This document shows positions 1-64,000 of a stretch of DNA of 64,000 nucleotides, one piece after another; positions within the stretch are counted from its first letter, which is position 1; each line of letters begins with the position of its first letter. The notes under the pieces are model-generated. The model made no database searches. It was not told the DNA's origin and worked only from the letters and a program-made list of their open reading frames with translations. The translations under genes and the position numbers were made by a program. The DNA is from Candidatus Thalassarchaeum betae (GTDB lineage: Archaea > Thermoplasmatota > Poseidoniia > Poseidoniales > Thalassarchaeaceae). The DNA lies in contig PSPG01000008.1 of NCBI GenBank assembly GCA_003193925.1, positions 32,001 through 96,000 on the forward strand, in the 5' to 3' direction.

Positions 1-8896: not shown

Positions 8897-9697
8897 CTAC
8901 AGGTCTTCGGCTGCGACCCAGCCACTCTCGAGCCGCGCGAGCCAAGACTCCCAAGCAACTTGGAACAGCCTACCTTGCGGCCTACCGATAGTCCTGCCAT
9001 CGATAGTACCGACTGCCCGGATGCCCATCCCGCTTCCTACGACCAGCATCTCCGAGGCGCGCAGGATCATGCTCAGCGTGAGCCGGGCTCCGCTGACCGG
9101 GATGCCGGCTGCCTCGAGCGCTGGCCTGATCTGCTCGATGGTAACCGAGTCGAGCGCGCCCTCGCTGTGCAGCGGATGGTAGGCGACGCCGTCGTGATCG
9201 AGCAGCAGCGGTGTGCATCTATCGCCGTCGATGAGGATGTCGTTCTCGAACAGCAGAGCGATGTCGGCGCCGTGCTCGATGGCCGTCTGCCTCGCGTCCC
9301 TGTACGGCTTCCACTCGGCGTGCTTTGTGCCCCTGACGGGCTCTTCCCAGTTGGGGGCTGCGAGGGAGATTGCGGCCAGTGGGGCGTCGGGCCACATCCG
9401 GATGACGACCGGCTCGACGAATATCTCCCCGTTCGCCCTGACTCCCGCTCTGACGAGGAAGGCGGCTTGGTCCGCGCTGCCGTTGGGCTCGCCGGGGTGC
9501 TCCAAGGCACCTAGGGCCTCGAAGACCCTCTCGGCTAGGTTGTCCGGGGCCTCTATGCCCAGGATTGCGGCGTGGCGGGAGATCCTGGCGAAGTGCATGT
9601 CCGCTGCCAGCAGGGACCCCACTCCGTCCCATGCGATAGCCGACCAGACGGCCGAACGAGGGTCGGGCATGCCGTGCGATGGGAATCTTCGCTTCAA
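8897..9697 (-). CDS. Aminotransferase class IV family (4-amino-4-deoxychorismate lyase / D-amino acid aminotransferase-like)
   Basis: 'HFARISRHA', 'GTKH' (candidate PLP lysine), 'ALDSVT', 'AVGTIDG'. Confidence 0.75.
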   Translation of the reverse strand: MKRRFPSHGMPDPRSAVWSAIAWDGVGSLLAADMHFARISRHAAILGIEAPDNLAERVFEALGALEHPGEPNGSADQAAFLVRAGVRANGEIFVEPVVIRMWPDAPLAAISLAAPNWEEPVRGTKHAEWKPYRDARQTAIEHGADIALLFENDILIDGDRCTPLLLDHDGVAYHPLHSEGALDSVTIEQIRPALEAAGIPVSGARLTLSMILRASEMLVVGSGMGIRAVGTIDGRTIGRPQGRLFQVAWESWLARLESGWVAAEDL

Positions 9698-9712
9698 TAC
9701 CTGCCTCGGCGA

Positions 9713-12700
9713 TCAGAGCATGTCGTCTAAGAAGGACGCGTCGACATCCTCGTCCACCTCGTTCAGATCCTCGGCCATGTCACCGAGGTCATCGAAGTCC
9801 AGGTCGTCGGCCATGTCGTCGAGGTCCTCTAGGTCGACGTCACCGGACTCGTCACCAAGCAGCTCGTCGACCACCTCCTCCGAGGCTGCGGGGGCCTCGG
9901 CGTCCTCGTCGACGTCCAGTTGGGCGTCGGATTCGGTAGCGAAGCTAGGAGCGTGCTCGTCGTTGCTTTCGAGAGACTCCTCGGCGTCGCTCAATCCGGC
10001 GGCCTCGCGCGTCATCTCCTCCTCGAGTTCGACTTCGAGCGCACCGAGCTCCCAAGGCTCGGGAGCAGTCGGCTCGCGGGGCCTGATTACCATCAGCGCG
10101 CCGATCAGCACCATCACCGCTGACACCATGGCGATCAGCGTGTTCATGTCGCCGTCCATCAACTGGTCGTACCAGGAATCGCCGGCGCCTCCCTCGCTTC
10201 CCTCGGATGAGCCGAATGACGACTCCGACCATGGTCTGACCTCGAGTGGGTCGACGGCCAGCCGGTGCACCTCGCCGTCGTATGCGACCACGGCTAACCA
10301 GTGGGTCGCCGCGTTGTCCAGCTTCTCGCCCTCGATGTCCGTGAGTATCATCATCGTGGTCGAGTCGTCGAGTGTGCCGACTAGGATGGAGTCGGACGTC
10401 CTCTCGAACGGCTCCTTGCCAATGAATACCATGTAGGACTCGACCTGCGGGTCGTTCACCGCGTCCCAGCGTATCTCGACGTGGCGGCCAGAGGGATTCC
10501 AATTGGCCCGAATCCCGGTTATCTCGGGCAGGTGCAGACCGGGGTCGAGGGAGTTCTCATCGACCAGGCTGATCATCGCCCCCTGGAGGTTGCTGTCCCA
10601 ATAGTTCCCCGAGGTGTCGACCGCGGCCACCACTACCCATACCGGGACCGAAGGTGCCAGCGATCGGCCATCCGACAGGGTCTCGAGGAGAATTGGCATC
10701 TGTGCCTCGCGACCCACGACGAGAGCCGGTTCCATGCCGCCGACACTGTCGAACGGCGCGCCGGCGGAGGCGTAGATCCAGTATTCTCCCACGTCCGAGG
10801 CCTCGCTCTCGAAGAACGAGACCAGCATGCCGTCGCCGTCGTCGGGCGAGCGGTCTCGAAGGAGCGGCGCGGAGAGCCTGTCTGGGGGGGAGATGTCGCC
10901 CCGGTTGTCCAAGGGCGAGACTAGGACCATGTGCTCCTCCATGTCAGTCAGGTACACGTTGCCCAGGATGTCATGGGTCGTCACAGTGACGTACAGTGGT
11001 ATCGAGGGTCGGATCGTCTGGAGTCTGAGGTCCGAGACGGTGTTCCCGTAGAGCGCGCTAGTCACCGTGATCTGGAGCTGGAACGCCCCGCCTATCTGTC
11101 TCTGGTCAATCTCGATGAGGCCGCAGGAAGCGGGGTCGTCGCCGCAGTTAGCCCAGATCTCGGTCAGGTCGTTGAGCGGGTACTCTGAGACCCAGATGAC
11201 GTAGTGGCTGAAGTCGGGCGCGAGCGAGCGGTTCCACATGATGTCGATGGCGGTGCCGTCGTCATCCGGGTGGTCCCATGCGTTGAGTCCGAGGACCCGA
11301 TGAGGAGGTTGTCCCACCCCTGCCACATTGGAGAGGGGAGTGGCATCGACGACGAGGACGTCGTCGAGGTTCTCATTGCCCCAGTCATCAGAGGCTACGA
11401 CACCGACCCAGTACACGATTCCGTTCTCGAGGGGAGAGTCGCCCATCGAGTCGATCACGATCTCGCTCGTGGTGCAGTCGAGGACGTACTCAGCCACTGG
11501 CCATCCGTCGACTGTGGTAGGCGGTTGGAATCCCGAGGCCGGTAGCGCGTAGATCGTGTGGAAAGTGCAGTCCTCCTCGTCGCTCGGAGTCCATGTCACT
11601 AGGATCCTGCCGCCCTCGTCGTCGGGGGCATCGACCGCGGTCGTATCGGTGATCGGGGCTGGTGGGATGCCATCGTCAAGGCCTCCCGCGGTCACGACTG
11701 GGCCCACGATCGTGGCGTTTGCAGCGTCGAACTGCCCGGCCTCGTCGACGCAGACGGCAGCGAACCAGAACGTCTTGCCGGGCTCCAACTGGAGCACTGT
11801 CGAGTTGCCGGTTCCGAAAGCCACATCGATTCCGCCGCTGAGCGCGATAGCGCTGGTAATCGGCTGCTGAACGGCCCATATCCTTGTTCGGTCGGGGTCG
11901 AACTCCATGCAGGCGAACCACTCGACGAAGACCGTTCCAGCCGAGCCTCCCGAGACCGGCTCAGCTGTGAGCCACCCAGGCGGGAACGGCACCTCGTCGG
12001 TCGGAGTGGCGCTATCAGGCCATGACATCGGCAGTCCGATCGAGCCGTCGGGGTACTGGATGGCGATCGCGGCTCTGTACTCCCTGTCGTCCGAGAGCGA
12101 CGTGGCCGTGCCGTCGCGGTCGGCTGTGGTGACGGTGGCAGTCGTCTGCGACCAGAAGTAGATGTGCATGTGGGTGGAGAACTCCGAGAGCTCTTCCTGG
12201 GTCGGCTCCCAGTCGGGATTGTCCGTGGAGTCCCAGACGTAGAGCCCGTAGGCTTGCCAAGCCGCGTCCTCGGCTGGTAGCCAGGAGGCCAGTAGCACGC
12301 CACCTCCGTCATTCGGCCTGTCGATCAGGGAGGTCATCTCAGTCGGGATCTCGACTCGCTCCCAGTCGTAGGTGATGCGGACCTGTATGGTGCCGTTCTG
12401 GGGCGTCTGCATCTGCACGTGCAGTTGAGCCGATGTGGAGCCGGGAGCGAGGTTGGAGATAGCCGTCTGGAACGAGGTCACGATGGTCGGGTTCATCGAT
12501 GCCAGATCCCACGAGCCCGAGTAATTCAGGCTCTTCGACTCGGCCCAGACCCACGCGCCCGACTGGGGGGCCGAGAGCGTGAGCGCCCCGGTGAACAACG
12601 GGAGCTTTCCGGGTAGCCACTGTTCTGCGCCCTGTGGAATCTGAATCGGGTTCTCGTCATTGATCAGTACGGTCGGCATCCCGGGATGAGCAGTGTGCGT

Positions 12701-15700
12701 GATGTCCCACGAGCTGCCAGCGAACAGTGCGAGGAGCGGATTGGCCCTGCGCTGATGTCCCCTGTCCAACTCCCTGAGGCTCTCGACCGGGTTGAAGATG
12801 TGTAGGCCGTCTTGGCCGACGACATACAGCCCGGTGTTGTCAACGTAGGCCGCAGAGAGCCCGGGCAGCAACTCGGAAGCCACGCCCGAGTGGTCACCGC
12901 CCGATTTCACCACATCTATGCCCCTCGGGCTGAGTACGGCGATATAGTCGCCGTCGGAGACCATCTGGAACGGAGGCCAAGACAGCAGCGGGCGCGCTCC
13001 GAGACCAGACTCCATCTCCACCGAGGTGCCGTTCCAGTGAACCAGCGGTTCGCTGGTGGTGGCAATGTGGACGCCCCAGTCGTCGGTCGTTATGGCTCTG
13101 ACATCGTTGTTCGGGATCATGTCGATGTGATACGTCCCGTTGGCGCTGTCTGTAGCGATGTCCCAAGCGACCGCTCCGGGTCTGGTCGAGCCCTGCCCGT
13201 TGTGCGAGATGAACAAGGCAGCGTCATGGTGCAGGACCGTCGTCGAGCCGTCGGGGTTGTTCACCAAGCGGGAGTACGCTTCCGCGTAGGCGATTCCTGA
13301 CACCCTGTTCCCCACGAGTCCGTCAGCGAAGTTGAGAGTGGTGAGGACGGAGAGGTTGTCCTCATGCAGCACCGTCAGCCCTGCTGGGCCCCCAACGAGG
13401 ACTGCGCCATTGCCCTGGATCGGCGTGTCTATGGCAAACAGGTGCTCGATAATCGGGGTCGGCAGTCCGTCGATCGTGGTGATCGGGTCGTCCCAGTCGT
13501 CCCTCGTGGTGTTCCACATCCCTATGCCTCCCATGGTGGCCACCAAGATGTGGTCACCGTACTCCAGGAAATCACTGACGATATCGCTGGGCAGACCGGC
13601 GATGAGGCTGCCGTGACCCCAAGTCCGCGAATCGGTGTAGAAGTTCTGGAAACCGGCAGCTGAGCCTTGGGCGCCCATCAGCCCGACGTACATCGTGTCC
13701 TCGTCATCAGGATCGATAACCATCCCGTCCATCTGCATGTGCAGCGCTGCTGGGGTCGGGGCGAGCACTCGATTGGATATGTCGATGGACCAGAGTCCGC
13801 GTCCAGCGGTGCTGAGCCAGACCTGCTCCCCGTCGAGCTGCATCGAGTTGATGACATCCTGATTGGCGTTGTAGCCGAACTCCCATCTGACAGAGCCATT
13901 GGCCAGAAGCTCGCCCTGCAGCACCGAGGAAGCGTAGTATCCGTTGGAACTCGAGGTGAGGGCGACCCACACGTGGGTCTCGTTGGACTCAAACTCGACT
14001 ACCCTACCGCTAGTGAGACCTGTTAACTCGTCGAAGCCGCTGGCGATCAGGCCCGTGCTGTCGAGCCTGTCGACGCGGTTCAGGCCTGTGGTCTGGCCTG
14101 AGCGGCCGATCGCGTAGACCGGTCCGGTGGCCGAAGGCGCCCTCTCGATTGAGCAGCCGTCCATCCCCGAGTCCAGTATCTGACCGTTGGCGGTGGATGT
14201 GCCGGAGGTGACGATTCTCGATATCCCGCCCGTGTTGATGTACTGGTGGGCTGCCAGCAGGACGTTGTTGTGATGGAGCATGCCACCGGGGAAGATCCGA
14301 TCCTCGGATATGCCATCGCTAGATGTCAGCCTCCTCATGAACAGGTTGGTGTTGTAGTTGTAGCGATCGAAGCCGATGCCCTCGGTGTCGAAGCCGATGT
14401 ACATCACATCGTTATGCTCGTCGCAGGCGATCGCGCGGGGGTCATCGTCCGAGAGTCCCTGACTGCTGTCCGTCATCGGTGCGATCCACTCATGGGTGAT
14501 TCCGTCGTGATCCCAGTCTGCTAGGTCGAACCTCGCGATGCCCCCTTGGTTGCCCCACCATGAGAGCCTGCCGATGGCGACGTGGATGATGTCGTTGCAT
14601 AGCTGGATGTCGGCTGGGTAGCCGTTGGGGATGTCACCGGTGCCTAGCTCCCACGTGGTCCAGTTGTCCGTGGCATCGTCCAAGCGCATGATCTCGGAGT
14701 TGGAGTTCCAGCCCCCCTGATAGGATCCGACCCACAGGTCGTTGTCAATCAGGGACATCGAGTAGAACTGCTCCTCGGAGCCCGAAGGCAACCCGTCGTC
14801 CTCGACCCATGAGGAGAGCCAGCTCTCATTGAGCGGGTCCCACCTCAGGATGCCGTTCATGCTCGCGAACACGTAGGTTCCGTTCCACTCCTCCATTCCC
14901 CTGATGGGCCCTTCGATGTCGTACCACTCATTCAGAAGCGTCATGTTGGACGCTTGGAACCTCCTCATGATGTTGTTCCCGTAGGCCACCCACAACTCAC
15001 AGGAGTTGGTGGCGACGGGGAAGCAGTCGCCGAGGAAGCGCGCGTTGACCCTCTGAATGTTGCCGATGGTGTCCAGATTTTCGGCCCAGGACTCGTTGGA
15101 AGCGTTCCAACGAACTATGGTCCCAACACCATTATTGTTGGACTGTGGCCTAGCGCCGATCCACAACTCCTCACCGACGGTACCGATGCCGTGGACGACG
15201 GTGGAACTGCCAATCTGGAGAGCGACATAGAGTGTGCTCAGGCTTGTATTGTTGTCGAGGTTGATGCGAAATATCTCACCGTTGGTGGCCCACCACGAAT
15301 TGCTCCTCTGCAGCGAGTAGTGCAGGACGTTGCCGATAATCTCGATGTCAGCTGGAGGAGTGTCCGACAGCGTCGGGCCATCGGTGTTCGGGCCACGGTT
15401 CCAGCTCTTTAGGACCGTGTCGTTCACCACGTCGATGAGAGTCAGGCCGAAGTCACCGCCGGCCCACATGGTGCCAGCGCTGCGCCCGTGGACGAGCGTG
15501 GTGACATCATCATCATCGATGTACCCCTGAGTGCCGTCCCAAGCCTGCAACCACTCCTGGTTGACCAAGTCGTAGCGCGCGATGCCGGTGTTCTCGAAGC
15601 CGAGGTAGAGGATGTCGCCTATCTTCACGGTGCGGGCCCGCTGGGTGTCGTCACCGGCCGACCAGACTTCTATCACGGAGCCGTTGATGGTGTTGATGAT

Positions 15701-18274
15701 CGCAGCGCCGTTGTTAGTGCCGGCGTAGAGCCTGTCGGTGCCGATCCTGGCCACCGAGGATACGAAGCGGGAGGGCATCCCGTCCTGATTGCTGACGCAC
15801 TGCTGGAGATCGTAGCTCCAGTTCCATATGCATGCCCCGCGGTTGGATCCGGCGTAAATGCCGTCCGCATCGCTGGTGATGTCGTAGAACACGAACGGGT
15901 CATTGCCCCAGCCGGGTATTGAGGTCGGCAGCATCTGCCAGTTGCTGCCATCCCAGCGAGACAGTCCACCATTGTTCTGGGATCCTGAATTCGCGACGCT
16001 TGAGCCGACCAGCAGACCGCCGTAGAAATCCATGTGCAGCGACAGAACGTCGTCGTCAGGCAGGCTGCCGTCCTGCGTCCAGTGGTCGGAGATGTCGCCG
16101 GTGAGGCGGTCGATCACCAGGATGCCGAATCCGGTCAGCCCGAGGTACAGCGTGTCACCGTCGACGGCCACGGGGGTAGCTTGGAGATTGTCCGCGCCCA
16201 GTGACTGCCACGAGCCGAGGATGGAGACGTCGAACAGGTCGACCCTCATCACGCCGGCGTCGGGGGTCGCGATGTACGCGATGCCGTAGCGCGTAGCGAC
16301 TTCGCTCACGAAGTCGGAGTCGAGGCCGTCCTCGGTGGTCATGACATCGATCAGTGTGTTCGTCGAGGTGTTGATGAGGGAGATTCCAGACTCGAAGTGC
16401 CCGACGACCAGCGTGTTCGAGTTCGCATCGTGAGCGAGGCTCGAGATGAGATCCGAACTGATTCCCTGGGCCGTTCCCTGGAAGTTGCCATTACCGGCTC
16501 CGAATCTCAGCAGTCCCGCACTGAGGGTGCCCACCCAGACCATTCCCTGGGGATCCTGCACGATAGAGGTGACAGCCGTTGGGGCCCAGACAAAGTCAGA
16601 GAGGTCGATCGGGGCCAGCCACGTCTGGGCGGCCTTGTCGAACCTGTCGATGACGTAGCCGCCTGCGACCCATATCTCGCCGTGCTCGCCGTCGTCGATG
16701 TGCGTGACGACCTCCATCGTCGACGAGAACGGGCTGCTGACCAGCACCATGGTGCCGTCCAGAGACTCCCCGACCTGGCGAGCCAGAGTCCCCGAGCCAT
16801 CGCTGACGAGGACGGTGCCTGAATCGGGGCCGCGGTGGCCTTCCGACGGCCAAGCCACGATTGACTCAGCGGAGCTCAGCAGACCCATGTCGGAAACCTG
16901 CCTCTGCGAGCGGAACAGCATGGCGGTGGTGTCGTAGGAGTGTATGGTGTTGGCAGCGAGGATGTGCAGCCAGTCAGCTGTCAAGGCCAGACCGCGAATC
17001 ACGTTCGACGCGAGCCAGTTGTTGGTGGACCATGTGGCGAGCCACGACGAGGCTGCGACGTTATATCGGTTCACGCCGCCGCCTATCGTGGCGATCAGCA
17101 GATGATCGCCCAGCAACTCGAACTGCGTAATCTGATTGCTAGTCAGGTAGTTCGCGGTGCTCCATTGCGTGTTGCTATCGATTGAGATTTGGAGCGGTAG
17201 CGATTCCATCGTTGAGTACTCGATGACTCGGACGCCGCTCCCTGCGGTTCCGATGTAGATGGTGTCGGCGATGATGATCATGTCCGTCGGAACCTCCATC
17301 GAGTCGCTCGAGCAGAAACTGACCTCGGTCCAAGAGGTCTCACCGGGGGTGAGGTGGTGCAAATTGCAGTCAGTCGCCGCCCACACCGTCCCGTATGCAT
17401 CGACGGAGACGGACCGTATTGGCACTGCGTCCTCGATCGCTATCAGATTCTCGAGCTCGGCAGAGTCAGACAGGCGCCGTGACAGGATCTCGCCATCCTC
17501 AGTCCCGATGAGAAGTCTGTTCTCATCCACGTCGAGAGCGATGCTTCGACCCTGGATATCGTAATCGATGTCGATGATCCTCTTGTGCATTTGGTCGTCG
17601 AGGTGTAGCATATCGTCATCGAGAAGCACGTACAGCCGGCCGTCGTGCGGATTGACCGCGCTGTCGTGAATCACCACGTTCAGCGATGAGAACGAGACCC
17701 TGGGGTCAGCCGGGCGAAGGGCCTCGATGACGAGGTCCTCGATGGTCACGCCACTCGGCAGCAGCCACGAGGCGTCGCTGACCGAGTTGGGCTGCAGCCA
17801 GGTGTCGAGGAGACCGCCTTCGACCTCGGGCGGATTATTGGAGAACGAGTTCTGACGGCCGAGATCGCCGTAGTCCCGCCAGTCGAGGATCGGTGTCTGG
17901 GTGTCAAGCAGAGTGATCTGCGGCTCACTCGCCCAGTAGCCCTCACTCCCATCGACTGCGATCTCGAAGGTGAAGTTGTCCAGCAGGGCCCCCGGAGCGA
18001 AGTCGAGGAAGAGGTCGGCATAGGCCAGAGTGCCGCTCGCGGGATCGGCTCCCGTTGCCTCAAGGGAGATCCAACCGGTGTCATTACTGCCTCCCGCACC
18101 CCAAACCTTCGGAGTGGCACGGCTGTCATCAGTCCCGCCGTCGAGATCGCTAGAAGTCATCGCCGACCAGGGCAGCGTAACCATGAGCATTACCAACAGC
18201 AGGGCTAGCCTCTGCTGAGCGCGGTAATTGGACGAATGCGCCGACAGCACGCAACTCCGCCTCTTTGTGGACAT
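9713..18274 (-). CDS. Giant (~2850 aa) cell-surface protein: signal/TM segment, multiple beta-propellers, FN3-like repeats, C-terminal TM anchor and acidic cytoplasmic tail
   Basis: Repeated 'DGLPS..V..' propeller blades; 'D.PDD.G..I.V.W' repeats; TM 'LIAMVSAVMVLIGALMVIR'; start moved to ATG 18274 ahead of the hydrophobic leader. Confidence 0.85.
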   Translation of the reverse strand: MSTKRRSCVLSAHSSNYRAQQRLALLLVMLMVTLPWSAMTSSDLDGGTDDSRATPKVWGAGGSNDTGWISLEATGADPASGTLAYADLFLDFAPGALLDNFTFEIAVDGSEGYWASEPQITLLDTQTPILDWRDYGDLGRQNSFSNNPPEVEGGLLDTWLQPNSVSDASWLLPSGVTIEDLVIEALRPADPRVSFSSLNVVIHDSAVNPHDGRLYVLLDDDMLHLDDQMHKRIIDIDYDIQGRSIALDVDENRLLIGTEDGEILSRRLSDSAELENLIAIEDAVPIRSVSVDAYGTVWAATDCNLHHLTPGETSWTEVSFCSSDSMEVPTDMIIIADTIYIGTAGSGVRVIEYSTMESLPLQISIDSNTQWSTANYLTSNQITQFELLGDHLLIATIGGGVNRYNVAASSWLATWSTNNWLASNVIRGLALTADWLHILAANTIHSYDTTAMLFRSQRQVSDMGLLSSAESIVAWPSEGHRGPDSGTVLVSDGSGTLARQVGESLDGTMVLVSSPFSSTMEVVTHIDDGEHGEIWVAGGYVIDRFDKAAQTWLAPIDLSDFVWAPTAVTSIVQDPQGMVWVGTLSAGLLRFGAGNGNFQGTAQGISSDLISSLAHDANSNTLVVGHFESGISLINTSTNTLIDVMTTEDGLDSDFVSEVATRYGIAYIATPDAGVMRVDLFDVSILGSWQSLGADNLQATPVAVDGDTLYLGLTGFGILVIDRLTGDISDHWTQDGSLPDDDVLSLHMDFYGGLLVGSSVANSGSQNNGGLSRWDGSNWQMLPTSIPGWGNDPFVFYDITSDADGIYAGSNRGACIWNWSYDLQQCVSNQDGMPSRFVSSVARIGTDRLYAGTNNGAAIINTINGSVIEVWSAGDDTQRARTVKIGDILYLGFENTGIARYDLVNQEWLQAWDGTQGYIDDDDVTTLVHGRSAGTMWAGGDFGLTLIDVVNDTVLKSWNRGPNTDGPTLSDTPPADIEIIGNVLHYSLQRSNSWWATNGEIFRINLDNNTSLSTLYVALQIGSSTVVHGIGTVGEELWIGARPQSNNNGVGTIVRWNASNESWAENLDTIGNIQRVNARFLGDCFPVATNSCELWVAYGNNIMRRFQASNMTLLNEWYDIEGPIRGMEEWNGTYVFASMNGILRWDPLNESWLSSWVEDDGLPSGSEEQFYSMSLIDNDLWVGSYQGGWNSNSEIMRLDDATDNWTTWELGTGDIPNGYPADIQLCNDIIHVAIGRLSWWGNQGGIARFDLADWDHDGITHEWIAPMTDSSQGLSDDDPRAIACDEHNDVMYIGFDTEGIGFDRYNYNTNLFMRRLTSSDGISEDRIFPGGMLHHNNVLLAAHQYINTGGISRIVTSGTSTANGQILDSGMDGCSIERAPSATGPVYAIGRSGQTTGLNRVDRLDSTGLIASGFDELTGLTSGRVVEFESNETHVWVALTSSSNGYYASSVLQGELLANGSVRWEFGYNANQDVINSMQLDGEQVWLSTAGRGLWSIDISNRVLAPTPAALHMQMDGMVIDPDDEDTMYVGLMGAQGSAAGFQNFYTDSRTWGHGSLIAGLPSDIVSDFLEYGDHILVATMGGIGMWNTTRDDWDDPITTIDGLPTPIIEHLFAIDTPIQGNGAVLVGGPAGLTVLHEDNLSVLTTLNFADGLVGNRVSGIAYAEAYSRLVNNPDGSTTVLHHDAALFISHNGQGSTRPGAVAWDIATDSANGTYHIDMIPNNDVRAITTDDWGVHIATTSEPLVHWNGTSVEMESGLGARPLLSWPPFQMVSDGDYIAVLSPRGIDVVKSGGDHSGVASELLPGLSAAYVDNTGLYVVGQDGLHIFNPVESLRELDRGHQRRANPLLALFAGSSWDITHTAHPGMPTVLINDENPIQIPQGAEQWLPGKLPLFTGALTLSAPQSGAWVWAESKSLNYSGSWDLASMNPTIVTSFQTAISNLAPGSTSAQLHVQMQTPQNGTIQVRITYDWERVEIPTEMTSLIDRPNDGGGVLLASWLPAEDAAWQAYGLYVWDSTDNPDWEPTQEELSEFSTHMHIYFWSQTTATVTTADRDGTATSLSDDREYRAAIAIQYPDGSIGLPMSWPDSATPTDEVPFPPGWLTAEPVSGGSAGTVFVEWFACMEFDPDRTRIWAVQQPITSAIALSGGIDVAFGTGNSTVLQLEPGKTFWFAAVCVDEAGQFDAANATIVGPVVTAGGLDDGIPPAPITDTTAVDAPDDEGGRILVTWTPSDEEDCTFHTIYALPASGFQPPTTVDGWPVAEYVLDCTTSEIVIDSMGDSPLENGIVYWVGVVASDDWGNENLDDVLVVDATPLSNVAGVGQPPHRVLGLNAWDHPDDDGTAIDIMWNRSLAPDFSHYVIWVSEYPLNDLTEIWANCGDDPASCGLIEIDQRQIGGAFQLQITVTSALYGNTVSDLRLQTIRPSIPLYVTVTTHDILGNVYLTDMEEHMVLVSPLDNRGDISPPDRLSAPLLRDRSPDDGDGMLVSFFESEASDVGEYWIYASAGAPFDSVGGMEPALVVGREAQMPILLETLSDGRSLAPSVPVWVVVAAVDTSGNYWDSNLQGAMISLVDENSLDPGLHLPEITGIRANWNPSGRHVEIRWDAVNDPQVESYMVFIGKEPFERTSDSILVGTLDDSTTMMILTDIEGEKLDNAATHWLAVVAYDGEVHRLAVDPLEVRPWSESSFGSSEGSEGGAGDSWYDQLMDGDMNTLIAMVSAVMVLIGALMVIRPREPTAPEPWELGALEVELEEEMTREAAGLSDAEESLESNDEHAPSFATESDAQLDVDEDAEAPAASEEVVDELLGDESGDVDLEDLDDMADDLDFDDLGDMAEDLNEVDEDVDASFLDDML

Positions 18275-18465
18275 TATGAAAGAAGTGGGTCGATGTTTCT
18301 GACATGCTCGGTCCGCCGAAGGCGGAATAACCGAAAATAAAAACGATTTGAAACCTTTCGATATCGCTTCCTCACAGGCCGATAATGCGTGTTTTCTCAT
18401 TAGGATAGCATCATAGCAGAGGGGTGTGCCCGAAGGGCCCCGGGGGTGGGATCCTGAACGATGAC

Positions 18466-20736
18466 ATGCTCCGAAAGGACGCATTGGACTACCACTCGTC
18501 GAAACCCGCCGGAAAAATCACCGTAGTGCCGAGCAAGCCACATGGAACCCAGCGCGAGCTCTCACTGGCGTACTCTCCGGGAGTCGCCTATCCCTGCAAG
18601 GAGATCGAGAAGAACCCCGACGATGCCTACCGCTACACCTCGAAGGGCAATCTGGTGGCTGTCGTCAGTAACGGGACCGCCGTCCTCGGACTCGGTGACA
18701 TCGGCGCGCTCGCCGGCAAGCCGGTGATGGAGGGCAAAGGGCTCCTGTTCAAGGCGTTCGCGGACATCGACGTCTTCGACATCGAAGTCGACAGGACGGA
18801 TGTCGACGAGTTCGTCGAGGCCGTCAAGGCGATAGCCCCGACCTTCGGTGGCATCAACCTCGAGGACATCAAGGCCCCCGAGTGCTTCGAAATCGAGCGC
18901 AGGCTGGTCGAGGAGCTCGACATCCCGGTCATGCACGACGATCAGCACGGCACCGCGATCATCTCCGGGGCGGCGCTGCTGAACGGCCTCGAGGTTGTCG
19001 AGAAGGACATCTCTGAGATCAAGGTCGTAGTCTCGGGCGCAGGCGCCTCGGCGATCTCCTCCGCTCACCACTACATCAGACTCGGAGTCAAGCCGGAGAA
19101 CATGATTCTGGTCGACTCGAAGGGGATCCTGACGAACTCGCGCCTAGAAGCCGGTGAGCTGAACGAGTACAAGGCAGAGTTCGCCCGCGACTTGGCTGAC
19201 GGTGACCTCGCATCAGTGATGGATGGCGCCGATCTGTTCCTCGGGCTGTCGCGCGGCGGCCTAGTGAGCGGTGAGATGGTGGCGAAGATGGCGAAGCGCC
19301 CGCTAATCTTCGCCCTCGCCAACCCGGATCCAGAGATCACCCCCGAGGAGGTGTACGCGGTCCGCGAGGACGCGATTGTCGCGACCGGACGCTCCGACCA
19401 CCCGAACCAGATCAACAACGTCCTCGGGTTCCCCTACATCTTCCGTGGGGCGCTCGATGTCAGGGCGAAGGAAATCACTGAGGGCATGAAAATGGCAGCG
19501 ACCCACGCCATCGCCGAGCTCGCCAAGCAGCCTGTGCCGGATGATGTCGCAGCGGCTTACGGCGGCGAGCAGCTGCAATTCGGTCCCGAGTACCTCATCC
19601 CAAAGCCGTTCGACGCGCGCATGCTCATCTGGGAGGCCAGCGCGGTGGCCGAGGCTGCGGTCAGCGAGGGCGTCGCGCGAGTGTCCGCAGAGGAGTTTGA
19701 TGTCGTGGGCTACCGCGAGGAGCTCGAGGCCCGCCTCGGTTTGACTCGGTCCATCATGCGCAGGGTGATTAACATCGCCAAGAAGGAGTCGAAGAGGATC
19801 GTCTTCTCGGAGGGCGAGGACCCCACCATCATCAAGGCGGCCTCGCAGTGCATCGCAGAGGGAATCTGCGAGCCGGTCCTGCTCGGACAGCTCGAGCGGA
19901 TAGACGCCGTCAAGGAGGAGCTGGGGCTCGACTTCGAATGCGAGACCATCGATGTCAGGTACGACCCGCGCAGGCGAACGACCTACGCGGATGAGTTGCA
20001 CAGGCTGCGGGGTCGGAAGGGAGTGGCCATGGAGGACGCTGTGCGCCTGCTGAAGTCGACGACCTACTTCGCGCCGATGATGGTCCGCATGGGAGACGCT
20101 GATGGCTATCTCGGAGGTGTCTCGCACCACTACCCGGACATAGTCAGGCCGTGCCTGCATACTATCGGGCCGGACCCAGACTCACACAGAATCGTCGGGA
20201 TGTACATGATGACCGTCAACGGCCAACTCATGTTCATCGGCGATGCGACCATCAACATCTACCCGGATGCCAGGACCCTGGCCGAGATAGCAGTGCAGAC
20301 AGCCAAAGTCGCACGCCGCTTCGGTGTTCAGCCCAAGGTGGCGATGTTGTCATTCTCCAACTTCGGGACCTCGGGAGAACTGCGCACCGACAGAATCGAG
20401 GAGGCGATAGCCATCGCGCGCGAGCTGGACCCGGACCTCGTCATCGACGGGCCCATGCAGGCTGACACCGCGCTGGTCCCCGAAATCCAGAAGGACTACC
20501 CGTTCATGGCCTTCGACGGCCCCGCCAACGTCCTGATCTGCCCTAACCTCTCCTCGGCTAACATCGCCTACAAGCTCCTACAGAGGATTGCGGGAGCAGA
20601 GATGACGGGGCCGATTCTAGAGGGTCTCTCCAAGCCCGCGCACGTGCTGCAGCGCGGTGACAGCGTGCGCGATGTGGTCCACATGGCCGCAATCTGCGCT
20701 GTCGATGCCCAGAGGCAAACGAGACAGCGTCTCTGA
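18466..20736 (+). CDS. maeB: NADP-dependent malic enzyme with C-terminal PTA domain
   Basis: '[10 protein letters not shown]', 'KPVMEGK', '[11 protein letters not shown]', 'HDDQHGTA', 'ALANPDPEI', PTA-like 'MLSFSNFG'. Confidence 0.96.
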
Positions 20737-20782
20737 GTGAATCAGTCCCTACCCTATGTTCGGGGTTTCAGTGGGTTCGACT

Positions 20783-22732
20783 TCAGGACCAAGTGAGTGC
20801 GGATGCATCCATTGTAGCCAACCTGCAGGTCATGCCCTCACACAACCAACCCCCCCATTCCGCTTCCCCGCGGTCCTTGCCACTCATGGGCTCACAGCTG
20901 GAGGCGACCAACTGATTCCAAGCAGCGGTGCGCCTTAGATTCTCGACCTCGGCAGGTTCACTCCCCGAGTGATGGATGAACCAGACTTGGCCTGGTTCTG
21001 CAAATCCTTGGGCAGCGCAGATTAGAGCCCAGTGGCCACCAGCTCTGGCGACTAGGTCGTCCCCTGCACTGATTATCGCCTTCTCGGCCGATCCCCTCCA
21101 CTCATCGGCTTGGGAGTGGTCAGGCCATAGCAGCAACAGGGTTCGCAGCAGTTCAACCACCACCGCCGTAGCACCCGGTACCGCAGAATCGGAGACGGAC
21201 CTCTGTCTGACGGGAAGTTCAGTGTGGTCGGCGCTGGTCATCCAGAAGCCACCATCAGGGTCGGCGAATATTTTGAGCAGCTGGCTGGTAATCTCGAGGC
21301 TCCGGTGTAAGCATTCCTTGTCATCCCAGCGTATTCCCCAGCGTAGTAGACCGAGTGCAGCCCATGCATAATCATCTAGGAAACCCGGCCCCCCCAGAGT
21401 GTCGCCCCTTCTTGTACGAAGGACGTCCTTACGAGACAGGAACTCCTTGCAGATATGCTGGCCAATGCTCTTCGCATCATCTTCGGGTAAATCTGCACAG
21501 GCGACCAACAGCATGCCGTTCCACGCGGTAAGCACCTTGTCATCTGTACCGGGCCGAGCCCGCTCGGACCGCTTCTTGAGAAGGTGAATGCGTAAGTCTT
21601 CATCATCATCGAGCCCGTTGACCTCATGTAGTGATAGTACGCTTCGACCACTGTTCTCGAAGTTACCCTGCTCGGTGATTCCGAAGCGTTCGCAGGCCAC
21701 TGTATCCTCAGCCTGTTCGGGAGTCCACAAGTAGAATTCTCCTTCCTCAGATTTCCCATCTTCTCCGACCGAGTCAGCGTCGAGAGTCGACCACACACCT
21801 CCGGAGGGGTCTAGCATCTCATTGCGAATCCATTCTAATGTCAGTCCGATCACCCTGTCATTCTGGCTCCCTATTCCGAGGCGACGCGCCTTCTCGTGAA
21901 CCGCTAGCATCAGGGCGTTGTCGTAGAGCATCTTCTCGAAGTGAGGAACTTCCCATCCAGCATCCACGCAATACCTATGCCAGCCACCTGCGAGATGGTC
22001 GAATAGACCACGGGTTGCCATAACGTCCAACGAATGAGAAACGGTGTCTCTCTCTCCTGCACGTAGCAAGCCTTCCATATCCATAGGGTGCGGAAACTTC
22101 GGAGCACCCACTATTCCTCCATTGACGGGGTCGTAGACCCTCTTGGAGTGGCTCAGCGCAGCCAATATGGATTCCTTGATCAGAGATTCAACATCTTGTG
22201 ATGATCCCCCTCCTATCGATGATTTCTGGATTTGCTCCGTAATCAGTTCCGAGGAGTTGATGACCTGCTCGCGTTGCTCATGCCATGCCTGCACGACGCT
22301 CTCGATCAGTCGTCCCCATGATGGTTTGTTGTAGCGTTGTACGGGAGGGAAGTAGGTGCCTGCGAAGAACGGTTTGAGCGTGTCCGGGTCGACAAACACA
22401 TTCAGCGGCCAGCCTCCACCGCCCGTGTAAATCTGGCACGCCGCCATATACAGCGCATCGACATCCGGACTCTCCTCACGGTCGACCTTAATGCAGACAA
22501 GTGATTCATTCATCTGTTTAGCCGTCAGCTCATCATTGAATGATTCGTGCTCCATCACGTGACACCAATGACAGGCGGCGTACCCGATGGATACGAGCAG
22601 GGGTCGGTCTAGTTTCTTGGCCAGTTCGATGGCTTCCTCATCCCATGGTTGCCAAGAGACTGGATTAGAGGCGTGCTGGAGCAGATATGGCGAGGTACAT
22701 CCGCCGAGTCGGTTGGTGACCTCATCTGCCAT
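20783..22732 (-). CDS. YyaL/SSP411 (DUF255) thioredoxin-like + alpha/alpha barrel protein
   Basis: 'NRL...[12 protein letters not shown]', '[13 protein letters not shown]', '[11 protein letters not shown]', '[10 protein letters not shown]'. Confidence 0.93.
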
Positions 22733-22871
22733 GGTGCGCCATCGAGTTCAGGCACATGAACCCGAGTATCATTGAGACCGTGCATCACCCCTTGGCCTCT
22801 ACAGTACGAAGCGGGGGGTGAAACACAGGCGAAACAGAGAGTTCGCCTCGGGCCTGGTCCCGCCCGGGGGC

Positions 22872-23267
22872 CTAGCCGAGTTCGTGGCCGGTGGTACTGT
22901 CGACATGTTCGGGAAGGTCTCCCTCGTGGTGGTCCCCGGTCGACGAGGTCCCGGACAGCTCAAACATCAGGATCGACGCGCCCGGTGACGTGGGCCTGTG
23001 GAAAACGCCCCTAGGAACGACGTAGGTATCCCCTTTGAGGAGTGTCACCGTGTGCTCTGTGCCGTCGTCGCTGCGCATGGCGATATCAAACCGCCCGTCG
23101 AGCACGAGGAAGAACTCGTCGGTGTACTCGTGGACGTGCCACACGTGCTCACCCTCGACATGCGCGATGCGGACGTCGTAGTCGTTCATCCTAGCGACGA
23201 TGCGCGGACTCCAGATAGCGTCGAACGAGGCGAGGGCTTCCGACAGGTTCACTGGTCCTTGCCCCAT
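22872..23267 (-). CDS. Cupin domain protein
   Basis: 'WSPRIV', 'WHVHEYTDEFFLVLDG', 'VPRGVFHRP'. Confidence 0.9.
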   Translation of the reverse strand: MGQGPVNLSEALASFDAIWSPRIVARMNDYDVRIAHVEGEHVWHVHEYTDEFFLVLDGRFDIAMRSDDGTEHTVTLLKGDTYVVPRGVFHRPTSPGASILMFELSGTSSTGDHHEGDLPEHVDSTTGHELG

Positions 23268-23365
23268 GCATATCCGATTGCTCCCACTTGCATAACTGTT
23301 GTTGATTGCTTACACTCGACTTCGTTCAGGTGCATAATTCAAAGTCGCAGTGGGTACCCACTGAG

Positions 23366-24970
23366 TCAGCCTATAACTCGAGGCGCGGATGAGAGGACTT
23401 CCTCGCTGCAATCCTCGGCGTATTGCTCGAAATTGTCGATGAGTAAGTCCGCCACATTGTCGTACTTCCTCTTGTCATGCCATGTTTCGCGAGGCTGGAG
23501 GATTTTGTCAGGGACCCCCTGGCAAGTGGTCGGGACTTGAAATCCGAAGCGCTCGTCCTCCACGAACAGGACATCGTCCAAGTCTCCGTCTAGAGCCGCG
23601 TTCAGAAGTGCTCGGGTCCACTTGATCTTGATTCGGCTGCTCTCTAGATGACCGCCTGCGACCCAGCCGGTGTTGATCAGCCAGCACTTGGCATCGTTCT
23701 CGCGGATCTTCTTCGACAGCAGGTCGGCGTAGACGCGTGGGTGACGAGGCATGAAGGGTGCACCGAAGCAGGTCGAGAAGGTGGCTTGGGGCTCGGTGAT
23801 TCCGACTTCGGTCCCAGCGACCTTCGCAGTGTATCCCGACATGAAGTGGTAAGCGGCCTGTTCGGGGCTCAGCTTGGACAGAGGGGGTAGCACGCCGAAG
23901 GCGTCGCATGTCAGGAAGACCACGTTCTTCGGATTTCCCGCCATGGAATCCGGAGTGCGGTTCTCTATGGCCTCGATCGGGTAGGAGCAACGGGTGTTCT
24001 GGGTCAGGGAGTCGTTGTCGAAGTCGGGCGTCCCATCAGCGTTCAGCACGACGTTCTCCAGGATCGAGCCGGGTCTGTGGGTTGTTGCGTAGATCGCCGG
24101 CTCGTCCTCCTCGGACAATCTGATCAGCTTGGCGTAGCAACCACCCTCGAAGTTGAACACGCCGTTGTCGGACCAGCCGTGCTCATCATCGCCGACCAAG
24201 GCTCTTCCCGGATCAGCGGAGAGGGTGGTCTTGCCGGTCCCGGAGAGCCCGAAGAAGAGGGCTGAGTTCTCGCCGTCGGTGTTGGCCGAGCAGTGCATAG
24301 GCAGGAGGCCTTCAGTAGGCAGAATGTGATTCATGATGGTGAAGATGGCCTTCTTGATCTCGCCCGCGTAGTGGGTGCCGCCGATTATCGCCAGCCCACG
24401 GTCGAGGGCGAGGATGATGAAGACGTCTGAATTGACGCCATCGGTCTTTGGTTCTGATCTCAGGTCGGGGGCGTGGAGAATGGTGTACTGCGGGACGTGT
24501 GAGACCAGATCTTTCTTTGAGGCGCGCAGGAACATGTTGTGCATGAAAGCGGCGTGCCACGCCTTCTCAGTGACCAGCCTGACTGGCATTCGGTACTCCG
24601 GGTCCGCCCCGCAGAAGGCGTCCTTGACGAACAGAAAATCAGAGTTGTCCAAGTGCTGTCTGGTCTTCTCCAGAAGGCCCTCGAACACCTCCGGGTCGAT
24701 CGGCATGTTCACCTCGCCCCACCGGACGTGCTCAGCGAGTCCGGGCTCGTTGACGATGAAGCGGTCGTTCGGCGAGCGGCCTGTGCGCTCGCCGGTGGTG
24801 GCTAGCAGAACCCCGTGGGCTGTGAGTTTGCCCTCACCCCGCTCAATGGAGATCCTGTGTAGCTCCTCCCAGCCCAAGTTCCAGTGCACTGCGCCTTGGG
24901 GGTCGAGCCCGTGGGAGGCAAGAGGGGTTGCGAAGTTGCGGGAGTCACCTGGCATTGAGGATGGCTCCAT
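23366..24970 (-). CDS. pckA: Phosphoenolpyruvate carboxykinase (ATP)
   Basis: 'TGRSPNDRF', 'YAGEIKK', 'GLSGTGKTTLS', 'GDDEHGW', 'NFEGGCYAK'; start uncertain (24970 or 24955). Confidence 0.96.
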   Translation of the reverse strand: MEPSSMPGDSRNFATPLASHGLDPQGAVHWNLGWEELHRISIERGEGKLTAHGVLLATTGERTGRSPNDRFIVNEPGLAEHVRWGEVNMPIDPEVFEGLLEKTRQHLDNSDFLFVKDAFCGADPEYRMPVRLVTEKAWHAAFMHNMFLRASKKDLVSHVPQYTILHAPDLRSEPKTDGVNSDVFIILALDRGLAIIGGTHYAGEIKKAIFTIMNHILPTEGLLPMHCSANTDGENSALFFGLSGTGKTTLSADPGRALVGDDEHGWSDNGVFNFEGGCYAKLIRLSEEDEPAIYATTHRPGSILENVVLNADGTPDFDNDSLTQNTRCSYPIEAIENRTPDSMAGNPKNVVFLTCDAFGVLPPLSKLSPEQAAYHFMSGYTAKVAGTEVGITEPQATFSTCFGAPFMPRHPRVYADLLSKKIRENDAKCWLINTGWVAGGHLESSRIKIKWTRALLNAALDGDLDDVLFVEDERFGFQVPTTCQGVPDKILQPRETWHDKRKYDNVADLLIDNFEQYAEDCSEEVLSSAPRVIG

Positions 24971-25101
24971 GACGGCCGACGCCGAGATTCCCCCTTCAAG
25001 CGTTGCGGCTAGGCTACCGACCTCGTGAATGGCGAAAGCCACTGTTCCGAGTGCTCTGGCTGGGGATGCGATTATGCGGGAGTGGCTTCGGTCGGGATTT
25101 G

Positions 25102-28100
25102 ATGAGTGACGAAGCCCCGGATGACAGAATCATCCGAGAGCGGGAGTTTCGCAGGAAGGTGAACATCGATTTGAGCGATGTAGTCGTTCCTGAGAGAAGC
25201 GGGGACGAGGAGGAGCGACGAGAGCAGCTCGCCTCCGCGGTCGACGAGGCTCTGGGCAGCGTGTTCGACCCGTTCGAGCAGCCGAGTGGCGACGAGGCGG
25301 GCGCGGTACAGGAGGACGGGAGTGTTCCTCTCGCGCCCGAGCGAGACATAGTGACCGAGGTCGCCGTCGAGGGCGAGCGTCGCGTCAACTGGATGCTCAT
25401 GGTGTCGATGATAATCGTCTACAGCGCAATTGGGATTCAGGCCGGCCTCGCGCTGTCACCCCTCCTAGCGACGGCCGTGCTGCTCATCCTCGCTGGAATC
25501 GGTTTCGCTCTCGGCGAGCGCTGGGTTCCCGAGCCGAATATGACCCTGCTGGGCGTCACCTGGGTCATCATCTCGATGAAGGTCCTGTATGGGCTCGCAA
25601 TCGAACTCAATCGATGGGGCTTCATCGAAATCGAGGCTCTGGGGGCATTGCTGCTATTCTTGGTGGCGATGAATGTCGTCGTCGCTTACAGGCATGACCA
25701 CGATGCCATCGCCGCACAGTCCACGCTGGTCCTGCTCGCCATCGGCTCGACTGCCGGCTCGGTCCTAGGCGAGATTGGCGTCGCGGCGATGATCCTCATT
25801 GCCACCCTGCTAGTGCACGGTCTGGCTCTCCACCGCCAGTCCGGAAACTTGGCTGCTCTCGGTGTCGCCGCGTCCAACCTCTGGATAGGCATGCACGCCA
25901 TCACCGGCGGCTTTGAGATAGGTACCCTGAGGATTCTGCCTCTGGACAGTCCGCTGCTGCTCTTCCTCCTGCTGATGACGATCACCGCAATCAACGCCAC
26001 TATGGCCGCGCGCTTTGCGCGCGAGGACAACTGGTTCTCCAAGGGCTGCAAAGCACTGGGACTGGGCGAGCCGGGGCTCTGGGGTGTCTCAATCGCCCTC
26101 GGCATGGTGGGCGCCCTGCTGGCCGTTGCCGCCAGTCGCGAGGAGGTGGGTTACGCGCTTGGGATGGTGACCTTCCTCGGAGCGGCCTTCGGTGGCTCGT
26201 ATCTCTCTGTCAGGGGAGTCGCGTCGAAGCGCGTCGCTACCCCTCTGCTCGGCGTGACGCCGATTCTGGTCCTCATCCTGATTGCCGGGAGCAGGGTGGA
26301 TGCCGCTCTGCCTCTGGACTCGTACGAGCTGTTCACGGTACTGGGGTTCATAGTCACAGGCTTCGTGATGCTGAGGGACCAGGAGAGGGTCACAGACAGG
26401 GCGCTGTGGCTTGGCTCGATGGTCATCCTGATGCTGCTGGTACTGCTGGTGCCCACTGAGGCATCGGACTCCGGAGGCGACGGGGGGGTCGTGCTGCTGG
26501 TCCTGCTCGGCGCCCTCCACATCGGCACCGCCGTGCTCGCGATCAAGAGAGGGTCTCCCTCGCTCGCTGGCGTCACCGTGTTACTGCCTTGGAGCTGGGT
26601 GCTCATCGAGGAGATCGTTCAGGAGACGGTCAGGACGCTCCTCGTCGCCAACGACGTCACCGACCCGGGTAGCCTCATCGACCTCGATCCCGAGCCTCTG
26701 GGGGTCTATCTGGCGCTGAGTTCGATACTCCTAGTGGTAGTGAACGTCAGGCTAGGCGGGACCGGAGTCAACCTCGCTGCGCGCTTTCTAGGGGTCACGG
26801 AAATCTCAGCATCCATCCGTGACTCTGGGGCCCTGCAGCTCTGGTCGATGGGATGGTGGCTGCCTCTGTTCACGATGATATTCATGGCTCATTTCGGCGG
26901 TTTCACCGTCGCCACGCTGCTCTTGGTACTCGTCTTGCTCACGGCTCTGCACTTCGGAGCCGAAATCGCCGACAAGAGAATTGGCGGCGCTGGCAACATG
27001 GTCACGATACTTGCTGTGGCAGTAGTGGTCATGCAGTGGCGTCACGGGCTCTTCGTGCCGCTGTCCGCCCTGCTCTGCGTCTCGATTGTCGCCCTATTGC
27101 TCACTCGCGCGCCCAGCAATGAGAAACTGTACACCAGCGGGATGTCGATGATGAGCCTGCCACTATTGCTGGCGCTTTCCGGCAGAGAGGCTTCGATGCT
27201 GCTGGAGTCAACCGTCTCACTGCCGGATATCGATACGAGTCTGGTAGCCGTGCTATGCACCGCGGCTGTGCTGGGTGTTTACCTGCCTCGCGCGGGTAGC
27301 ATAGAGAAACTGCTCAATCCCGCCCTCGCAGCGCTGTGGCTTCTGGTGATCACCATCGCGCTGTCATTCGACCAGGGGGATCAAACCACCAAGGTCGCCT
27401 CCATAGCGATGTTTGTGGTCAGCTCGCTGTGGCTCGTTGCACGCGGCGAGCTGAGGGCCGAACTCAGGTCGGTGGCCATGCGGGACTCCAGAATCGAGAT
27501 GGCCGCTAAGGCCGCTGGTGAGGAGGCGATGCTCGAGGGAAGTGGGGCAGTCTCGATGTACGACGCCCGGAGGGCCGCTCTGGAAGCCGAGCGTCGCAAG
27601 AGGCGGGACAAGTCGGACACCGACGACCTCGAGGAGCTCTACACCACCGATGTCAGCCACAAGCCCGTCGTCGTGACGGCGGTGCTCTCGCTGATACTTG
27701 GTGCAGGAATCATACTGGGTTTGCTCAACGGGTCGAACCCGCTGATGCTGGTCGCAATCGGCGTCTTCGCCACCGCTCTCATCGCATTGGCCCGACACCG
27801 CTCGAAGAGCCTGGATCTTGAACTGCCTCACATCATGGGCATGGAGATGCCCATAGCCATGGCAATCAGTGGGCTGGTGGCCGCCCATGTGGCATCACAC
27901 CTCGGTCCGGGAAGCAGCAACCAGCAGCTTCTGGACATGGCTGTGGTCACGATGCTGCTGCTCGAGTTGGTGGCGATATCCCTGATGGGGCAGGACAAAC
28001 TGCTGGACAGGATACCCATAGCGCTCGACTGGATTGTGCTCCCTCTGCTCGCCGGCAGGATGCTGGGTGCGATTGCAGTCGAGGCTCTGCCCTACCCACT

Positions 28101-28833
28101 CACGATCGATCCGTTCGAGGGCGAGATGCTCGAATGGAAGATGCCGTGGATCCTGCTTGAGTCGGTCCTGGTCCTGTGCGTGCTCACCGACGCATGGATA
28201 GACCGCAAGAGACGGGCTGCCGGGCGAGGGGACTGGAAGAACTCCTCCGGCCGGGGTGCTCGCAGCTTGGTCATCGTGTTGCTCTCGTTCGGTCCCGCAG
28301 GCATCCTAGCGGTAGCCAGCGTCATCGAGCAGGGCTGGAGGTACAGGCAGCCGAGCGCGGTCGGTATCGCCATCCCCGCTGGCCTGATGGCGCTATTCGC
28401 CGTCGGTAACTGGTGCGAACCGGTCATGGACGTGGTCCCGGAGATCACCATGGCCACGGGTCTGCTGCTTCTGGTGCTGTGTGCCTTGACCGTCCCTCTC
28501 AAGGGCGGCGATTGGACGATGATGCTGGCGTTCAACTCGCATCTGCTCATCATAGTCATCGCCGTCGCGCATCACGCCACCTCGGTTCTGCTTCCGGTGC
28601 TGCTCGTCGCACTCTCCTCGACGGTCTGGATAGTGGGCATACTGCAGTTGCGACGTACCCTGCGGATCTGGGGCTTGGCCGACCTGCTGGTCGCCATCAT
28701 AGGTGCGCTGATATTCGTCGATGGCATATTCGAGCCGACCACGATGCTGATTGCCCTGATGGTGGTCGCTGCGGAGCTCGGCGTTGTCTCCTGGCTCGGT
28801 CTGCGCAACGAAGAGCAGTTGGTTAAGGACTGA
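25102..28833 (+). CDS. Very large polytopic membrane protein (DUF2339-like), function unknown
   Basis: ~1240 aa, acidic N-terminus, then dozens of hydrophobic helices with one central soluble segment. Confidence 0.8.
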   Translation: MSDEAPDDRIIREREFRRKVNIDLSDVVVPERSGDEEERREQLASAVDEALGSVFDPFEQPSGDEAGAVQEDGSVPLAPERDIVTEVAVEGERRVNWMLMVSMIIVYSAIGIQAGLALSPLLATAVLLILAGIGFALGERWVPEPNMTLLGVTWVIISMKVLYGLAIELNRWGFIEIEALGALLLFLVAMNVVVAYRHDHDAIAAQSTLVLLAIGSTAGSVLGEIGVAAMILIATLLVHGLALHRQSGNLAALGVAASNLWIGMHAITGGFEIGTLRILPLDSPLLLFLLLMTITAINATMAARFAREDNWFSKGCKALGLGEPGLWGVSIALGMVGALLAVAASREEVGYALGMVTFLGAAFGGSYLSVRGVASKRVATPLLGVTPILVLILIAGSRVDAALPLDSYELFTVLGFIVTGFVMLRDQERVTDRALWLGSMVILMLLVLLVPTEASDSGGDGGVVLLVLLGALHIGTAVLAIKRGSPSLAGVTVLLPWSWVLIEEIVQETVRTLLVANDVTDPGSLIDLDPEPLGVYLALSSILLVVVNVRLGGTGVNLAARFLGVTEISASIRDSGALQLWSMGWWLPLFTMIFMAHFGGFTVATLLLVLVLLTALHFGAEIADKRIGGAGNMVTILAVAVVVMQWRHGLFVPLSALLCVSIVALLLTRAPSNEKLYTSGMSMMSLPLLLALSGREASMLLESTVSLPDIDTSLVAVLCTAAVLGVYLPRAGSIEKLLNPALAALWLLVITIALSFDQGDQTTKVASIAMFVVSSLWLVARGELRAELRSVAMRDSRIEMAAKAAGEEAMLEGSGAVSMYDARRAALEAERRKRRDKSDTDDLEELYTTDVSHKPVVVTAVLSLILGAGIILGLLNGSNPLMLVAIGVFATALIALARHRSKSLDLELPHIMGMEMPIAMAISGLVAAHVASHLGPGSSNQQLLDMAVVTMLLLELVAISLMGQDKLLDRIPIALDWIVLPLLAGRMLGAIAVEALPYPLTIDPFEGEMLEWKMPWILLESVLVLCVLTDAWIDRKRRAAGRGDWKNSSGRGARSLVIVLLSFGPAGILAVASVIEQGWRYRQPSAVGIAIPAGLMALFAVGNWCEPVMDVVPEITMATGLLLLVLCALTVPLKGGDWTMMLAFNSHLLIIVIAVAHHATSVLLPVLLVALSSTVWIVGILQLRRTLRIWGLADLLVAIIGALIFVDGIFEPTTMLIALMVVAAELGVVSWLGLRNEEQLVKD

Positions 28834-28940
28834 GTATTGTCATAGAAGGTCACTACGAGCCTGTCGCGGACCCGGATAATCGAGCGAGCACAATCCCCGA
28901 ACGGGCCAACGTTGATGACAGACGGTACCGACAAGCAATC

Positions 28941-29891
28941 GTGACAAGGTCGTGGATATCGGACACGCCCGACGAGGTCGAGCACCCGCCCGTGCCGCTG
29001 GGGCTCAACGAGATGACTGTGCCCCGGGCTGCCATACTGCTGTCGCTGGGCACCGCCCTAGTGCTGTTGCTCTCCACAATCTGGCTTGGCTGGGCCGCTT
29101 GGCACTTCAACGCCAATCTGGAGGCGTCCTTCGGCCCAGCCACTGAAGCCCCATCCATAGACGGCCGCTGGACTTGGGAGGTCGACCTGCTGTTCGACAC
29201 CTGCTCGCCCCGCGAGGACGACTGGACTTGGCCGGACAACCTCGCCGAGCAGGACGGTGTCTTCCTGTATCCGGGCGAGCTCCGCTGCGACTGGGAGCAC
29301 CAGGGTGACGGCGACCGTGCAAGCGTGGTGATCTACAATCGTGGCAACGAGTCGCTCAATCTGGTGCTGGAGATCCAAGGCGGGGATGTGATCTTCTCAG
29401 CGACCGACGAGACCGGTGACGTACTGAATCTGGAGGGCAGCGAGAGCAGGATCGTGGAGATCGAGCTTCTGGACGACGTGTCCGAGAGCGACATCACAAT
29501 CTCAGTCAGCCATCTCACGGTGGTGGACGCGGAGGTTCTCCTAGACGTGCAGATATTCAAGGGTACAGAGGAGCGAGATATCCACATCAATGACAACGAC
29601 AGGATCGAGGTCCATTACATCGTCTGGAACGCCGACACCGAAGAGAAGCTGGACGAGGGGGACTTACTCGTCACAGCAGGCGACGACCCTGCCTACATCT
29701 ACGGGTTCGGATGGTCGGCGATAGGCTTGGACATCAACAACGACAGGGGCCTCATTCCAGGCATTGACACCGGTACTGCCCATACCACCCTACTGCCTCC
29801 TCCCATCGCCTACGGTAACAGTGACGGCCACGAATTACAGGATGCTTGGCTGCGTTTCGAGCTGAAGGTCGTCAGGGCCCCGATTTCCTAG
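28941..29891 (+). CDS. Membrane-anchored protein with C-terminal FKBP-type PPIase-like domain
   Basis: N-terminal TM; 'DRIEVHY...IYGFGWSAIGL...LPPPIAYG...LRFELKVV' matches the FKBP pattern. Confidence 0.65.
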   Translation: MTRSWISDTPDEVEHPPVPLGLNEMTVPRAAILLSLGTALVLLLSTIWLGWAAWHFNANLEASFGPATEAPSIDGRWTWEVDLLFDTCSPREDDWTWPDNLAEQDGVFLYPGELRCDWEHQGDGDRASVVIYNRGNESLNLVLEIQGGDVIFSATDETGDVLNLEGSESRIVEIELLDDVSESDITISVSHLTVVDAEVLLDVQIFKGTEERDIHINDNDRIEVHYIVWNADTEEKLDEGDLLVTAGDDPAYIYGFGWSAIGLDINNDRGLIPGIDTGTAHTTLLPPPIAYGNSDGHELQDAWLRFELKVVRAPIS

Positions 29892-29917
29892 GGAACTCGC
29901 GAAAGTGACTTGACCAT

Positions 29918-31237
29918 GTGCTCGGAGGCAGTGACGTGGGAGAAGGGAGTCGGCACACTGCTCTGAACCCCTCCGCGCAGATCGCGAAGGAGGCCCGGAA
30001 GCGCGTCAGGGCCGAGCCGGCGCGCAAGGGAGAGCCATCATTCCACATGACTGAGGAAATGCGCAGGCTCTCCACTCCGTGGTACGTGGCGCTCGCCCGC
30101 GCCCGGCGGATCGATTCCTCGGTTCTGCCGGCCGGCGTAATCCTAGACGCTGCGGCCGGATCCGGCCTGCAGTTGGTCGCTTACTCGCGCGAGCTCAAAC
30201 GGCCTGCTCTCGGGGTCGAGATGGACGGTAACATAGCGGTCCTGTGCGCGGCTAACATGCACATCAACTCGGACGAGGGCGACCTCCAGCGCTCGATGGA
30301 TCGTGTCATCATAGGTGACGGGTCGGATGCTGAGGGTGCCATCACGGAGTACTGGAACAGCCTCCGCGAGGCTGGAACCCGGGCGCATCCACCGATTGCG
30401 ATGCTCCACCTCGACCCCGCGCGCCCGCCCGATGCCCAAGCCCATGATGTGGACGAGATGCAGCCTGCCATCGGACCCGTGCTGAGCTCATGGGGCAAAC
30501 ACTTGCAGAGCGGCCCGAGAGGACCGGCGGTGCTGCTCGATCTGTCACCGCGCCTCGGGGAGGAGCAGCAGGGCATAATCGATGCCATCGTCGAGGTCAC
30601 TTTCCCCGGAGTTAGTCGTACTTGGGAATGGCTCAGCCAAGGAGGAGGGAGAGTCGACCGGCTCTCGCTGTGGGTCGGGTCCCTGTCCTCAAAGAAGAGT
30701 CGTCGCTGCGTCAGGATGGGTACGAAGAACGTGCTCGCCACGATAGAGGGTGCTCCCGCGGGGTCCGAGGTAGTACAGATGAACACTCCCCCGCCCTTCG
30801 GCGCTTGGATGACTATCGTCGATCCGGCCCTCGTTCACAGTGGTCTGCAGGAGGCCTGGCTGAAGCGCGCCCTGCGAGAGGGCGGCGGCCACTCATGGCT
30901 ACGACTCGAGGGGCGACGCCCACTACTGATTCACACCGACCCCCTCAACGGCTCGGATGACGTCGGTGGATTCGTCGTTGCGAGCGGTGAGATAGTGCAG
31001 CACAGGCTCAGGCCGCCCGAGCTCCACACCATCGATCAGACCGCTGCCTCTGCGGCGAGAAACGGCATCGGCAAGGTCACTCTGCGCTGCAGCTTGGATC
31101 CTGACATCCATCCGACGCTGCAACGCAGGCTGGACAGGGAGCTGAAGGAAGTCGACGGCGCGAGGGGGTTCATGGTCGACATCGATCTCGAGCGCGGCTC
31201 CGGAAGCCACAAGCTGTACGTAGTCTGTAAGGGATAA
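29918..31237 (+). CDS. Class I SAM-dependent methyltransferase-like protein with THUMP-like C-terminus
   Basis: 'ILDAAAGSG', 'LHLDPAR', 'DLSPRL', 'EWLS'; start uncertain. Confidence 0.65.
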   Translation: MLGGSDVGEGSRHTALNPSAQIAKEARKRVRAEPARKGEPSFHMTEEMRRLSTPWYVALARARRIDSSVLPAGVILDAAAGSGLQLVAYSRELKRPALGVEMDGNIAVLCAANMHINSDEGDLQRSMDRVIIGDGSDAEGAITEYWNSLREAGTRAHPPIAMLHLDPARPPDAQAHDVDEMQPAIGPVLSSWGKHLQSGPRGPAVLLDLSPRLGEEQQGIIDAIVEVTFPGVSRTWEWLSQGGGRVDRLSLWVGSLSSKKSRRCVRMGTKNVLATIEGAPAGSEVVQMNTPPPFGAWMTIVDPALVHSGLQEAWLKRALREGGGHSWLRLEGRRPLLIHTDPLNGSDDVGGFVVASGEIVQHRLRPPELHTIDQTAASAARNGIGKVTLRCSLDPDIHPTLQRRLDRELKEVDGARGFMVDIDLERGSGSHKLYVVCKG

Positions 31238-31352
31238 TCCCGGCGCTTCCGGGCGCCCCGTAGGGGCGTCCAATCGGTTCAAATAGGGAAGGCAGGTCGC
31301 CGAGATGCCCAATGGGCCACCGGGTAACCGGTGAACACGGGGGAACCGTACA

Positions 31353-31814
31353 ATGCCGAAAGAAGCGGAACTTGGAGATGACTTCTCCTACATTCTCCGT
31401 ATGGCTAACAGTGACATCGACGGGCTGAGGCCAATCACCATCGGCCTAACATCCATCAAGGGCGTGGGAATGCGCACTTCCCAGCAGATCTGTCGCTTGG
31501 CTGGAATCGATGGGAAGACGCTGGGCGGTCATCTCTCCGACGATGAGCAGGACAACCTGCGAAGTGCGATCGACGACTACGCCACCACCGTGCCGTGGTG
31601 GCTCGTCAATCGGCAGCGTGACCTTGGAACCAACGAGGATGCTCACATCGTCGCGATGGAGGTCAAGATGACCCGCGACGACGACATATCCCGAATGGCC
31701 GGGATCAAGGCCTACAGGGGAATGAGGCACAGGAGCGGCCACAAGGTCCGCGGACAGCGCCTCAGATCGAATGGTCGCAAGGGATCATCACTCGGTGTCG
31801 AGAGGAAGAAGTGA
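31353..31814 (+). CDS. rps13: 30S ribosomal protein S13 (uS13)
   Basis: 'LTSIKGVG', 'WWLVNRQRD', 'YRGMRHRSGHKVRGQR'. Confidence 0.97.
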   Translation: MPKEAELGDDFSYILRMANSDIDGLRPITIGLTSIKGVGMRTSQQICRLAGIDGKTLGGHLSDDEQDNLRSAIDDYATTVPWWLVNRQRDLGTNEDAHIVAMEVKMTRDDDISRMAGIKAYRGMRHRSGHKVRGQRLRSNGRKGSSLGVERKK

Positions 31815-31825
31815 GGTGCTGAAGC

Positions 31826-32506
31826 ATGGGACACCCTAAGTTCGCCAGACCAAAGACCCGCGCTCCGACTCATCCTTGGAAACAGGCTCGCATCGACGAG
31901 GAGCACGCCCTGAAGGACAAGTACGGGCTGAAGAAGGTCGGTGGCATGAAGGAGATCTGGCGAGAGAAGTCAGCTCTCCGCCGACACAGGAACCAAGCGA
32001 TGAAGCTCATCGGGAGGGTCGACATCACCGAGGCGCACTTCACCCGCGAGAAGGATGACCTAGTGGCCTCGTTGTGCCGAAAGGGGCTGCTCGCTGGGGG
32101 TGCTGGAATCGACGAAGTCCTGCAGATAACAGTCGAGCACATGCTCTCTCGGAGGATGCAGTCCGTCGTCTTCTACAAGGGACTGGTCCCTTCGATGAGG
32201 GCTGCTAGGAACCTGATAGTGCACGGTCACATCTCCATCGGCAAGCAGAGGATGACTGTTCCCGGTTATCACATCTTGAGGCACGAGGAGGACCTGCTCC
32301 AGTACTCGTCCAACTCTCCATTCGCTGACCCAGAGCACCCATTCCGCAAGGACATGGAAGAATTGAGGCTCACCATGGTCGCCGACGTAGATGAAGAAGA
32401 AGTCGAGCCTCTCCGCGAAGCGACTGAGGAGTTCGTCGAGGAGATCAAGTCCAAGGAGGCCGAGTTACCTAGCGTCGAGGACACCATTCCGAAGGAGGAT
32501 GACTGA
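31826..32506 (+). CDS. rps4: 30S ribosomal protein S4 (uS4)
   Basis: 'PTHPW', 'KYGLK', 'RRMQSVV', 'ARNLIVHGHI', 'VPGY'; acidic tail. Confidence 0.96.
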   Translation: MGHPKFARPKTRAPTHPWKQARIDEEHALKDKYGLKKVGGMKEIWREKSALRRHRNQAMKLIGRVDITEAHFTREKDDLVASLCRKGLLAGGAGIDEVLQITVEHMLSRRMQSVVFYKGLVPSMRAARNLIVHGHISIGKQRMTVPGYHILRHEEDLLQYSSNSPFADPEHPFRKDMEELRLTMVADVDEEEVEPLREATEEFVEEIKSKEAELPSVEDTIPKEDD

Positions 32507-32886
32507 TGTCACGCAAGGCGATTCTGCACATATTCACCACTCACAACAACGTGCTGATCACCGCGACTGACCTGACCGGCGCCGAGACCATCTGCAAGGT
32601 CTCCGGCGGCATGGTGACCAAGGGCGGAAGCGATTCAGGCAGCGGGTTCGCATCCACTAGGGCGGCCGAGAGGATCGCCGAGATGCTCGCCGAGAAGGGT
32701 TTCGACCAAGTCATCGTGAAGTACCGCGGCGCTGGGGGCAACCGCTCCCACAGCGCGCCCGGGGCGACCGCCGCAATCCGGGCTCTCACCCGAGCCGGAG
32801 TGACAATAACCCGAATCGAGGACGTGACCCCAATTGCGACCGACGGGACGAAGGGCAAGGGAGGGCGCAGAGGGCGCCGAGTGTGA
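32506..32886 (+). CDS. rps11: 30S ribosomal protein S11 (uS11)
   Basis: 'TDLTGAETI', 'IEDVTP', 'GGRRGRRV'. Confidence 0.96.
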   Translation: MSRKAILHIFTTHNNVLITATDLTGAETICKVSGGMVTKGGSDSGSGFASTRAAERIAEMLAEKGFDQVIVKYRGAGGNRSHSAPGATAAIRALTRAGVTITRIEDVTPIATDGTKGKGGRRGRRV

Positions 32887-32895
32887 GGTGAAATC

Positions 32896-33783
32896 ATGGT
32901 GAAGACGAAGATCATCGAAGAGAGCGACGAGAAAATCAGGATTCTGCTTACGGACACGGACCGAGCGTTCGTCAATTCGATTCGCCGCTCGCTGATCTCA
33001 GACACCCCGAAGATGGCGATAGACACCGTTCGATTCGAGATGGCTACCATCGAAATGGACGACGAAGTATGGGAGACGAACGGGCCTCTGCCCGACGAAA
33101 TGATCGCACAGAGGCTGGCCATGCTGCCCATACCGACCCGACATGACGAGTTCTACTTCCAGGACAGTTGCCCGAACTGCTCCGAACTAGTGGTCGAGGA
33201 CCGCGGCTGCCCGCTCTGCACGATGCTGTTCACATGCAAGACCTTCGGAACAGAAGAGGGCAGGATGGTCACCGCTGGAGACATGAACTTCCTCGGTGAA
33301 GACGACCTGAGCATTCCCGAGAAGTACCGCAGCATACCGATCACCAAGCTGTTCCGTGGCCAGATGATCGAGTTCTACGCGACTGCGGTCATGGGCCGCG
33401 GTCGAGACCATGCAAAGTGGTCTCCCGTCTGCGGAATCACATTCACCCCGAGATACGTCGGCGTCATCAACATCAAGACGAGGTCAAAGATGCTGTGGAA
33501 CCTCAACTTGAGCATCACCGCCAAGGACTTCGACAGCAACGGTCGTCTGGAGGACCTCGACAAGGTCGCTCAGCTGATTGAGGACCTACACCACGTCGGC
33601 GCTGGTACCGAGGAGTCGAGGGAGTTCAAGGACGCGGTCGTGGTGGAGGAGGTCCCGGGCGAGTTCATCCTGTCATTCGAGACGGATGGCTCGATAACCG
33701 CCAGAGTCGCCTTCGAGAAGGCCATCGAGGAGCTCTCAGGCCGCTTCGGAAAGATCGAGGAAGACCTCGCGGCGGTTCTCTGA
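32896..33783 (+). CDS. rpoD: DNA-directed RNA polymerase subunit D (Rpo3)
   Basis: 'VNSIRR', 'DEMIAQRLAMLP', CxxC..CxxC loop, 'GRGRDHAKWSP', 'ETDGS'; canonical S13-S4-S11-Rpo3 order. Confidence 0.95.
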   Translation: MVKTKIIEESDEKIRILLTDTDRAFVNSIRRSLISDTPKMAIDTVRFEMATIEMDDEVWETNGPLPDEMIAQRLAMLPIPTRHDEFYFQDSCPNCSELVVEDRGCPLCTMLFTCKTFGTEEGRMVTAGDMNFLGEDDLSIPEKYRSIPITKLFRGQMIEFYATAVMGRGRDHAKWSPVCGITFTPRYVGVINIKTRSKMLWNLNLSITAKDFDSNGRLEDLDKVAQLIEDLHHVGAGTEESREFKDAVVVEEVPGEFILSFETDGSITARVAFEKAIEELSGRFGKIEEDLAAVL

Positions 33784-33824
33784 GCCGGACGAGGATTCTT
33801 GGCTGGAACGCTGGATGAGGCACC

Positions 33825-34802
33825 ATGCCCACGTTTCTTGGTCGGGGAGAGTGCGGCGGCCACGTCACCCTTCTGTTCACGGTGAGCGACCAGTCTGACG
33901 ACCCCGTGGAGCAGGGCAGCCTGGGTGCAGGGCTCTGCGTCGAAGACGGGGTCGAGGCGATTGCACGAGGCGAGGAAGGGGGTCCCGGACTCTCCGTCAG
34001 GTTCGTTGACGCTGAAGCCGACCCTACGCTATACGAGGATGTCCTCGGGCTGCTGGTCGAGGAAGTACCCGAGGTCGGCGATGTCTCCTGGGAGATCAAC
34101 GTGAGACTGGCTCTGCCAACCTCTCAGGGGTTCGGAATGTCTGGCTCAGGCGCCATAGCCGCGGCCATGGCTTTCCAGAGAGCCATGGGACTGCCGCACG
34201 AAGAGAGTCTCAGGCGCTGTTACTCGGTCGCGCACAGGGTCGAGCGAGCGCGCTCGACCGGGCTCGGTGATGTCACGGCCCTCGCGGCCGGTGGGGTCGA
34301 ACGCAGGCTCGTTGCTGGCGCGCCGTACCACGGCGCCCTTCTGGAGAATGGCCCTGGGCGCGCCGAGGGCTGGACCTGCAATACTCCAGTCGTCCTCGCT
34401 TGGCGCCCGGACGCTGGCAAACACACATCTGGCTACATCGATAATGCTCAGTGGAAGAAATCCATCAGCGAGGCTGGTGCCAAGCAGATGGAGAGACTCT
34501 CCCTGGGGGAATGGGACCAGAGCCGCTGGTTGGGGCTGATGGATGCGGCGCATGCCTTCGCTGAGGACAGCGGGCTGCTGAAAGACGCCTCGCGCACCGA
34601 GTTGCTTTCCACCGCCAGCGAGGTCATCGAAGTCAGCGGGATGAGGGATGAAGCGAGCGCTCTGCTATGCATGCTGGGAGAGAGCGTGGCGGTAGTTCCG
34701 ACCGATCCCGAAGATGAGGATTCAGGGCTCAGTGCGTTGGTTCCAGAGTTGGAGCAAGCCGGTCTGGAGTCGATCATGACCAGAGTCGGCGAACTCTCAT
34801 GA
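33825..34802 (+). CDS. Pantoate kinase (GHMP family)
   Basis: 'GHVTLLF', 'GSLGAG', 'PTSQGFGMSGSGA', 'TGLGDV', 'MLGESV'. Confidence 0.88.
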   Translation: MPTFLGRGECGGHVTLLFTVSDQSDDPVEQGSLGAGLCVEDGVEAIARGEEGGPGLSVRFVDAEADPTLYEDVLGLLVEEVPEVGDVSWEINVRLALPTSQGFGMSGSGAIAAAMAFQRAMGLPHEESLRRCYSVAHRVERARSTGLGDVTALAAGGVERRLVAGAPYHGALLENGPGRAEGWTCNTPVVLAWRPDAGKHTSGYIDNAQWKKSISEAGAKQMERLSLGEWDQSRWLGLMDAAHAFAEDSGLLKDASRTELLSTASEVIEVSGMRDEASALLCMLGESVAVVPTDPEDEDSGLSALVPELEQAGLESIMTRVGELS

Positions 34803-35855
34803 GCCGTATCTGGCATTCTCGTGGAAGTCTTTCAGAGGCTTTAGGTCCAACGGACTCGCGTCGAGCTGAATAGCCCCCTTGAGCTTCAGCCCGCCACAGA
34901 ATCCATGACGGTAGACTATGGCGCCCTGACCGTACTCGGCGACGTACCTGTTGATCTGCTTCTGGGTCTTCTTCTTGGGGAACTTGAGATCGGCACCAAA
35001 GAAGTGCTTGGCATCGATCCACGCACAAGGGATGCCGTTGATTCTCACGTAGTCCAGAAGGAGCAGGTCGGGCGTGATGATGGCTCTGCCCTCGCTCACC
35101 TTCTGCTCTGCCAGAAGATCCTCCTGACGACGGAACCTCACTCCGACGGAGGAGAAGTAATCGCACAGGACGTCCTCGAAGACCTCGGCGGCGTTCTGGG
35201 TCTCTGTCTGGTTCACCGAGCTCACCCTGTCTACTGACTCTGCGAGCTCGAACTGTTCGCGGTCGCGCTTGTTCAGTCTCGAGGGATTCTTGTTGAGCGT
35301 CTCCTTGATCCTATTCTTCGTCCATCCCCTCCCAGTAAGGACGGCTCGGAAGGTGTTGACGGGTGGTGCGTCAAAGCGCTTGGAGAGGGCGATGACGCTC
35401 TCGCCTGCGTTGTAACGCCGGCTGAGCTCGTTCGCTCGGCGCATCAGGCTAGAATGCGAGTAGACGCTCTTCTCCTGATTCAAGGCACTGCGCAGCGACA
35501 GGGCCTGCTCGATGGTTATCGGCAGGTCGTCTAGTTTGGAGGCGATCTCCTGGACCCTCTCCTCGGGAAGGAAGCCGAACTCCCCTGGTATGCATGCGAT
35601 TTTACCGGCCTTGCGTTGTACTTCCTTGGAGACCGGGTTGATCCGCCACCGGAGATCAATCCTCCGAGGGGGCGGGTCGATCTCCTTCGGGATACCCATC
35701 GGTCGGGGCTTAGCGGAGAAGCGAGCGAGCGCACGCTCGACCTCTTCGGATACAGTCGCCGTACTCGGCTCCTCGGGAGGACGGACGCCGCTCCCGGAGC
35801 GCCGGCGGCGTCGGCGGCGCCGTCGCTGCCGATTGCCACTCTTCTCCTCACTCAA
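34797..35855 (-). CDS. TPD-domain PD-(D/E)xK nuclease, CDIN1/C15orf41-like
   Basis: 'FEDVL', 'TPDLLL...INGIPCAWIDAKHFFG', 'QINRYVAEYGQGAIVY..GF'; TTG 35855 start avoids overlap with the upstream gene. Confidence 0.78.
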   Translation of the reverse strand: MSEEKSGNRQRRRRRRRRRSGSGVRPPEEPSTATVSEEVERALARFSAKPRPMGIPKEIDPPPRRIDLRWRINPVSKEVQRKAGKIACIPGEFGFLPEERVQEIASKLDDLPITIEQALSLRSALNQEKSVYSHSSLMRRANELSRRYNAGESVIALSKRFDAPPVNTFRAVLTGRGWTKNRIKETLNKNPSRLNKRDREQFELAESVDRVSSVNQTETQNAAEVFEDVLCDYFSSVGVRFRRQEDLLAEQKVSEGRAIITPDLLLLDYVRINGIPCAWIDAKHFFGADLKFPKKKTQKQINRYVAEYGQGAIVYRHGFCGGLKLKGAIQLDASPLDLKPLKDFHENARYGS

Positions 35856-35908
35856 CGAGCCACCCCAGCCGAAGGAACCCCATGAACCCACCGAATATGC
35901 AGGTAGAG

Positions 35909-36241
35909 TCAGCGCCCGCTCGCGTAGACGTCGTAGCACAGGTCTCTGATCGGTCCCGGAATCAGCCACATCGCTGCAGCGAGGAGCCACGGGAATCCCA
36001 TTCTGAGCGCGATTCGGGATACTGCGGCGCTCTTTGCATACCACTCCCCATCCTCGGTGATGATGAACACAGAATCCACCCCCATCAGCTTGGCCGGTCT
36101 GGAGTCCATCAGTGAACGGCCTTCCTCAGTCTGCTGGCCAAGCGTTCTGAGCCTCGCGCTGCGATTGCGTCGCTCGACGAAGCGAGCCCAGCGGCTGCAC
36201 TTACCACAGGCGTCGTCGTAGAGCACGGTGGCCTGCGTCAT
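35909..36241 (-). CDS. DCC family (DUF393) thiol-disulfide oxidoreductase
   Basis: 'VLYDDACGKC', 'IRDLCYD'. Confidence 0.88.
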   Translation of the reverse strand: MTQATVLYDDACGKCSRWARFVERRNRSARLRTLGQQTEEGRSLMDSRPAKLMGVDSVFIITEDGEWYAKSAAVSRIALRMGFPWLLAAAMWLIPGPIRDLCYDVYASGR

Positions 36242-36249
36242 CGGCTCAC

Positions 36250-39105
36250 CTACAGGAAAGCGATGCCGGGCTCCAACGGGAACGCGACACGGGCCTTACC
36301 CGCCACATCCTCACCATCTCCTACCGAGTATGCCTCGACCGAGTCGACGTCCAGCGCGGCGGCGAGGAAGCCGGCGTTAGCAGCGAGGATCCCGGCTTCG
36401 TCGAGGCCGCTGGAGATCAGCGTCCTCTCGCCATCAGACCAAGTGTGAATGCGGCCGCGCTTCTTCTTGCTGCCTGTCGTCATGGCCATCCAAGTCTGGA
36501 AAATCTCGCCTCGCAATGCCTCATTCTTGAATATCTCGAGGGACTGCAGGTGCGCCTGTCCCTGAGCCTTGAAGTCGAAGCCTTCCGAGTCGAGTCGGAT
36601 CGCGTCTTGAGCGAGCTCGGCCTTCCATGCGACTGCAGTCTGGATGACGACCCGACTGATTTCACCCTCTGTGTGGCGCTCGGCTAGGCCGCGCAGGTTG
36701 CGCGCGCTGTCGATTACGTTGCGCAGGTAGGTCTCGCGAGCGAGGACAGCGGTGTCGCCTACGGACTCACCGGCGTCGGGCAACACCAGCGTAGCCAGCA
36801 GACCCTCGCCGCCAGTCATCTGCCAGAACTCCTCGGCTACATGGGGAGTCGCCGGAGAGAGCATGGGTATCCATCCCTTCAGGAAGGCACTGGCAGTGGC
36901 TCGGTCGCAACCTCCTCGATGCCGATACCAGTTCCAATCTGAGAGCATCTCGAAGTGGCTCACCATCACTCCCTCACGAAGGCTGACGTTGCCCATCGCC
37001 TCACGCCACGCGCGTTGATTAGCGCGCAGTCTAGCGTTCAGCCAGTCGTCCATAGGACCCGGCGAGTCGTCCATGGAGAGCGCCGAGTCGACGGCGTCGA
37101 TAATCACGTGCATCTGTCGATGGTTCGCCTCCAGAGCGCTGTCAGACCAGTCCATGCCCGCCTCAGGGTTGGCTCCGAACAGAATGAACAGACGAATCGT
37201 GTCGGCGCCGTAGCGTCCGAGCATATCCCCCGGGCTGATTGTGTTGCCAAGCGACTTGCCCATCTTGGCGGAGCGTGTGCCTAGAGGCTTGCCGCAGGTC
37301 GGGCAGTCACCGCCGAAGTTGTCGACGTGATACTCGGCGTTGCAGTCGGCGCAGAAGGGCGCGGGAGCGTTCAGCATCCCCTGGCAGATCAGTCGGCCGA
37401 AGGGCTCGCCGACCGCGTTCATCCCGGCGTCGCGGGTCGCCTTGGTGAAGAAGCGGGCGTAGAGGAGGTGCATGACAGCGTGCTCGATGCCGCCGATGTA
37501 CAGATCAACGCCGTCGTCCATCCAGTAGTCGACTGTCTCGCGGTCGAAGGGCGCGGCGTCGTTGCTCGCGTCACAGAAGCGCATGAAGTACCACGAGGAG
37601 TCGTAGAACGTGTCCATCGTGTCCGTCTCGCGCTTGGCAGCGCCTTCGCACGAGGGGCATGTGGTGTTGACGAAGGCATCGTGAGATGCCAGAGGGTTGC
37701 CGCTCTGCTCCTCGCTGAAGGTCACGTCGAGCGGTAACTCGACTGGCAAATCGGCCGCTGGCACGGGCACGATGCCGCAGGCCTCGCAGTGAATCATCGG
37801 AATCGGCGTGCCCCAGAAGCGCTGGCGGCTCAACAGCCAGTCCTTGAGCCGGTACTCGATCGTGCCGTAGCCTGAGCCGTGGCCCTCAAGCGCGGCTATC
37901 ACAGCATCCTTGGCCTCGTCGCCGGCCAACCCATCGAAGGCATCACGACCGGAGTTGACCATTGGGCCGTAGCCCTCGAAGGCCCCGCTGAGCGCGGCAT
38001 CTGGGTCGTCGCCGGCTCGCTCAAGCAGCACACGCCTGATCTCGATGTCGTACCTCTCGGCGAAGTCGTAGTCGCGCTGGTCGTGCCCCGGCACGGCCAT
38101 CACAGCGCCGGTGCCATAGGAGGCGACGACGAAGTTGCCGGCGTAGATGGGCACCTCCTCGCCGTTCAGCGGGTTGATCGCGTGGCGGCCGAGGAAGACG
38201 CCCTTCTTCTCCTTCAGCATGTTGATGCGCTCGAACTCGGACATGCGCGCGCACTCGTCGCGAAGTTTGCTCCAGTCAGCCTCCCACTCGGTTCCCGCGC
38301 ACAGCTCCTCGCACAGCGGGTGCTCGGGCGAGAGGGTGACGAAGGTCACTCCGAAGATGGTGTCAGGCCGGGTGGTGAAGGTGCCGATGACGGCCTCAGA
38401 GCCGGCCACCGGGAAGTCGATGTGGGCGCCGTGGGAGCGGCCGATCCAGTTGCGCTGCATCGCCTTGACGTTCTCCGGGAAGGCGATGTTGTCGAGTTCG
38501 TCGAGCAACTCGTCGGAGTACTCGGTCATGCGCAGAAACCACTGCGCCATGTCCCTCTGCACGACCTCGAGGCCGCAGCGCCAGCAGCGGTTGTTCTTGA
38601 CCTGCTCGTTGGCGAGCACGGTGTCGCAGTCCACGCACCAGTTGACCGGTGCCATCCTGCGCTCGACCAGCCCGCGCTCGTTGAGCATCAGGAACATTCG
38701 CTGGTTCCAGTGGTAGTAGTCGACATCCGAGGTCGCGAGGAAGCGCCGCCAGTCGTACGAGTAACCCATCCGCTCCTGGTCGGCGCGGATGCTGGCGATG
38801 TTGCGGTGAGTCACCGTGTGCGGGTGCCCGCCCTCCTTCTTCGCCGCGTTCTCGGCGGGCATCCCGAACGAGTCGTAGCCCATTGGGTAGAGCACGTTGC
38901 TCCCCATTAGCCGGTGGAAGCGCGCCATGGCGTCGCCGATCGAGTAGTTCCGTACATGACCCATGTGCATGCTTCCGGAGGGGTAGGGGAACATCTCGAG
39001 GCAGTAGAACTTCGGTTTGGAGGAGTCGACTTCGACTTCGAAGGCACCAGCATCCGCCCACGCCTTCTGCCAGCGGGCCTCTACCTCTTGCGCGTCGTAT
39101 GCCAT
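36250..39105 (-). CDS. leuS: Leucine--tRNA ligase (bacterial-type core)
   Basis: 'YCLEMFPYPSG.MHMGH', editing 'TTRPDT' and 'GTGAVMAVPGHD', 'SRQRFWG', 'YIGGIEHA', 'KMGKS'. Confidence 0.96.
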   Translation of the reverse strand: MAYDAQEVEARWQKAWADAGAFEVEVDSSKPKFYCLEMFPYPSGSMHMGHVRNYSIGDAMARFHRLMGSNVLYPMGYDSFGMPAENAAKKEGGHPHTVTHRNIASIRADQERMGYSYDWRRFLATSDVDYYHWNQRMFLMLNERGLVERRMAPVNWCVDCDTVLANEQVKNNRCWRCGLEVVQRDMAQWFLRMTEYSDELLDELDNIAFPENVKAMQRNWIGRSHGAHIDFPVAGSEAVIGTFTTRPDTIFGVTFVTLSPEHPLCEELCAGTEWEADWSKLRDECARMSEFERINMLKEKKGVFLGRHAINPLNGEEVPIYAGNFVVASYGTGAVMAVPGHDQRDYDFAERYDIEIRRVLLERAGDDPDAALSGAFEGYGPMVNSGRDAFDGLAGDEAKDAVIAALEGHGSGYGTIEYRLKDWLLSRQRFWGTPIPMIHCEACGIVPVPAADLPVELPLDVTFSEEQSGNPLASHDAFVNTTCPSCEGAAKRETDTMDTFYDSSWYFMRFCDASNDAAPFDRETVDYWMDDGVDLYIGGIEHAVMHLLYARFFTKATRDAGMNAVGEPFGRLICQGMLNAPAPFCADCNAEYHVDNFGGDCPTCGKPLGTRSAKMGKSLGNTISPGDMLGRYGADTIRLFILFGANPEAGMDWSDSALEANHRQMHVIIDAVDSALSMDDSPGPMDDWLNARLRANQRAWREAMGNVSLREGVMVSHFEMLSDWNWYRHRGGCDRATASAFLKGWIPMLSPATPHVAEEFWQMTGGEGLLATLVLPDAGESVGDTAVLARETYLRNVIDSARNLRGLAERHTEGEISRVVIQTAVAWKAELAQDAIRLDSEGFDFKAQGQAHLQSLEIFKNEALRGEIFQTWMAMTTGSKKKRGRIHTWSDGERTLISSGLDEAGILAANAGFLAAALDVDSVEAYSVGDGEDVAGKARVAFPLEPGIAFL

Positions 39106-39259
39106 TTCCTCACTCCCATCGGGCTTCGAGGGGAGCCATCAGGCTCCCCGCAGAAGCAGTAGAACGGGCGCGAGCCCGCCTAGCAGGGTATGTGAAGCGG
39201 GCTTTCGTGCCACGCCCCGCGACTCGGAGGCCACGCTTTGAAGCCTGCCCTGAGAGGGA

Positions 39260-40054
39260 GTGGCCGCCACACCTATGCGGCGTGGTCCGGTGGGTTGGGC
39301 GATGCTGGAGGACGGGGAGTTCGATGTGGCTGTCGCAGATGACGGCATCGAGGTCTGGGTCACCCAGATGGGCGGCTACATGAACATGAACACCGCATTC
39401 ATCGACAGGGCTGCCGGAATAGTCGCTATAGTCGACCCGTTCGATGCCAAGCGCTGGGTCGCGGCTCTGGCCGAGGAGGGGCTCTCGCCCACGCACCTGC
39501 TCTACACCCACACACATCGCGACCACACCGCCGGATACTCGATGATGCTCAACCTAGTCCCGGACGTCGAGGTCTGGGGGCACGAGGAGGCGCGGGTGCC
39601 GAGCCTGCTCAGCCATGTCGTATTCAAGAAGGTCGATTTCACCCACACCTGGGACAGCGAGCCGGACACCACCGTGGAGTGGTCTGCCGGATTGATCAGG
39701 CTCGGGGTCACGCATTCGCCCGGCCACGCCCCCGGCCACGTCACCTTCCACGGTCACGGAGTCTACCACGCCGGAGACCTACTGTTCACAGCGCACTCCG
39801 GGCGCGTCGACCTGCCCGGCAGCGACCCGCGTGCGCAGTGGAGGAGCGTGCTGTACGCGCGCGAGCTTCTCAGGGGATTGCCCGGTGACTGGAGGCTGAT
39901 CCCCGGGCACCGCTATGAGTGGATAGACGGCTCAACTCCTGACTGGGTAAGCCTCGAGCAGGCACTGGCGCACAACTTCTCGTTGAACTCGCCGGCGCTT
40001 GAGGCGTTCGAGCGACTGCCATGGCAGAGTTTCGATGATGATGTCAGCGCATGA
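39260..40054 (+). CDS. MBL-fold metallo-hydrolase (glyoxalase II-like)
   Basis: 'THTHRDH', 'SPGHAPG', 'GDLLF', 'PGH'. Confidence 0.88.
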   Translation: MAATPMRRGPVGWAMLEDGEFDVAVADDGIEVWVTQMGGYMNMNTAFIDRAAGIVAIVDPFDAKRWVAALAEEGLSPTHLLYTHTHRDHTAGYSMMLNLVPDVEVWGHEEARVPSLLSHVVFKKVDFTHTWDSEPDTTVEWSAGLIRLGVTHSPGHAPGHVTFHGHGVYHAGDLLFTAHSGRVDLPGSDPRAQWRSVLYARELLRGLPGDWRLIPGHRYEWIDGSTPDWVSLEQALAHNFSLNSPALEAFERLPWQSFDDDVSA

Positions 40055-40207
40055 GGTCGTGCCGGGAAACTGAGTCACCGGCTCATTCCCTCACTGCATC
40101 TTATTCGCGGGCGCAGGAGAGGGAGGAGGAACCGATATAATAGCAGGTCCTGTCGGCCGAACCCCTACAGGGCAGGGGTAGTAGCAGCATGAACAGGCGC
40201 TTGGTGG

Positions 40208-41981
40208 GTGAGTAATGTGGGTTCTTTCGATTACGTAATCAGCATCGGCGGCGCGGCTGGACAGGGCATTGCGACTCCTGGGAACATCCTCGCTCGCCTG
40301 TTTGCTCGCCGGGGCATCCACATGTACGCCTACAACGCCTACCAATCCATCATCCGTGGTGGCCACTCCTTCCTCACCGTCCGTTGCAGTGACCGCGAGA
40401 TCCGCACCCATGGCGATGTCATCGACCTGATAATCTGCCTCAATCAGGACACGATGGACCGACACCTCGAGCACCTCGGCCCTGGCACCTCGGTCATCTT
40501 CAACAGCGACACAATCAAACCTGGAGAGGCGACCGAAGGAGTTCAGCTCTGCCCGATGGCTGTTGGCGAACTTGCTGGAAAGGGCTCCAACAAACTGATC
40601 CAGAACACGGTTTCGATTGCTGTCGCATGCCAGCTCCTAGGAGTCGAGTTCTCAGCCCTTGAAGACGTACTCGACTTCCAGTTCTCGGCCAAGGGCGAGG
40701 AACTGGTGGCGGAGAACGTGCGCGTGGCAAAGGCGGCGTACGAACACTCGGCGGCCAACTTCCAGCCTGCAGCGCAGCAGGCGCCACAGCCAAGTGCGCC
40801 TCTCGCCGTGTGGGCGGGCAATCAGGCCTTCGCCATGGCGTCGGCCAGTGCCGGTGTCAAGTTCTACTGCGCCTATCCGATGAGTCCCTCGACCGGCATC
40901 CTGCACTGGATGGCGGCCAACGCCCGTGAACTCGGCATCATGGTGCGTCAGGTCGAAGACGAGATCAGCGTCATCTGCATGACTGTGGGGGCGGCCCACG
41001 CCGGCTGTCGTTCGATGTGCGCCACCTCAGGTGGTGGATTCGCGTTGATGACTGAAGGGATAGGTGCAGCCGCCATGATGGGTCGTCAACGTGCAGCGTG
41101 CCGGCCCCTCCACCGGGGTGCCCACGAAGACCGAGCAGGGTGACCTGTGGCAGGTGCTCGGCGCCAGTCAGGGCGACTTCCCGAAACTCATCCTCGCACC
41201 AAGCAATCCTCTCGACGCCTTCCAGACGATTCCCGAGGTGTTCAACCTCGCCGACAAGTACCAGTTGCCGGCAATCATCGTCTCCGACCTGCTGATATCC
41301 GACGAGACTTCGACCATCGACCCGAAACTGCTCGACATGCATCCGGTCATCGACCGAGGTGAGCTCATCACCGAGGCTGGAGAGGAGGCTGGAAACTACG
41401 AGCGTTACAAGTTCACCGACAGCGGCATCTCGCCCCGTGCCCTCCCAGGGATCCCCGGCTACGAGCATATCGTGTCCACCGACGAGCACATGCCCGACGG
41501 CGTGCTCATCAGCGATGAGTTCACCCACCCGCACAAGCGCCGGGCGATGGTGGAGAAGAGACAGAGCAAGATGGATGGTCTGCTGGCTGAACTGGCTCCT
41601 CCGGCAATCGTCGGCCCCGCTGATGCTGAGGTAACTCTCGTCGGCTGGGGCTCTACCGCCGGCGTCATCCAAGAGGCCATCGAACAACTGGCGGCGGCCG
41701 GCGTGGTCGCCAATCATCTGCACTTCAAGTGGCTGGTCCCGTTCCACGCTGACGAGGCGAACGAGCTGCTGTCATCCTGCAAGCACACCATCATAGTCGA
41801 GAACAACTACACCGGGCTCTTCCATCGGTACCTGCGCAGCGAGACAGGTTTCACAGTGGATGGGCACATCCGCAAGTATGACGGTGAGCCGTTCAAGCCG
41901 CATCACATCACGGCCGCCGTTCAAGACCAACTGGCGGGTGGAGAGGCGTTGTCGGTGCCGTATGAGGAAATAATAGTCTGA
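40208..41981 (+). pseudogene. korA: 2-oxoacid:ferredoxin oxidoreductase alpha subunit, frameshifted near 41081 (pseudogene or sequence error)
   Basis: Frame 1 has 'GGAAGQG', 'YPMSPST', 'EDEI', 'TSGGGF'; it continues in another frame as 'VVNVQRAGPSTGVPTKTEQ'; the usual 'E.PVV' residues are missing. Confidence 0.85.
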
Positions 41982-41992
41982 GGGGTGAGTGA

Positions 41993-42886
41993 ATGAGCGA
42001 TACGAATGTGCAAATCAGCTTGAAACCAAAGGACTTCAAGGGCAAGGTGGACCCTGATTGGTGCCCCGGCTGCGGCGACTTCGGCGTGCTGAGCGGTCTC
42101 CAGCGAGCGGTCTGTGAACTCGGTCTGCAACCGCATGAGATCCTCACCATCAGCGGCATCGGATGCTCATCGAACTTCCCCGGCTTCTTCAACTCGTACG
42201 GGATGCACACGCTGCACGGGCGGGCGCTGCCGCACGCGAGCGGGGCGAAGCTAGCGAACCACGAGATGAATGTCATAGTGACCGGAGGAGATGGAGACGG
42301 CTACGGCATCGGGGGGAATCACTTCACCCATACCAGCCGGCGTAACCTCGACATCCTGTACATCGTGATGAACAATCAGATCTACGGACTAACGACCGGT
42401 CAGATCTCGCCCACCAGCGAGGTCGGCATGAAGACCAAGAGCACCCCGTTCGGCAGCGTCGAGTTGCCAATCAACCCCATCGCGAGTGCGATTACGGCGG
42501 GAGCGACGTGGGTCGCGAGAGGCTACACTGGCAACATCAAGCAACTGACTCGATTGATTGTCGAGGGTATCCAGCACAAGGGATTCGCCCTACTCGACGT
42601 GTTCAGCCCATGTGTGACGTTCAACAAGGTCAACACCTACCAGTTCTTCCGGCCACGGGTGCAGCCACTGGAGGACATCGAGCATGATCCGAGCGACTGG
42701 AAGGCGGGTATCGAGAAGGCGATGCTTTGGGGGGATGTAATTCACACCGGCGTCTTCTTCGAGACCAAAACCAGGCTCACCCTGGGAGAACAGGAACCGG
42801 TACTCGACGAAGGCGGGCCGCTCGCCTTCCGCGAGCTCGGCCTCAGCAGTGAACAGACCGAACGCATCATCGCCCGCATGATGTGA
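41993..42886 (+). CDS. korB: 2-oxoacid:ferredoxin oxidoreductase beta subunit
   Basis: 'WCPGCGDFG', 'GIGCS', 'HTLHGRA', TPP motif 'GDGDG...NN', 'SPCVTFN'. Confidence 0.95.
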   Translation: MSDTNVQISLKPKDFKGKVDPDWCPGCGDFGVLSGLQRAVCELGLQPHEILTISGIGCSSNFPGFFNSYGMHTLHGRALPHASGAKLANHEMNVIVTGGDGDGYGIGGNHFTHTSRRNLDILYIVMNNQIYGLTTGQISPTSEVGMKTKSTPFGSVELPINPIASAITAGATWVARGYTGNIKQLTRLIVEGIQHKGFALLDVFSPCVTFNKVNTYQFFRPRVQPLEDIEHDPSDWKAGIEKAMLWGDVIHTGVFFETKTRLTLGEQEPVLDEGGPLAFRELGLSSEQTERIIARMM

Positions 42887-42896
42887 TTCGACGAAG

Positions 42897-43490
42897 CTAG
42901 CTGTTCTTCGACGGCCCTCTGTCCGGGCCTACAACAATGGTATGACACTGGTGAAGGGTTCGAACTCCTGCGACGGTGATGGCCGAGTCTCCATCTACGC
43001 AGCGCTCGCCTCCCCAGTCGCGGACCGTTCGCATCACCGTGCTTCGACCAGCATGGTTGTGGGGGTCGACCTTGAGCTCGACGCAGAGCTCCTCTGCTTC
43101 GCCCAGCCAGAGCAGCGAGGCGTCTATGGCCTTGCGTGCCAAGCCGTGCTGCTGCTCGGAGCTGCGGACCCAGTAGCCTAGGTTCCAGATTGCCTTGCCG
43201 GAGCGCGTCACGCGGTCGAATCCGACCAGTCCAAGAAGAGCTCCGTCCCAAGGTCGAATCATCAACCAATGATGTAGCATCCCGGTCCGTCCCATTCGCT
43301 CGGTCTCGGCGAGGAAGTCCACTATCTGGGAGTCGAAGGGCCGGTCCGGGTTAATCCAAGGCATCGCCCTGCTGACCTCGGGCCAAGTCTCCTCGAAGGC
43401 CTCCATCATCTCCGGGCCGTACTCGCTCGTCGCAGGCCTCAGCACCAGCCTGTCATCGACCCGAATAGTGGCCGTCGCACGCCTCAGCAC
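42897..43490 (-). CDS. GNAT N-acetyltransferase, RimJ/RimL-like
   Basis: 'RLVLRP', 'MPW', 'LGYWV...QQHGLA', 'N.A' motifs. Confidence 0.8.
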   Translation of the reverse strand: MLRRATATIRVDDRLVLRPATSEYGPEMMEAFEETWPEVSRAMPWINPDRPFDSQIVDFLAETERMGRTGMLHHWLMIRPWDGALLGLVGFDRVTRSGKAIWNLGYWVRSSEQQHGLARKAIDASLLWLGEAEELCVELKVDPHNHAGRSTVMRTVRDWGGERCVDGDSAITVAGVRTLHQCHTIVVGPDRGPSKNS

Positions 43491-43533
43491 GGAGTTTCGG
43501 CAGCGGTCCTATCGCATCAGGGCTACGGATCCA

Positions 43534-44730
43534 TCAAGGTCGCAACTTCGCCTTCGCCGTCGCCACATTCGGGTCGCTGGGCAGCTCTTTCTGGGCCGAT
43601 TTCAAAAGAGCGTCCACCGCATTCGAGCGGCCTATCCTCTGCAGCAGGGCTCCCACGGGGTAGACCAGCTTGGGGCGGTCGCCGAGATGGGGGCCGACTT
43701 CGTCGATGATGACGGTGGACTGCGCGATGTCCCTGGAGCGGGCCGCCTCCATCGCCGCTTTCACCCGAAGAGCGACCTTGCGATCAGACCACATGTCCTG
43801 CTGAGCCCATGGCCAGTAGTTGTCGGGCTCAGGAGCCTTGGCACTGATGGGCGGAATAACCGGGGGCGGTGGGATGGGCATCGGCTCCTGGTCCTCGTCG
43901 ACTTCTGGAGGGGATGGTGGGGCCGGGGGCATCAGCGGTGGTGGAAGATCAGTCGGAGGCGGTGGTATCTCGACCTCGCCTGGAGCCTCTTCCGGCTCGG
44001 CCTCTAGCAGGGTTATCAAATCGGACTTATTGAGTTTGGAGAAGCCTGTCAGTCCGCGCTCCCTCGCCATCTTCTTCAGAGTGTCCACGGTCATGTTCGA
44101 AAGGCCGGAATCGGCCTCGGGCTCCACCTCTGGCTCGGGCTCCGGTGCCGGCTCAGACCCTTGGACCTCAGCCATCTCGCCGTTCGTGTCCGGAATCTCA
44201 CTGGCCGAGATGACCTCGACGGTCTCAGGTGCGTCGGCGGTGGGCTGAACGAGTTCTATCTGCTGCGTCTGAATCGCCTCAATCGGTTCCGGTTCGATCT
44301 CCGGGACCTCGAACTTAGTAACGAACTCGGGAGCGTCCCCGGGCTTGAGCTCGTACTCCACATCCTCCTCGTCCGATGGCTCTGGGTGGTCGACGGTCAT
44401 GGCGAAGGACGGCTTCTGATTCGTCAGCACCACGTCGTCCTTGCCGTACTGCTTGACTTCAATCGTCATATCGTCCATGGTGAATGAGGCCTTCGACCAA
44501 TCGATAATCTCGTCGCTGTCGTCCTCCTCCATCTGCTCAAGGAGCTCGTCGAAGAGGTCGGTGGCGACCTCATCATCGATAGTCGATTCCTGCTGGTGAG
44601 AGGCTTTCTGCAGTTGGTAGGAGCAACGAGAGCAACTCTCGGTGCCCTCGGGGTTCCTCTGCTGGCACAACGGGCATTCGACACCCACCTCCTCCTGCTT
44701 TCGCCAGGCTTTGAATCGGTCGAACACCAT
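43534..44730 (-). CDS. Zinc-ribbon + acidic linker + Rho-N/HEH domain + Pro-rich protein
   Basis: 'CPLC...CSRC'; 'LSNMTVDTLKKMARERGLTGFSKLNKSDLI'; poly-Pro; helical C-terminus. Confidence 0.78.
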   Translation of the reverse strand: MVFDRFKAWRKQEEVGVECPLCQQRNPEGTESCSRCSYQLQKASHQQESTIDDEVATDLFDELLEQMEEDDSDEIIDWSKASFTMDDMTIEVKQYGKDDVVLTNQKPSFAMTVDHPEPSDEEDVEYELKPGDAPEFVTKFEVPEIEPEPIEAIQTQQIELVQPTADAPETVEVISASEIPDTNGEMAEVQGSEPAPEPEPEVEPEADSGLSNMTVDTLKKMARERGLTGFSKLNKSDLITLLEAEPEEAPGEVEIPPPPTDLPPPLMPPAPPSPPEVDEDQEPMPIPPPPVIPPISAKAPEPDNYWPWAQQDMWSDRKVALRVKAAMEAARSRDIAQSTVIIDEVGPHLGDRPKLVYPVGALLQRIGRSNAVDALLKSAQKELPSDPNVATAKAKLRP

Positions 44731-44866
44731 TCAGTCCCCTCCTAGATGCCCGTCCTCGTCGAAAGTCTCCGTATAATATTCACCCGGTGTTGGTCGCCCG
44801 CCGTCTAGGACGGCGGCGGCCGTGATAGAGGGAATCGTGATGTGATGGCACGTTCGTCGGCTGTGC

Positions 44867-46792
44867 ATGGCAGACGACCCTGGGGAGTTGCCGGCGCGCT
44901 TCAATCGCAGTCAGGATCATCACGAGGCCTATCTGAATCTGATTGGGTGGGAGTTGGAAGACGAGCTGGCAGCGACGGAGAAGCGGCTTCGCGAATGGCC
45001 CGATGGCAGGCTCGCAGCAAACGGGATTGCGCTGTTCGACTTGGTCGCGAAGACTGACGGCTGGCTGTTCGGGCAGCGCATCGTGAAGCTGGTGAGGCGT
45101 GATCGGCAGGCCTTCGGGATGCATCGCTTCAGGCAGGGCGACATCGTGATGCTCAGCCGTCGCAACCCGCTTTCCGAGAAGCCGGTCGAGGCGATTGTCA
45201 GCAATCGGACGCGTTTCTTCATTCGCATCGTCCTGCCCGAGGCCCCCACCGGCCTACGTAGGGACACCTGGAGGATGGACAGAGGCGCCAACAGGGTGGC
45301 GCACGACAGGATGCGCGATGCTCTGAACTCAATCTTCGAGGAGGATGGCGGTGCTCCGATGCGCGACCTCCTGCTCGGCTTGGTCCACGACCCCGTCGGT
45401 ACGGCCTCGCTGGCCCCTCACCTAGGGGTCGCACGCTCCAGACCGACCTCTCTGGCCTCCGATCTCAACAAGGCCCAGAGGGAGGCCGCCCAAGCCGCTC
45501 TGGAACAGCGTCTCACTCTGATCCAGGGTCCGCCGGGAACCGGGAAGACCCATACCGGCGTGCGCATCCTCGAGACTTGGGCCAAGCAGGACCTTGGAAC
45601 CATTCTCGCGGTCGCCGACTCCAACGTCGCGGTCGACAACCTGCTCGAGGGTCTGCTCTCCCTCAATATCCGCGCCGTGCGTCTCGGACAGCCCGTCAAG
45701 GTCAGAGAGAGCCTCAGAGAAGCCACGATGGATGCCCAGATGGAGGAGCATCCCCTGCATCGCGACCTCGACCACTGGCTCAAGTCAAACGAGAAACTCG
45801 ATCGCCGAGTCAAGGGGATGAAGGGCAAGGAAAAGGGGCTGGCGCACCGCGATCTGAGGCGCGGTTGGAAGGAGGTTCGCCGGATCGAGGCGCAGATGCG
45901 GGATGACATCCTAGACCGTGCTCAGGTGCTGTGCTGCACCTGCATTGGCTCGGGACACCAAATACTGGACGGGCGCAGGTTCTCCCGCGTCCTCATCGAC
46001 GAGGCCACGCAAGCCACCGAACCTGCCGCTCTGGTTCCTCTGGTGCGCGGCGCACGCCAGATTGTCCTGATCGGGGACCATCGCCAACTGCCACCGACAG
46101 TCATCTCACAGCGCGCCGAGAACGGTGGTCTGAACCGCTCCCTGTTCGAGCGGATAACTGAGATGGGCATCGAGCCGCTGCTGCTGCGAACCCAGTACAG
46201 AATGCACCCGGCGATCTCCTGCTTTCCCAACGAGCGCTTCTATGGGGGTCTGCTGGAGGACGGGGTCGCAGCAGAGGACAGGGCGACACCTGCCGGTCTG
46301 CTTTGGCCCGACTGGGAGCAGCCGATCGCCTTCCTCCCACTCAAAGGCGGCGAAGTGACAGCACCTGACGGCGCATCTAAGGAGAATCCGGCCGAGGCGG
46401 TGTGGATAGCGCGCCTGCTCGAGGGGCTCTTGGACGCAGGCGAGCTGCAGCAGGAGGACATCGGAATCATCACGCCGTACGCGGGGCAGGTCAGGGCGAT
46501 CCGCGACAGCGTCCCGGAGAAGTACGACGGGGTCGAGGTCCACACCGTCGACGGCTACCAGGGACGCGAGAAGGAAGTCATCCTATTCTCCTGCGTGCGC
46601 TCCAACAGCGATGGCAACGTCGGCTTCCTCGCCGACTCGCGGCGGCTCAACGTCGCGCTGACCCGCGCCAAGCGTGGATTGATCGTGGTCGGGGACCCCG
46701 GAACGCTGCGCTACGACGAGGATTGGGCAGCGTGGCTAGAACACGTGCGAAGTCGCAACCTTGAGGCGTGGCACTTGCTCGGAATGGCCTGA
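44867..46792 (+). CDS. SF1B helicase, Upf1/DNA2/IGHMBP2-like
   Basis: 'IQGPPGTGKT', 'SNVAVDN', 'IDEATQ', 'GDHRQLPP', 'QYRMHP', 'TVDGYQGREK', 'NVALTRA'. Confidence 0.94.
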   Translation: MADDPGELPARFNRSQDHHEAYLNLIGWELEDELAATEKRLREWPDGRLAANGIALFDLVAKTDGWLFGQRIVKLVRRDRQAFGMHRFRQGDIVMLSRRNPLSEKPVEAIVSNRTRFFIRIVLPEAPTGLRRDTWRMDRGANRVAHDRMRDALNSIFEEDGGAPMRDLLLGLVHDPVGTASLAPHLGVARSRPTSLASDLNKAQREAAQAALEQRLTLIQGPPGTGKTHTGVRILETWAKQDLGTILAVADSNVAVDNLLEGLLSLNIRAVRLGQPVKVRESLREATMDAQMEEHPLHRDLDHWLKSNEKLDRRVKGMKGKEKGLAHRDLRRGWKEVRRIEAQMRDDILDRAQVLCCTCIGSGHQILDGRRFSRVLIDEATQATEPAALVPLVRGARQIVLIGDHRQLPPTVISQRAENGGLNRSLFERITEMGIEPLLLRTQYRMHPAISCFPNERFYGGLLEDGVAAEDRATPAGLLWPDWEQPIAFLPLKGGEVTAPDGASKENPAEAVWIARLLEGLLDAGELQQEDIGIITPYAGQVRAIRDSVPEKYDGVEVHTVDGYQGREKEVILFSCVRSNSDGNVGFLADSRRLNVALTRAKRGLIVVGDPGTLRYDEDWAAWLEHVRSRNLEAWHLLGMA

Positions 46793-46801
46793 GAGGTACG
46801 C

Positions 46802-47380
46802 ATGACTGACCACGACTCGCCTATTCAATTGAACCTGAGTGGTGGCACTCTGGCCAAGCAGATTGTCTCTGCCGGGGACGGCGGACACTGGCCGATCCCC
46901 GACGGCACGATACTGGCTTCCGGAGTCAGGAGGCTGGCTGCCTTCGCAGTGGACGTCGTGATTGTGACGACCATCCTGATGGTCGTGACCAGAAGGCAGG
47001 TCATAAACGCCTGGAACATCGACCTCTGGACTTCTCCGGACTTCCATTACGCCCTCGCCCACGCCTCGGTCGTACTGATTGCCCACTGGCTGTACTGGAG
47101 GGTCACCGGACTGAGCTTCTCACGTTCGCTCGGACAACGCATGTTCGGCATCGCGGTGATTGCCGAGGACGGCTCGGGCATGACGAGCCAGATGTGGGAC
47201 CGGAGGGCGCTGCGCAAGCTGCTCTACCTCCTGCCGGTCCTGAACCTCTACTTCGGAGCGTACGACCTAGCGAGGATCTCACAGCGCCACACGCACCAGT
47301 CGAACATCGACCTGCACGTGGGCTCCATCGTTGCGCATGCAGACTCGCTGCCGCCGGCGAGCAGGCGCCACATAAGGTAG
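46802..47380 (+). CDS. RDD family membrane protein
   Basis: 'RRLAAFAVD', 'SLGQRMFGIAV'. Confidence 0.8.
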   Translation: MTDHDSPIQLNLSGGTLAKQIVSAGDGGHWPIPDGTILASGVRRLAAFAVDVVIVTTILMVVTRRQVINAWNIDLWTSPDFHYALAHASVVLIAHWLYWRVTGLSFSRSLGQRMFGIAVIAEDGSGMTSQMWDRRALRKLLYLLPVLNLYFGAYDLARISQRHTHQSNIDLHVGSIVAHADSLPPASRRHIR

Positions 47381-47388
47381 GTGAGGAG

Positions 47389-47991
47389 ATGCTGGATGCA
47401 GTGGAGTGCGCGCTTTCAGGCGGGTGCATCGTCTACCCTACCACGACCCAGCCGGCGCTGGGCTGCCTGCCCGAGCCGGCTGCGCTCGACGGGCTGTACG
47501 AGCTGAAGCAGCGGCCTGCTGACATGCCTGTCAGCATTGGCGTGGCAAGCCTCGAACAGGCCGCCGCGCTGGTCGAGGTGCCAGACGACGTGCGCGACTT
47601 CCTCGCAGCCTTTCCAGAGGGCTCCCTGACCGTGGTTCTGCGAGCCCACGAGACTCTGGACGCGCGACTCGGGGGCGATAACGTGGCAATCCGAGTCGTC
47701 GCTCACCCGGTGGCCAAGGAGCTGCTCGCAATCACCGGCCCGCTCACGGCGAGCAGTGCCAACAGGAGCGGTGAGGAGCCAGTCTCCGACTGCGACGAGG
47801 CAACGCGCCTCCTATCAGCCACCGGAGAGGGGGTATCGAGCGTGTCCGGTGTGTGTCCCGGAGGGGCACCCAGTACATTGATAGCGTGGTATTCGGTCTG
47901 TGGTTCAACCCAGTTGAGTGATACCGAGGTATTGAGAGAGGGAGTAGTTAGCACTGAGGAGATTCTCACATGGTTGAGGAAGGAGACCTGA
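47389..47991 (+). CDS. Threonylcarbamoyl-AMP synthase (Sua5/YrdC/TsaC family)
   Basis: 'VYPT', 'LKQRP', 'GSLTVV', 'VAIR', 'TASSANRSG', 'PST'; ATG 47389 follows GGTGAGG. Confidence 0.88.
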   Translation: MLDAVECALSGGCIVYPTTTQPALGCLPEPAALDGLYELKQRPADMPVSIGVASLEQAAALVEVPDDVRDFLAAFPEGSLTVVLRAHETLDARLGGDNVAIRVVAHPVAKELLAITGPLTASSANRSGEEPVSDCDEATRLLSATGEGVSSVSGVCPGGAPSTLIAWYSVCGSTQLSDTEVLREGVVSTEEILTWLRKET

Positions 47992-48983
47992 AGCAGTGGC
48001 GAGATGCCGGCCGCGTCGCTCGCAGGACCATCGAGGGAATCAAGGGCGAGATCACAGCCGGCAAGTCCTGGGACGAGGTCATCGACTCCGCGGAGCGCTT
48101 CATCAAGCGTCACGGAGGGCACGCCGCCTTCCCCGTAACCATCTCCGTCAATGAGATGGCTGCGCACTACACCACCAACACCGAGCTCGAGCCTCCTGAG
48201 GGGTTGGAGGGGGAGATGGTCTTTCAGAAGGGGGATCTCGTCAAATTCGACGTCGGCGTCCACATCAAGGGCGCCATCGCCGACAACGCGCTCACCGTAG
48301 AAGTGGGCGGTGGCGGCAAACACACCGATCAAATCCGCGCTGCCGAGGAGGCTCGTGACGCTGCCATCGAGAAGATGCACCCCGGAACCCCTTGGCACGA
48401 GATAGGGGCTGCCGCCGAGCAGGTGTCCAAGGATGCAGGCTTCGAGCCGATACGGAACCTCTGCGGGCACCAGCTCGAGCGCTGGAACCTGCACGCTGGA
48501 ACCTCAATCCCATCGTACTCGTGTGGAGCGAAGAACCCCGGTTTCAAGGGCGACGTGGAGGTCGGCGGGATCTATGCAGTCGAGCCATTCAACACTACGG
48601 GAAAGTCCGGTATGGTGGAGAATGTCCCTCCTGTCGGCTCCTCCAACATCCTGAGGGTCACTGGCGATGTCAAGATTCGCAAGGCCCTAGCCAAGGGCAA
48701 ACTCAAGCCACTCGGCGCGACCATGGCTCGTTACATAGAAGAGAGGTATAACACGCTCCCGTTCGCCGAGCGTTGGGCCTACCCCCTGTTGGTGAAGCCG
48801 TTCCCCGGCGAGGAAAAGGAGTCGTTGCGCCGCAAGTGGAATGCCCTGGTCAAGAAACTGATCTCGATCAGGTTCGCAGAGGTCTATGCGGCGCTGCGTG
48901 ACGCCGATGGCGGCAACGTCGGACAGTTCGAGCACACGGTGCTCGTTACCGAAGGCGGACCAGAGGTTCTTACTATCCAATGA
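47970..48983 (+). CDS. map: Methionine aminopeptidase type 2
   Basis: 'AFP...AAHYT', 'KFDVGVH..IADNA', 'NLCGH', 'AVEPF', 'QFEHTV'. Confidence 0.95.
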   Translation: MVEEGDLKQWRDAGRVARRTIEGIKGEITAGKSWDEVIDSAERFIKRHGGHAAFPVTISVNEMAAHYTTNTELEPPEGLEGEMVFQKGDLVKFDVGVHIKGAIADNALTVEVGGGGKHTDQIRAAEEARDAAIEKMHPGTPWHEIGAAAEQVSKDAGFEPIRNLCGHQLERWNLHAGTSIPSYSCGAKNPGFKGDVEVGGIYAVEPFNTTGKSGMVENVPPVGSSNILRVTGDVKIRKALAKGKLKPLGATMARYIEERYNTLPFAERWAYPLLVKPFPGEEKESLRRKWNALVKKLISIRFAEVYAALRDADGGNVGQFEHTVLVTEGGPEVLTIQ

Positions 48984-49042
48984 TAGGCTCTCAATACAGC
49001 GTTTCTTGGTCCTAATGACTGAAATCTCGCAACGATTATCAA

Positions 49043-49261
49043 GCGCCGGCTCCAATGAGCGACTGTACAGGGACGACAGGTTCTCGCTGAGTGCATCCCA
49101 TCCCCTCGCTTTTATCTCTCGCCCTGTACACCTGAATCGGGTGGCTGCAAGGCTATGCTAAGTCCTGTTTCGGTATCTCTAGCCGGTAAAAGTTCCATTC
49201 GCATCACCACCATCACGGGGCGTGGAACCCGTAGACGAGTGGACCGTGGCGAACTCAAGGA
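49043..49261 (+). repeat. Copy 1 of a ~220-bp imperfect direct repeat
   Basis: Aligns by eye with 50350-50581; about 20 substitutions plus small indels. Confidence 0.92.
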
Positions 49262-49457
49262 CCTCGATCTCGTCGTGGCAGTCAGCATCGGCTTCCTGAC
49301 CTTGCCGACATGGGCCGGGGTGCTGGGTGGAATCGGAACCTCGGAAGCCCTCGCCAGCTTGCCGCTGAGCATGATACCGACGTTCGCGGTTCCAATCTAC
49401 TTCATCTTCCACCTGATCACGCTGCGACGACTGCGAAAATGGCCTGCTCACCGATGA
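49222..49457 (+). pseudogene. Chimeric remnant: frameshifted start of the SAP-domain gene joined to the C-terminal end of a membrane protein
   Basis: GTG GAA CCC GTA GAC GAG TGG ACC GTG GC- then 'DLVVAVSIGFL...LPLSMIPTFAVPIYFIFHLITLRRL'. Confidence 0.6.
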
Positions 49458-49482
49458 CTGGACAGCGTTCGATGATCTCTGA

Positions 49483-50301
49483 TTAGTCGTCACGCGACCT
49501 AGAACGGCTCCACGAAGATGCCAGCGCTAGAGTGCCCAACCCAGACAACAGCCCGAATCCGGGTAGCGCCCCGACTCCGGGAAGCATCCCATCTTCCTCA
49601 GGCTCCTCATCTTCGACGATTTCGGGAGCGTCCACGATTGGGAACCGAATCTGAGATCGCATCCCATCTTGGTTGTTCGCGTAATACAGCCGGAAGGAAC
49701 CTCCGCATTTCAGCACCTGCAAAGGCCCACTGCACGGAGTCCCCGATGAATCCCAACCCACCTTGGAAATCTCAAACCTGATCCCCGGCTCATCGCCGCT
49801 TCGGTTCCACCTGGTCATGTTTGAATCGACGTCGAGCTCCCAAGTGATTTGCTCGTCCTCGTCTGTCACTAGATCCGGGAACGCCTTGCGAGCAACTTCC
49901 ACATCACCTTTCATCAGGGTGATGTTGAAGTCCTCGTCTGCGTCGTCTTCGGCTTCCGCGTGATCCACCCTGAGACCGAATTCGATCAATATCTTCCCCG
50001 TGGGGTTCAGGAACACGTCCTCATCGAAGGTGTACTTCATCTGGCAGGTGATGTCGACCTCCAGACGTTGACTGTCACTTCCGTCAACCTCCTCCCCATA
50101 CCCGTCATCTGCAGCTCCTGCTGAGCCCTCGGCATCGAAATTCTGCCAGCAGTCGGATATGTCGTCATTCCCCCAGAAGTACAACATATTATTGCTTGGA
50201 GAGGGTTGCTCGGGACCCACGATCTGGGCCGATACCGGAGCAGCGGCCGTTGAAGAGCCCAGCAGCATGACGAGAAGCACGGCGACGATCCTCCTTATCA
50301 T
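49483..50301 (-). CDS. Secreted/surface protein with PGF-CTERM-like archaeosortase signal
   Basis: Signal peptide 'MIRRIVAVLLVMLLG'; C-terminal 'LPGFG' + hydrophobic stretch + 'RSRSR'. Confidence 0.8.
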   Translation of the reverse strand: MIRRIVAVLLVMLLGSSTAAAPVSAQIVGPEQPSPSNNMLYFWGNDDISDCWQNFDAEGSAGAADDGYGEEVDGSDSQRLEVDITCQMKYTFDEDVFLNPTGKILIEFGLRVDHAEAEDDADEDFNITLMKGDVEVARKAFPDLVTDEDEQITWELDVDSNMTRWNRSGDEPGIRFEISKVGWDSSGTPCSGPLQVLKCGGSFRLYYANNQDGMRSQIRFPIVDAPEIVEDEEPEEDGMLPGVGALPGFGLLSGLGTLALASSWSRSRSRDD

Positions 50302-50349
50302 CAGAAACCGCACGAGAATCGCGCCGTTTGAGGTTATCCCATCTCGTCT

Positions 50350-50581
50350 GCGCCGACTCCGATGAGCAACTGTACAAGGACGACAGGTTCTCGCTGAGTG
50401 CATCCCATCCCCTCGCTTTTTTCTCTCGCCCTGTACACCCGAATAAGGCGGTTGCGAGGCTATGCAAAGTCCCGTTTCCGTATTTCTAACCGACAAAAGT
50501 TCCATTCGTATCACCACCATCCCGGGGCGTGGAACCCGTAGACGAGTGGACCGTGGCCGAACTCAAGGCCGAACTCAAGGA
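50350..50581 (+). repeat. Copy 2 of the ~220-bp direct repeat (divergent intergenic region plus first codons of the SAP gene)
   Basis: See copy 1; this copy is continuous with the intact ORF at 50529. Confidence 0.92.
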
Positions 50582-51392
50582 ACTCGGGCTCTCAAACAGT
50601 GGGAACAAGCAGGAGTTGTACGACCGCCTGGTCGAATACGAGGAGGGTGAGGACTGGGACGAGGATGAATCGGGCTTCGACGCCTCTGATCTGGCTCGCT
50701 CTTTCGCTGGTGCCATGGTGAGGAACAGAGTCGCCATAGGGGCGGTCTCCGCGGTAGTTATCCTAGTCGTCGCAGTGGCATTCGCCGGCCCGATGCTGCT
50801 CGACCTGTTCCGGCAGGAGGGGGCGAGCGAGCCGGAGGTGTACGTCTGGGAGTTCACGGTAGAGGAGAGGAACGTTACCGATGTCAAGAGTTACTTCATC
50901 AACGATGACACCACCGAGAGTGTGGTGGTCACGGTTCCGCTTACGAGGAACCTCTCTAGCATATACATCGGGGCCTACTGGCGGGAGTCTGACGAGCAGC
51001 CCGGGGGGATCATAGGCTGTGACGAGGTGACTATGGAGGTGTTTACCACCGATGTGAACAAGACGAACCTCTACTCTCTATCCAATACCGATGCCGCTAG
51101 TTCGGACTGCGATGCCGATGGAACCGAGCCATGGGACCACATATGGTACCAGTATGACCTCGAGCTTCCCAATATCACCGGTTTCGAGGGCACCGAGGAG
51201 GAGGCGCTTGCGATCTGGGATACCTACACGGGAATAGGGACCGGTGCGTGGCTCATCGATATCAGCGTGGACACTTACACCCTCTGGGGTCCAGTCTGTG
51301 ACTGCGAGGATGGCGAGGACGTCAGGCTGACCGTTTCCTACATCGAGTACGATGTCAATATGGCGAAGGCGCAGCCCTCGACCGATGGGTAG
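50529..51392 (+). CDS. SAP-domain membrane protein with extracellular C-terminal domain
   Basis: 'WTVAELKAELKELGLSNSGNKQELYDRL' SAP motif; single TM; acidic C-terminal domain. Confidence 0.85.
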   Translation: MEPVDEWTVAELKAELKELGLSNSGNKQELYDRLVEYEEGEDWDEDESGFDASDLARSFAGAMVRNRVAIGAVSAVVILVVAVAFAGPMLLDLFRQEGASEPEVYVWEFTVEERNVTDVKSYFINDDTTESVVVTVPLTRNLSSIYIGAYWRESDEQPGGIIGCDEVTMEVFTTDVNKTNLYSLSNTDAASSDCDADGTEPWDHIWYQYDLELPNITGFEGTEEEALAIWDTYTGIGTGAWLIDISVDTYTLWGPVCDCEDGEDVRLTVSYIEYDVNMAKAQPSTDG

Positions 51393-52310
51393 TCACTCTG
51401 ATTCGACCGTGCTCGCAGAGCCATACAGAGTCACGGTGACTATAGCCACCAGAACAAGGAAGACTCCGATGGCCTGGTTCTGCGAGTGGCCTTCCTGATG
51501 CAATATGAAATAACCCCAGATGAGCGTCAAAACAGGCTGCAGGAGGATGGCGAAGGAAGTGTGTGCTGCTGGTAGACGCGGTAGAGCGTGGGCGATGGCC
51601 AGCCAACCGGCTACCTGACAAAGCAGTGCGAGCAGGATGAGCCAGCCGTGACCGGGCCAGATCGGCTGCAATTCTAGCGGTTCTATGGCCACGCTACTAA
51701 GTGGGAGCAAGCCGAGTACGAGCAGCCCGAGGGCGGCGCCTACCGTGGCGTCCAATTGCACAGAAGATGATGGTGCCAGTTCCCTGTTCGAGTATCGGAA
51801 CAGGATGAGGAATGAGGAGTAGAAGAACGCAGCCATCATCCCGAATACGACGCCTTTGACGGGGTCTTCGCCGTATGGCTCTGGATCGGCGAAGCCCGAA
51901 ATCAGCGCCAATCCGATGATGACTACGGGAAGAGACAGCAGAATGGCCGGATTCGGCTTCTCTCCGAACAGCTTCCAAGATGCCAGGGTCACTATGATGA
52001 CCTGTGAGTTGCCAATCAGCGTGGCGATGCCGATGCCGATGAAAATCATCGAACTATGATACGAAAGCATATCGGGTGCGAGTATCAGTCCAGCGCCGAA
52101 GGCTGTCCATCGTGTGCGTGAGGAGCGCGTGTCGGCCTTGCGGACGAGATAAGCTAGCAATGCAAGCGCTGGGAGCGCGTACAGCATCCGGAAGAACGCC
52201 CCGGTAGATGGATTGGTGTCCGAGTAGACGTAGAACACGGGGGAGAACGAGATAGCCACAGCGCCAGCCAGCGCTATCAGCATGGTTCGACGGTCCGAGT
52301 CGGCCGACAT
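51393..52310 (-). CDS. DMT/EamA family transporter
   Basis: About 10 TM helices; 'AFFR', 'IGIATL', 'LLQPV'. Confidence 0.9.
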   Translation of the reverse strand: MSADSDRRTMLIALAGAVAISFSPVFYVYSDTNPSTGAFFRMLYALPALALLAYLVRKADTRSSRTRWTAFGAGLILAPDMLSYHSSMIFIGIGIATLIGNSQVIIVTLASWKLFGEKPNPAILLSLPVVIIGLALISGFADPEPYGEDPVKGVVFGMMAAFFYSSFLILFRYSNRELAPSSSVQLDATVGAALGLLVLGLLPLSSVAIEPLELQPIWPGHGWLILLALLCQVAGWLAIAHALPRLPAAHTSFAILLQPVLTLIWGYFILHQEGHSQNQAIGVFLVLVAIVTVTLYGSASTVESE

Positions 52311-52320
52311 AGCCGGCCAC

Positions 52321-52650
52321 CTACTCTGATTCGCCGTCCACGAGCATCTGCTGGAGCTCGCCGCTCTCGTACATCTCCAGAGCTATGTCAGAGCCTCCGA
52401 TGAGCTCGCCGTGAACGAATATCTGGGGCATTGTGGGGAAGTCCGACCACGCGCAAACCGAGGGGATTGCTCGGTGGTCGGAGAGTATGTCGACGGTGAC
52501 GAACGGCTGTCCGAGCTGCTGCAGCACCTTCGAGGCGCGGTTGGAGAACCCGCACTGCGGCTCCTCCGGCGTCCCCTTCATGAAGAGTACCAGCCTGTTG
52601 TTGTCGACTATCTCTTGCAACTCCTCCGGGGACCAGTTGAATTCTGCCAC
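52321..52650 (-). CDS. grxD: Monothiol glutaredoxin (Grx4 family)
   Basis: 'LFMKGTPEEPQCGFS', 'FPTMPQ', 'GGSD'; GTG start at 52650. Confidence 0.93.
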   Translation of the reverse strand: MAEFNWSPEELQEIVDNNRLVLFMKGTPEEPQCGFSNRASKVLQQLGQPFVTVDILSDHRAIPSVCAWSDFPTMPQIFVHGELIGGSDIALEMYESGELQQMLVDGESE

Positions 52651-52654
52651 ATCA

Positions 52655-52978
52655 TCACCCCTTGTCCGGCCTGCGGATGTGCACCCCAAAGAACTCCACT
52701 TCTTCACCATGAGGGTCGAAAGCGGTGTCCCCGCTCTCTCCAGCCTGCTCCGGGGTCATGCACTTCAGATCCAGCGCATGCACGATGTTCTGCGCGATGT
52801 GGGGCTTGAAGTGGTTCAGGATCGGTCGCTGCCTCTGCAGCGGCCGCACACCCTGGTAACTCTCCGAAATCACCCTGACATGGAAGTGGTCGCCACTGCC
52901 ATGTAGGTCGGATGCCTCGACCTCGGCGTCGGGAACGACCTTTCGGACCTCCTCGACCATCCACTGCTCTGTGACCAT
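52655..52978 (-). CDS. BolA/IbaG family protein
   Basis: 'GDHFHVRVISESY', 'VHALDLK..TP'; adjacent to Grx4. Confidence 0.9.
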   Translation of the reverse strand: MVTEQWMVEEVRKVVPDAEVEASDLHGSGDHFHVRVISESYQGVRPLQRQRPILNHFKPHIAQNIVHALDLKCMTPEQAGESGDTAFDPHGEEVEFFGVHIRRPDKG

Positions 52979-53020
52979 CGAGACTCCCCTCGGGGCTGAG
53001 TGCTTTGAATGCTCTCGGCG

Positions 53021-53731
53021 CTACTCGTCGAGAGCGGCGGTGATGGCAGCGAGGTTCTCGGCTATCGTGCCGCGGTCGTTGATGAGTCCTGATCCCACGA
53101 CCGCGATGTCAATTCCCCACTCTGCAATCATTGCGGCGTTGTGGTCCTTCACGCCACCATCTATCATCAGCTTGGTAGCGCGCCCGCCGGCTGCAGACTG
53201 AGCATCGATGGCTGCGCGGAAGGCGCGCACCTTGTCCTCGACCTCAGGCATGAACTGCTGTCCGCCCTTGCCCGGGACAATAGACATCACCAGAACGAGG
53301 TCCAAGTCCTGTAGGAAGGGGAAGACATCCTCGGCTGGAGTGTCGGGGTTCAGCACGCAGCCGGCCTGCACTCCGGCGTCGTGCAGATTCTCGATTAGCG
53401 CGGGAAAGTCTCCTACGGCCTCAATGTGGGCGATTACCATGTCCACACCGGCGTCGACGTACTGGTCCCAGGTCTCCTCAGCGTTTGTGATCATCAGATG
53501 GCAGTCGATGGTGACCTCGGAGCCGAGTCGGTCGCGTACAGAGCGTATCAGAGCGGGGCCGAACGTGATTGTCCGGTTGACGACCCAGTTGCCGTCCATG
53601 ACGTCCATATGGATCCAGTCTATGCCCGCGGCAATCGCTTCCTCCAGCGTCTCGCCGAGCCTCGAGAAGTCGGCTGTGAGGATGCTCGGCGTGACTTCCA
53701 CGGGCCGTCGGGGGTGGCTTTCGGTTCTCAA
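53021..53731 (-). CDS. rpe: Ribulose-phosphate 3-epimerase
   Basis: 'PSILTADF', 'IHMDVMDG', 'DCHLM', 'LNPDTP', 'MIDGGV'. Confidence 0.95.
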   Translation of the reverse strand: MRTESHPRRPVEVTPSILTADFSRLGETLEEAIAAGIDWIHMDVMDGNWVVNRTITFGPALIRSVRDRLGSEVTIDCHLMITNAEETWDQYVDAGVDMVIAHIEAVGDFPALIENLHDAGVQAGCVLNPDTPAEDVFPFLQDLDLVLVMSIVPGKGGQQFMPEVEDKVRAFRAAIDAQSAAGGRATKLMIDGGVKDHNAAMIAEWGIDIAVVGSGLINDRGTIAENLAAITAALDE

Positions 53732-53810
53732 TCCCTCGGCAGGGGATTGTGCCTGCTAGAGACACAAATTGATAGGATGCGGATGCGGCGACGGTCCCAC
53801 AGGTGAGCGA

Positions 53811-54128
53811 ATGGGGAAAGTTGTCGAGGCGAGTGACGCTGATTTCGACATGGTGACTAACAGTGACGAGTGGGTCCTAGTGGACTTCTGGGCGCCTTGG
53901 TGCGGTCCGTGCAAGATGATTGCGCCGGTGCTTGAGCAGATCGCCGGAGAACGTGAAATCACCATAGCCAAGGTCAACACCGATGTCAATCAGCTCTCAC
54001 CCGGGAAATACGGCGTCCGAGGTATACCGAACCTCATTCTGTTCCGCAACGGCCAACTCGTCGATCGGATGACCGGGGCCATGCCGAAGCTCGGGATGGA
54101 CGACTGGCTCGACCGGCACATGGCCTAG
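53811..54128 (+). CDS. trxA: Thioredoxin
   Basis: 'VDFWAPWCGPCK', 'GIPNL'; ATG 53811 follows GGTGAG. Confidence 0.95.
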   Translation: MGKVVEASDADFDMVTNSDEWVLVDFWAPWCGPCKMIAPVLEQIAGEREITIAKVNTDVNQLSPGKYGVRGIPNLILFRNGQLVDRMTGAMPKLGMDDWLDRHMA

Positions 54129-55669
54129 TCGACTGCCTCGCGCAGCCTCCGTGCTCGCTCCTCGTGCGGCGCGCCGACTTCCCTCAGCAGTCGGGCGCGC
54201 AGCGCCTCGTGCAGCCACATACCATCGCTGAGCTCCAGCATCAGGCCGCGTTCGAGCAGGTCTGCTGGCGGAGGGCCATCGGCGCCTGCAGCAGCCGCTA
54301 AGGTGGCCCATGGGACAGGGCGCTCTGCGACCGCGAGCAGGGCGAGCATCTCCCGTCGGTCGCCGGGCAGCACGTCGAGTATCTCCTCGTCGAGGAAGCG
54401 CAGCCAGTCCTCGTGCAGGGTCTGGCCGTACATCTCGAGCAGTTCGACGGCCAGCGGGTGCCCACCGGTGGCGCGATGGATTTCCTCTGCGGGCGCTTCG
54501 CTCGGCAAGTCGAGCGAAGCGAGCCACGCGGAGATCTCCTCGAGAGTCAGGCCCGAGAGGGAGAGTTCGGACACGCGTCCTCGCGTGTGCACATCGCGCC
54601 TGTCGTAGAAGGCGAGATTGGTGCGAGAAATCAGAAGCAGTCGCATCGGAGAAGCCTCAGCGATTTGTAGCAGCGCGCCGAACAGGTGCGCCCCGTCGGA
54701 GCCGATGTTGTGGACGTCGTCAAGTATCACCAGCAGTTCCTCCGAGGTGCCACCGCAGCGTCCATCCTCATCGAGCAGGTGAGCAATCAGGCGGCGACGA
54801 TACTGATCGAGGTCGAGTCGGGCGCCGGGCTTGAGAGGGAGGGCCTCAAGGATGCTGTATGGGTCCTCGGAGTCGTCATCAGGGCCGATGCCGAGCCTGT
54901 GCAGCAGGCTCGTGGCGATACCCAGCGGAGAGTCCCATGGCTGGCACGGGTAGTACATCACGTCAAGCTCTGGCTTGTCTCCAAGCAGCCCCTCGAGCCA
55001 GAAGGAGGCCAACGTGGTCTTACCGCACCCAGCGATGCCGGACAGCACGAACATGGGCGTGGCCGAGGAGTGCCAGTCGTCCAGCCTCAGCTTCTCTGCA
55101 GACCTGCCGTGAACAGTGCGCGTCTCGGGCAGGCGCGTGTGGTAGGTGGAGTGGGCGCCCGCCAGCAGGGAGAGAGATCCAGGGGAGGGTGCGTCGTCGG
55201 GCTTGACGATGGCCCCGAAGCGGATGTCGCCGAAGTTCAGCACGCCCTCGTGCTGAGCGTGCATCAGGACCTGTAGCAGCGTCAATCCGGTCTGCAGCCG
55301 CGCTGCGGCCTCGTCGGCACGAACCTCCAGCAACTTGCCGTCGTGGCTGCGCAGGAGGATCTGGGTTGAGCGGAGGTCCGCAATGCGCTCGCGCGCCTCC
55401 GCGCGCCCCTCCTCGGTGAGTTGCCACGTCTTCTGGCGGCGCTCGTCCCCCCGGACAGTGCGAGTGTGCTCGGTGACCCAGTCGTTGGACATCAGCTCGC
55501 GCATCGAGCGAGACACGTTGGGCGGGTGCAGAGCGCATATCTCCGCGATTCCGGGACGAGTCATCTCGTAGGTCACGAGGTAGTGGTCCGCTTGGTGGTC
55601 CTGCTCCCACAGATGCAGCAGAATGCGGTCCGAGACGGGTACGGAGACCCGAGCGTCATTGCGCACCAT
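54125..55669 (-). CDS. Winged-HTH + STAND-class P-loop NTPase (putative regulator)
   Basis: N-terminal wHTH; Walker A 'GIAGCGKTT', Walker B 'LLVILDDVH', 'LLLISR', GxP 'TGGHPLAVEL', terminal 'LHEALR'. Confidence 0.82.
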   Translation of the reverse strand: MVRNDARVSVPVSDRILLHLWEQDHQADHYLVTYEMTRPGIAEICALHPPNVSRSMRELMSNDWVTEHTRTVRGDERRQKTWQLTEEGRAEARERIADLRSTQILLRSHDGKLLEVRADEAAARLQTGLTLLQVLMHAQHEGVLNFGDIRFGAIVKPDDAPSPGSLSLLAGAHSTYHTRLPETRTVHGRSAEKLRLDDWHSSATPMFVLSGIAGCGKTTLASFWLEGLLGDKPELDVMYYPCQPWDSPLGIATSLLHRLGIGPDDDSEDPYSILEALPLKPGARLDLDQYRRRLIAHLLDEDGRCGGTSEELLVILDDVHNIGSDGAHLFGALLQIAEASPMRLLLISRTNLAFYDRRDVHTRGRVSELSLSGLTLEEISAWLASLDLPSEAPAEEIHRATGGHPLAVELLEMYGQTLHEDWLRFLDEEILDVLPGDRREMLALLAVAERPVPWATLAAAAGADGPPPADLLERGLMLELSDGMWLHEALRARLLREVGAPHEERARRLREAVD

Positions 55670-55749
55670 GGGCCGGTGCGACCGCCCCGGCGCGCATCAA
55701 GCGTTCGTAGGGCTGCGCGCCCGGTTGAGATGGCTTTGGTCATATTCAA

Positions 55750-56655
55750 GTGAAAACGGCCTCAGCGCCCCACGTGGACGAATCCACACGAGCGAGGCTG
55801 CTCGAGCTGCAGCGCATGGAGGCGACCGAGGCGGAGGTGTACCGACGCCTCGCCAAGATGCAGCCCGACCCCGTCAACCAGTCAATACTCAACGGCATAG
55901 CGCTCGAGGAGGAGAGGCACGAGGCGGTCATCGCCAAGATGACCGGTGAGGAGGTCAAGGCGGACGGACTGCGGGTGATGAAGCAGGTCGTTCTGGCTAA
56001 GCTGTTCGGATTCACCTTCTCTGTCAAGTTGATGGAGGGGACCGAGCACGATGCTGCTGCCGAGTACCGCGAACTGGGCCTCTACGACATCGCGGAGGAG
56101 GAGGAGGCTCACGAGCAGAATATGATCGACATGCTAGATGAGGAGCGTCTGCGCTACTCGGGAAGCGTGGTGCTGGGGATGTCAGACGCGCTGATCGAGC
56201 TGACGGGGGCCCTCGCCGGCCTCACCTTCGCCTTGCAGAGCCTGCAGCTGGTCGCGCTCGCGGGGCTGGTCACTGGTATCGCTGCCGCGTTCAGCATGGG
56301 GGCTTCGGAGTACCTGTCGTCTCGCGCGGAGAAGAAGGCGGAGTCTGCGATCAAGGCCGCGTTCTTCACCTGGCTGTCATATCTCGTGACCGTGTTCCTT
56401 CTGGTCGGCCCGTATTTGGTCTTCCAAGTCGACAGTCCTGACTTCCATGGCTTAGAACCTCACGTTCAGGCTCTTATGTGCACCTTCGCGATAGGGCTCC
56501 TGATAGTCGCTGTGTTCAACATCTACGTGTCCGTGGTCGAGGAGGTCTCGTTCAGGAGCCGCTTCCTCGAGATGACTGGCATCCTCGGTGTGGTCAGTCT
56601 GATATCGTACGGCATCGGAATAGCCCTCAGAGGCATGCTCGGAATCGAAATCTGA
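55750..56655 (+). CDS. Rubrerythrin/ferritin-like + VIT1/CCC1 iron transporter fusion
   Basis: 'EEERH', 'EEAHE' diiron motifs; 'VLGMSDALIELTGALAG', 'SMGASEYLS'. Confidence 0.9.
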   Translation: MKTASAPHVDESTRARLLELQRMEATEAEVYRRLAKMQPDPVNQSILNGIALEEERHEAVIAKMTGEEVKADGLRVMKQVVLAKLFGFTFSVKLMEGTEHDAAAEYRELGLYDIAEEEEAHEQNMIDMLDEERLRYSGSVVLGMSDALIELTGALAGLTFALQSLQLVALAGLVTGIAAAFSMGASEYLSSRAEKKAESAIKAAFFTWLSYLVTVFLLVGPYLVFQVDSPDFHGLEPHVQALMCTFAIGLLIVAVFNIYVSVVEEVSFRSRFLEMTGILGVVSLISYGIGIALRGMLGIEI

Positions 56656-56706
56656 GTAGGAATCAGCCTCCGCAACCTATGTGTCTGAGACCGCTCTCGC
56701 GAACCC

Positions 56707-58209
56707 ATGAGTGCTTACGACGAGTTGCTGGAGCGACTGAAGGACATCGATATGATCGGCCAGATTGGCGGCCTCTTGGGCTGGGACCAAGAGGTCCTGA
56801 TGCCGCCCAAGGCCGCCGCACTGCGCGCCGAGCAGCTGGCTTGGGCCTCCAAGGCAGGTCACATGCGACTGACCGACCCCCGAATCGGGGAGCTGCTCGA
56901 GGAGCTCGAGGCTAGCGAGGAGCTGGACGATGTCCAAGCGGCCAACATCAGGCTCGCTCGCGAGTCGTATGACAAGGCCACCAAGCTGCCGACCGAGTTC
57001 GTCGCCGAGATGGCCAAGCACCGCTCCGAGTCACTGGTATCATGGACCGAGGCTCGGGCGAAGGACGACTTCTCAATCTTCCGCGATAATCTCGCCAAGT
57101 CAATCGACCTCGCCCGCCAGAAAGCGGACTACCTAGGCTTTGACGAGTTGCGCTACGACGCGCTGCTAGATATCTACGAGACTGGGCTGACCGTGGCTAG
57201 GCTCGACCCGCTGTTCGCAGGATTGCGAGACAGCGTCGCGCCCCTGATCAAAGCCGTAGTAGAGAGCGAAAACCGCCCCGACATGTCGTGGGTAGAGGGG
57301 AACTCCTGGGCTCAGTCCGGACAGGAGGCGCTCAGTCAAGGGGTGACCGAGGCCATCGGATTCGACTTCGACGCCGGCCGCCGGGACGTCTCGACCCACC
57401 CGTTCTGCGGCGGGACGAACCCGGACGACGTGCGCTGGACGACTCGCTACAGCGAGTCCGACCCGTTCGGCTCACTGTACGGCTCGATGCACGAGACAGG
57501 TCACGGGACCTATGAGCAGGGGCGCCGGCGCGACCTTGACTTCCAGCCCGCCGGCGAGGCCAATGGATTGGGCGTCCATGAGAGCCAGAGCAGGATGTGG
57601 GAGAACCAAGTGGGTCGCTCAAGGGAGTTCTGCGAGTGGGTCCTGCCGCTGTGGCAGCAGCACTTCCCCGAGAACATGGAGGGTGTCAGCGCCAAGGCGC
57701 TGTGGCAGGCCGTCAACCTCGTCGAGCCGAGCCTGATACGGGTCGAGGCCGACGAGGCCACCTACAACCTCCACATCATGATCCGCTACGAGATCGAGAA
57801 GAGGCTAATCGCCGGTGACCTCGAGGTCGACGACCTGCCGGACGCCTGGGACGACATGTACGAGAAGTTCCTCGGTATCCGCGCACCCAACCGCGCCCTC
57901 GGCGTGCTGCAGGACATCCACTGGTCCATGGGGGCCTTCGGCTACTTCCCCACCTACACTCTGGGCAATTTGTACGCCGCGCAACTGCTGGCCGCCGCGC
58001 GCGAGGACCTGCCCGAGCACGACGAGCAGATCAGGCGCGGTGAGTTCGCACCACTGCTCGCTTGGATGCGCGAGCACGTGCACCAACGCGGCAGCATACT
58101 CGAGCCAGCCGACCTCATCGAGGAGGCGACCGGCTCGCCGCCCTCCCCCGACGCTTTCGTCGAGTATCTGCAAGACAAAGTCGAGCGGCTCTATGGCGTC
58201 ACTGCCTGA
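56707..58209 (+). CDS. Carboxypeptidase, family M32
   Basis: 'WDQE', 'HPF', 'HETGH', 'HESQ', 'IRVEADE', 'QDIHW', 'GYFPTY'. Confidence 0.96.
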   Translation: MSAYDELLERLKDIDMIGQIGGLLGWDQEVLMPPKAAALRAEQLAWASKAGHMRLTDPRIGELLEELEASEELDDVQAANIRLARESYDKATKLPTEFVAEMAKHRSESLVSWTEARAKDDFSIFRDNLAKSIDLARQKADYLGFDELRYDALLDIYETGLTVARLDPLFAGLRDSVAPLIKAVVESENRPDMSWVEGNSWAQSGQEALSQGVTEAIGFDFDAGRRDVSTHPFCGGTNPDDVRWTTRYSESDPFGSLYGSMHETGHGTYEQGRRRDLDFQPAGEANGLGVHESQSRMWENQVGRSREFCEWVLPLWQQHFPENMEGVSAKALWQAVNLVEPSLIRVEADEATYNLHIMIRYEIEKRLIAGDLEVDDLPDAWDDMYEKFLGIRAPNRALGVLQDIHWSMGAFGYFPTYTLGNLYAAQLLAAAREDLPEHDEQIRRGEFAPLLAWMREHVHQRGSILEPADLIEEATGSPPSPDAFVEYLQDKVERLYGVTA

Positions 58210-58259
58210 GCGACTTGCCTACGCGAAAGCCCGATAGCGGAGCATCGGGGTGTGGAGCC

Positions 58260-59348
58260 ATGGGCGGCCATACCTTGGAGGGGCTCGCATCGCTGGTGCG
58301 CAACCTCGGCAGCGCCTGCACCTTGCTGCGCATTGCCGACGACGACCTGCTGGCTGGCTCGCAAGAAGGAGAGCTGATATGCTGGTCAGTCGAATCCGGC
58401 ACCGAGCGCTGGAGGGTCGAGGTCGACGGGCCATTGTCCGACCTCGCCATCGACGGCGGTCGTGTCTACGCCTCGGCCTCAGCCAGCCTGCACGCGATTG
58501 ACCTGGATACTGGCGAGATTCTCTGGAGTCGGGGGCTCGAGGGGGCGAGCGACTACGTCCAAGCATGGGACGGCAGCGTCTGGGCTGTGTCCTCGGTCTA
58601 TGAGATCGAGGTTTCCGACTACACCGAGTCGACTGTCTGGAGATTCGACGGAATGGGGGAGCTGCAGGAGCGCTGGACTGTGCCTGAACGCGCTTGGCAC
58701 TTCGGACTGCACGAAGACGGGGGCGTCCTGCTCGGTCTCGGCAGACCCCGCTGCGGGTTCCTGAGAATCCGAAGCGGTGAGGAGCCTGAGCATCACCAGA
58801 TCGAGGGTGACAGCCCCGTCACAGTCGGAGCCTGCGGTTCGAGCGGTCGGTTCCTGATTGGCCACTCCGACGGAAGCGTCAGTACGATCGTCGGCTCCGA
58901 CGCGAAGACCGCAGGCGAGGGGTCGTCGCCGGTTCGTGCCATCACCGGCCACGGCGACGATTGGATCGCCGGTCAGGAATCGGGCCAAGTCGTCTCGAGC
59001 CGGGGTTGGACCACGACGGCGGCCGGCTCGGTGGACTCGCTCTCGATGGGGCCCTCGACATCCGAGGGCGAAGCCGTCTGGGTATCCTCGTGGAAAGGAG
59101 ACGGGGTGAGAATATCGGTCCTCGACCCAGACGGCGGCGGCTCCCTGCTGGAGTTCGACCACGGCCATAGGACAAGGCACATCCAAGCGAGCGCAGGTAA
59201 AGTCGTCCTAGGGGACTCCAGGGGGCGAATTCACCTGATCGAGGCAGGGGTCCTTACAAGGCGCGTGAAGGAATCGCCCGTGCCTGCCTCTGACGATGAG
59301 AATCGGGAGCGCCTGATGGAGCGTCTGAGGCAGCTTCGCGGCTCTTGA
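58260..59348 (+). CDS. PQQ-like beta-propeller repeat protein
   Basis: 'GTERW', 'AIDLDTGEILW' blades; ATG 58260. Confidence 0.75.
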   Translation: MGGHTLEGLASLVRNLGSACTLLRIADDDLLAGSQEGELICWSVESGTERWRVEVDGPLSDLAIDGGRVYASASASLHAIDLDTGEILWSRGLEGASDYVQAWDGSVWAVSSVYEIEVSDYTESTVWRFDGMGELQERWTVPERAWHFGLHEDGGVLLGLGRPRCGFLRIRSGEEPEHHQIEGDSPVTVGACGSSGRFLIGHSDGSVSTIVGSDAKTAGEGSSPVRAITGHGDDWIAGQESGQVVSSRGWTTTAAGSVDSLSMGPSTSEGEAVWVSSWKGDGVRISVLDPDGGGSLLEFDHGHRTRHIQASAGKVVLGDSRGRIHLIEAGVLTRRVKESPVPASDDENRERLMERLRQLRGS

Positions 59349-59404
59349 ATTCAATAGAAATTAACAGTTGGGTACCCCTGTTTCCGGTGGACTGCGGGTC
59401 TGTT

Positions 59405-59420
59405 TGAAAAGGTTTAAGTG
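59405..59420 (+). promoter_or_regulatory. Candidate archaeal BRE + TATA box (GAAAAGG-TTTAAG) for the downstream non-coding element
   Basis: Purine-rich BRE directly before TTTAAG; no credible CDS downstream. Confidence 0.55.
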
Positions 59421-59443
59421 GGTACACCTGCCCTGTCATCTTT

Positions 59444-60285
59444 GCCGCTTCTTTGGAGTGGTGTGGGGGCGCTTCGGCGCGACCCGCGGGCCACAGAACG
59501 AAGCCCCGAGAAAGGGGCGGCGGAACCCGGGATCTGGAAAGAGAACGGGGAAGAGTCGGAACGCCTGTAGGCGGGAAGACGGCGGGAGAGCCGAAGCGGA
59601 CGAGAGTGGAGAGAACCGGAGAGAACTGGACGAAAGGAAGGGGGAGGAAGGGGAAAGGAAGCTGGAGGAAGCGGAGGGGGAAGCTGAGGAAAACGTAACC
59701 GAACTGGAGAGAACTGGACGCAAGGAAGGGGAAGGAAGGGGAAAACACAACCGAGGCAGAGGAACCATCCCGAAGAGATACGCGCGGAAGGGGGAGGAGA
59801 CGAACCTGGAGGCGGCGTGGAGAACGAAGTGGAGAGACCGACGGGAACCGGACGCAAGGAAGGGGAAGAACGGGAAGGAAGCGGAGGAGGAACACGAGTG
59901 AACGAGGGCGGAGAGATCCGTGGAGGAAGCTGTATCGGACCGTGGAGAGAACCGGAGAGAACTGGACGCAAGGAAGGGGGAGGAAGGGGAAGGAAGCGGA
60001 GAACGCGAAGGGGGGGGAAACGCCCTTGGAGAGAGAAGATGAGCGAAGTGGAGAGAACCGGAGAGAACTGGACGCAAGGAAGGGGGAGGAAGGGGAAGGA
60101 AGCGGAGCGCGACGAAGTGGAGAGAACCGGAGAGAACTGGACGCAAGGAAGGGGGAGGAAGGGGAAGGAAGCGGAGGAGTCTACCCGGGGAAGCCCGGGC
60201 CTTAGGGCCCGGGGGACACCCGGACCCTGCGGAGTATGCAGGGGGGGAAGCTCCCCCATGTGCGGAACCCCCTGCTGCTCCCACC
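59444..60285 (+). ncRNA. Putative large structured ncRNA with an internal purine-rich repeat array
   Basis: Ends pair (59455-59469 with 60268-60281); terminal hairpin clusters including cUUCGg; upstream promoter; G.U pairs favour the + strand. Confidence 0.55.
59606..60176 (+). repeat. Six interspaced copies of a 60-nt unit GTGGAGAGAACCGGAGAGAACTGGACGCAAGGAAGGGGGAGGAAGGGGAAGGAAGCGGAG
   Basis: Identical copies at 59942-60001, 60048-60107, 60117-60176; degenerate copies at ~59606, ~59701, ~59829. Confidence 0.93.
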
Positions 60286-60334
60286 TGTACCGCCAAGTAC
60301 GTCATCGGCCCACCTTGTCAGCGTTACAATCATT

Positions 60335-60353
60335 GCGGAGCGTTTCGCTCCGC
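60335..60353. terminator. Perfect hairpin between the putative ncRNA and fumC
   Basis: GCGGAGCG-TTT-CGCTCCGC. Confidence 0.45.
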
Positions 60354-60387
60354 TTGAGACGGTTTCGGAAGGCTGAGAAAATCACCG

Positions 60388-61989
<1,602 letters not shown>

Positions 61990-62010
61990 ATTTCGCAGCG
62001 CGTTAATTGG

Positions 62011-62022
62011 TTATTAATAAAG
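62011..62022 (-). promoter_or_regulatory. Candidate TATA box of fumC, lying within the perfect palindrome TTATTAATAA
   Basis: AT-rich island 22-33 nt upstream of ATG 61989, consistent with a leaderless transcript. Confidence 0.55.
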
Positions 62023-62079
62023 TCAGGCTGTCGAGTCGCAGTGCATCGTATTGTTTGATGACTATTCACGATATGGCAG

Positions 62080-62565
62080 CTAGATTCGCTCGACACTGAC
62101 GATTTGCTGTGGGTCATAGGGCCGGTCACCTGGCTTGATGTCGCAATTCTCGATTCGGTACACGTTCTCCATACCCTCGATGACCTCTCCGAAGACTGCG
62201 TGGTTGCCATCGAGCCACGGTGTGGGCACGGTGGTGAGGAAGAACTGCGAGCCGCCGGTGTTGCGGCCCGCGTTGGCCATCGAGAACAGCCCGGGACGGT
62301 CGTGTCGCTTGGCGAGGGCTGAGGGCTCGCACGGAATCTTCCACCCAGGCCCCCCAGTACCAGCGGCTCGGCTGTCCGGGTCCCTCGAGCGCGGGCAGCC
62401 TCCTTGGATCATGAAATCCTTGATGACGCGGTGGAAGTGCTGGCCATTGTAGAACCCGGCATCGACGAGCTTGAGGAAGTTCCCCGTGGTCTCCGGGCAG
62501 TCCTCGGTGTACAGTGCGATCAGTATCTCTCCGGCGCTGGTTGTCATCTTGACTACAGTAGGCAT
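62080..62565 (-). CDS. Cyclophilin-type peptidyl-prolyl isomerase
   Basis: 'FHRVIKDFMIQGG', 'SMANAG', 'SQFF', 'WLDGNHAVFG'. Confidence 0.95.
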   Translation of the reverse strand: MPTVVKMTTSAGEILIALYTEDCPETTGNFLKLVDAGFYNGQHFHRVIKDFMIQGGCPRSRDPDSRAAGTGGPGWKIPCEPSALAKRHDRPGLFSMANAGRNTGGSQFFLTTVPTPWLDGNHAVFGEVIEGMENVYRIENCDIKPGDRPYDPQQIVSVERI

Positions 62566-62644
62566 GGACTCGGGAACGCTCACAGGCACAAGAGCATATG
62601 TGTGTCGCCCTAACCCTAATGATGGTGTCCGGAACTGGCCCAAT

Positions 62645-63814
62645 GTGAGTACCCTTAGCGACTACGACTGCCCCAAGTGCTCGACGAAACTCAGGGTGGA
62701 GTCAGCCGAGGAAGTAGATGGCGTCGACTTGCTGGTCTGCATCAAGTGCTGGGGCCTCGCAGTACAGGCCAAGACGATGCAAGGAATCGTTCCTGACGAA
62801 GTACGGGAGAAAATCGAGAACGCGGGGTTCAAGCACCCAGAGGGGCGCAGCTGCCCGGTTTGCCCCTCTACGATGATGGAAATAGCAGTGCCCAAACCAT
62901 TCGGATCAGAGGACCGAGCGAGCGAGCACGATGTGAAGATAGACATCTGCGGGGACTGCGCCACCATCTGGTTCGATGCAGGCGAGCTCGACACCCTGAA
63001 CGGCATCAAGCCGAAGCTGCGTAAGGTGGAGATGGAGGATAGCGCTGACAAGATAACGGCGGTTGTCGACGACTCGAGTTCCTCAGTGAAGTCGAGGAGG
63101 GTCGCGGGGATTTTCCTAGCATCACTCGGGTTGATGTTGCTGGGTGCAGGTTCGGGTGCCTGCTGGTCCATCACATCACTTCTGGTGATCCTGGGAGGCG
63201 GGATCCTTGCCATTACCGTGGCCCCGGAGACCGGACTTGAGAAGGGGGCCTGCAGCCGCTGCGGCCTCGAGGACGAGACGATTGGTTGGACTTGCCAGAG
63301 GGCGGGGTGCGAGGCTCCCATCTGCACCACATGCAGGTCGGCGGGTCAAGATCCGGCCGCGCAATACGTGAAGACCCTAGGTGGCGGTGCGTTGATGGTG
63401 GCGGGAGTCGTGCTTGGTATCGGTCTCCTCGTCGTCACTGAAGGGGCTGTGGCTGAAGGATTCCTCCCGGCAGCAGCCGGTTACGAATTGATTTCAGACG
63501 ATGAGGAGGAAGGTCTGCTAGTCTGCAAGGAATGCAAAAAGGAGATGGGTGCCCTTCAGTTCGCCGATTCCGATGCTCGCACAGAAAGAAAGGAATGGAC
63601 TGAGAAGGAAAAGAAGACGGCGGCAGGGGGGCCTTGGGATGTTGTCGATTCTTTCGCCGAGGGGGTGAAGGATGCGGAGTCAAAGAGTGCTCAGCGCGAA
63701 GAGTACCTGAAATCGCAGACCCACTGCCTACACATTGACGGGAAGACTGTCAAAAGGTGCCGCAGGATGGTTTTTCGCAAGTCAGGCTACTGCTACAGAC
63801 ACCAACGGGAGTGA
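62645..63814 (+). CDS. Multi-zinc-finger membrane protein (two zf-TFIIB-like ribbons, further Cys clusters, C-terminal C3H finger)
   Basis: 'CPKC..CIKC', 'CPVC..IDICGDC..IWFDAGEL', TM segments, 'C...RC...YCYRHQ'; GTG 62645 start. Confidence 0.8.
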   Translation: MSTLSDYDCPKCSTKLRVESAEEVDGVDLLVCIKCWGLAVQAKTMQGIVPDEVREKIENAGFKHPEGRSCPVCPSTMMEIAVPKPFGSEDRASEHDVKIDICGDCATIWFDAGELDTLNGIKPKLRKVEMEDSADKITAVVDDSSSSVKSRRVAGIFLASLGLMLLGAGSGACWSITSLLVILGGGILAITVAPETGLEKGACSRCGLEDETIGWTCQRAGCEAPICTTCRSAGQDPAAQYVKTLGGGALMVAGVVLGIGLLVVTEGAVAEGFLPAAAGYELISDDEEEGLLVCKECKKEMGALQFADSDARTERKEWTEKEKKTAAGGPWDVVDSFAEGVKDAESKSAQREEYLKSQTHCLHIDGKTVKRCRRMVFRKSGYCYRHQRE

Positions 63815-63818
63815 TTGA

Positions 63819-64000
63819 ATGGCAAAGTGCAAGGGCATAGATGAGAATGGAGAGGTTTGTGGGCGCCCCGCCATGTACAATTCCGATTACTGCAAGAATC
63901 ACAGGACTCAGGACCCAACTGTGAGTATCTGCATGGGCAAGAACCCCGCTGGCAAACCCTGCTCTAGGATGGCGTTGGAGGGCCTTCTATTCTGCAGGCA
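63819..64000 (+). CDS. Partial protein with tandem C-x-C-x-C-H zinc-finger repeats (runs off window end; absent from the ORF track)
   Basis: MAKCKGIDENGEVCGRPAMYNSDYCKNH...CMGKNPAGKPCSRMALEGLLFCR. Confidence 0.75.
   Translation, partial: MAKCKGIDENGEVCGRPAMYNSDYCKNHRTQDPTVSICMGKNPAGKPCSRMALEGLLFCR

Follow-up and report, generated by a model that had tools for sequence, protein, structure and literature searches.

A large, independently transcribed non-coding RNA of marine Thalassarchaeaceae with covarying terminal domains and an expandable purine-rich centre

Within the 64,000-nt stretch of the Candidatus Thalassarchaeum betae genome analysed here (the window), positions ~59442-60290 of the + strand are the gene for an independently transcribed, single-copy, structured non-coding RNA of about 849 nt. 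We are very confident that this is a real RNA and that it belongs to a new family. The best overall explanation, which we hold at slightly less than even confidence, is a large and very abundant RNA confined to Thalassarchaeaceae that would act in trans as a scaffold or decoy. Marine Group II archaea, to which this family belongs, are described in the sources consulted as the most abundant planktonic archaea of surface oceans and as having no cultured member, so that their biology is read almost entirely from sequence. The original prediction of a discrete, stable and large + strand RNA with its own promoter, structured termini and no known family is upheld, and the sequences that it quoted are present where it placed them.

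The gene occupies what had been recognised as the largest non-coding gap of the window (59346-60390, 1045 nt, against 469 nt for the runner-up), a gap being a region covered by no stop-free frame of at least 150 aa, with the frames lying mostly inside 59346-60390 set aside. The + strand is poor in T, which leaves all six frames largely open, and the region could be read as a low-complexity protein gene, encoded either by a 289-aa Pro/Ser/Leu-rich frame on the - strand or by a Glu/Gly/Arg-rich frame on the + strand. The 289-aa ORF and a second - strand ORF of 213 aa appear as unnamed entries of public protein collections and belong to clusters with 26 and 7 members, respectively. However, the stop-free frames are not conserved between genera (the longest on the - strand are 84, 76 and 63 aa at locus L044 and 93, 84 and 74 aa at locus L062) and five mechanically called ORFs have no Pfam match, in agreement with the earlier view that no ORF here has a credible composition. 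Close relatives differ in length by non-multiples of 3 (567, 568, 591 and 618; 644-648), the repeat copies of the region fall in different frames, the promoter is on the + strand, and the covariation relies on G.U pairs that form on that strand only. Taken together, these observations make a protein gene extremely unlikely.

The predicted BRE/TATA pair ahead of the RNA is borne out by a BRE-like GAAAAGG (59406-12) followed by a TATA-like TTTAAGT (59413-19), both on the + strand. The TATA-like box starts exactly 29 nt upstream of a conserved TTGC in 100 of the 100 distinct homologues with upstream sequence, and in the distinct homologues it is preceded by (C/G/A)GAAA(G/T/C)(G/A). We infer a start site near G59444. 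Further upstream, at about -100 to -40, a conserved + strand element is kept across the genera compared, as well as at loci L183, L184 and L198. In relatives this element consists of the inverted repeat TGGAAAT..ATTTCCA followed by CAGTGGACTGCG; in the window it is degenerate (59352-59399). It could be where a regulator binds, or it could terminate the upstream gene.

Part of the RNA region is present in 20 of the 24 sequencing runs listed, 17 of those 20 being recorded as RNA, across 12 studies; the expression data are assembled contigs, which speak to presence and extent and not to strand, exact ends or level. Contigs of four runs from four metatranscriptome studies are confined to 59446-60291, with summed word depths of up to about 5e5, a figure that pools related organisms and is unfit for ranking genes or for ranking this RNA against other RNAs. 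In these runs the depth is 0 in every bin of 58600-59445 and at most 6.7 in the bins past 60291, the absence of cover on the flanks being a weak hint only. Cover starts in the 59446 bin, with an adapter-joined end at 59450, and stops in the 60198-60291 bin; the boundaries are essentially those forecast (~59440-60290). A further hairpin, GCGGAGCG-UUU-CGCUCCGC at 60335-60353, between the RNA and the fumC stop codon, had been counted among the structures of the 3' end. It is indeed a perfect hairpin but lies beyond the RNA-library cover and outside the abundant transcript (depth at most 6.7 in one of the four runs and 0 in the other three). Similar hairpins are found in genus g14 (L055-L057) and at two g15 loci (L036 and L043), the other genera being without one.

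The RNA is found in the same neighbourhood in every genus of Thalassarchaeaceae (Marine Group IIb) inspected, and the order of beta-propeller gene, RNA and convergent fumC is kept in all of them. Such constancy of context could mean that the region acts in cis or as an antisense element on a neighbouring gene, as a long 3' UTR of the beta-propeller gene or as a regulator of the convergent fumC. We regard this as very unlikely given that the RNA has its own promoter at fixed spacing, that cover upstream of 59446 is 0 in the four runs with fumC covered at no more than 6.7, and that RNA and fumC do not overlap, lying about 100 nt apart in this window. The sister family, moreover, has the propeller gene without the RNA, and fumC does not adjoin it there. 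The beta-propeller gene occurs in 60 of 61 genomes of the order, including all 29 of the family without the RNA. Because it is present throughout the order, its product is not a specific partner of the RNA, and we rejected it as a dedicated one.

A covariance model of the 5' end (R1) matches 57 of 74 Thalassarchaeaceae genomes, 0 of 74 from the sister family and 0 of 2 from a third family. The corresponding hairpin pattern is found in 139 of 199, 1 of 199 and 0 of 2 genomes, respectively, with a single match for a reversed-pattern control, and where a genus lacks the exact pattern, a divergent copy is nonetheless present in the same neighbourhood. Neither the R1 model nor inspection of loci revealed the RNA in the sister family, Poseidoniaceae, beyond that one 5' pattern match. 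A scan for the 3' pattern through one genome for each of 185,579 species returned 101 stretches; among the 80 of these that were listed, 78 match the 3' model, and the titles shown name Poseidoniales, Thalassarchaeaceae, Marine Group II or broader archaeal groups. The other two listed, from Cellulomonas and Micrarchaeota, match neither the 5' nor the 3' model. As judged by these searches, the RNA is confined to Thalassarchaeaceae (Marine Group IIb, Ca. Poseidoniales). Viral contigs lack the 3' pattern, which led us to reject a viral origin of the typical form; a divergent form would escape the pattern.

Both ends of the RNA fold into domains that are closed locally and are defined by covariation on the + strand. 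The 5' domain (59442-59587, about 145 nt) comprises P1 (59442-46 with 59519-23), the P1a hairpin (59447-51 with 59455-59), P2 with its UUCG loop (59463-72 with 59477-87), P3 (59503-07 with 59514-18), P4 (59526-29 with 59546-49) and P5 (59555-57 with 59577-79, enclosing 59562-65 with 59570-73). Across 52 distinct sequences, its 36 pairs are paired in 95.8% of cases (83.3% in shuffled alignments) and 24 pairs show changes on both sides (17.6 in shuffled alignments), values reached by 0 of 500 shuffles. The three 5' hairpins of the original prediction (59469-80, 59503-18 and 59562-73) are real and covary, and the outer portion (59444-46 with 59460-62) of a long 5' leader hairpin was set aside, having weaker support than P1.

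The 3' domain (60173-60290, about 115 nt) is built from helices A (60185-89 with 60219-23), B (60194-201 with 60206-13), C (60228-35 with 60277-83), which is invariant, D (60238-45 with 60268-75), which covaries, and E (60250-51 with 60262-63), and carries a conserved loop, CUCCCCCAUGUGC, and a conserved 3' end, GCUCCCACCU. In 52 distinct sequences its 30 pairs are 94.6% paired (shuffled, 83.2%) with changes on both sides at 20 pairs (shuffled, 12.6), again reached by 0 of 500 shuffles. The supported fold is nested differently from a hairpin earlier drawn at 60225-43, which has zero compensatory changes and fares no better than shuffles. In this genus, the central GGGGGAG blocks looked like attractive partners for the 3' loop CUCCCCC; the idea was dropped since by eye the pairing is not kept in genus g4. 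Near-invariant G.U pairs in both domains, such as 59444/59521 (GU in 45 sequences) and 60235/60277 (UG in 52 sequences), fit the + strand alone.

These local folds bear on a further element of the original prediction, in which a terminal helix between 59455-69 and 60268-81 would join the 5' and 3' ends and close the RNA. Nine pairs of this helix can be drawn, with 413 of 432 cells (95.6%) canonical across 48 representatives; several of its G.U pairs fit the + strand alone, and the near-identity of the leader GCCGCUCC and the 3' GCUGCUCC makes an alternative pairing or switch conceivable. The end-to-end helix is nevertheless unsupported because both strands pair better locally. Where 59455 or 59456 changes to A, the 3' partner remains C (4 and 1 A.C cells) and it is the 5' leader that compensates with U, the leader pair 59451/59455 being CG in 44 and UA in 4 representatives and 59450/59456 being CG in 37, UG in 10 and UA in 1. 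The leader CUYY pairs locally with GGAG, with the compensatory variants CUUC/GAAG and CUCU/AGAG, and the family-wide matches listed consist of CUCC/GGAG, CUUC/GAAG, CUCU/AGAG and CUUC/GGAG only, the C.A combination being absent.

On the other strand, CCCCCUGC has GCAGGGGG as its local partner, as indicated by covariation and a matched 3-nt insertion on both strands; 60268-75 covaries with 60238-45, the matched insertion being common to both. GCUCCCA can likewise pair locally with UGCGGAGU, in a helix that is invariant and hence can give no covariation signal. Extending the terminal helix to 14 pairs lowers it to 83% canonical, with 59464/60272 at 0 of 48. Closure of the RNA by this helix is accordingly very improbable in our view. 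CCGCGGG (59484-90) and CCUGCGG (60226-32) make up another candidate long-range contact; each of its positions is canonical in at least 85% of cells, and its strands are almost invariant.

Between the terminal domains lies a purine-rich central region (59588-60172, + strand) made of core blocks common to other genera and of six modules of ~60 nt. The middle was predicted to be purine-rich and almost free of U, and 59520-60180 contains G306, A225, C97 and T33, that is, 80% purine and 5% T; over the whole RNA, the purine content of the representatives is 60-74%. The module copies (repeat family D1) are found on the + strand at 59613-75, 59701-63, 59835-97, 59949-60011, 60055-60117 and 60124-86, and their spacings of 88, 134, 114, 106 and 69 nt agree with the earlier statement that the repeats fall in different frames. 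Over 63 nt, the copies share 65-81% identity with the reference copy, and a tandem repeat with a period of 69 is 100% identical over 60044-60176. The module holds the hairpin CYGGAC-GMAA-GGAAGG, with pairs taken from RNAalifold.

Most representatives counted have 0-2 modules, this genus has 2-6 and one g14 species has 5; the motif used did not recognise the module in genera g18, g5 and g2 or in some g13 and g15 representatives. The centre, which consists of short hairpins and A/G-rich linkers, shows homology between genera and grows through tandem duplication of the hairpin module, the RNA as a whole ranging from 476 nt (a g12 form) to 1258 nt in relatives. Hairpins with GNRA or UNCG loops number 3-18 per RNA, with 16-18 in g5 and 10 in g2, and invariant unpaired blocks include GGGCCACA, CUCCCCCAU and GACCCUGCGGAGU. 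In a consensus for the whole RNA from 42 representatives, the 152 pairs are canonical in 90.9% of cases, against 35-43% after sliding and 80% after shuffling, with changes on both sides at 100 pairs (shuffle mean 67, maximum 78). The folding energy of the single sequence is unremarkable (z = -1.45 on the + strand and -1.39 on the - strand).

Six imperfect direct repeats and a perfect 69-nt tandem duplication, together with N-gaps inside the region in some relatives (L009, L014), could suggest a repeat assembly error, a CRISPR-like array or a mobile element. Yet more than 100 genomes, assembled independently, have the region at the same place, it is single-copy, and RNA contigs match exactly across the repeat junctions, among them a 399-nt contig over 59570-59968 that has 3 differences. 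The repeat spacing is irregular; inverted termini, a transposase or a cas gene are absent beside the region, and the search of viral contigs did not find it. An artefact or selfish DNA is therefore hardly credible. CRISPR arrays consist of regularly spaced, near-identical repeats of 23-47 nt that alternate with unique spacers of about the same length; here the unit is ~60 nt, start-to-start spacing is irregular, copies are 65-81% identical and the whole RNA is conserved in other genera.

No known RNA family accounts for the gene. Rfam 15 (4227 models) at gathering thresholds finds two tRNAs only in the whole window; relaxing the search of 59380-60400 to E up to 10 brings up ilvH as the top match, with 25.6 bits where its threshold is 55.1, and seven homologous loci from seven genera give 0 matches with E up to 0.1. 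As anticipated, neither archaeal RNase P RNA (RF00373) nor archaeal SRP RNA (RF01857) matches within 59380-60400 at E up to 10, and no family could be assigned. Like these two, the present RNA would be an abundant, stable, structured RNA with its own promoter, but they have separate full-length genes elsewhere in the genome, at C16:20489-20780 (227.3 bits, model positions 1-288) and C19:97784-98096 (123.3 bits, model positions 1-317). A tRNA or tmRNA was rejected with 0 ARAGORN genes in 59300-60500. A displaced piece of rRNA was also rejected, 23S matches spanning model positions 1-2987 in two Thalassarchaeaceae genomes and in one from the sister family and 16S matches spanning positions 1-1478 in two Thalassarchaeaceae genomes, used because a contig end truncates the 16S gene of the present genome. 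An anti-Shine-Dalgarno sponge would have an excess of GGAGG-type sites complementary to the 16S 3' end, which reads GGAUCACCUCCU in two Thalassarchaeaceae genomes. This reading was likewise set aside, GGAGG occurring 12 times here against 9.4 in shuffles, which is no enrichment, and 1-7 times in 15 other representatives against shuffle means of 1.0-6.8 (mononucleotide-preserving shuffle).

Comparable systems include large bacterial RNAs. OLE, GOLLD, ROOL and HEARO are RNAs of about 0.5-1 kb, each confined to a single lineage, abundant, with multi-domain covarying folds and many tetraloop hairpins, and their genomic context gives no obvious function. The present RNA resembles them in all these respects. 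It differs in its archaeal host, in its 60-74% purine content, in a centre that expands by tandem duplication of modules and in having no Rfam match even at relaxed thresholds; Rfam presumably includes models of these four RNAs as well as of group II introns, IMES RNAs and C/D sRNAs. CsrB/RsmZ and 6S RNA are abundant trans-acting RNAs that sequester proteins, and the number of CsrB/RsmZ modules varies between species. The likeness is in the abundant, presumably trans-acting RNA and, for CsrB/RsmZ, in the species-variable repeated modules; however, the modules of the present RNA are hairpins with a GNRA cap and a purine internal loop and not hairpins with GGA in their loops. To our knowledge, no CsrA-like partner is known in archaea.

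Our best guess is that the RNA is a trans-acting, multivalent scaffold or decoy, a mechanism that we put forward tentatively and with confidence well below even. In this reading, a stable RNA would serve in trans as scaffold or decoy; its terminal domains would confer stability and hold a core partner, and the variable number of central modules would offer many equivalent sites for a protein or for RNA-RNA tertiary contacts. The suggestion of multivalency draws on the module copy number, which ranges from 0 to 6, and on the one duplication that is 100% identical here. As the module is missing or unrecognisable in several genera, multivalent display of the exact module cannot be the conserved function.

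Alternatively, the same RNA may work without a dedicated protein, either self-assembling into a higher-order particle through tetraloop and A-minor contacts or acting as a ribozyme. The bacterial giant RNAs ROOL, GOLLD and OLE undergo higher-order self-assembly through such contacts, and the present RNA is likewise large, lineage-restricted and abundant, with many short GNRA/UNCG hairpins (3-18 per RNA) separated by A-rich linkers, invariant unpaired blocks (GGGCCACA, CUCCCCCAU and GACCCUGCGGAGU) and strong covariation in both terminal domains. Against this stand the zero matches to Rfam models of large RNAs and a catalytic motif or substrate that is not apparent; the fast turnover of the middle region between genera would also be unusual for a ribozyme core. 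An RNA-only function is possible though unlikely. At the same low level of confidence, Archaea would here have their first class of large "ornate" RNA, purine-rich and expandable, which builds higher-order particles or is catalytic or architectural on its own. If so, GNRA-capped purine hairpin modules would be its bricks, their number evolving by tandem duplication, and it would rank, ocean-wide, among the most abundant non-ribosomal RNAs of MGIIb cells.

In our search of the published literature, which left paper supplements outside, a single paper is possibly related. It describes Tan1 (Thalassoarchaea ncRNA 1), in the passages available, as a 229-nt RNA of Marine Group II/Ca. Thalassoarchaea that is highly abundant in a marine metatranscriptome, is of unknown function, has a "complex secondary structure" derived from six homologues and is the sole unknown abundant euryarchaeal ncRNA in that study (Hou et al., 2016, Sci Rep; PMC5069720). 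On this description, Tan1 resembles the present RNA in lineage, high abundance and complex structure and differs in length (229 nt versus 476-1258 nt). Compared in this way, the chance that Tan1 is a fragment of the present RNA appears a little better than even. In that case, what our analysis adds would be the full length of the RNA, its 3' domain and modular centre and its distribution across the family, and a ten-year-old unexplained 229-nt observation would become a complete gene with ends, domains and distribution.

An RNA of 0.5-1.3 kb, at one fixed place family-wide and heavily transcribed, matches no catalogued RNA family, and public gene callers now translate its region as unnamed antisense "proteins". 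It is a new, large and covariation-rich archaeal target for structural RNA biology and a strong lineage marker for marine metatranscriptomics, where it explains abundant unassignable reads. Within the Thalassarchaeaceae, the amplification of its modules can be traced species by species, offering a tractable case of the growth of a structured RNA.

The candidate RNA (59442-60290, + strand) lies between a gene for a PQQ_2/BamB-like beta-propeller protein upstream (ORF 58062-59348, + strand) and the class II fumarase gene fumC downstream (60388-61989, - strand; Lyase_1 and FumaraseC_C matches). The original prediction placed the window's largest non-coding gap here, and the interval between the two genes is indeed its biggest stretch without long stop-free frames (1045 nt versus 469 nt for the runner-up). 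The middle, described as purine-rich and nearly U-free, has + strand base counts of G306 A225 C97 T33 over 59520-60180, with a GC skew of about +0.5 and an AT skew of +0.7 to +0.8. Because T is scarce on the + strand, the six frames are almost all open and mechanical ORFs of 177-289 aa are present over the interval. None of the five ORFs tested has a Pfam match. In the centre a ~60-nt unit recurs six times, successive copies starting 88, 134, 114, 106 and 69 nt apart. The RNA is non-coding, as had been claimed. Public gene callers (NCBI, JGI/IMG, ENA) translate the - strand over the RNA (59254-60305) into 289-aa and 213-aa frames, unnamed proteins whose public clusters have 26 and 7 members, respectively. 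These antisense proteins are probably spurious calls, since the + strand is T-poor. In the neighbouring fumC ORF (533 aa), the N-terminal 70 aa (61850-61989, - strand) match a ribbon-helix-helix (CopG-like) Pfam (E = 2.6e-4, residues 12-48) and probably represent either an independent small gene or an in-frame upstream extension of fumC.

Comparison with Rfam, and with RNase P and SRP RNA in particular, had been proposed as a check. No Rfam family matches the locus or seven homologues, and RNase P RNA and SRP RNA are ruled out, both being encoded elsewhere in the genome. We also excluded a tRNA or tmRNA (none found at the locus), a displaced rRNA segment (16S and 23S rRNA are complete in two genomes of the family) and a sponge of Shine-Dalgarno-like sites, which are not enriched in the RNA.

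The locus is single copy in its own genome (1.48 Mb, 23 contigs, 92% complete). BLASTN finds the stretch in 20 of 41 related genomes, own genome counted (same genus: 17 of 20); both ends are ~90% identical and the middle varies in length. Two covariance models were made, R1 for the 5' end and R2 for the 3' end. Of 151 genomes sampled in the order, R1 matches 58 (Thalassarchaeaceae 57/74, a second family 0/2, a third 0/74). Both domains are on the same strand in 38 of the 42 fetched loci, with a start-to-end span of 476-1258 nt; the other four give no match to the 3' domain, and one of these meets the contig start within ~600 nt downstream of its 5' match. In g5, the most divergent genus, four of five loci also score weakly (~19 bits, or no match). 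A degenerate 22-nt pattern of the 5' hairpin matches 139 of 199 Thalassarchaeaceae genomes, 1 of 199 in the sister family and 0 of 2 in a third family; the reversed pattern, as a control, gives one match. The sole sister-family match (L171, on G333:C220) is on a 1.7-kb contig, possibly mis-binned, whose sequence has the form seen most often in Thalassarchaeaceae.

The original prediction had suggested a search beside fumC in related genomes. Genera g3, g16 and g17, which lack the exact 5' pattern, and g11, missed by R1, all have a divergent version of the RNA, in which promoter, ends and neighbours are the same. In two sister-family genomes, other genes directly follow the propeller gene, and neither the RNA nor fumC is there. 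A scan of 185,579 species, each represented by one genome, with a 3' pattern matched 101 stretches, and R2 matches 78 of the 80 listed. The record titles shown name Ca. Poseidoniales, Thalassarchaeaceae, Thalassarchaeum, Marine Group II or broader archaeal groups; the other two of the 80 (Cellulomonas, Micrarchaeota), which neither R1 nor R2 fits, were rejected as chance matches. The scanned pattern is absent from viral contigs. Three genome bins (G007, on contigs C34 and C42; G204; G262) hold two copies on different contigs. Those of G007 are divergent, and beside each stands a separate propeller gene whose product is 74% or 60% identical to the protein in the window, which looks like two strains in one bin and not a true duplication.

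A TATA-like box (TTTAAGT here, 59413-59419) begins exactly 29 nt before a conserved TTGC in all 100 distinct homologues and is preceded by a purine-rich, BRE-like heptamer, confirming that the RNA has its own promoter. With the usual archaeal TATA-to-start spacing, transcription would begin at about G59444. Further upstream, ~40-100 nt before the RNA start, an inverted repeat TGGAAAT...ATTTCCA followed by CAGTGGACTGCG (59352-59399) is kept in every genus (L183, L184, L198 and all other loci aligned). It could serve as an operator for a regulator of the RNA or terminate the propeller gene.

Part of the RNA stretch is present in 20 of the 24 sequencing runs listed, 17 of them recorded as RNA, from 12 studies. 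We placed the contigs of four metatranscriptomes (four studies) on 58600-61400. In all four runs cover is zero in every bin of 58600-59445, extends over 59446-60291 and has a depth of at most 6.7 in bins past 60291; within the RNA the word depth, summed over related populations, reaches ~5.4e5 in run X1 and 1.0e4 in run X5. Cover by assembled contigs tells that the RNA is present and how far it reaches, but gives neither its strand nor its exact ends or level; the extent reproduces nearly exactly the transcript predicted at ~59440-60290. One adapter-joined contig end falls at 59450 and one 12 nt beyond 60287. Set against the empty or nearly empty flanks, this cover fits an RNA that is discrete and very abundant. 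A perfect 8-bp hairpin that the original prediction had listed with the 3' hairpins (60335-60353) does exist; it stands ahead of the fumC stop codon, past the RNA's 3' end, and lies outside this cover. A similar hairpin is present in g14 and two g15 loci and absent from other genera; a small GUAC-N6-GUAC hairpin adjoins the conserved 3' end in this window (g1), and g14 and two g15 loci have comparable ones.

A literature search turned up a single paper of relevance: Hou et al. (2016; PMC5069720) reported Tan1 from Red Sea Marine Group II, an RNA of 229 nt, highly abundant and of unknown function, that has homologues in Ca. Thalassoarchaea only. Since the present RNA dominates marine RNA libraries, and its repeats and microdiversity fragment assemblies (the RNA-library contigs on it are 54-399 nt long), Tan1 could well be a fragment of it.

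The 36-pair structure of the 5' domain (52 distinct sequences) is 95.8% paired versus 83.3% in shuffles and 38-52% when slid, in an alignment fitted to a model, which somewhat favours the structure. Both-side changes occur in 24 pairs versus 17.6 in shuffles, and none of 500 shuffles reaches the paired percentage or the change count. The three 5' hairpins of the original prediction (59469-59480, 59503-59518 and 59562-59573) all fall within this covarying fold. In helix P1 (59442-59446 with 59519-59523), the pair 59446/59519 is C-G in 40 sequences and U-A in 12, each U being met by an A. In the leader hairpin (59447-59451/59455-59459), one pair is CG in 48 and UA in 4, and the next CG in 36, UG in 11 and UA in 5. 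Among the family-wide matches listed, the leader stem occurs only as CUCC/GGAG, CUUC/GAAG, CUCU/AGAG or CUUC/GGAG; C.A is allowed by the pattern yet unseen. The 5' end of the RNA pairs locally.

For the 3' domain, a 30-pair structure over 52 distinct sequences is 94.6% paired versus 83.2% in shuffles, with both-side changes in 20 pairs versus 12.6, and again none of 500 shuffles does as well. Its outer helix (60185-60189 with 60219-60223, + strand) encloses 60194-60201 with 60206-60213. In another + strand helix (60238-60245 with 60268-60275), a 3-nt insertion in one strand is matched, in a species, by one in the other, and a candidate + strand helix would join UG(C)GGAGU (60228-60235) to GCUCCCA (60277-60283), both strands invariant. 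Many near-invariant G.U pairs of the terminal domains are possible on the + strand only. The hairpin proposed at 60225-60243 found no support: it shows no compensation, and its 78% pairing equals that of shuffles (500/500 reach the observed value). A whole-RNA consensus (42 representatives, 152 pairs), generously compared since it is drawn from the alignment it is scored on, is 90.9% canonical versus 35-43% slid and 80% shuffled, with both-side change in 100 pairs (shuffle mean 67, maximum 78).

The original prediction closed the RNA with a helix between 59455-59469 and 60268-60281. These strands are complementary, nine pairs being 95.6% canonical in 48 representatives, but the variation points elsewhere than to this helix. 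Where A stands at 59455 or 59456, the 3' partner stays C (4 and 1 A.C cells) and the U comes from the leader; a 14-pair extension is 83% canonical, with one position at 0/48; and the 3' strand is already taken by two better-supported local helices. An alternative pairing through this helix is conceivable because the leader GCCGCUCC is near-identical to the 3' GCUGCUCC, and is unlikely. CCGCGGG in the 5' domain (59484-59490) is complementary to CCUGCGG in the 3' domain (60226-60232), with seven pairs, both nearly invariant, and the two could be what truly links the ends over a long range.

The last two central copies are a 69-nt tandem duplication, 100% identical. Judged by its sequence, the centre is more than a repeat: it can be aligned between genera, with common blocks such as GGGGAAAACACAACCGA and GAGCGGGGAGACCCGUGGAGGA and several covarying hairpins. 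RNAalifold predicts a 16-nt hairpin module, CYGGAC-GMAA-GGAAGG, in which a 3x3 purine internal loop separates two outer pairs from the C-G pair that closes a GNRA loop; both-side changes occur in its predicted pairs. Most representatives counted have 0-2 copies, the window's genus 2-6 (six here) and one g14 species five. The divergent genera g2, g5 and g11 have many GNRA- or UUCG-capped hairpins in place of much purine-rich sequence. Tandem duplications of 250-330 nt lie inside the RNA in L065 and L066 (g5) and in L183 (g17), and in g5 the 3' terminal module is duplicated along with the rest, which gives RNAs of about 1250 nt. Purine content of the whole RNA is 55-74%.

The analysis establishes the gene, its promoter, its abundance in RNA libraries, its conservation across the family and the folds of both ends; the mechanism is inferred. 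The position of the RNA does not suit action in cis on a neighbour. Tentatively, we favour a trans-acting scaffold or decoy offering several similar sites, given the size, abundance and apparent stability of the RNA, the local closure of its end domains, and the quick gain and loss of equivalent central modules. The conserved terminal domains and the invariant unpaired blocks GGGCCACA, GACCCUGCGGAGU, CUCCCCCAU and the 3' GCUCCCAMCU would form a fixed binding surface. The adjacent propeller protein was ruled out as an RNA-specific partner since it occurs order-wide. That the molecule instead builds an RNA-only assembly or acts as a ribozyme seems rather improbable. In substance the original prediction stands, as a large structured RNA of a new family without the closing helix: the RNA is real, highly expressed and specific to Thalassarchaeaceae, and belongs to no catalogued family.

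What the first reader, a model, noticed from the sequence alone, without database searches (positions are those of the whole stretch)
59606..60176. Array of six 60-nt GGA-rich units, each with a mini-hairpin: sponge-like architecture
Seen: three identical and three degenerate copies with uneven unique spacers (9 to ~85 nt); degeneracy is greater toward the 5' end. Each unit has CCGG-AGAGAA-CUGG, and pairing is retained in the variants (CUGG..CUGG; CCG..CGG), followed by an AAGGAAGGGGGAGGAAGGGGAAGGAAG tract. Known: CsrB/RsmZ RNAs titrate a protein through repeated GGA loops, but CsrA is not an archaeal protein. Inference: multivalent binding sites for an RNA-binding protein (Sm/Lsm, cold-shock or Zn-finger), anti-SD decoys, or G-quadruplex/R-loop/triplex formation.
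Basis: partly seen in the sequence, partly recalled or inferred. Interest (0 to 1): 0.75.

Follow-up and report, generated by a model that had tools for sequence, protein, structure and literature searches.

The report
Repeat array inside abundant archaeal RNA
The six purine-rich repeats are real and lie inside a non-coding RNA gene of about 850 bases that is conserved, folded and abundant in RNA samples of Marine Group IIb archaea; no database names this RNA family and its job is unknown.

Summary
The array is real. Six ~58-nt GA-rich units lie at 59608-60176 (U4=U5=U6; U1 57/58; U3 50/58; U2 45/58). It occurs only here in the 1.48-Mb genome.

It is not a free-standing array. It is the expanded middle of an ~850-nt non-coding RNA gene (+ strand, ~59442-60295) between a PQQ-propeller gene and fumC.
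- A BRE/TATA box lies at a fixed 29-nt distance in 82 of 82 relatives.
- The 5' and 3' domains covary strongly: 18 of 32 and 10 of 21 predicted pairs have compensatory changes.
- A model of the 3' domain finds one copy in 102 of 150 genomes of the family (Thalassarchaeaceae by record titles) and in 0 of 101 of the sister family.
- The stretch is held by six metatranscriptome runs from six studies.
- Rfam has no match, and the published MGII RNA Tan1 is not detectably homologous.

Copy number varies from 0 to 6, and this genome has the most.

The anti-SD, G-quadruplex, CsrA, MITE and coding readings are not supported.

The likeliest role is a multivalent docking array on an RNP scaffold, but this is inferred and not shown.

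The parts
58062..59348 (+). Upstream neighbour: PQQ-like beta-propeller protein gene (the true start is probably downstream of 58062)
   Evidence: Pfam PQQ_2 at 6.4e-15. Found upstream of the RNA in 89 of 95 family loci. Only 42-73% amino-acid identity within the genus.
59381..59395 (+). Conserved upstream box TTTCCGGTGGACTGC, one half of an inverted repeat with a TCCAGTGGAAAT-like box that is degenerate in this genome; possibly a regulator site
   Evidence: Alignment of 12 orthologous gaps. The TCCAGTGGAAAT box (<=2 mismatches) lies upstream in 62 of 82 family loci. It is not clustered in the genome.
59408..59417 (+). Archaeal BRE/TATA-like promoter AAAGGTTTAA
   Evidence: AAAGGTTTAW (<=2 mismatches) is present in 82 of 82 family loci. 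Its TTTA starts exactly 29 nt before the conserved TTGCYGCT in 82 of 82. BRE/TATA naming and the usual TATA-to-start spacing are recalled knowledge.
59442..60295 (+). The non-coding RNA gene (about 850 nt). The 5' end is inferred from the promoter spacing and the onset of conservation. The 3' end is approximate.
   Evidence: Conservation of 76-84% across species, covariation and RNA-library contigs. Adapter-bearing contig ends lie near 59450/59494 and 60235/60287 (table 7).
59442..59605 (+). Conserved 5' domain: hairpin UUGCCGCUYC-NNN-GRAGUGGUG, helix GUGGG...CCCGC enclosing GCGC-UUCG-GCGC, hairpin GCCCC-GAGAAA-GGGGC, hairpin CGCC-UGUA-GGCG and others
   Evidence: RNAalifold on 32 diverse members: 32 pairs, 18 with compensatory changes, invariant G-U pairs. 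On 18 mostly same-genus sequences: 45 pairs, 7 compensatory.
59608..59667 (+). Unit U1 (core hairpin 59626-59641, loop GAAA)
59697..59745 (+). Unit U2 (core hairpin 59714-59729). This is a lineage-specific insertion; the relatives carry a plain CCG-GCAA-CGG hairpin at this position.
59831..59888 (+). Unit U3, degenerate (core hairpin 59848-59863)
59944..60001 (+). Unit U4 (core hairpin 59962-59977)
60050..60107 (+). Unit U5 (core hairpin 60068-60083), part of the perfect 69-nt tandem duplication
60119..60176 (+). Unit U6 (core hairpin 60137-60152)
60153..60288 (+). Conserved 3' domain. It holds hairpin CCCGGGCC-UUAG-GGCCCGGG, the invariant GGACCCUGCGGAGU (60222-60235), and a long hairpin at 60238-60275 with an internal GGAA/GGAA purine block and an invariant CCCCCA loop. 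It ends in GCUCCCACC (60277-60285).
   Evidence: RNAalifold on 33 diverse members: 21 pairs, 10 compensatory. The GGAA/GGAA block is replaced by Watson-Crick pairs in L068, L130 and L095. Model R1 matches here at 134 bits.
60388..61989 (-). Downstream convergent neighbour: class II fumarate hydratase with an N-terminal ribbon-helix-helix domain
   Evidence: TIGR00979 at 777 bits, over its cut-off. Lyase_1, FumaraseC_C and RHH_1 hits. Convergent downstream of the RNA in 91 of 95 family loci.

Best explanation
The six units are the expanded central region of a single-copy, highly expressed, structured non-coding RNA of about 850 nt. It is transcribed from its own archaeal promoter on the + strand, between a PQQ-propeller gene and fumC.

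SHOWN:
- The RNA gene exists across one archaeal family (Thalassarchaeaceae / MGIIb by record titles) in fixed synteny.
- Its 5' and 3' domains are held by many compensatory base changes.
- It is present in RNA libraries of several studies.
- The conserved core of each unit is a small hairpin, C-Y-G-G-A-C[G-N-A-A]G-G-A-A-G-G. It has a GNRA tetraloop, a closing pair that covaries (C-G to G-C), an outer Y-G/U-A pair that covaries, and three conserved purine-purine oppositions (GGA over GAA).
- The number of such hairpins per RNA ranges from 0 to 6, and this genome has the most.

INFERRED:
- The conserved ends form the core that defines the RNA particle.
- The purine-rich middle is a flexible string that displays repeated GNRA/G.A hairpins as equivalent docking sites for a protein partner, so the RNA would be an RNP scaffold or titrating sponge.
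- Tandem duplication or gene conversion tunes the number of sites; U4, U5 and U6 are identical.

The confidence figure given for this explanation (0.4) is that of the inferred mechanism.
For: Unique locus:
- The unit is found only here in the genome.
- This is the only window of >=72% purine in 1.48 Mb.

Selected non-coding DNA:
- The gap is 76-84% identical in 17 of 20 same-genus genomes.
- The upstream protein is only 42-73% identical.
- Of 37 distinct indels among 11 same-genus RNAs, only 6 are multiples of 3.
- Unit spacings fall in three different frames.
- The ORFs over the array have no Pfam match.

Promoter:
- AAAGGTTTAW is present in 82 of 82 loci, always 29 nt before TTGCYGCT.

Structure:
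- Compensatory changes occur in 18 of 32 pairs of the 5' domain and 10 of 21 pairs of the 3' domain.
- Invariant G-U pairs fix the strand as +.

Unit hairpin:
- There are 198 instances in 78 of 84 unique RNAs.
- The closing pair is C-G 172, G-C 26, other 0.
- The outer pair is C-G 105, U-G 62, U-A 30, C-A 0.
- On 46 distinct units, 99.3% of cells pair against 86.5+-1.7 in shuffles (0 of 500 reach it). Covariation is 0.474 against 0.226 (0 of 500). Slid controls give 16-80%.

RNA libraries:
- 6 metatranscriptome runs from 6 studies hold 42-59% of the stretch's words.
- All 4 runs laid carry contigs on 59337-60338. Single contigs reach depth 1,627-2,700 in X18. The only contigs laid on the flanking genes in X15 have depth 3-6.2 (the tool warns that contig depth cannot rank genes).

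Distribution:
- Model R1 gives exactly one match each in 102 of 150 genomes of the family and 0 of 101 in the sister family.
- The pattern scan of 185,579 species found 107 stretches; 79 of the 80 listed are MGII/Poseidoniales/Thalassarchaeaceae records.
- Synteny: 91 of 95 loci have fumC downstream and 89 of 95 have the PQQ gene upstream.

Copy number:
- 0:12, 1:13, 2:43, 3:7, 4:5, 5:3, 6:1 by the strict motif. This genome is the one with 6.
Against: - No partner is known and none was tested, so the docking role is an inference from architecture alone.
- Nearest-neighbour folding gives the units no more stability than shuffled sequence (z -0.89, +0.33, +0.88). The isolated 28-nt core is predicted unfolded. 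The hairpin therefore rests on covariation and on G.A pairs that the energy model treats poorly.
- Twelve of 84 RNAs have no strict core and 6 of 84 have not even a loose one, so the unit may be dispensable.
- Deep-branching genera (g2, g3, g11, g16) carry a less purine-rich RNA built from ordinary UUCG/GNRA hairpins.
- Strand and ends are not shown by reads. Only contigs were available, and they carry no strand.
- This genome lacks a T-run after the 3' motif, and only 45 of 82 relatives have one within 70 nt.
- Ordinary Watson-Crick-stemmed GNRA/UNCG hairpins are not enriched in this RNA (3 observed against about 3 in shuffles).
Confidence: 0.4

Rival explanations
1. The array is a tolerated expansion segment. 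The function of the RNA would lie in the conserved 5' and 3' domains (an RNP or ribozyme-like core). The purine-rich middle, units included, would grow and shrink by slippage and duplication with little consequence, like variable arms of telomerase or RNase P RNAs.
For: - Copy number runs from 0 to 6 and RNA length from 481 to 851 nt among the 81 members without N.
- U2, U5 and U6 are lineage-specific insertions or duplications.
- RNA-library contigs join 59733-59742 directly to 60112-60220, so shorter forms exist in nature or in assembly (table 5).
- The ends are far more conserved than the middle.
Against: - The core 20-mer is kept across at least six genera with covarying pairs. A neutral spacer would not show that.
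- 78 of 84 RNAs keep at least one copy.
- At one position a unit replaces an older GNRA hairpin rather than random sequence.
Confidence: 0.25
2. It is an RNA-only architecture. The GNRA loops and G.A blocks would make tertiary or intermolecular RNA-RNA contacts, so that the RNA folds or multimerises into a large particle without a dedicated protein, as reported for the bacterial GOLLD, ROOL and OLE RNAs.
For: - It is large, has many helices and is lineage-restricted.
- It carries many GNRA loops (GCAA 114, GAAA 43, GUAA 3, GAGA 1 in strict cores).
- It has an invariant CCCCCA loop that could pair with the G-runs.
- Across the family, WC-stemmed GNRA/UNCG hairpins number a median of 6 against 2.2 in shuffles.
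- Precedent: preprint 10.1101/2024.12.08.627333 (search listing and start of abstract only).
Against: - No tetraloop receptor was identified.
- The invariant loop gives no covariation to test.
- A purine-rich single strand is a poor builder of compact folds.
- Nothing here bears on multimerisation.
Confidence: 0.2
3. One reading: the GGAGG-containing tracts are anti-Shine-Dalgarno decoys, or the G-tracts form G-quadruplexes, triplexes or R-loops that are the functional element.
For: - This genome's RNA has 12 GGAGG and 20 runs of >=4 G.
- The 700-bp polypurine/polypyrimidine tract is the kind of DNA that can form H-DNA or R-loops (general knowledge).
Against: - GGAGG per RNA has a median of 2 and a range of 0-12 across 84 members. 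In this RNA the count is not above composition (12 against 9.5+-2.9).
- A canonical G4 motif is absent from 53 of 84 RNAs. The single one here lies in the base-paired 3' hairpin, not in the units.
- What is conserved is a hairpin with covarying pairs.
Confidence: 0.05
4. It is a DNA-level or mobile element (MITE or satellite, CRISPR-like array, replication origin), or a low-complexity protein-coding gene.
For: - Open frames of 201-289 aa cross the array on both strands, as expected from its composition.
- An upstream box resembles, from memory only, the archaeal origin-recognition-box core.
Against: - There is one locus per genome.
- The 'spacers' are conserved between species, and unit spacing is irregular at 69-134 nt.
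- No Orc1/Cdc6 gene was recognised nearby, and the box is not clustered.
- Indels are mostly not multiples of 3, and the units lie in three frames.
- The ORFs have no Pfam match.
Confidence: 0.03

Closest known systems
Tan1 (Thalassoarchaea ncRNA 1), Sci Rep 2016, PMC5069720
   Same: It is an uncharacterised, very abundant non-coding RNA of Marine Group II archaea found in a metatranscriptome. It is purine-rich and built of short hairpins followed by G-run/A-rich linkers. A homologue has its own TATA-like box and a T-run end (passages; Table S5 rows; homologue L259).
   Different: - Tan1 is about 230 nt as published, and about 340 nt in L259.
- It lies upstream of a ferredoxin gene, not between the PQQ gene and fumC.
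- The family HMM finds nothing in L259 at E<=10, and the 3'-domain model gives 6.8 bits, E 0.33, which is noise level.
- Tan1 DNA was not found in 201 genomes of this family or 151 of the sister family.
- This genome has no second purine-rich region.
- Figure 5 and the PDF supplement of the paper could not be seen.
CsrB/RsmZ-type protein-sponge RNAs of bacteria
   Same: An abundant non-coding RNA that carries a variable number of repeated purine-rich (GGA-containing) hairpin units. This is the working analogy for multivalency.
   Different: - It is bacterial.
- No CsrA gene was found here.
- No Rfam match.
- GGA lies in G.A pairs below a GNRA loop, not in the loop.
- The units sit inside a large RNA with conserved 5' and 3' domains.
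OLE, GOLLD and ROOL: large ornate bacterial ncRNAs
   Same: They are 0.5 kb or more, restricted to one lineage, have many covariation-supported helices and have no known biochemical function. OLE is described as exceptionally highly expressed (start of abstract of PMC3413148). As a kind of thing, they are the nearest.
   Different: - There is no sequence or structure similarity (Rfam scans).
- This RNA is archaeal and about 74% purine, with a modular repeat array.
- Those papers were seen only as search listings and abstract starts.
GNRA hairpins stacked on sheared G.A pairs (sarcin-ricin-like or hammerhead-like purine blocks); motif level only, recalled
   Same: A C-G pair closes a GNRA loop and is followed by A.G and G.A oppositions (GGA over GAA).
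   Different: - The block is a symmetric 3x3 without the bulged G of the sarcin-ricin motif and without the 3-nt bulge of a kink-turn.
- The resemblance is from memory and was not tested.

Membership tests
Any Rfam 15 family | Match to a covariance model at its gathering score | tested here: not met
   The whole window at gathering threshold gives only 2 tRNAs. The locus at E<=10 gives a best hit of ilvH at 25.6 bits against its 55.1-bit gathering score. RNase P RNA and SRP RNA lie elsewhere in the genome.
CsrB/RsmZ sponge RNAs | Cognate CsrA/RsmA protein encoded by the genome | tested here: not met
   PF02599 has 0 matches in the window's own genome (92% complete). The control rings in E. coli, B. 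subtilis and T. maritima.
CsrB/RsmZ sponge RNAs | GGA motifs displayed in hairpin loops or single-stranded | tested here: not met
   In the covariation-supported unit hairpin the apical loop is GNAA. GGA lies in the stem opposite GAA.
Tan1 (PMC5069720) | Detectable sequence or structure homology | tested here: not met
   nhmmer with the 84-member family HMM finds nothing in L259 at E<=10. Model R1 gives 6.8 bits, E 0.33. The full published Tan1 sequence was not typed; its homologue L259 was used instead.
Tan1 (PMC5069720) | Same genomic place | tested here: not met
   Tan1 lies between a hypothetical gene and ferredoxin. This RNA lies between the PQQ gene and fumC in 89-91 of 95 loci.
MITE / dispersed satellite | Many copies dispersed over the genome | tested here: not met
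   The 133-nt two-unit query matches only this locus in the window's genome; the next best hit is 17 nt, E 1.1. There is one R1 match per genome in 102 of 102 positive genomes.
CRISPR array | Regular repeat-spacer period with unique, unconserved spacers | tested here: not met
   Spacing is 69-134 nt. The sequences between units are conserved between species.
Kink-turn / K-loop (L7Ae site) | Tandem sheared G.A pairs next to a 3-nt bulge or replacing the C-stem by a loop | tested here: inconclusive
   GGA/GAA oppositions are conserved (G.A 41, G.A 40, A.G 38 of 47 distinct cores). The block is symmetric and has no bulge. Two L7Ae-family genes exist in the genome. Binding is not testable here.
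Large ornate ncRNAs as a kind (OLE, GOLLD, ROOL) | Longer than 450 nt, multi-helix structure supported by covariation, restricted lineage | tested here: met
   Length 481-851 nt. 18 of 32 and 10 of 21 pairs are compensatory. 102 of 150 genomes against 0 of 101 in the sister family. This is likeness of kind only; homology is not met.
Archaeal replication origin (ORB repeats) | Clustered inverted ORBs around an AT-rich stretch next to orc1/cdc6 | tested here: not met
   No Orc1/Cdc6 family hit in the window. The box has 3 scattered hits in the genome and none here. The ORB consensus itself is recalled.
Protein-coding gene | Frame-preserving evolution and a consistent reading frame | tested here: not met
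   Only 6 of 37 indels are multiples of 3. Unit offsets modulo 3 are 1, 2, 0, 1, 0. The ORFs have no Pfam family.

The most novel reading that the evidence does not exclude
This would be the first protein-titrating or scaffolding long RNA of archaea. It would be a super-abundant 0.5-0.85-kb RNA of the ocean's Marine Group IIb archaea whose conserved ends build the particle. Its middle would display a tunable number (0-6) of identical GNRA/G.A hairpins as docking sites, so that copy number sets the capacity of the sponge. This genome would be the most expanded case known. A bolder form of the same reading is that the hairpins dock onto each other and the RNA builds an RNA-only assembly like ROOL or GOLLD.
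Probability: 0.3. Interest if true: 0.85.

Novelty: new variant of a known kind. Interest (0 to 1): 0.72.

Why it matters
Marine Group II archaea are among the most numerous archaea of the surface and mid-depth ocean, and none is in culture. An RNA of 0.5-0.85 kb that is kept in one place across a whole family is likely to be central to their cell biology. It has dozens of covarying base pairs and turns up in metatranscriptomes of several independent studies. It is nevertheless absent from Rfam and, as far as my searches reach, from the literature.

Large structured RNAs of unknown function are rare, and almost all known ones are bacterial. This would add an archaeal class with an unusual purine-rich modular build.

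Practical consequences:
- Gene callers can lay low-complexity ORFs over it.
- It can take up many reads in marine RNA libraries.
- Its repeats break assemblies; three relatives carry 300-397 N exactly there.

The model built here gives a way to annotate it.

Tried and rejected
1. Tan1 as the same RNA.
- A 17-nt Tan1 motif was absent from 69 loci.
- It gave only noise-level hits in 121 family genomes, and the 12 loci fetched are not purine-rich.
- It gave only 3 weak hits in 84 family RNAs.
- A metagenome scan with it found one real Tan1 homologue, L259. That homologue is a different, shorter RNA at another locus, with no HMM or CM similarity.
- Tan1 DNA was found in 0 of 201 and 0 of 151 genomes. 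The tool notes that an empty answer without a positive control shows nothing.

2. Replication origin. The upstream TCCAGTGGAAAT box recalled the ORB core, but there is no orc1/cdc6 nearby and no clustering.

3. Thermodynamic support for unit hairpins. There is none; z-scores are near 0.

4. Enrichment of ordinary GNRA/UNCG hairpins in this RNA. There is none.

5. The 15-nt 5' motif in the sister families. The 1-mismatch hits (L028-L052) lack purine bias and the 3' motif, so they are chance. L146 (Microbacterium) lacks the 5' motif, so it is chance too.

6. Parts of the laid stretch without contig cover. In X16-X18 most flanking bins are empty, and in X15 the bins over 58001-59336 are empty.

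7. Earlier notes of this scan. There are none on this RNA.

8. Literature searches that found nothing on this RNA:
- 'marine group II' + 'noncoding RNA' + metatranscriptom* (it yielded only the Tan1 paper)
- Poseidoniales + ncRNA
- Thalassarchaeaceae + 'non-coding RNA' (the one paper, PMC12379486, is irrelevant, passages read)
- Tan1 + Thalassoarchaea
- psRNA + Euryarchaeota
Full report
THE OBSERVATION. The array is there. The repeat finder reports a six-member family with start-to-start spacings of 88, 134, 114, 106 and 69 nt. TRF reports a perfect 69-nt period x1.9 at 60044-60176. A 25-nt unit motif occurs four times against 0.00 expected in 100 shuffles. Against U6 (60119-60176), U4 and U5 are 58/58 identical, U1 is 57/58 with two 1-nt insertions, U3 is 50/58 and U2 is 45/58. 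The + strand is about 74% purine over the whole RNA. In the 1.48-Mb genome this is the only place where a 200-nt window reaches 72% purine or pyrimidine.

WHERE IT LIES, AND WHAT IT IS NOT. The units sit in a 1,039-nt gap between two convergent genes. One is a PQQ-like beta-propeller gene (58062-59348, +). The other is a class II fumarate hydratase carrying an N-terminal ribbon-helix-helix domain (60388-61989, -).

- The unit occurs nowhere else in the genome, so it is not a MITE or satellite.
- Open frames cross the array on both strands, but that follows from its composition. The units fall in three different frames.
- Only 6 of 37 distinct indels among 11 same-genus sequences are multiples of three.
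- The ORFs match no Pfam family.
- The genome is archaeal. Its RNase P RNA (227 bits) and SRP RNA (123 bits) lie on other contigs.

IT IS A GENE FOR AN RNA. The whole gap is 76-84% identical in 17 of 20 genomes of the same genus, while the upstream protein is only 42-73% identical. The alignment of 12 orthologous gaps shows where conservation starts and stops. It begins about 25 nt after a BRE/TATA-like AAAGGTTTAW box and ends at GCUCCCACC(UGU).

Across 82 family loci with enough flank, that box (<=2 mismatches) is present in 82. Its TTTA always starts exactly 29 nt before the conserved TTGCYGCT. Here TTTA is at 59413 and TTGCCGCT at 59442. By the usual archaeal TATA-to-start spacing (recalled), this puts the start at about 59440-59445.

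A T-run follows the 3' motif within 70 nt in only 45 of 82 loci, and not in this genome. The 3' end is therefore approximate.

RNA LIBRARIES. The index finds the stretch in 20 of 24 listed runs from 13 studies. Six of these are metatranscriptomes from six studies, holding 42-59% of its sampled words. I laid four of them on 57500-62500.
- All four carry contigs on 59337-60338.
- Single contigs reach depth 1,627 (399 nt, 59570-59968, 3 differences) and 2,484-2,700 in X18.
- X15 has 1,515 laid records.
- The only contigs laid on the flanking genes in X15 have depth 3-6.2.

DNA carry-over would not give that contrast. The tool stresses, however, that contig depth cannot rank genes and that these runs were chosen for holding this stretch. 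I read it as presence in RNA libraries and a strong hint of high abundance, not as a measurement.

Contigs that end in sequencing adapter lie near 59450 and 59494 on the left, and near 60235 and about 12 nt past 60287 on the right (table 7). That fits the inferred ends. Contigs carry no strand. Independent RNA contigs with 0 differences tile U2-U4 and the U4/U5/U6 junctions (records 11-15, 21, 22, 29-31). This argues against an assembly artefact, with the caveat that short contigs fit more than one repeat.

THE RNA IS FOLDED.
- 5' domain, 32 diverse members: RNAalifold predicts 32 pairs, 18 with compensatory double changes. Several G-U pairs are invariant and would be A-C on the other strand.
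- 3' domain, 33 diverse members: 21 pairs, 10 compensatory.
- The long 3' hairpin (60238-60275) has an internal GGAA/GGAA purine block. Three members replace it by Watson-Crick pairs: ACAA/UUGU in L068 and L130, and AAAU/AUUU in L095. Its loop keeps an invariant CCCCCA.
- The mostly same-genus sets gave 7 compensatory pairs each.

ANATOMY OF THE UNIT. With up to 4 substitutions it occurs 198 times in 78 of 84 unique family RNAs, as 47 distinct versions.

- Positions 8 and 13 are C-G in 172 instances, G-C in 26, and never anything else.
- The four bases between them are G-[A/C/U]-A-A, a GNRA tetraloop.
- Positions 4 and 17 are C-G in 105, U-G in 62, U-A in 30, and never C-A.
- Between these pairs lie conserved purine oppositions G.A, G.A and A.G, twice replaced by A-U.
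- On 46 distinct units, 99.3% of cells pair against 86.5+-1.7 in shuffles (0 of 500 reach it). Covariation is 0.474 against 0.226 (0 of 500). Slid registers give 16-80%.

It stems from a 10-nt duplication, GGAGAGAACY, in this genus, and its 3' arm is the 5' strand of the conserved hairpin.

Against my model, RNAfold gives the units no more stability than shuffles. It predicts the isolated core unfolded. The G.A pairing is an inference from the pattern.

HOW THE ARRAY AROSE. Relatives in the genus have 2-5 units. U2 is an insertion where relatives have a plain CCG-GCAA-CGG hairpin. U5 and U6 form a perfect tandem duplication. By the strict motif the family has 0 (12 RNAs), 1 (13), 2 (43), 3 (7), 4 (5), 5 (3) or 6 (1) cores. 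The single RNA with six is this one. It is also the longest of the 81 members without N (851 nt; range 481-851, median about 650). The three nominally longer ones hold 300-397 N exactly at the repeats. RNA contigs that join 59733-59742 to 60112-60220 show shorter forms, or assembly collapse, in three runs.

DISTRIBUTION.
- A 15-nt 5' motif (<=1 mismatch) marks g1 15/17, g4 15/16, g12 17/22, g15 27/35 and g18 4/11, with genus-specific variants. One of these variants is compensated in its helix.
- Hits in the sister family are chance.
- A scan of one genome per 185,579 species with a 3'-domain pattern gave 107 stretches. Of the 80 listed, 79 are titled Poseidoniales, Thalassarchaeaceae, Thalassarchaeum, Marine Group II or unclassified euryarchaeal MAGs, and 1 is a chance Microbacterium hit.
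- A covariance model of the 3' domain gives exactly one match in 102 of 150 genomes of the family: g1 11/14, g2 2/2, g4 14/15, g12 14/14, g13 10/12, g14 15/15, g15 11/14, g17 13/14, g18 11/13; none in g3, g5, g11 or g16. It gives 0 of 101 in the sister family.
- In g3, g11 and g16 the same PQQ-to-fumC gap holds a diverged RNA. It has the same promoter and 5' hairpin and weak model matches (13.5, 9.9 and 13.9 bits). It is less purine-rich and built from ordinary UUCG/GNRA hairpins.
- One genome of a third family has the PQQ gene directly next to fumC with no gap. One genome of the sister family has neither the PQQ gene nor a purine-rich region.
- Synteny holds in 91 (fumC) and 89 (PQQ) of 95 loci.

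- CsrA is not encoded (genome 92% complete).
- GGAGG is not conserved (median 2 per RNA, range 0-12) and is not above composition here (12 against 9.5+-2.9). Canonical G4 motifs are absent from 53 of 84 RNAs and from the units here.
- The general idea of a multivalent RNA survives. The specific hairpin, the loop display of GGA and the decoy and quadruplex ideas do not.

WHAT IS KNOWN. Rfam 15 has no match. The only related report I found is Tan1, a 229-nt abundant purine-rich RNA of MGII. I saw it in PMC5069720 through passages and Table S5 rows; Figure 5 and the PDF supplement were not seen. A Tan1 homologue fetched from a metagenome (L259) is about 340 nt, lies upstream of a ferredoxin gene, and shows no similarity to the family HMM or the 3' model. 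It is therefore the same style but not the same family. Five further searches found nothing on this RNA. As a kind of thing, the nearest are the large ornate bacterial RNAs OLE, GOLLD and ROOL, which I saw only as search listings and abstract starts.

HOW IT MOST LIKELY WORKS. Shown: it is a single-copy, promoter-driven, folded, family-wide RNA that carries a variable number of one conserved GNRA/G.A hairpin. Inferred: the conserved ends form the core of a particle, and the purine-rich middle cannot pair with itself. It therefore acts as a flexible string displaying equivalent hairpins as docking sites for a partner, with duplication or gene conversion setting their number.

The rivals are a tolerated expansion segment (0.25), an RNA-only tertiary or quaternary architecture (0.2), decoy, quadruplex or triplex (0.05), and a DNA element or coding gene (0.03).

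LIMITS.
- No raw reads were available, so strand, ends and level are not measured.
- No partner was tested.
- The G.A pairs and the BRE/TATA, ORB, kink-turn and sarcin-ricin comparisons rest on recalled knowledge.
- The genomes are MAGs of 60-98% completeness, so 'not found' is not 'absent'.

Noticed in passing
window 60388-61989 (-): The class II fumarate hydratase carries an N-terminal ribbon-helix-helix (CopG-like) domain at residues 12-48 (RHH_1, 2.6e-4). Matches in a sister-family genome (G026) and in g2 (G021) start only at query residues 67-72, so the domain may be missing there.
   Followed up: partly
L259 (reverse strand, about 1328-1678): A homologue of the published Tan1 RNA. It is about 340 nt and purine-rich, with a TATA-like box upstream and a T-run at its end, directly upstream of a ferredoxin gene. 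It was not found by BLAST in 201 and 151 genomes of the two MGII families, so its host lineage is unclear.
   Followed up: partly
window 59352-59396 and the same place in relatives (for example L308 about 1660-1700): An inverted-repeat box (TCCAGTGGAAAT ... TTTCCRGTG) lies 60-100 nt upstream of the RNA start. It is kept in 62 of 82 family loci but is degenerate in this genome. It is probably the site of a regulator of the RNA gene.
   Followed up: partly
window 9713-18484 (-): A giant ORF of 2,923 aa has only weak beta-propeller matches (PorZ_N, Reg_prop). Next to it, the ORFs at 25003-28833 (1,276 aa), 28941-29891 and 29918-31237 match no Pfam family.
   Followed up: no
window 62471-63814 (+) and 63819-63998 (+): These are cysteine-rich proteins with repeated CxxC zinc-ribbon motifs (Zn_ribbon_TFIIB, 4e-5). 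The second one runs off the window. They match no NCBIfam family.
   Followed up: no
window 43534-44730 (-) and 50529-51392 (+): An archaeal protein with a Rho_N-like domain and a protein with a SAP domain. Both are small nucleic-acid-binding folds that are unusual in archaeal annotation.
   Followed up: no
G007: C34:72661-73439 and C42:2847-3253: One same-genus genome holds the 5' part of the RNA on two contigs. This suggests either two strains in the bin or an assembly break at the repeats. Three other relatives (L087, L132, L159) carry 300-397 N exactly at the repeat array.
   Followed up: no
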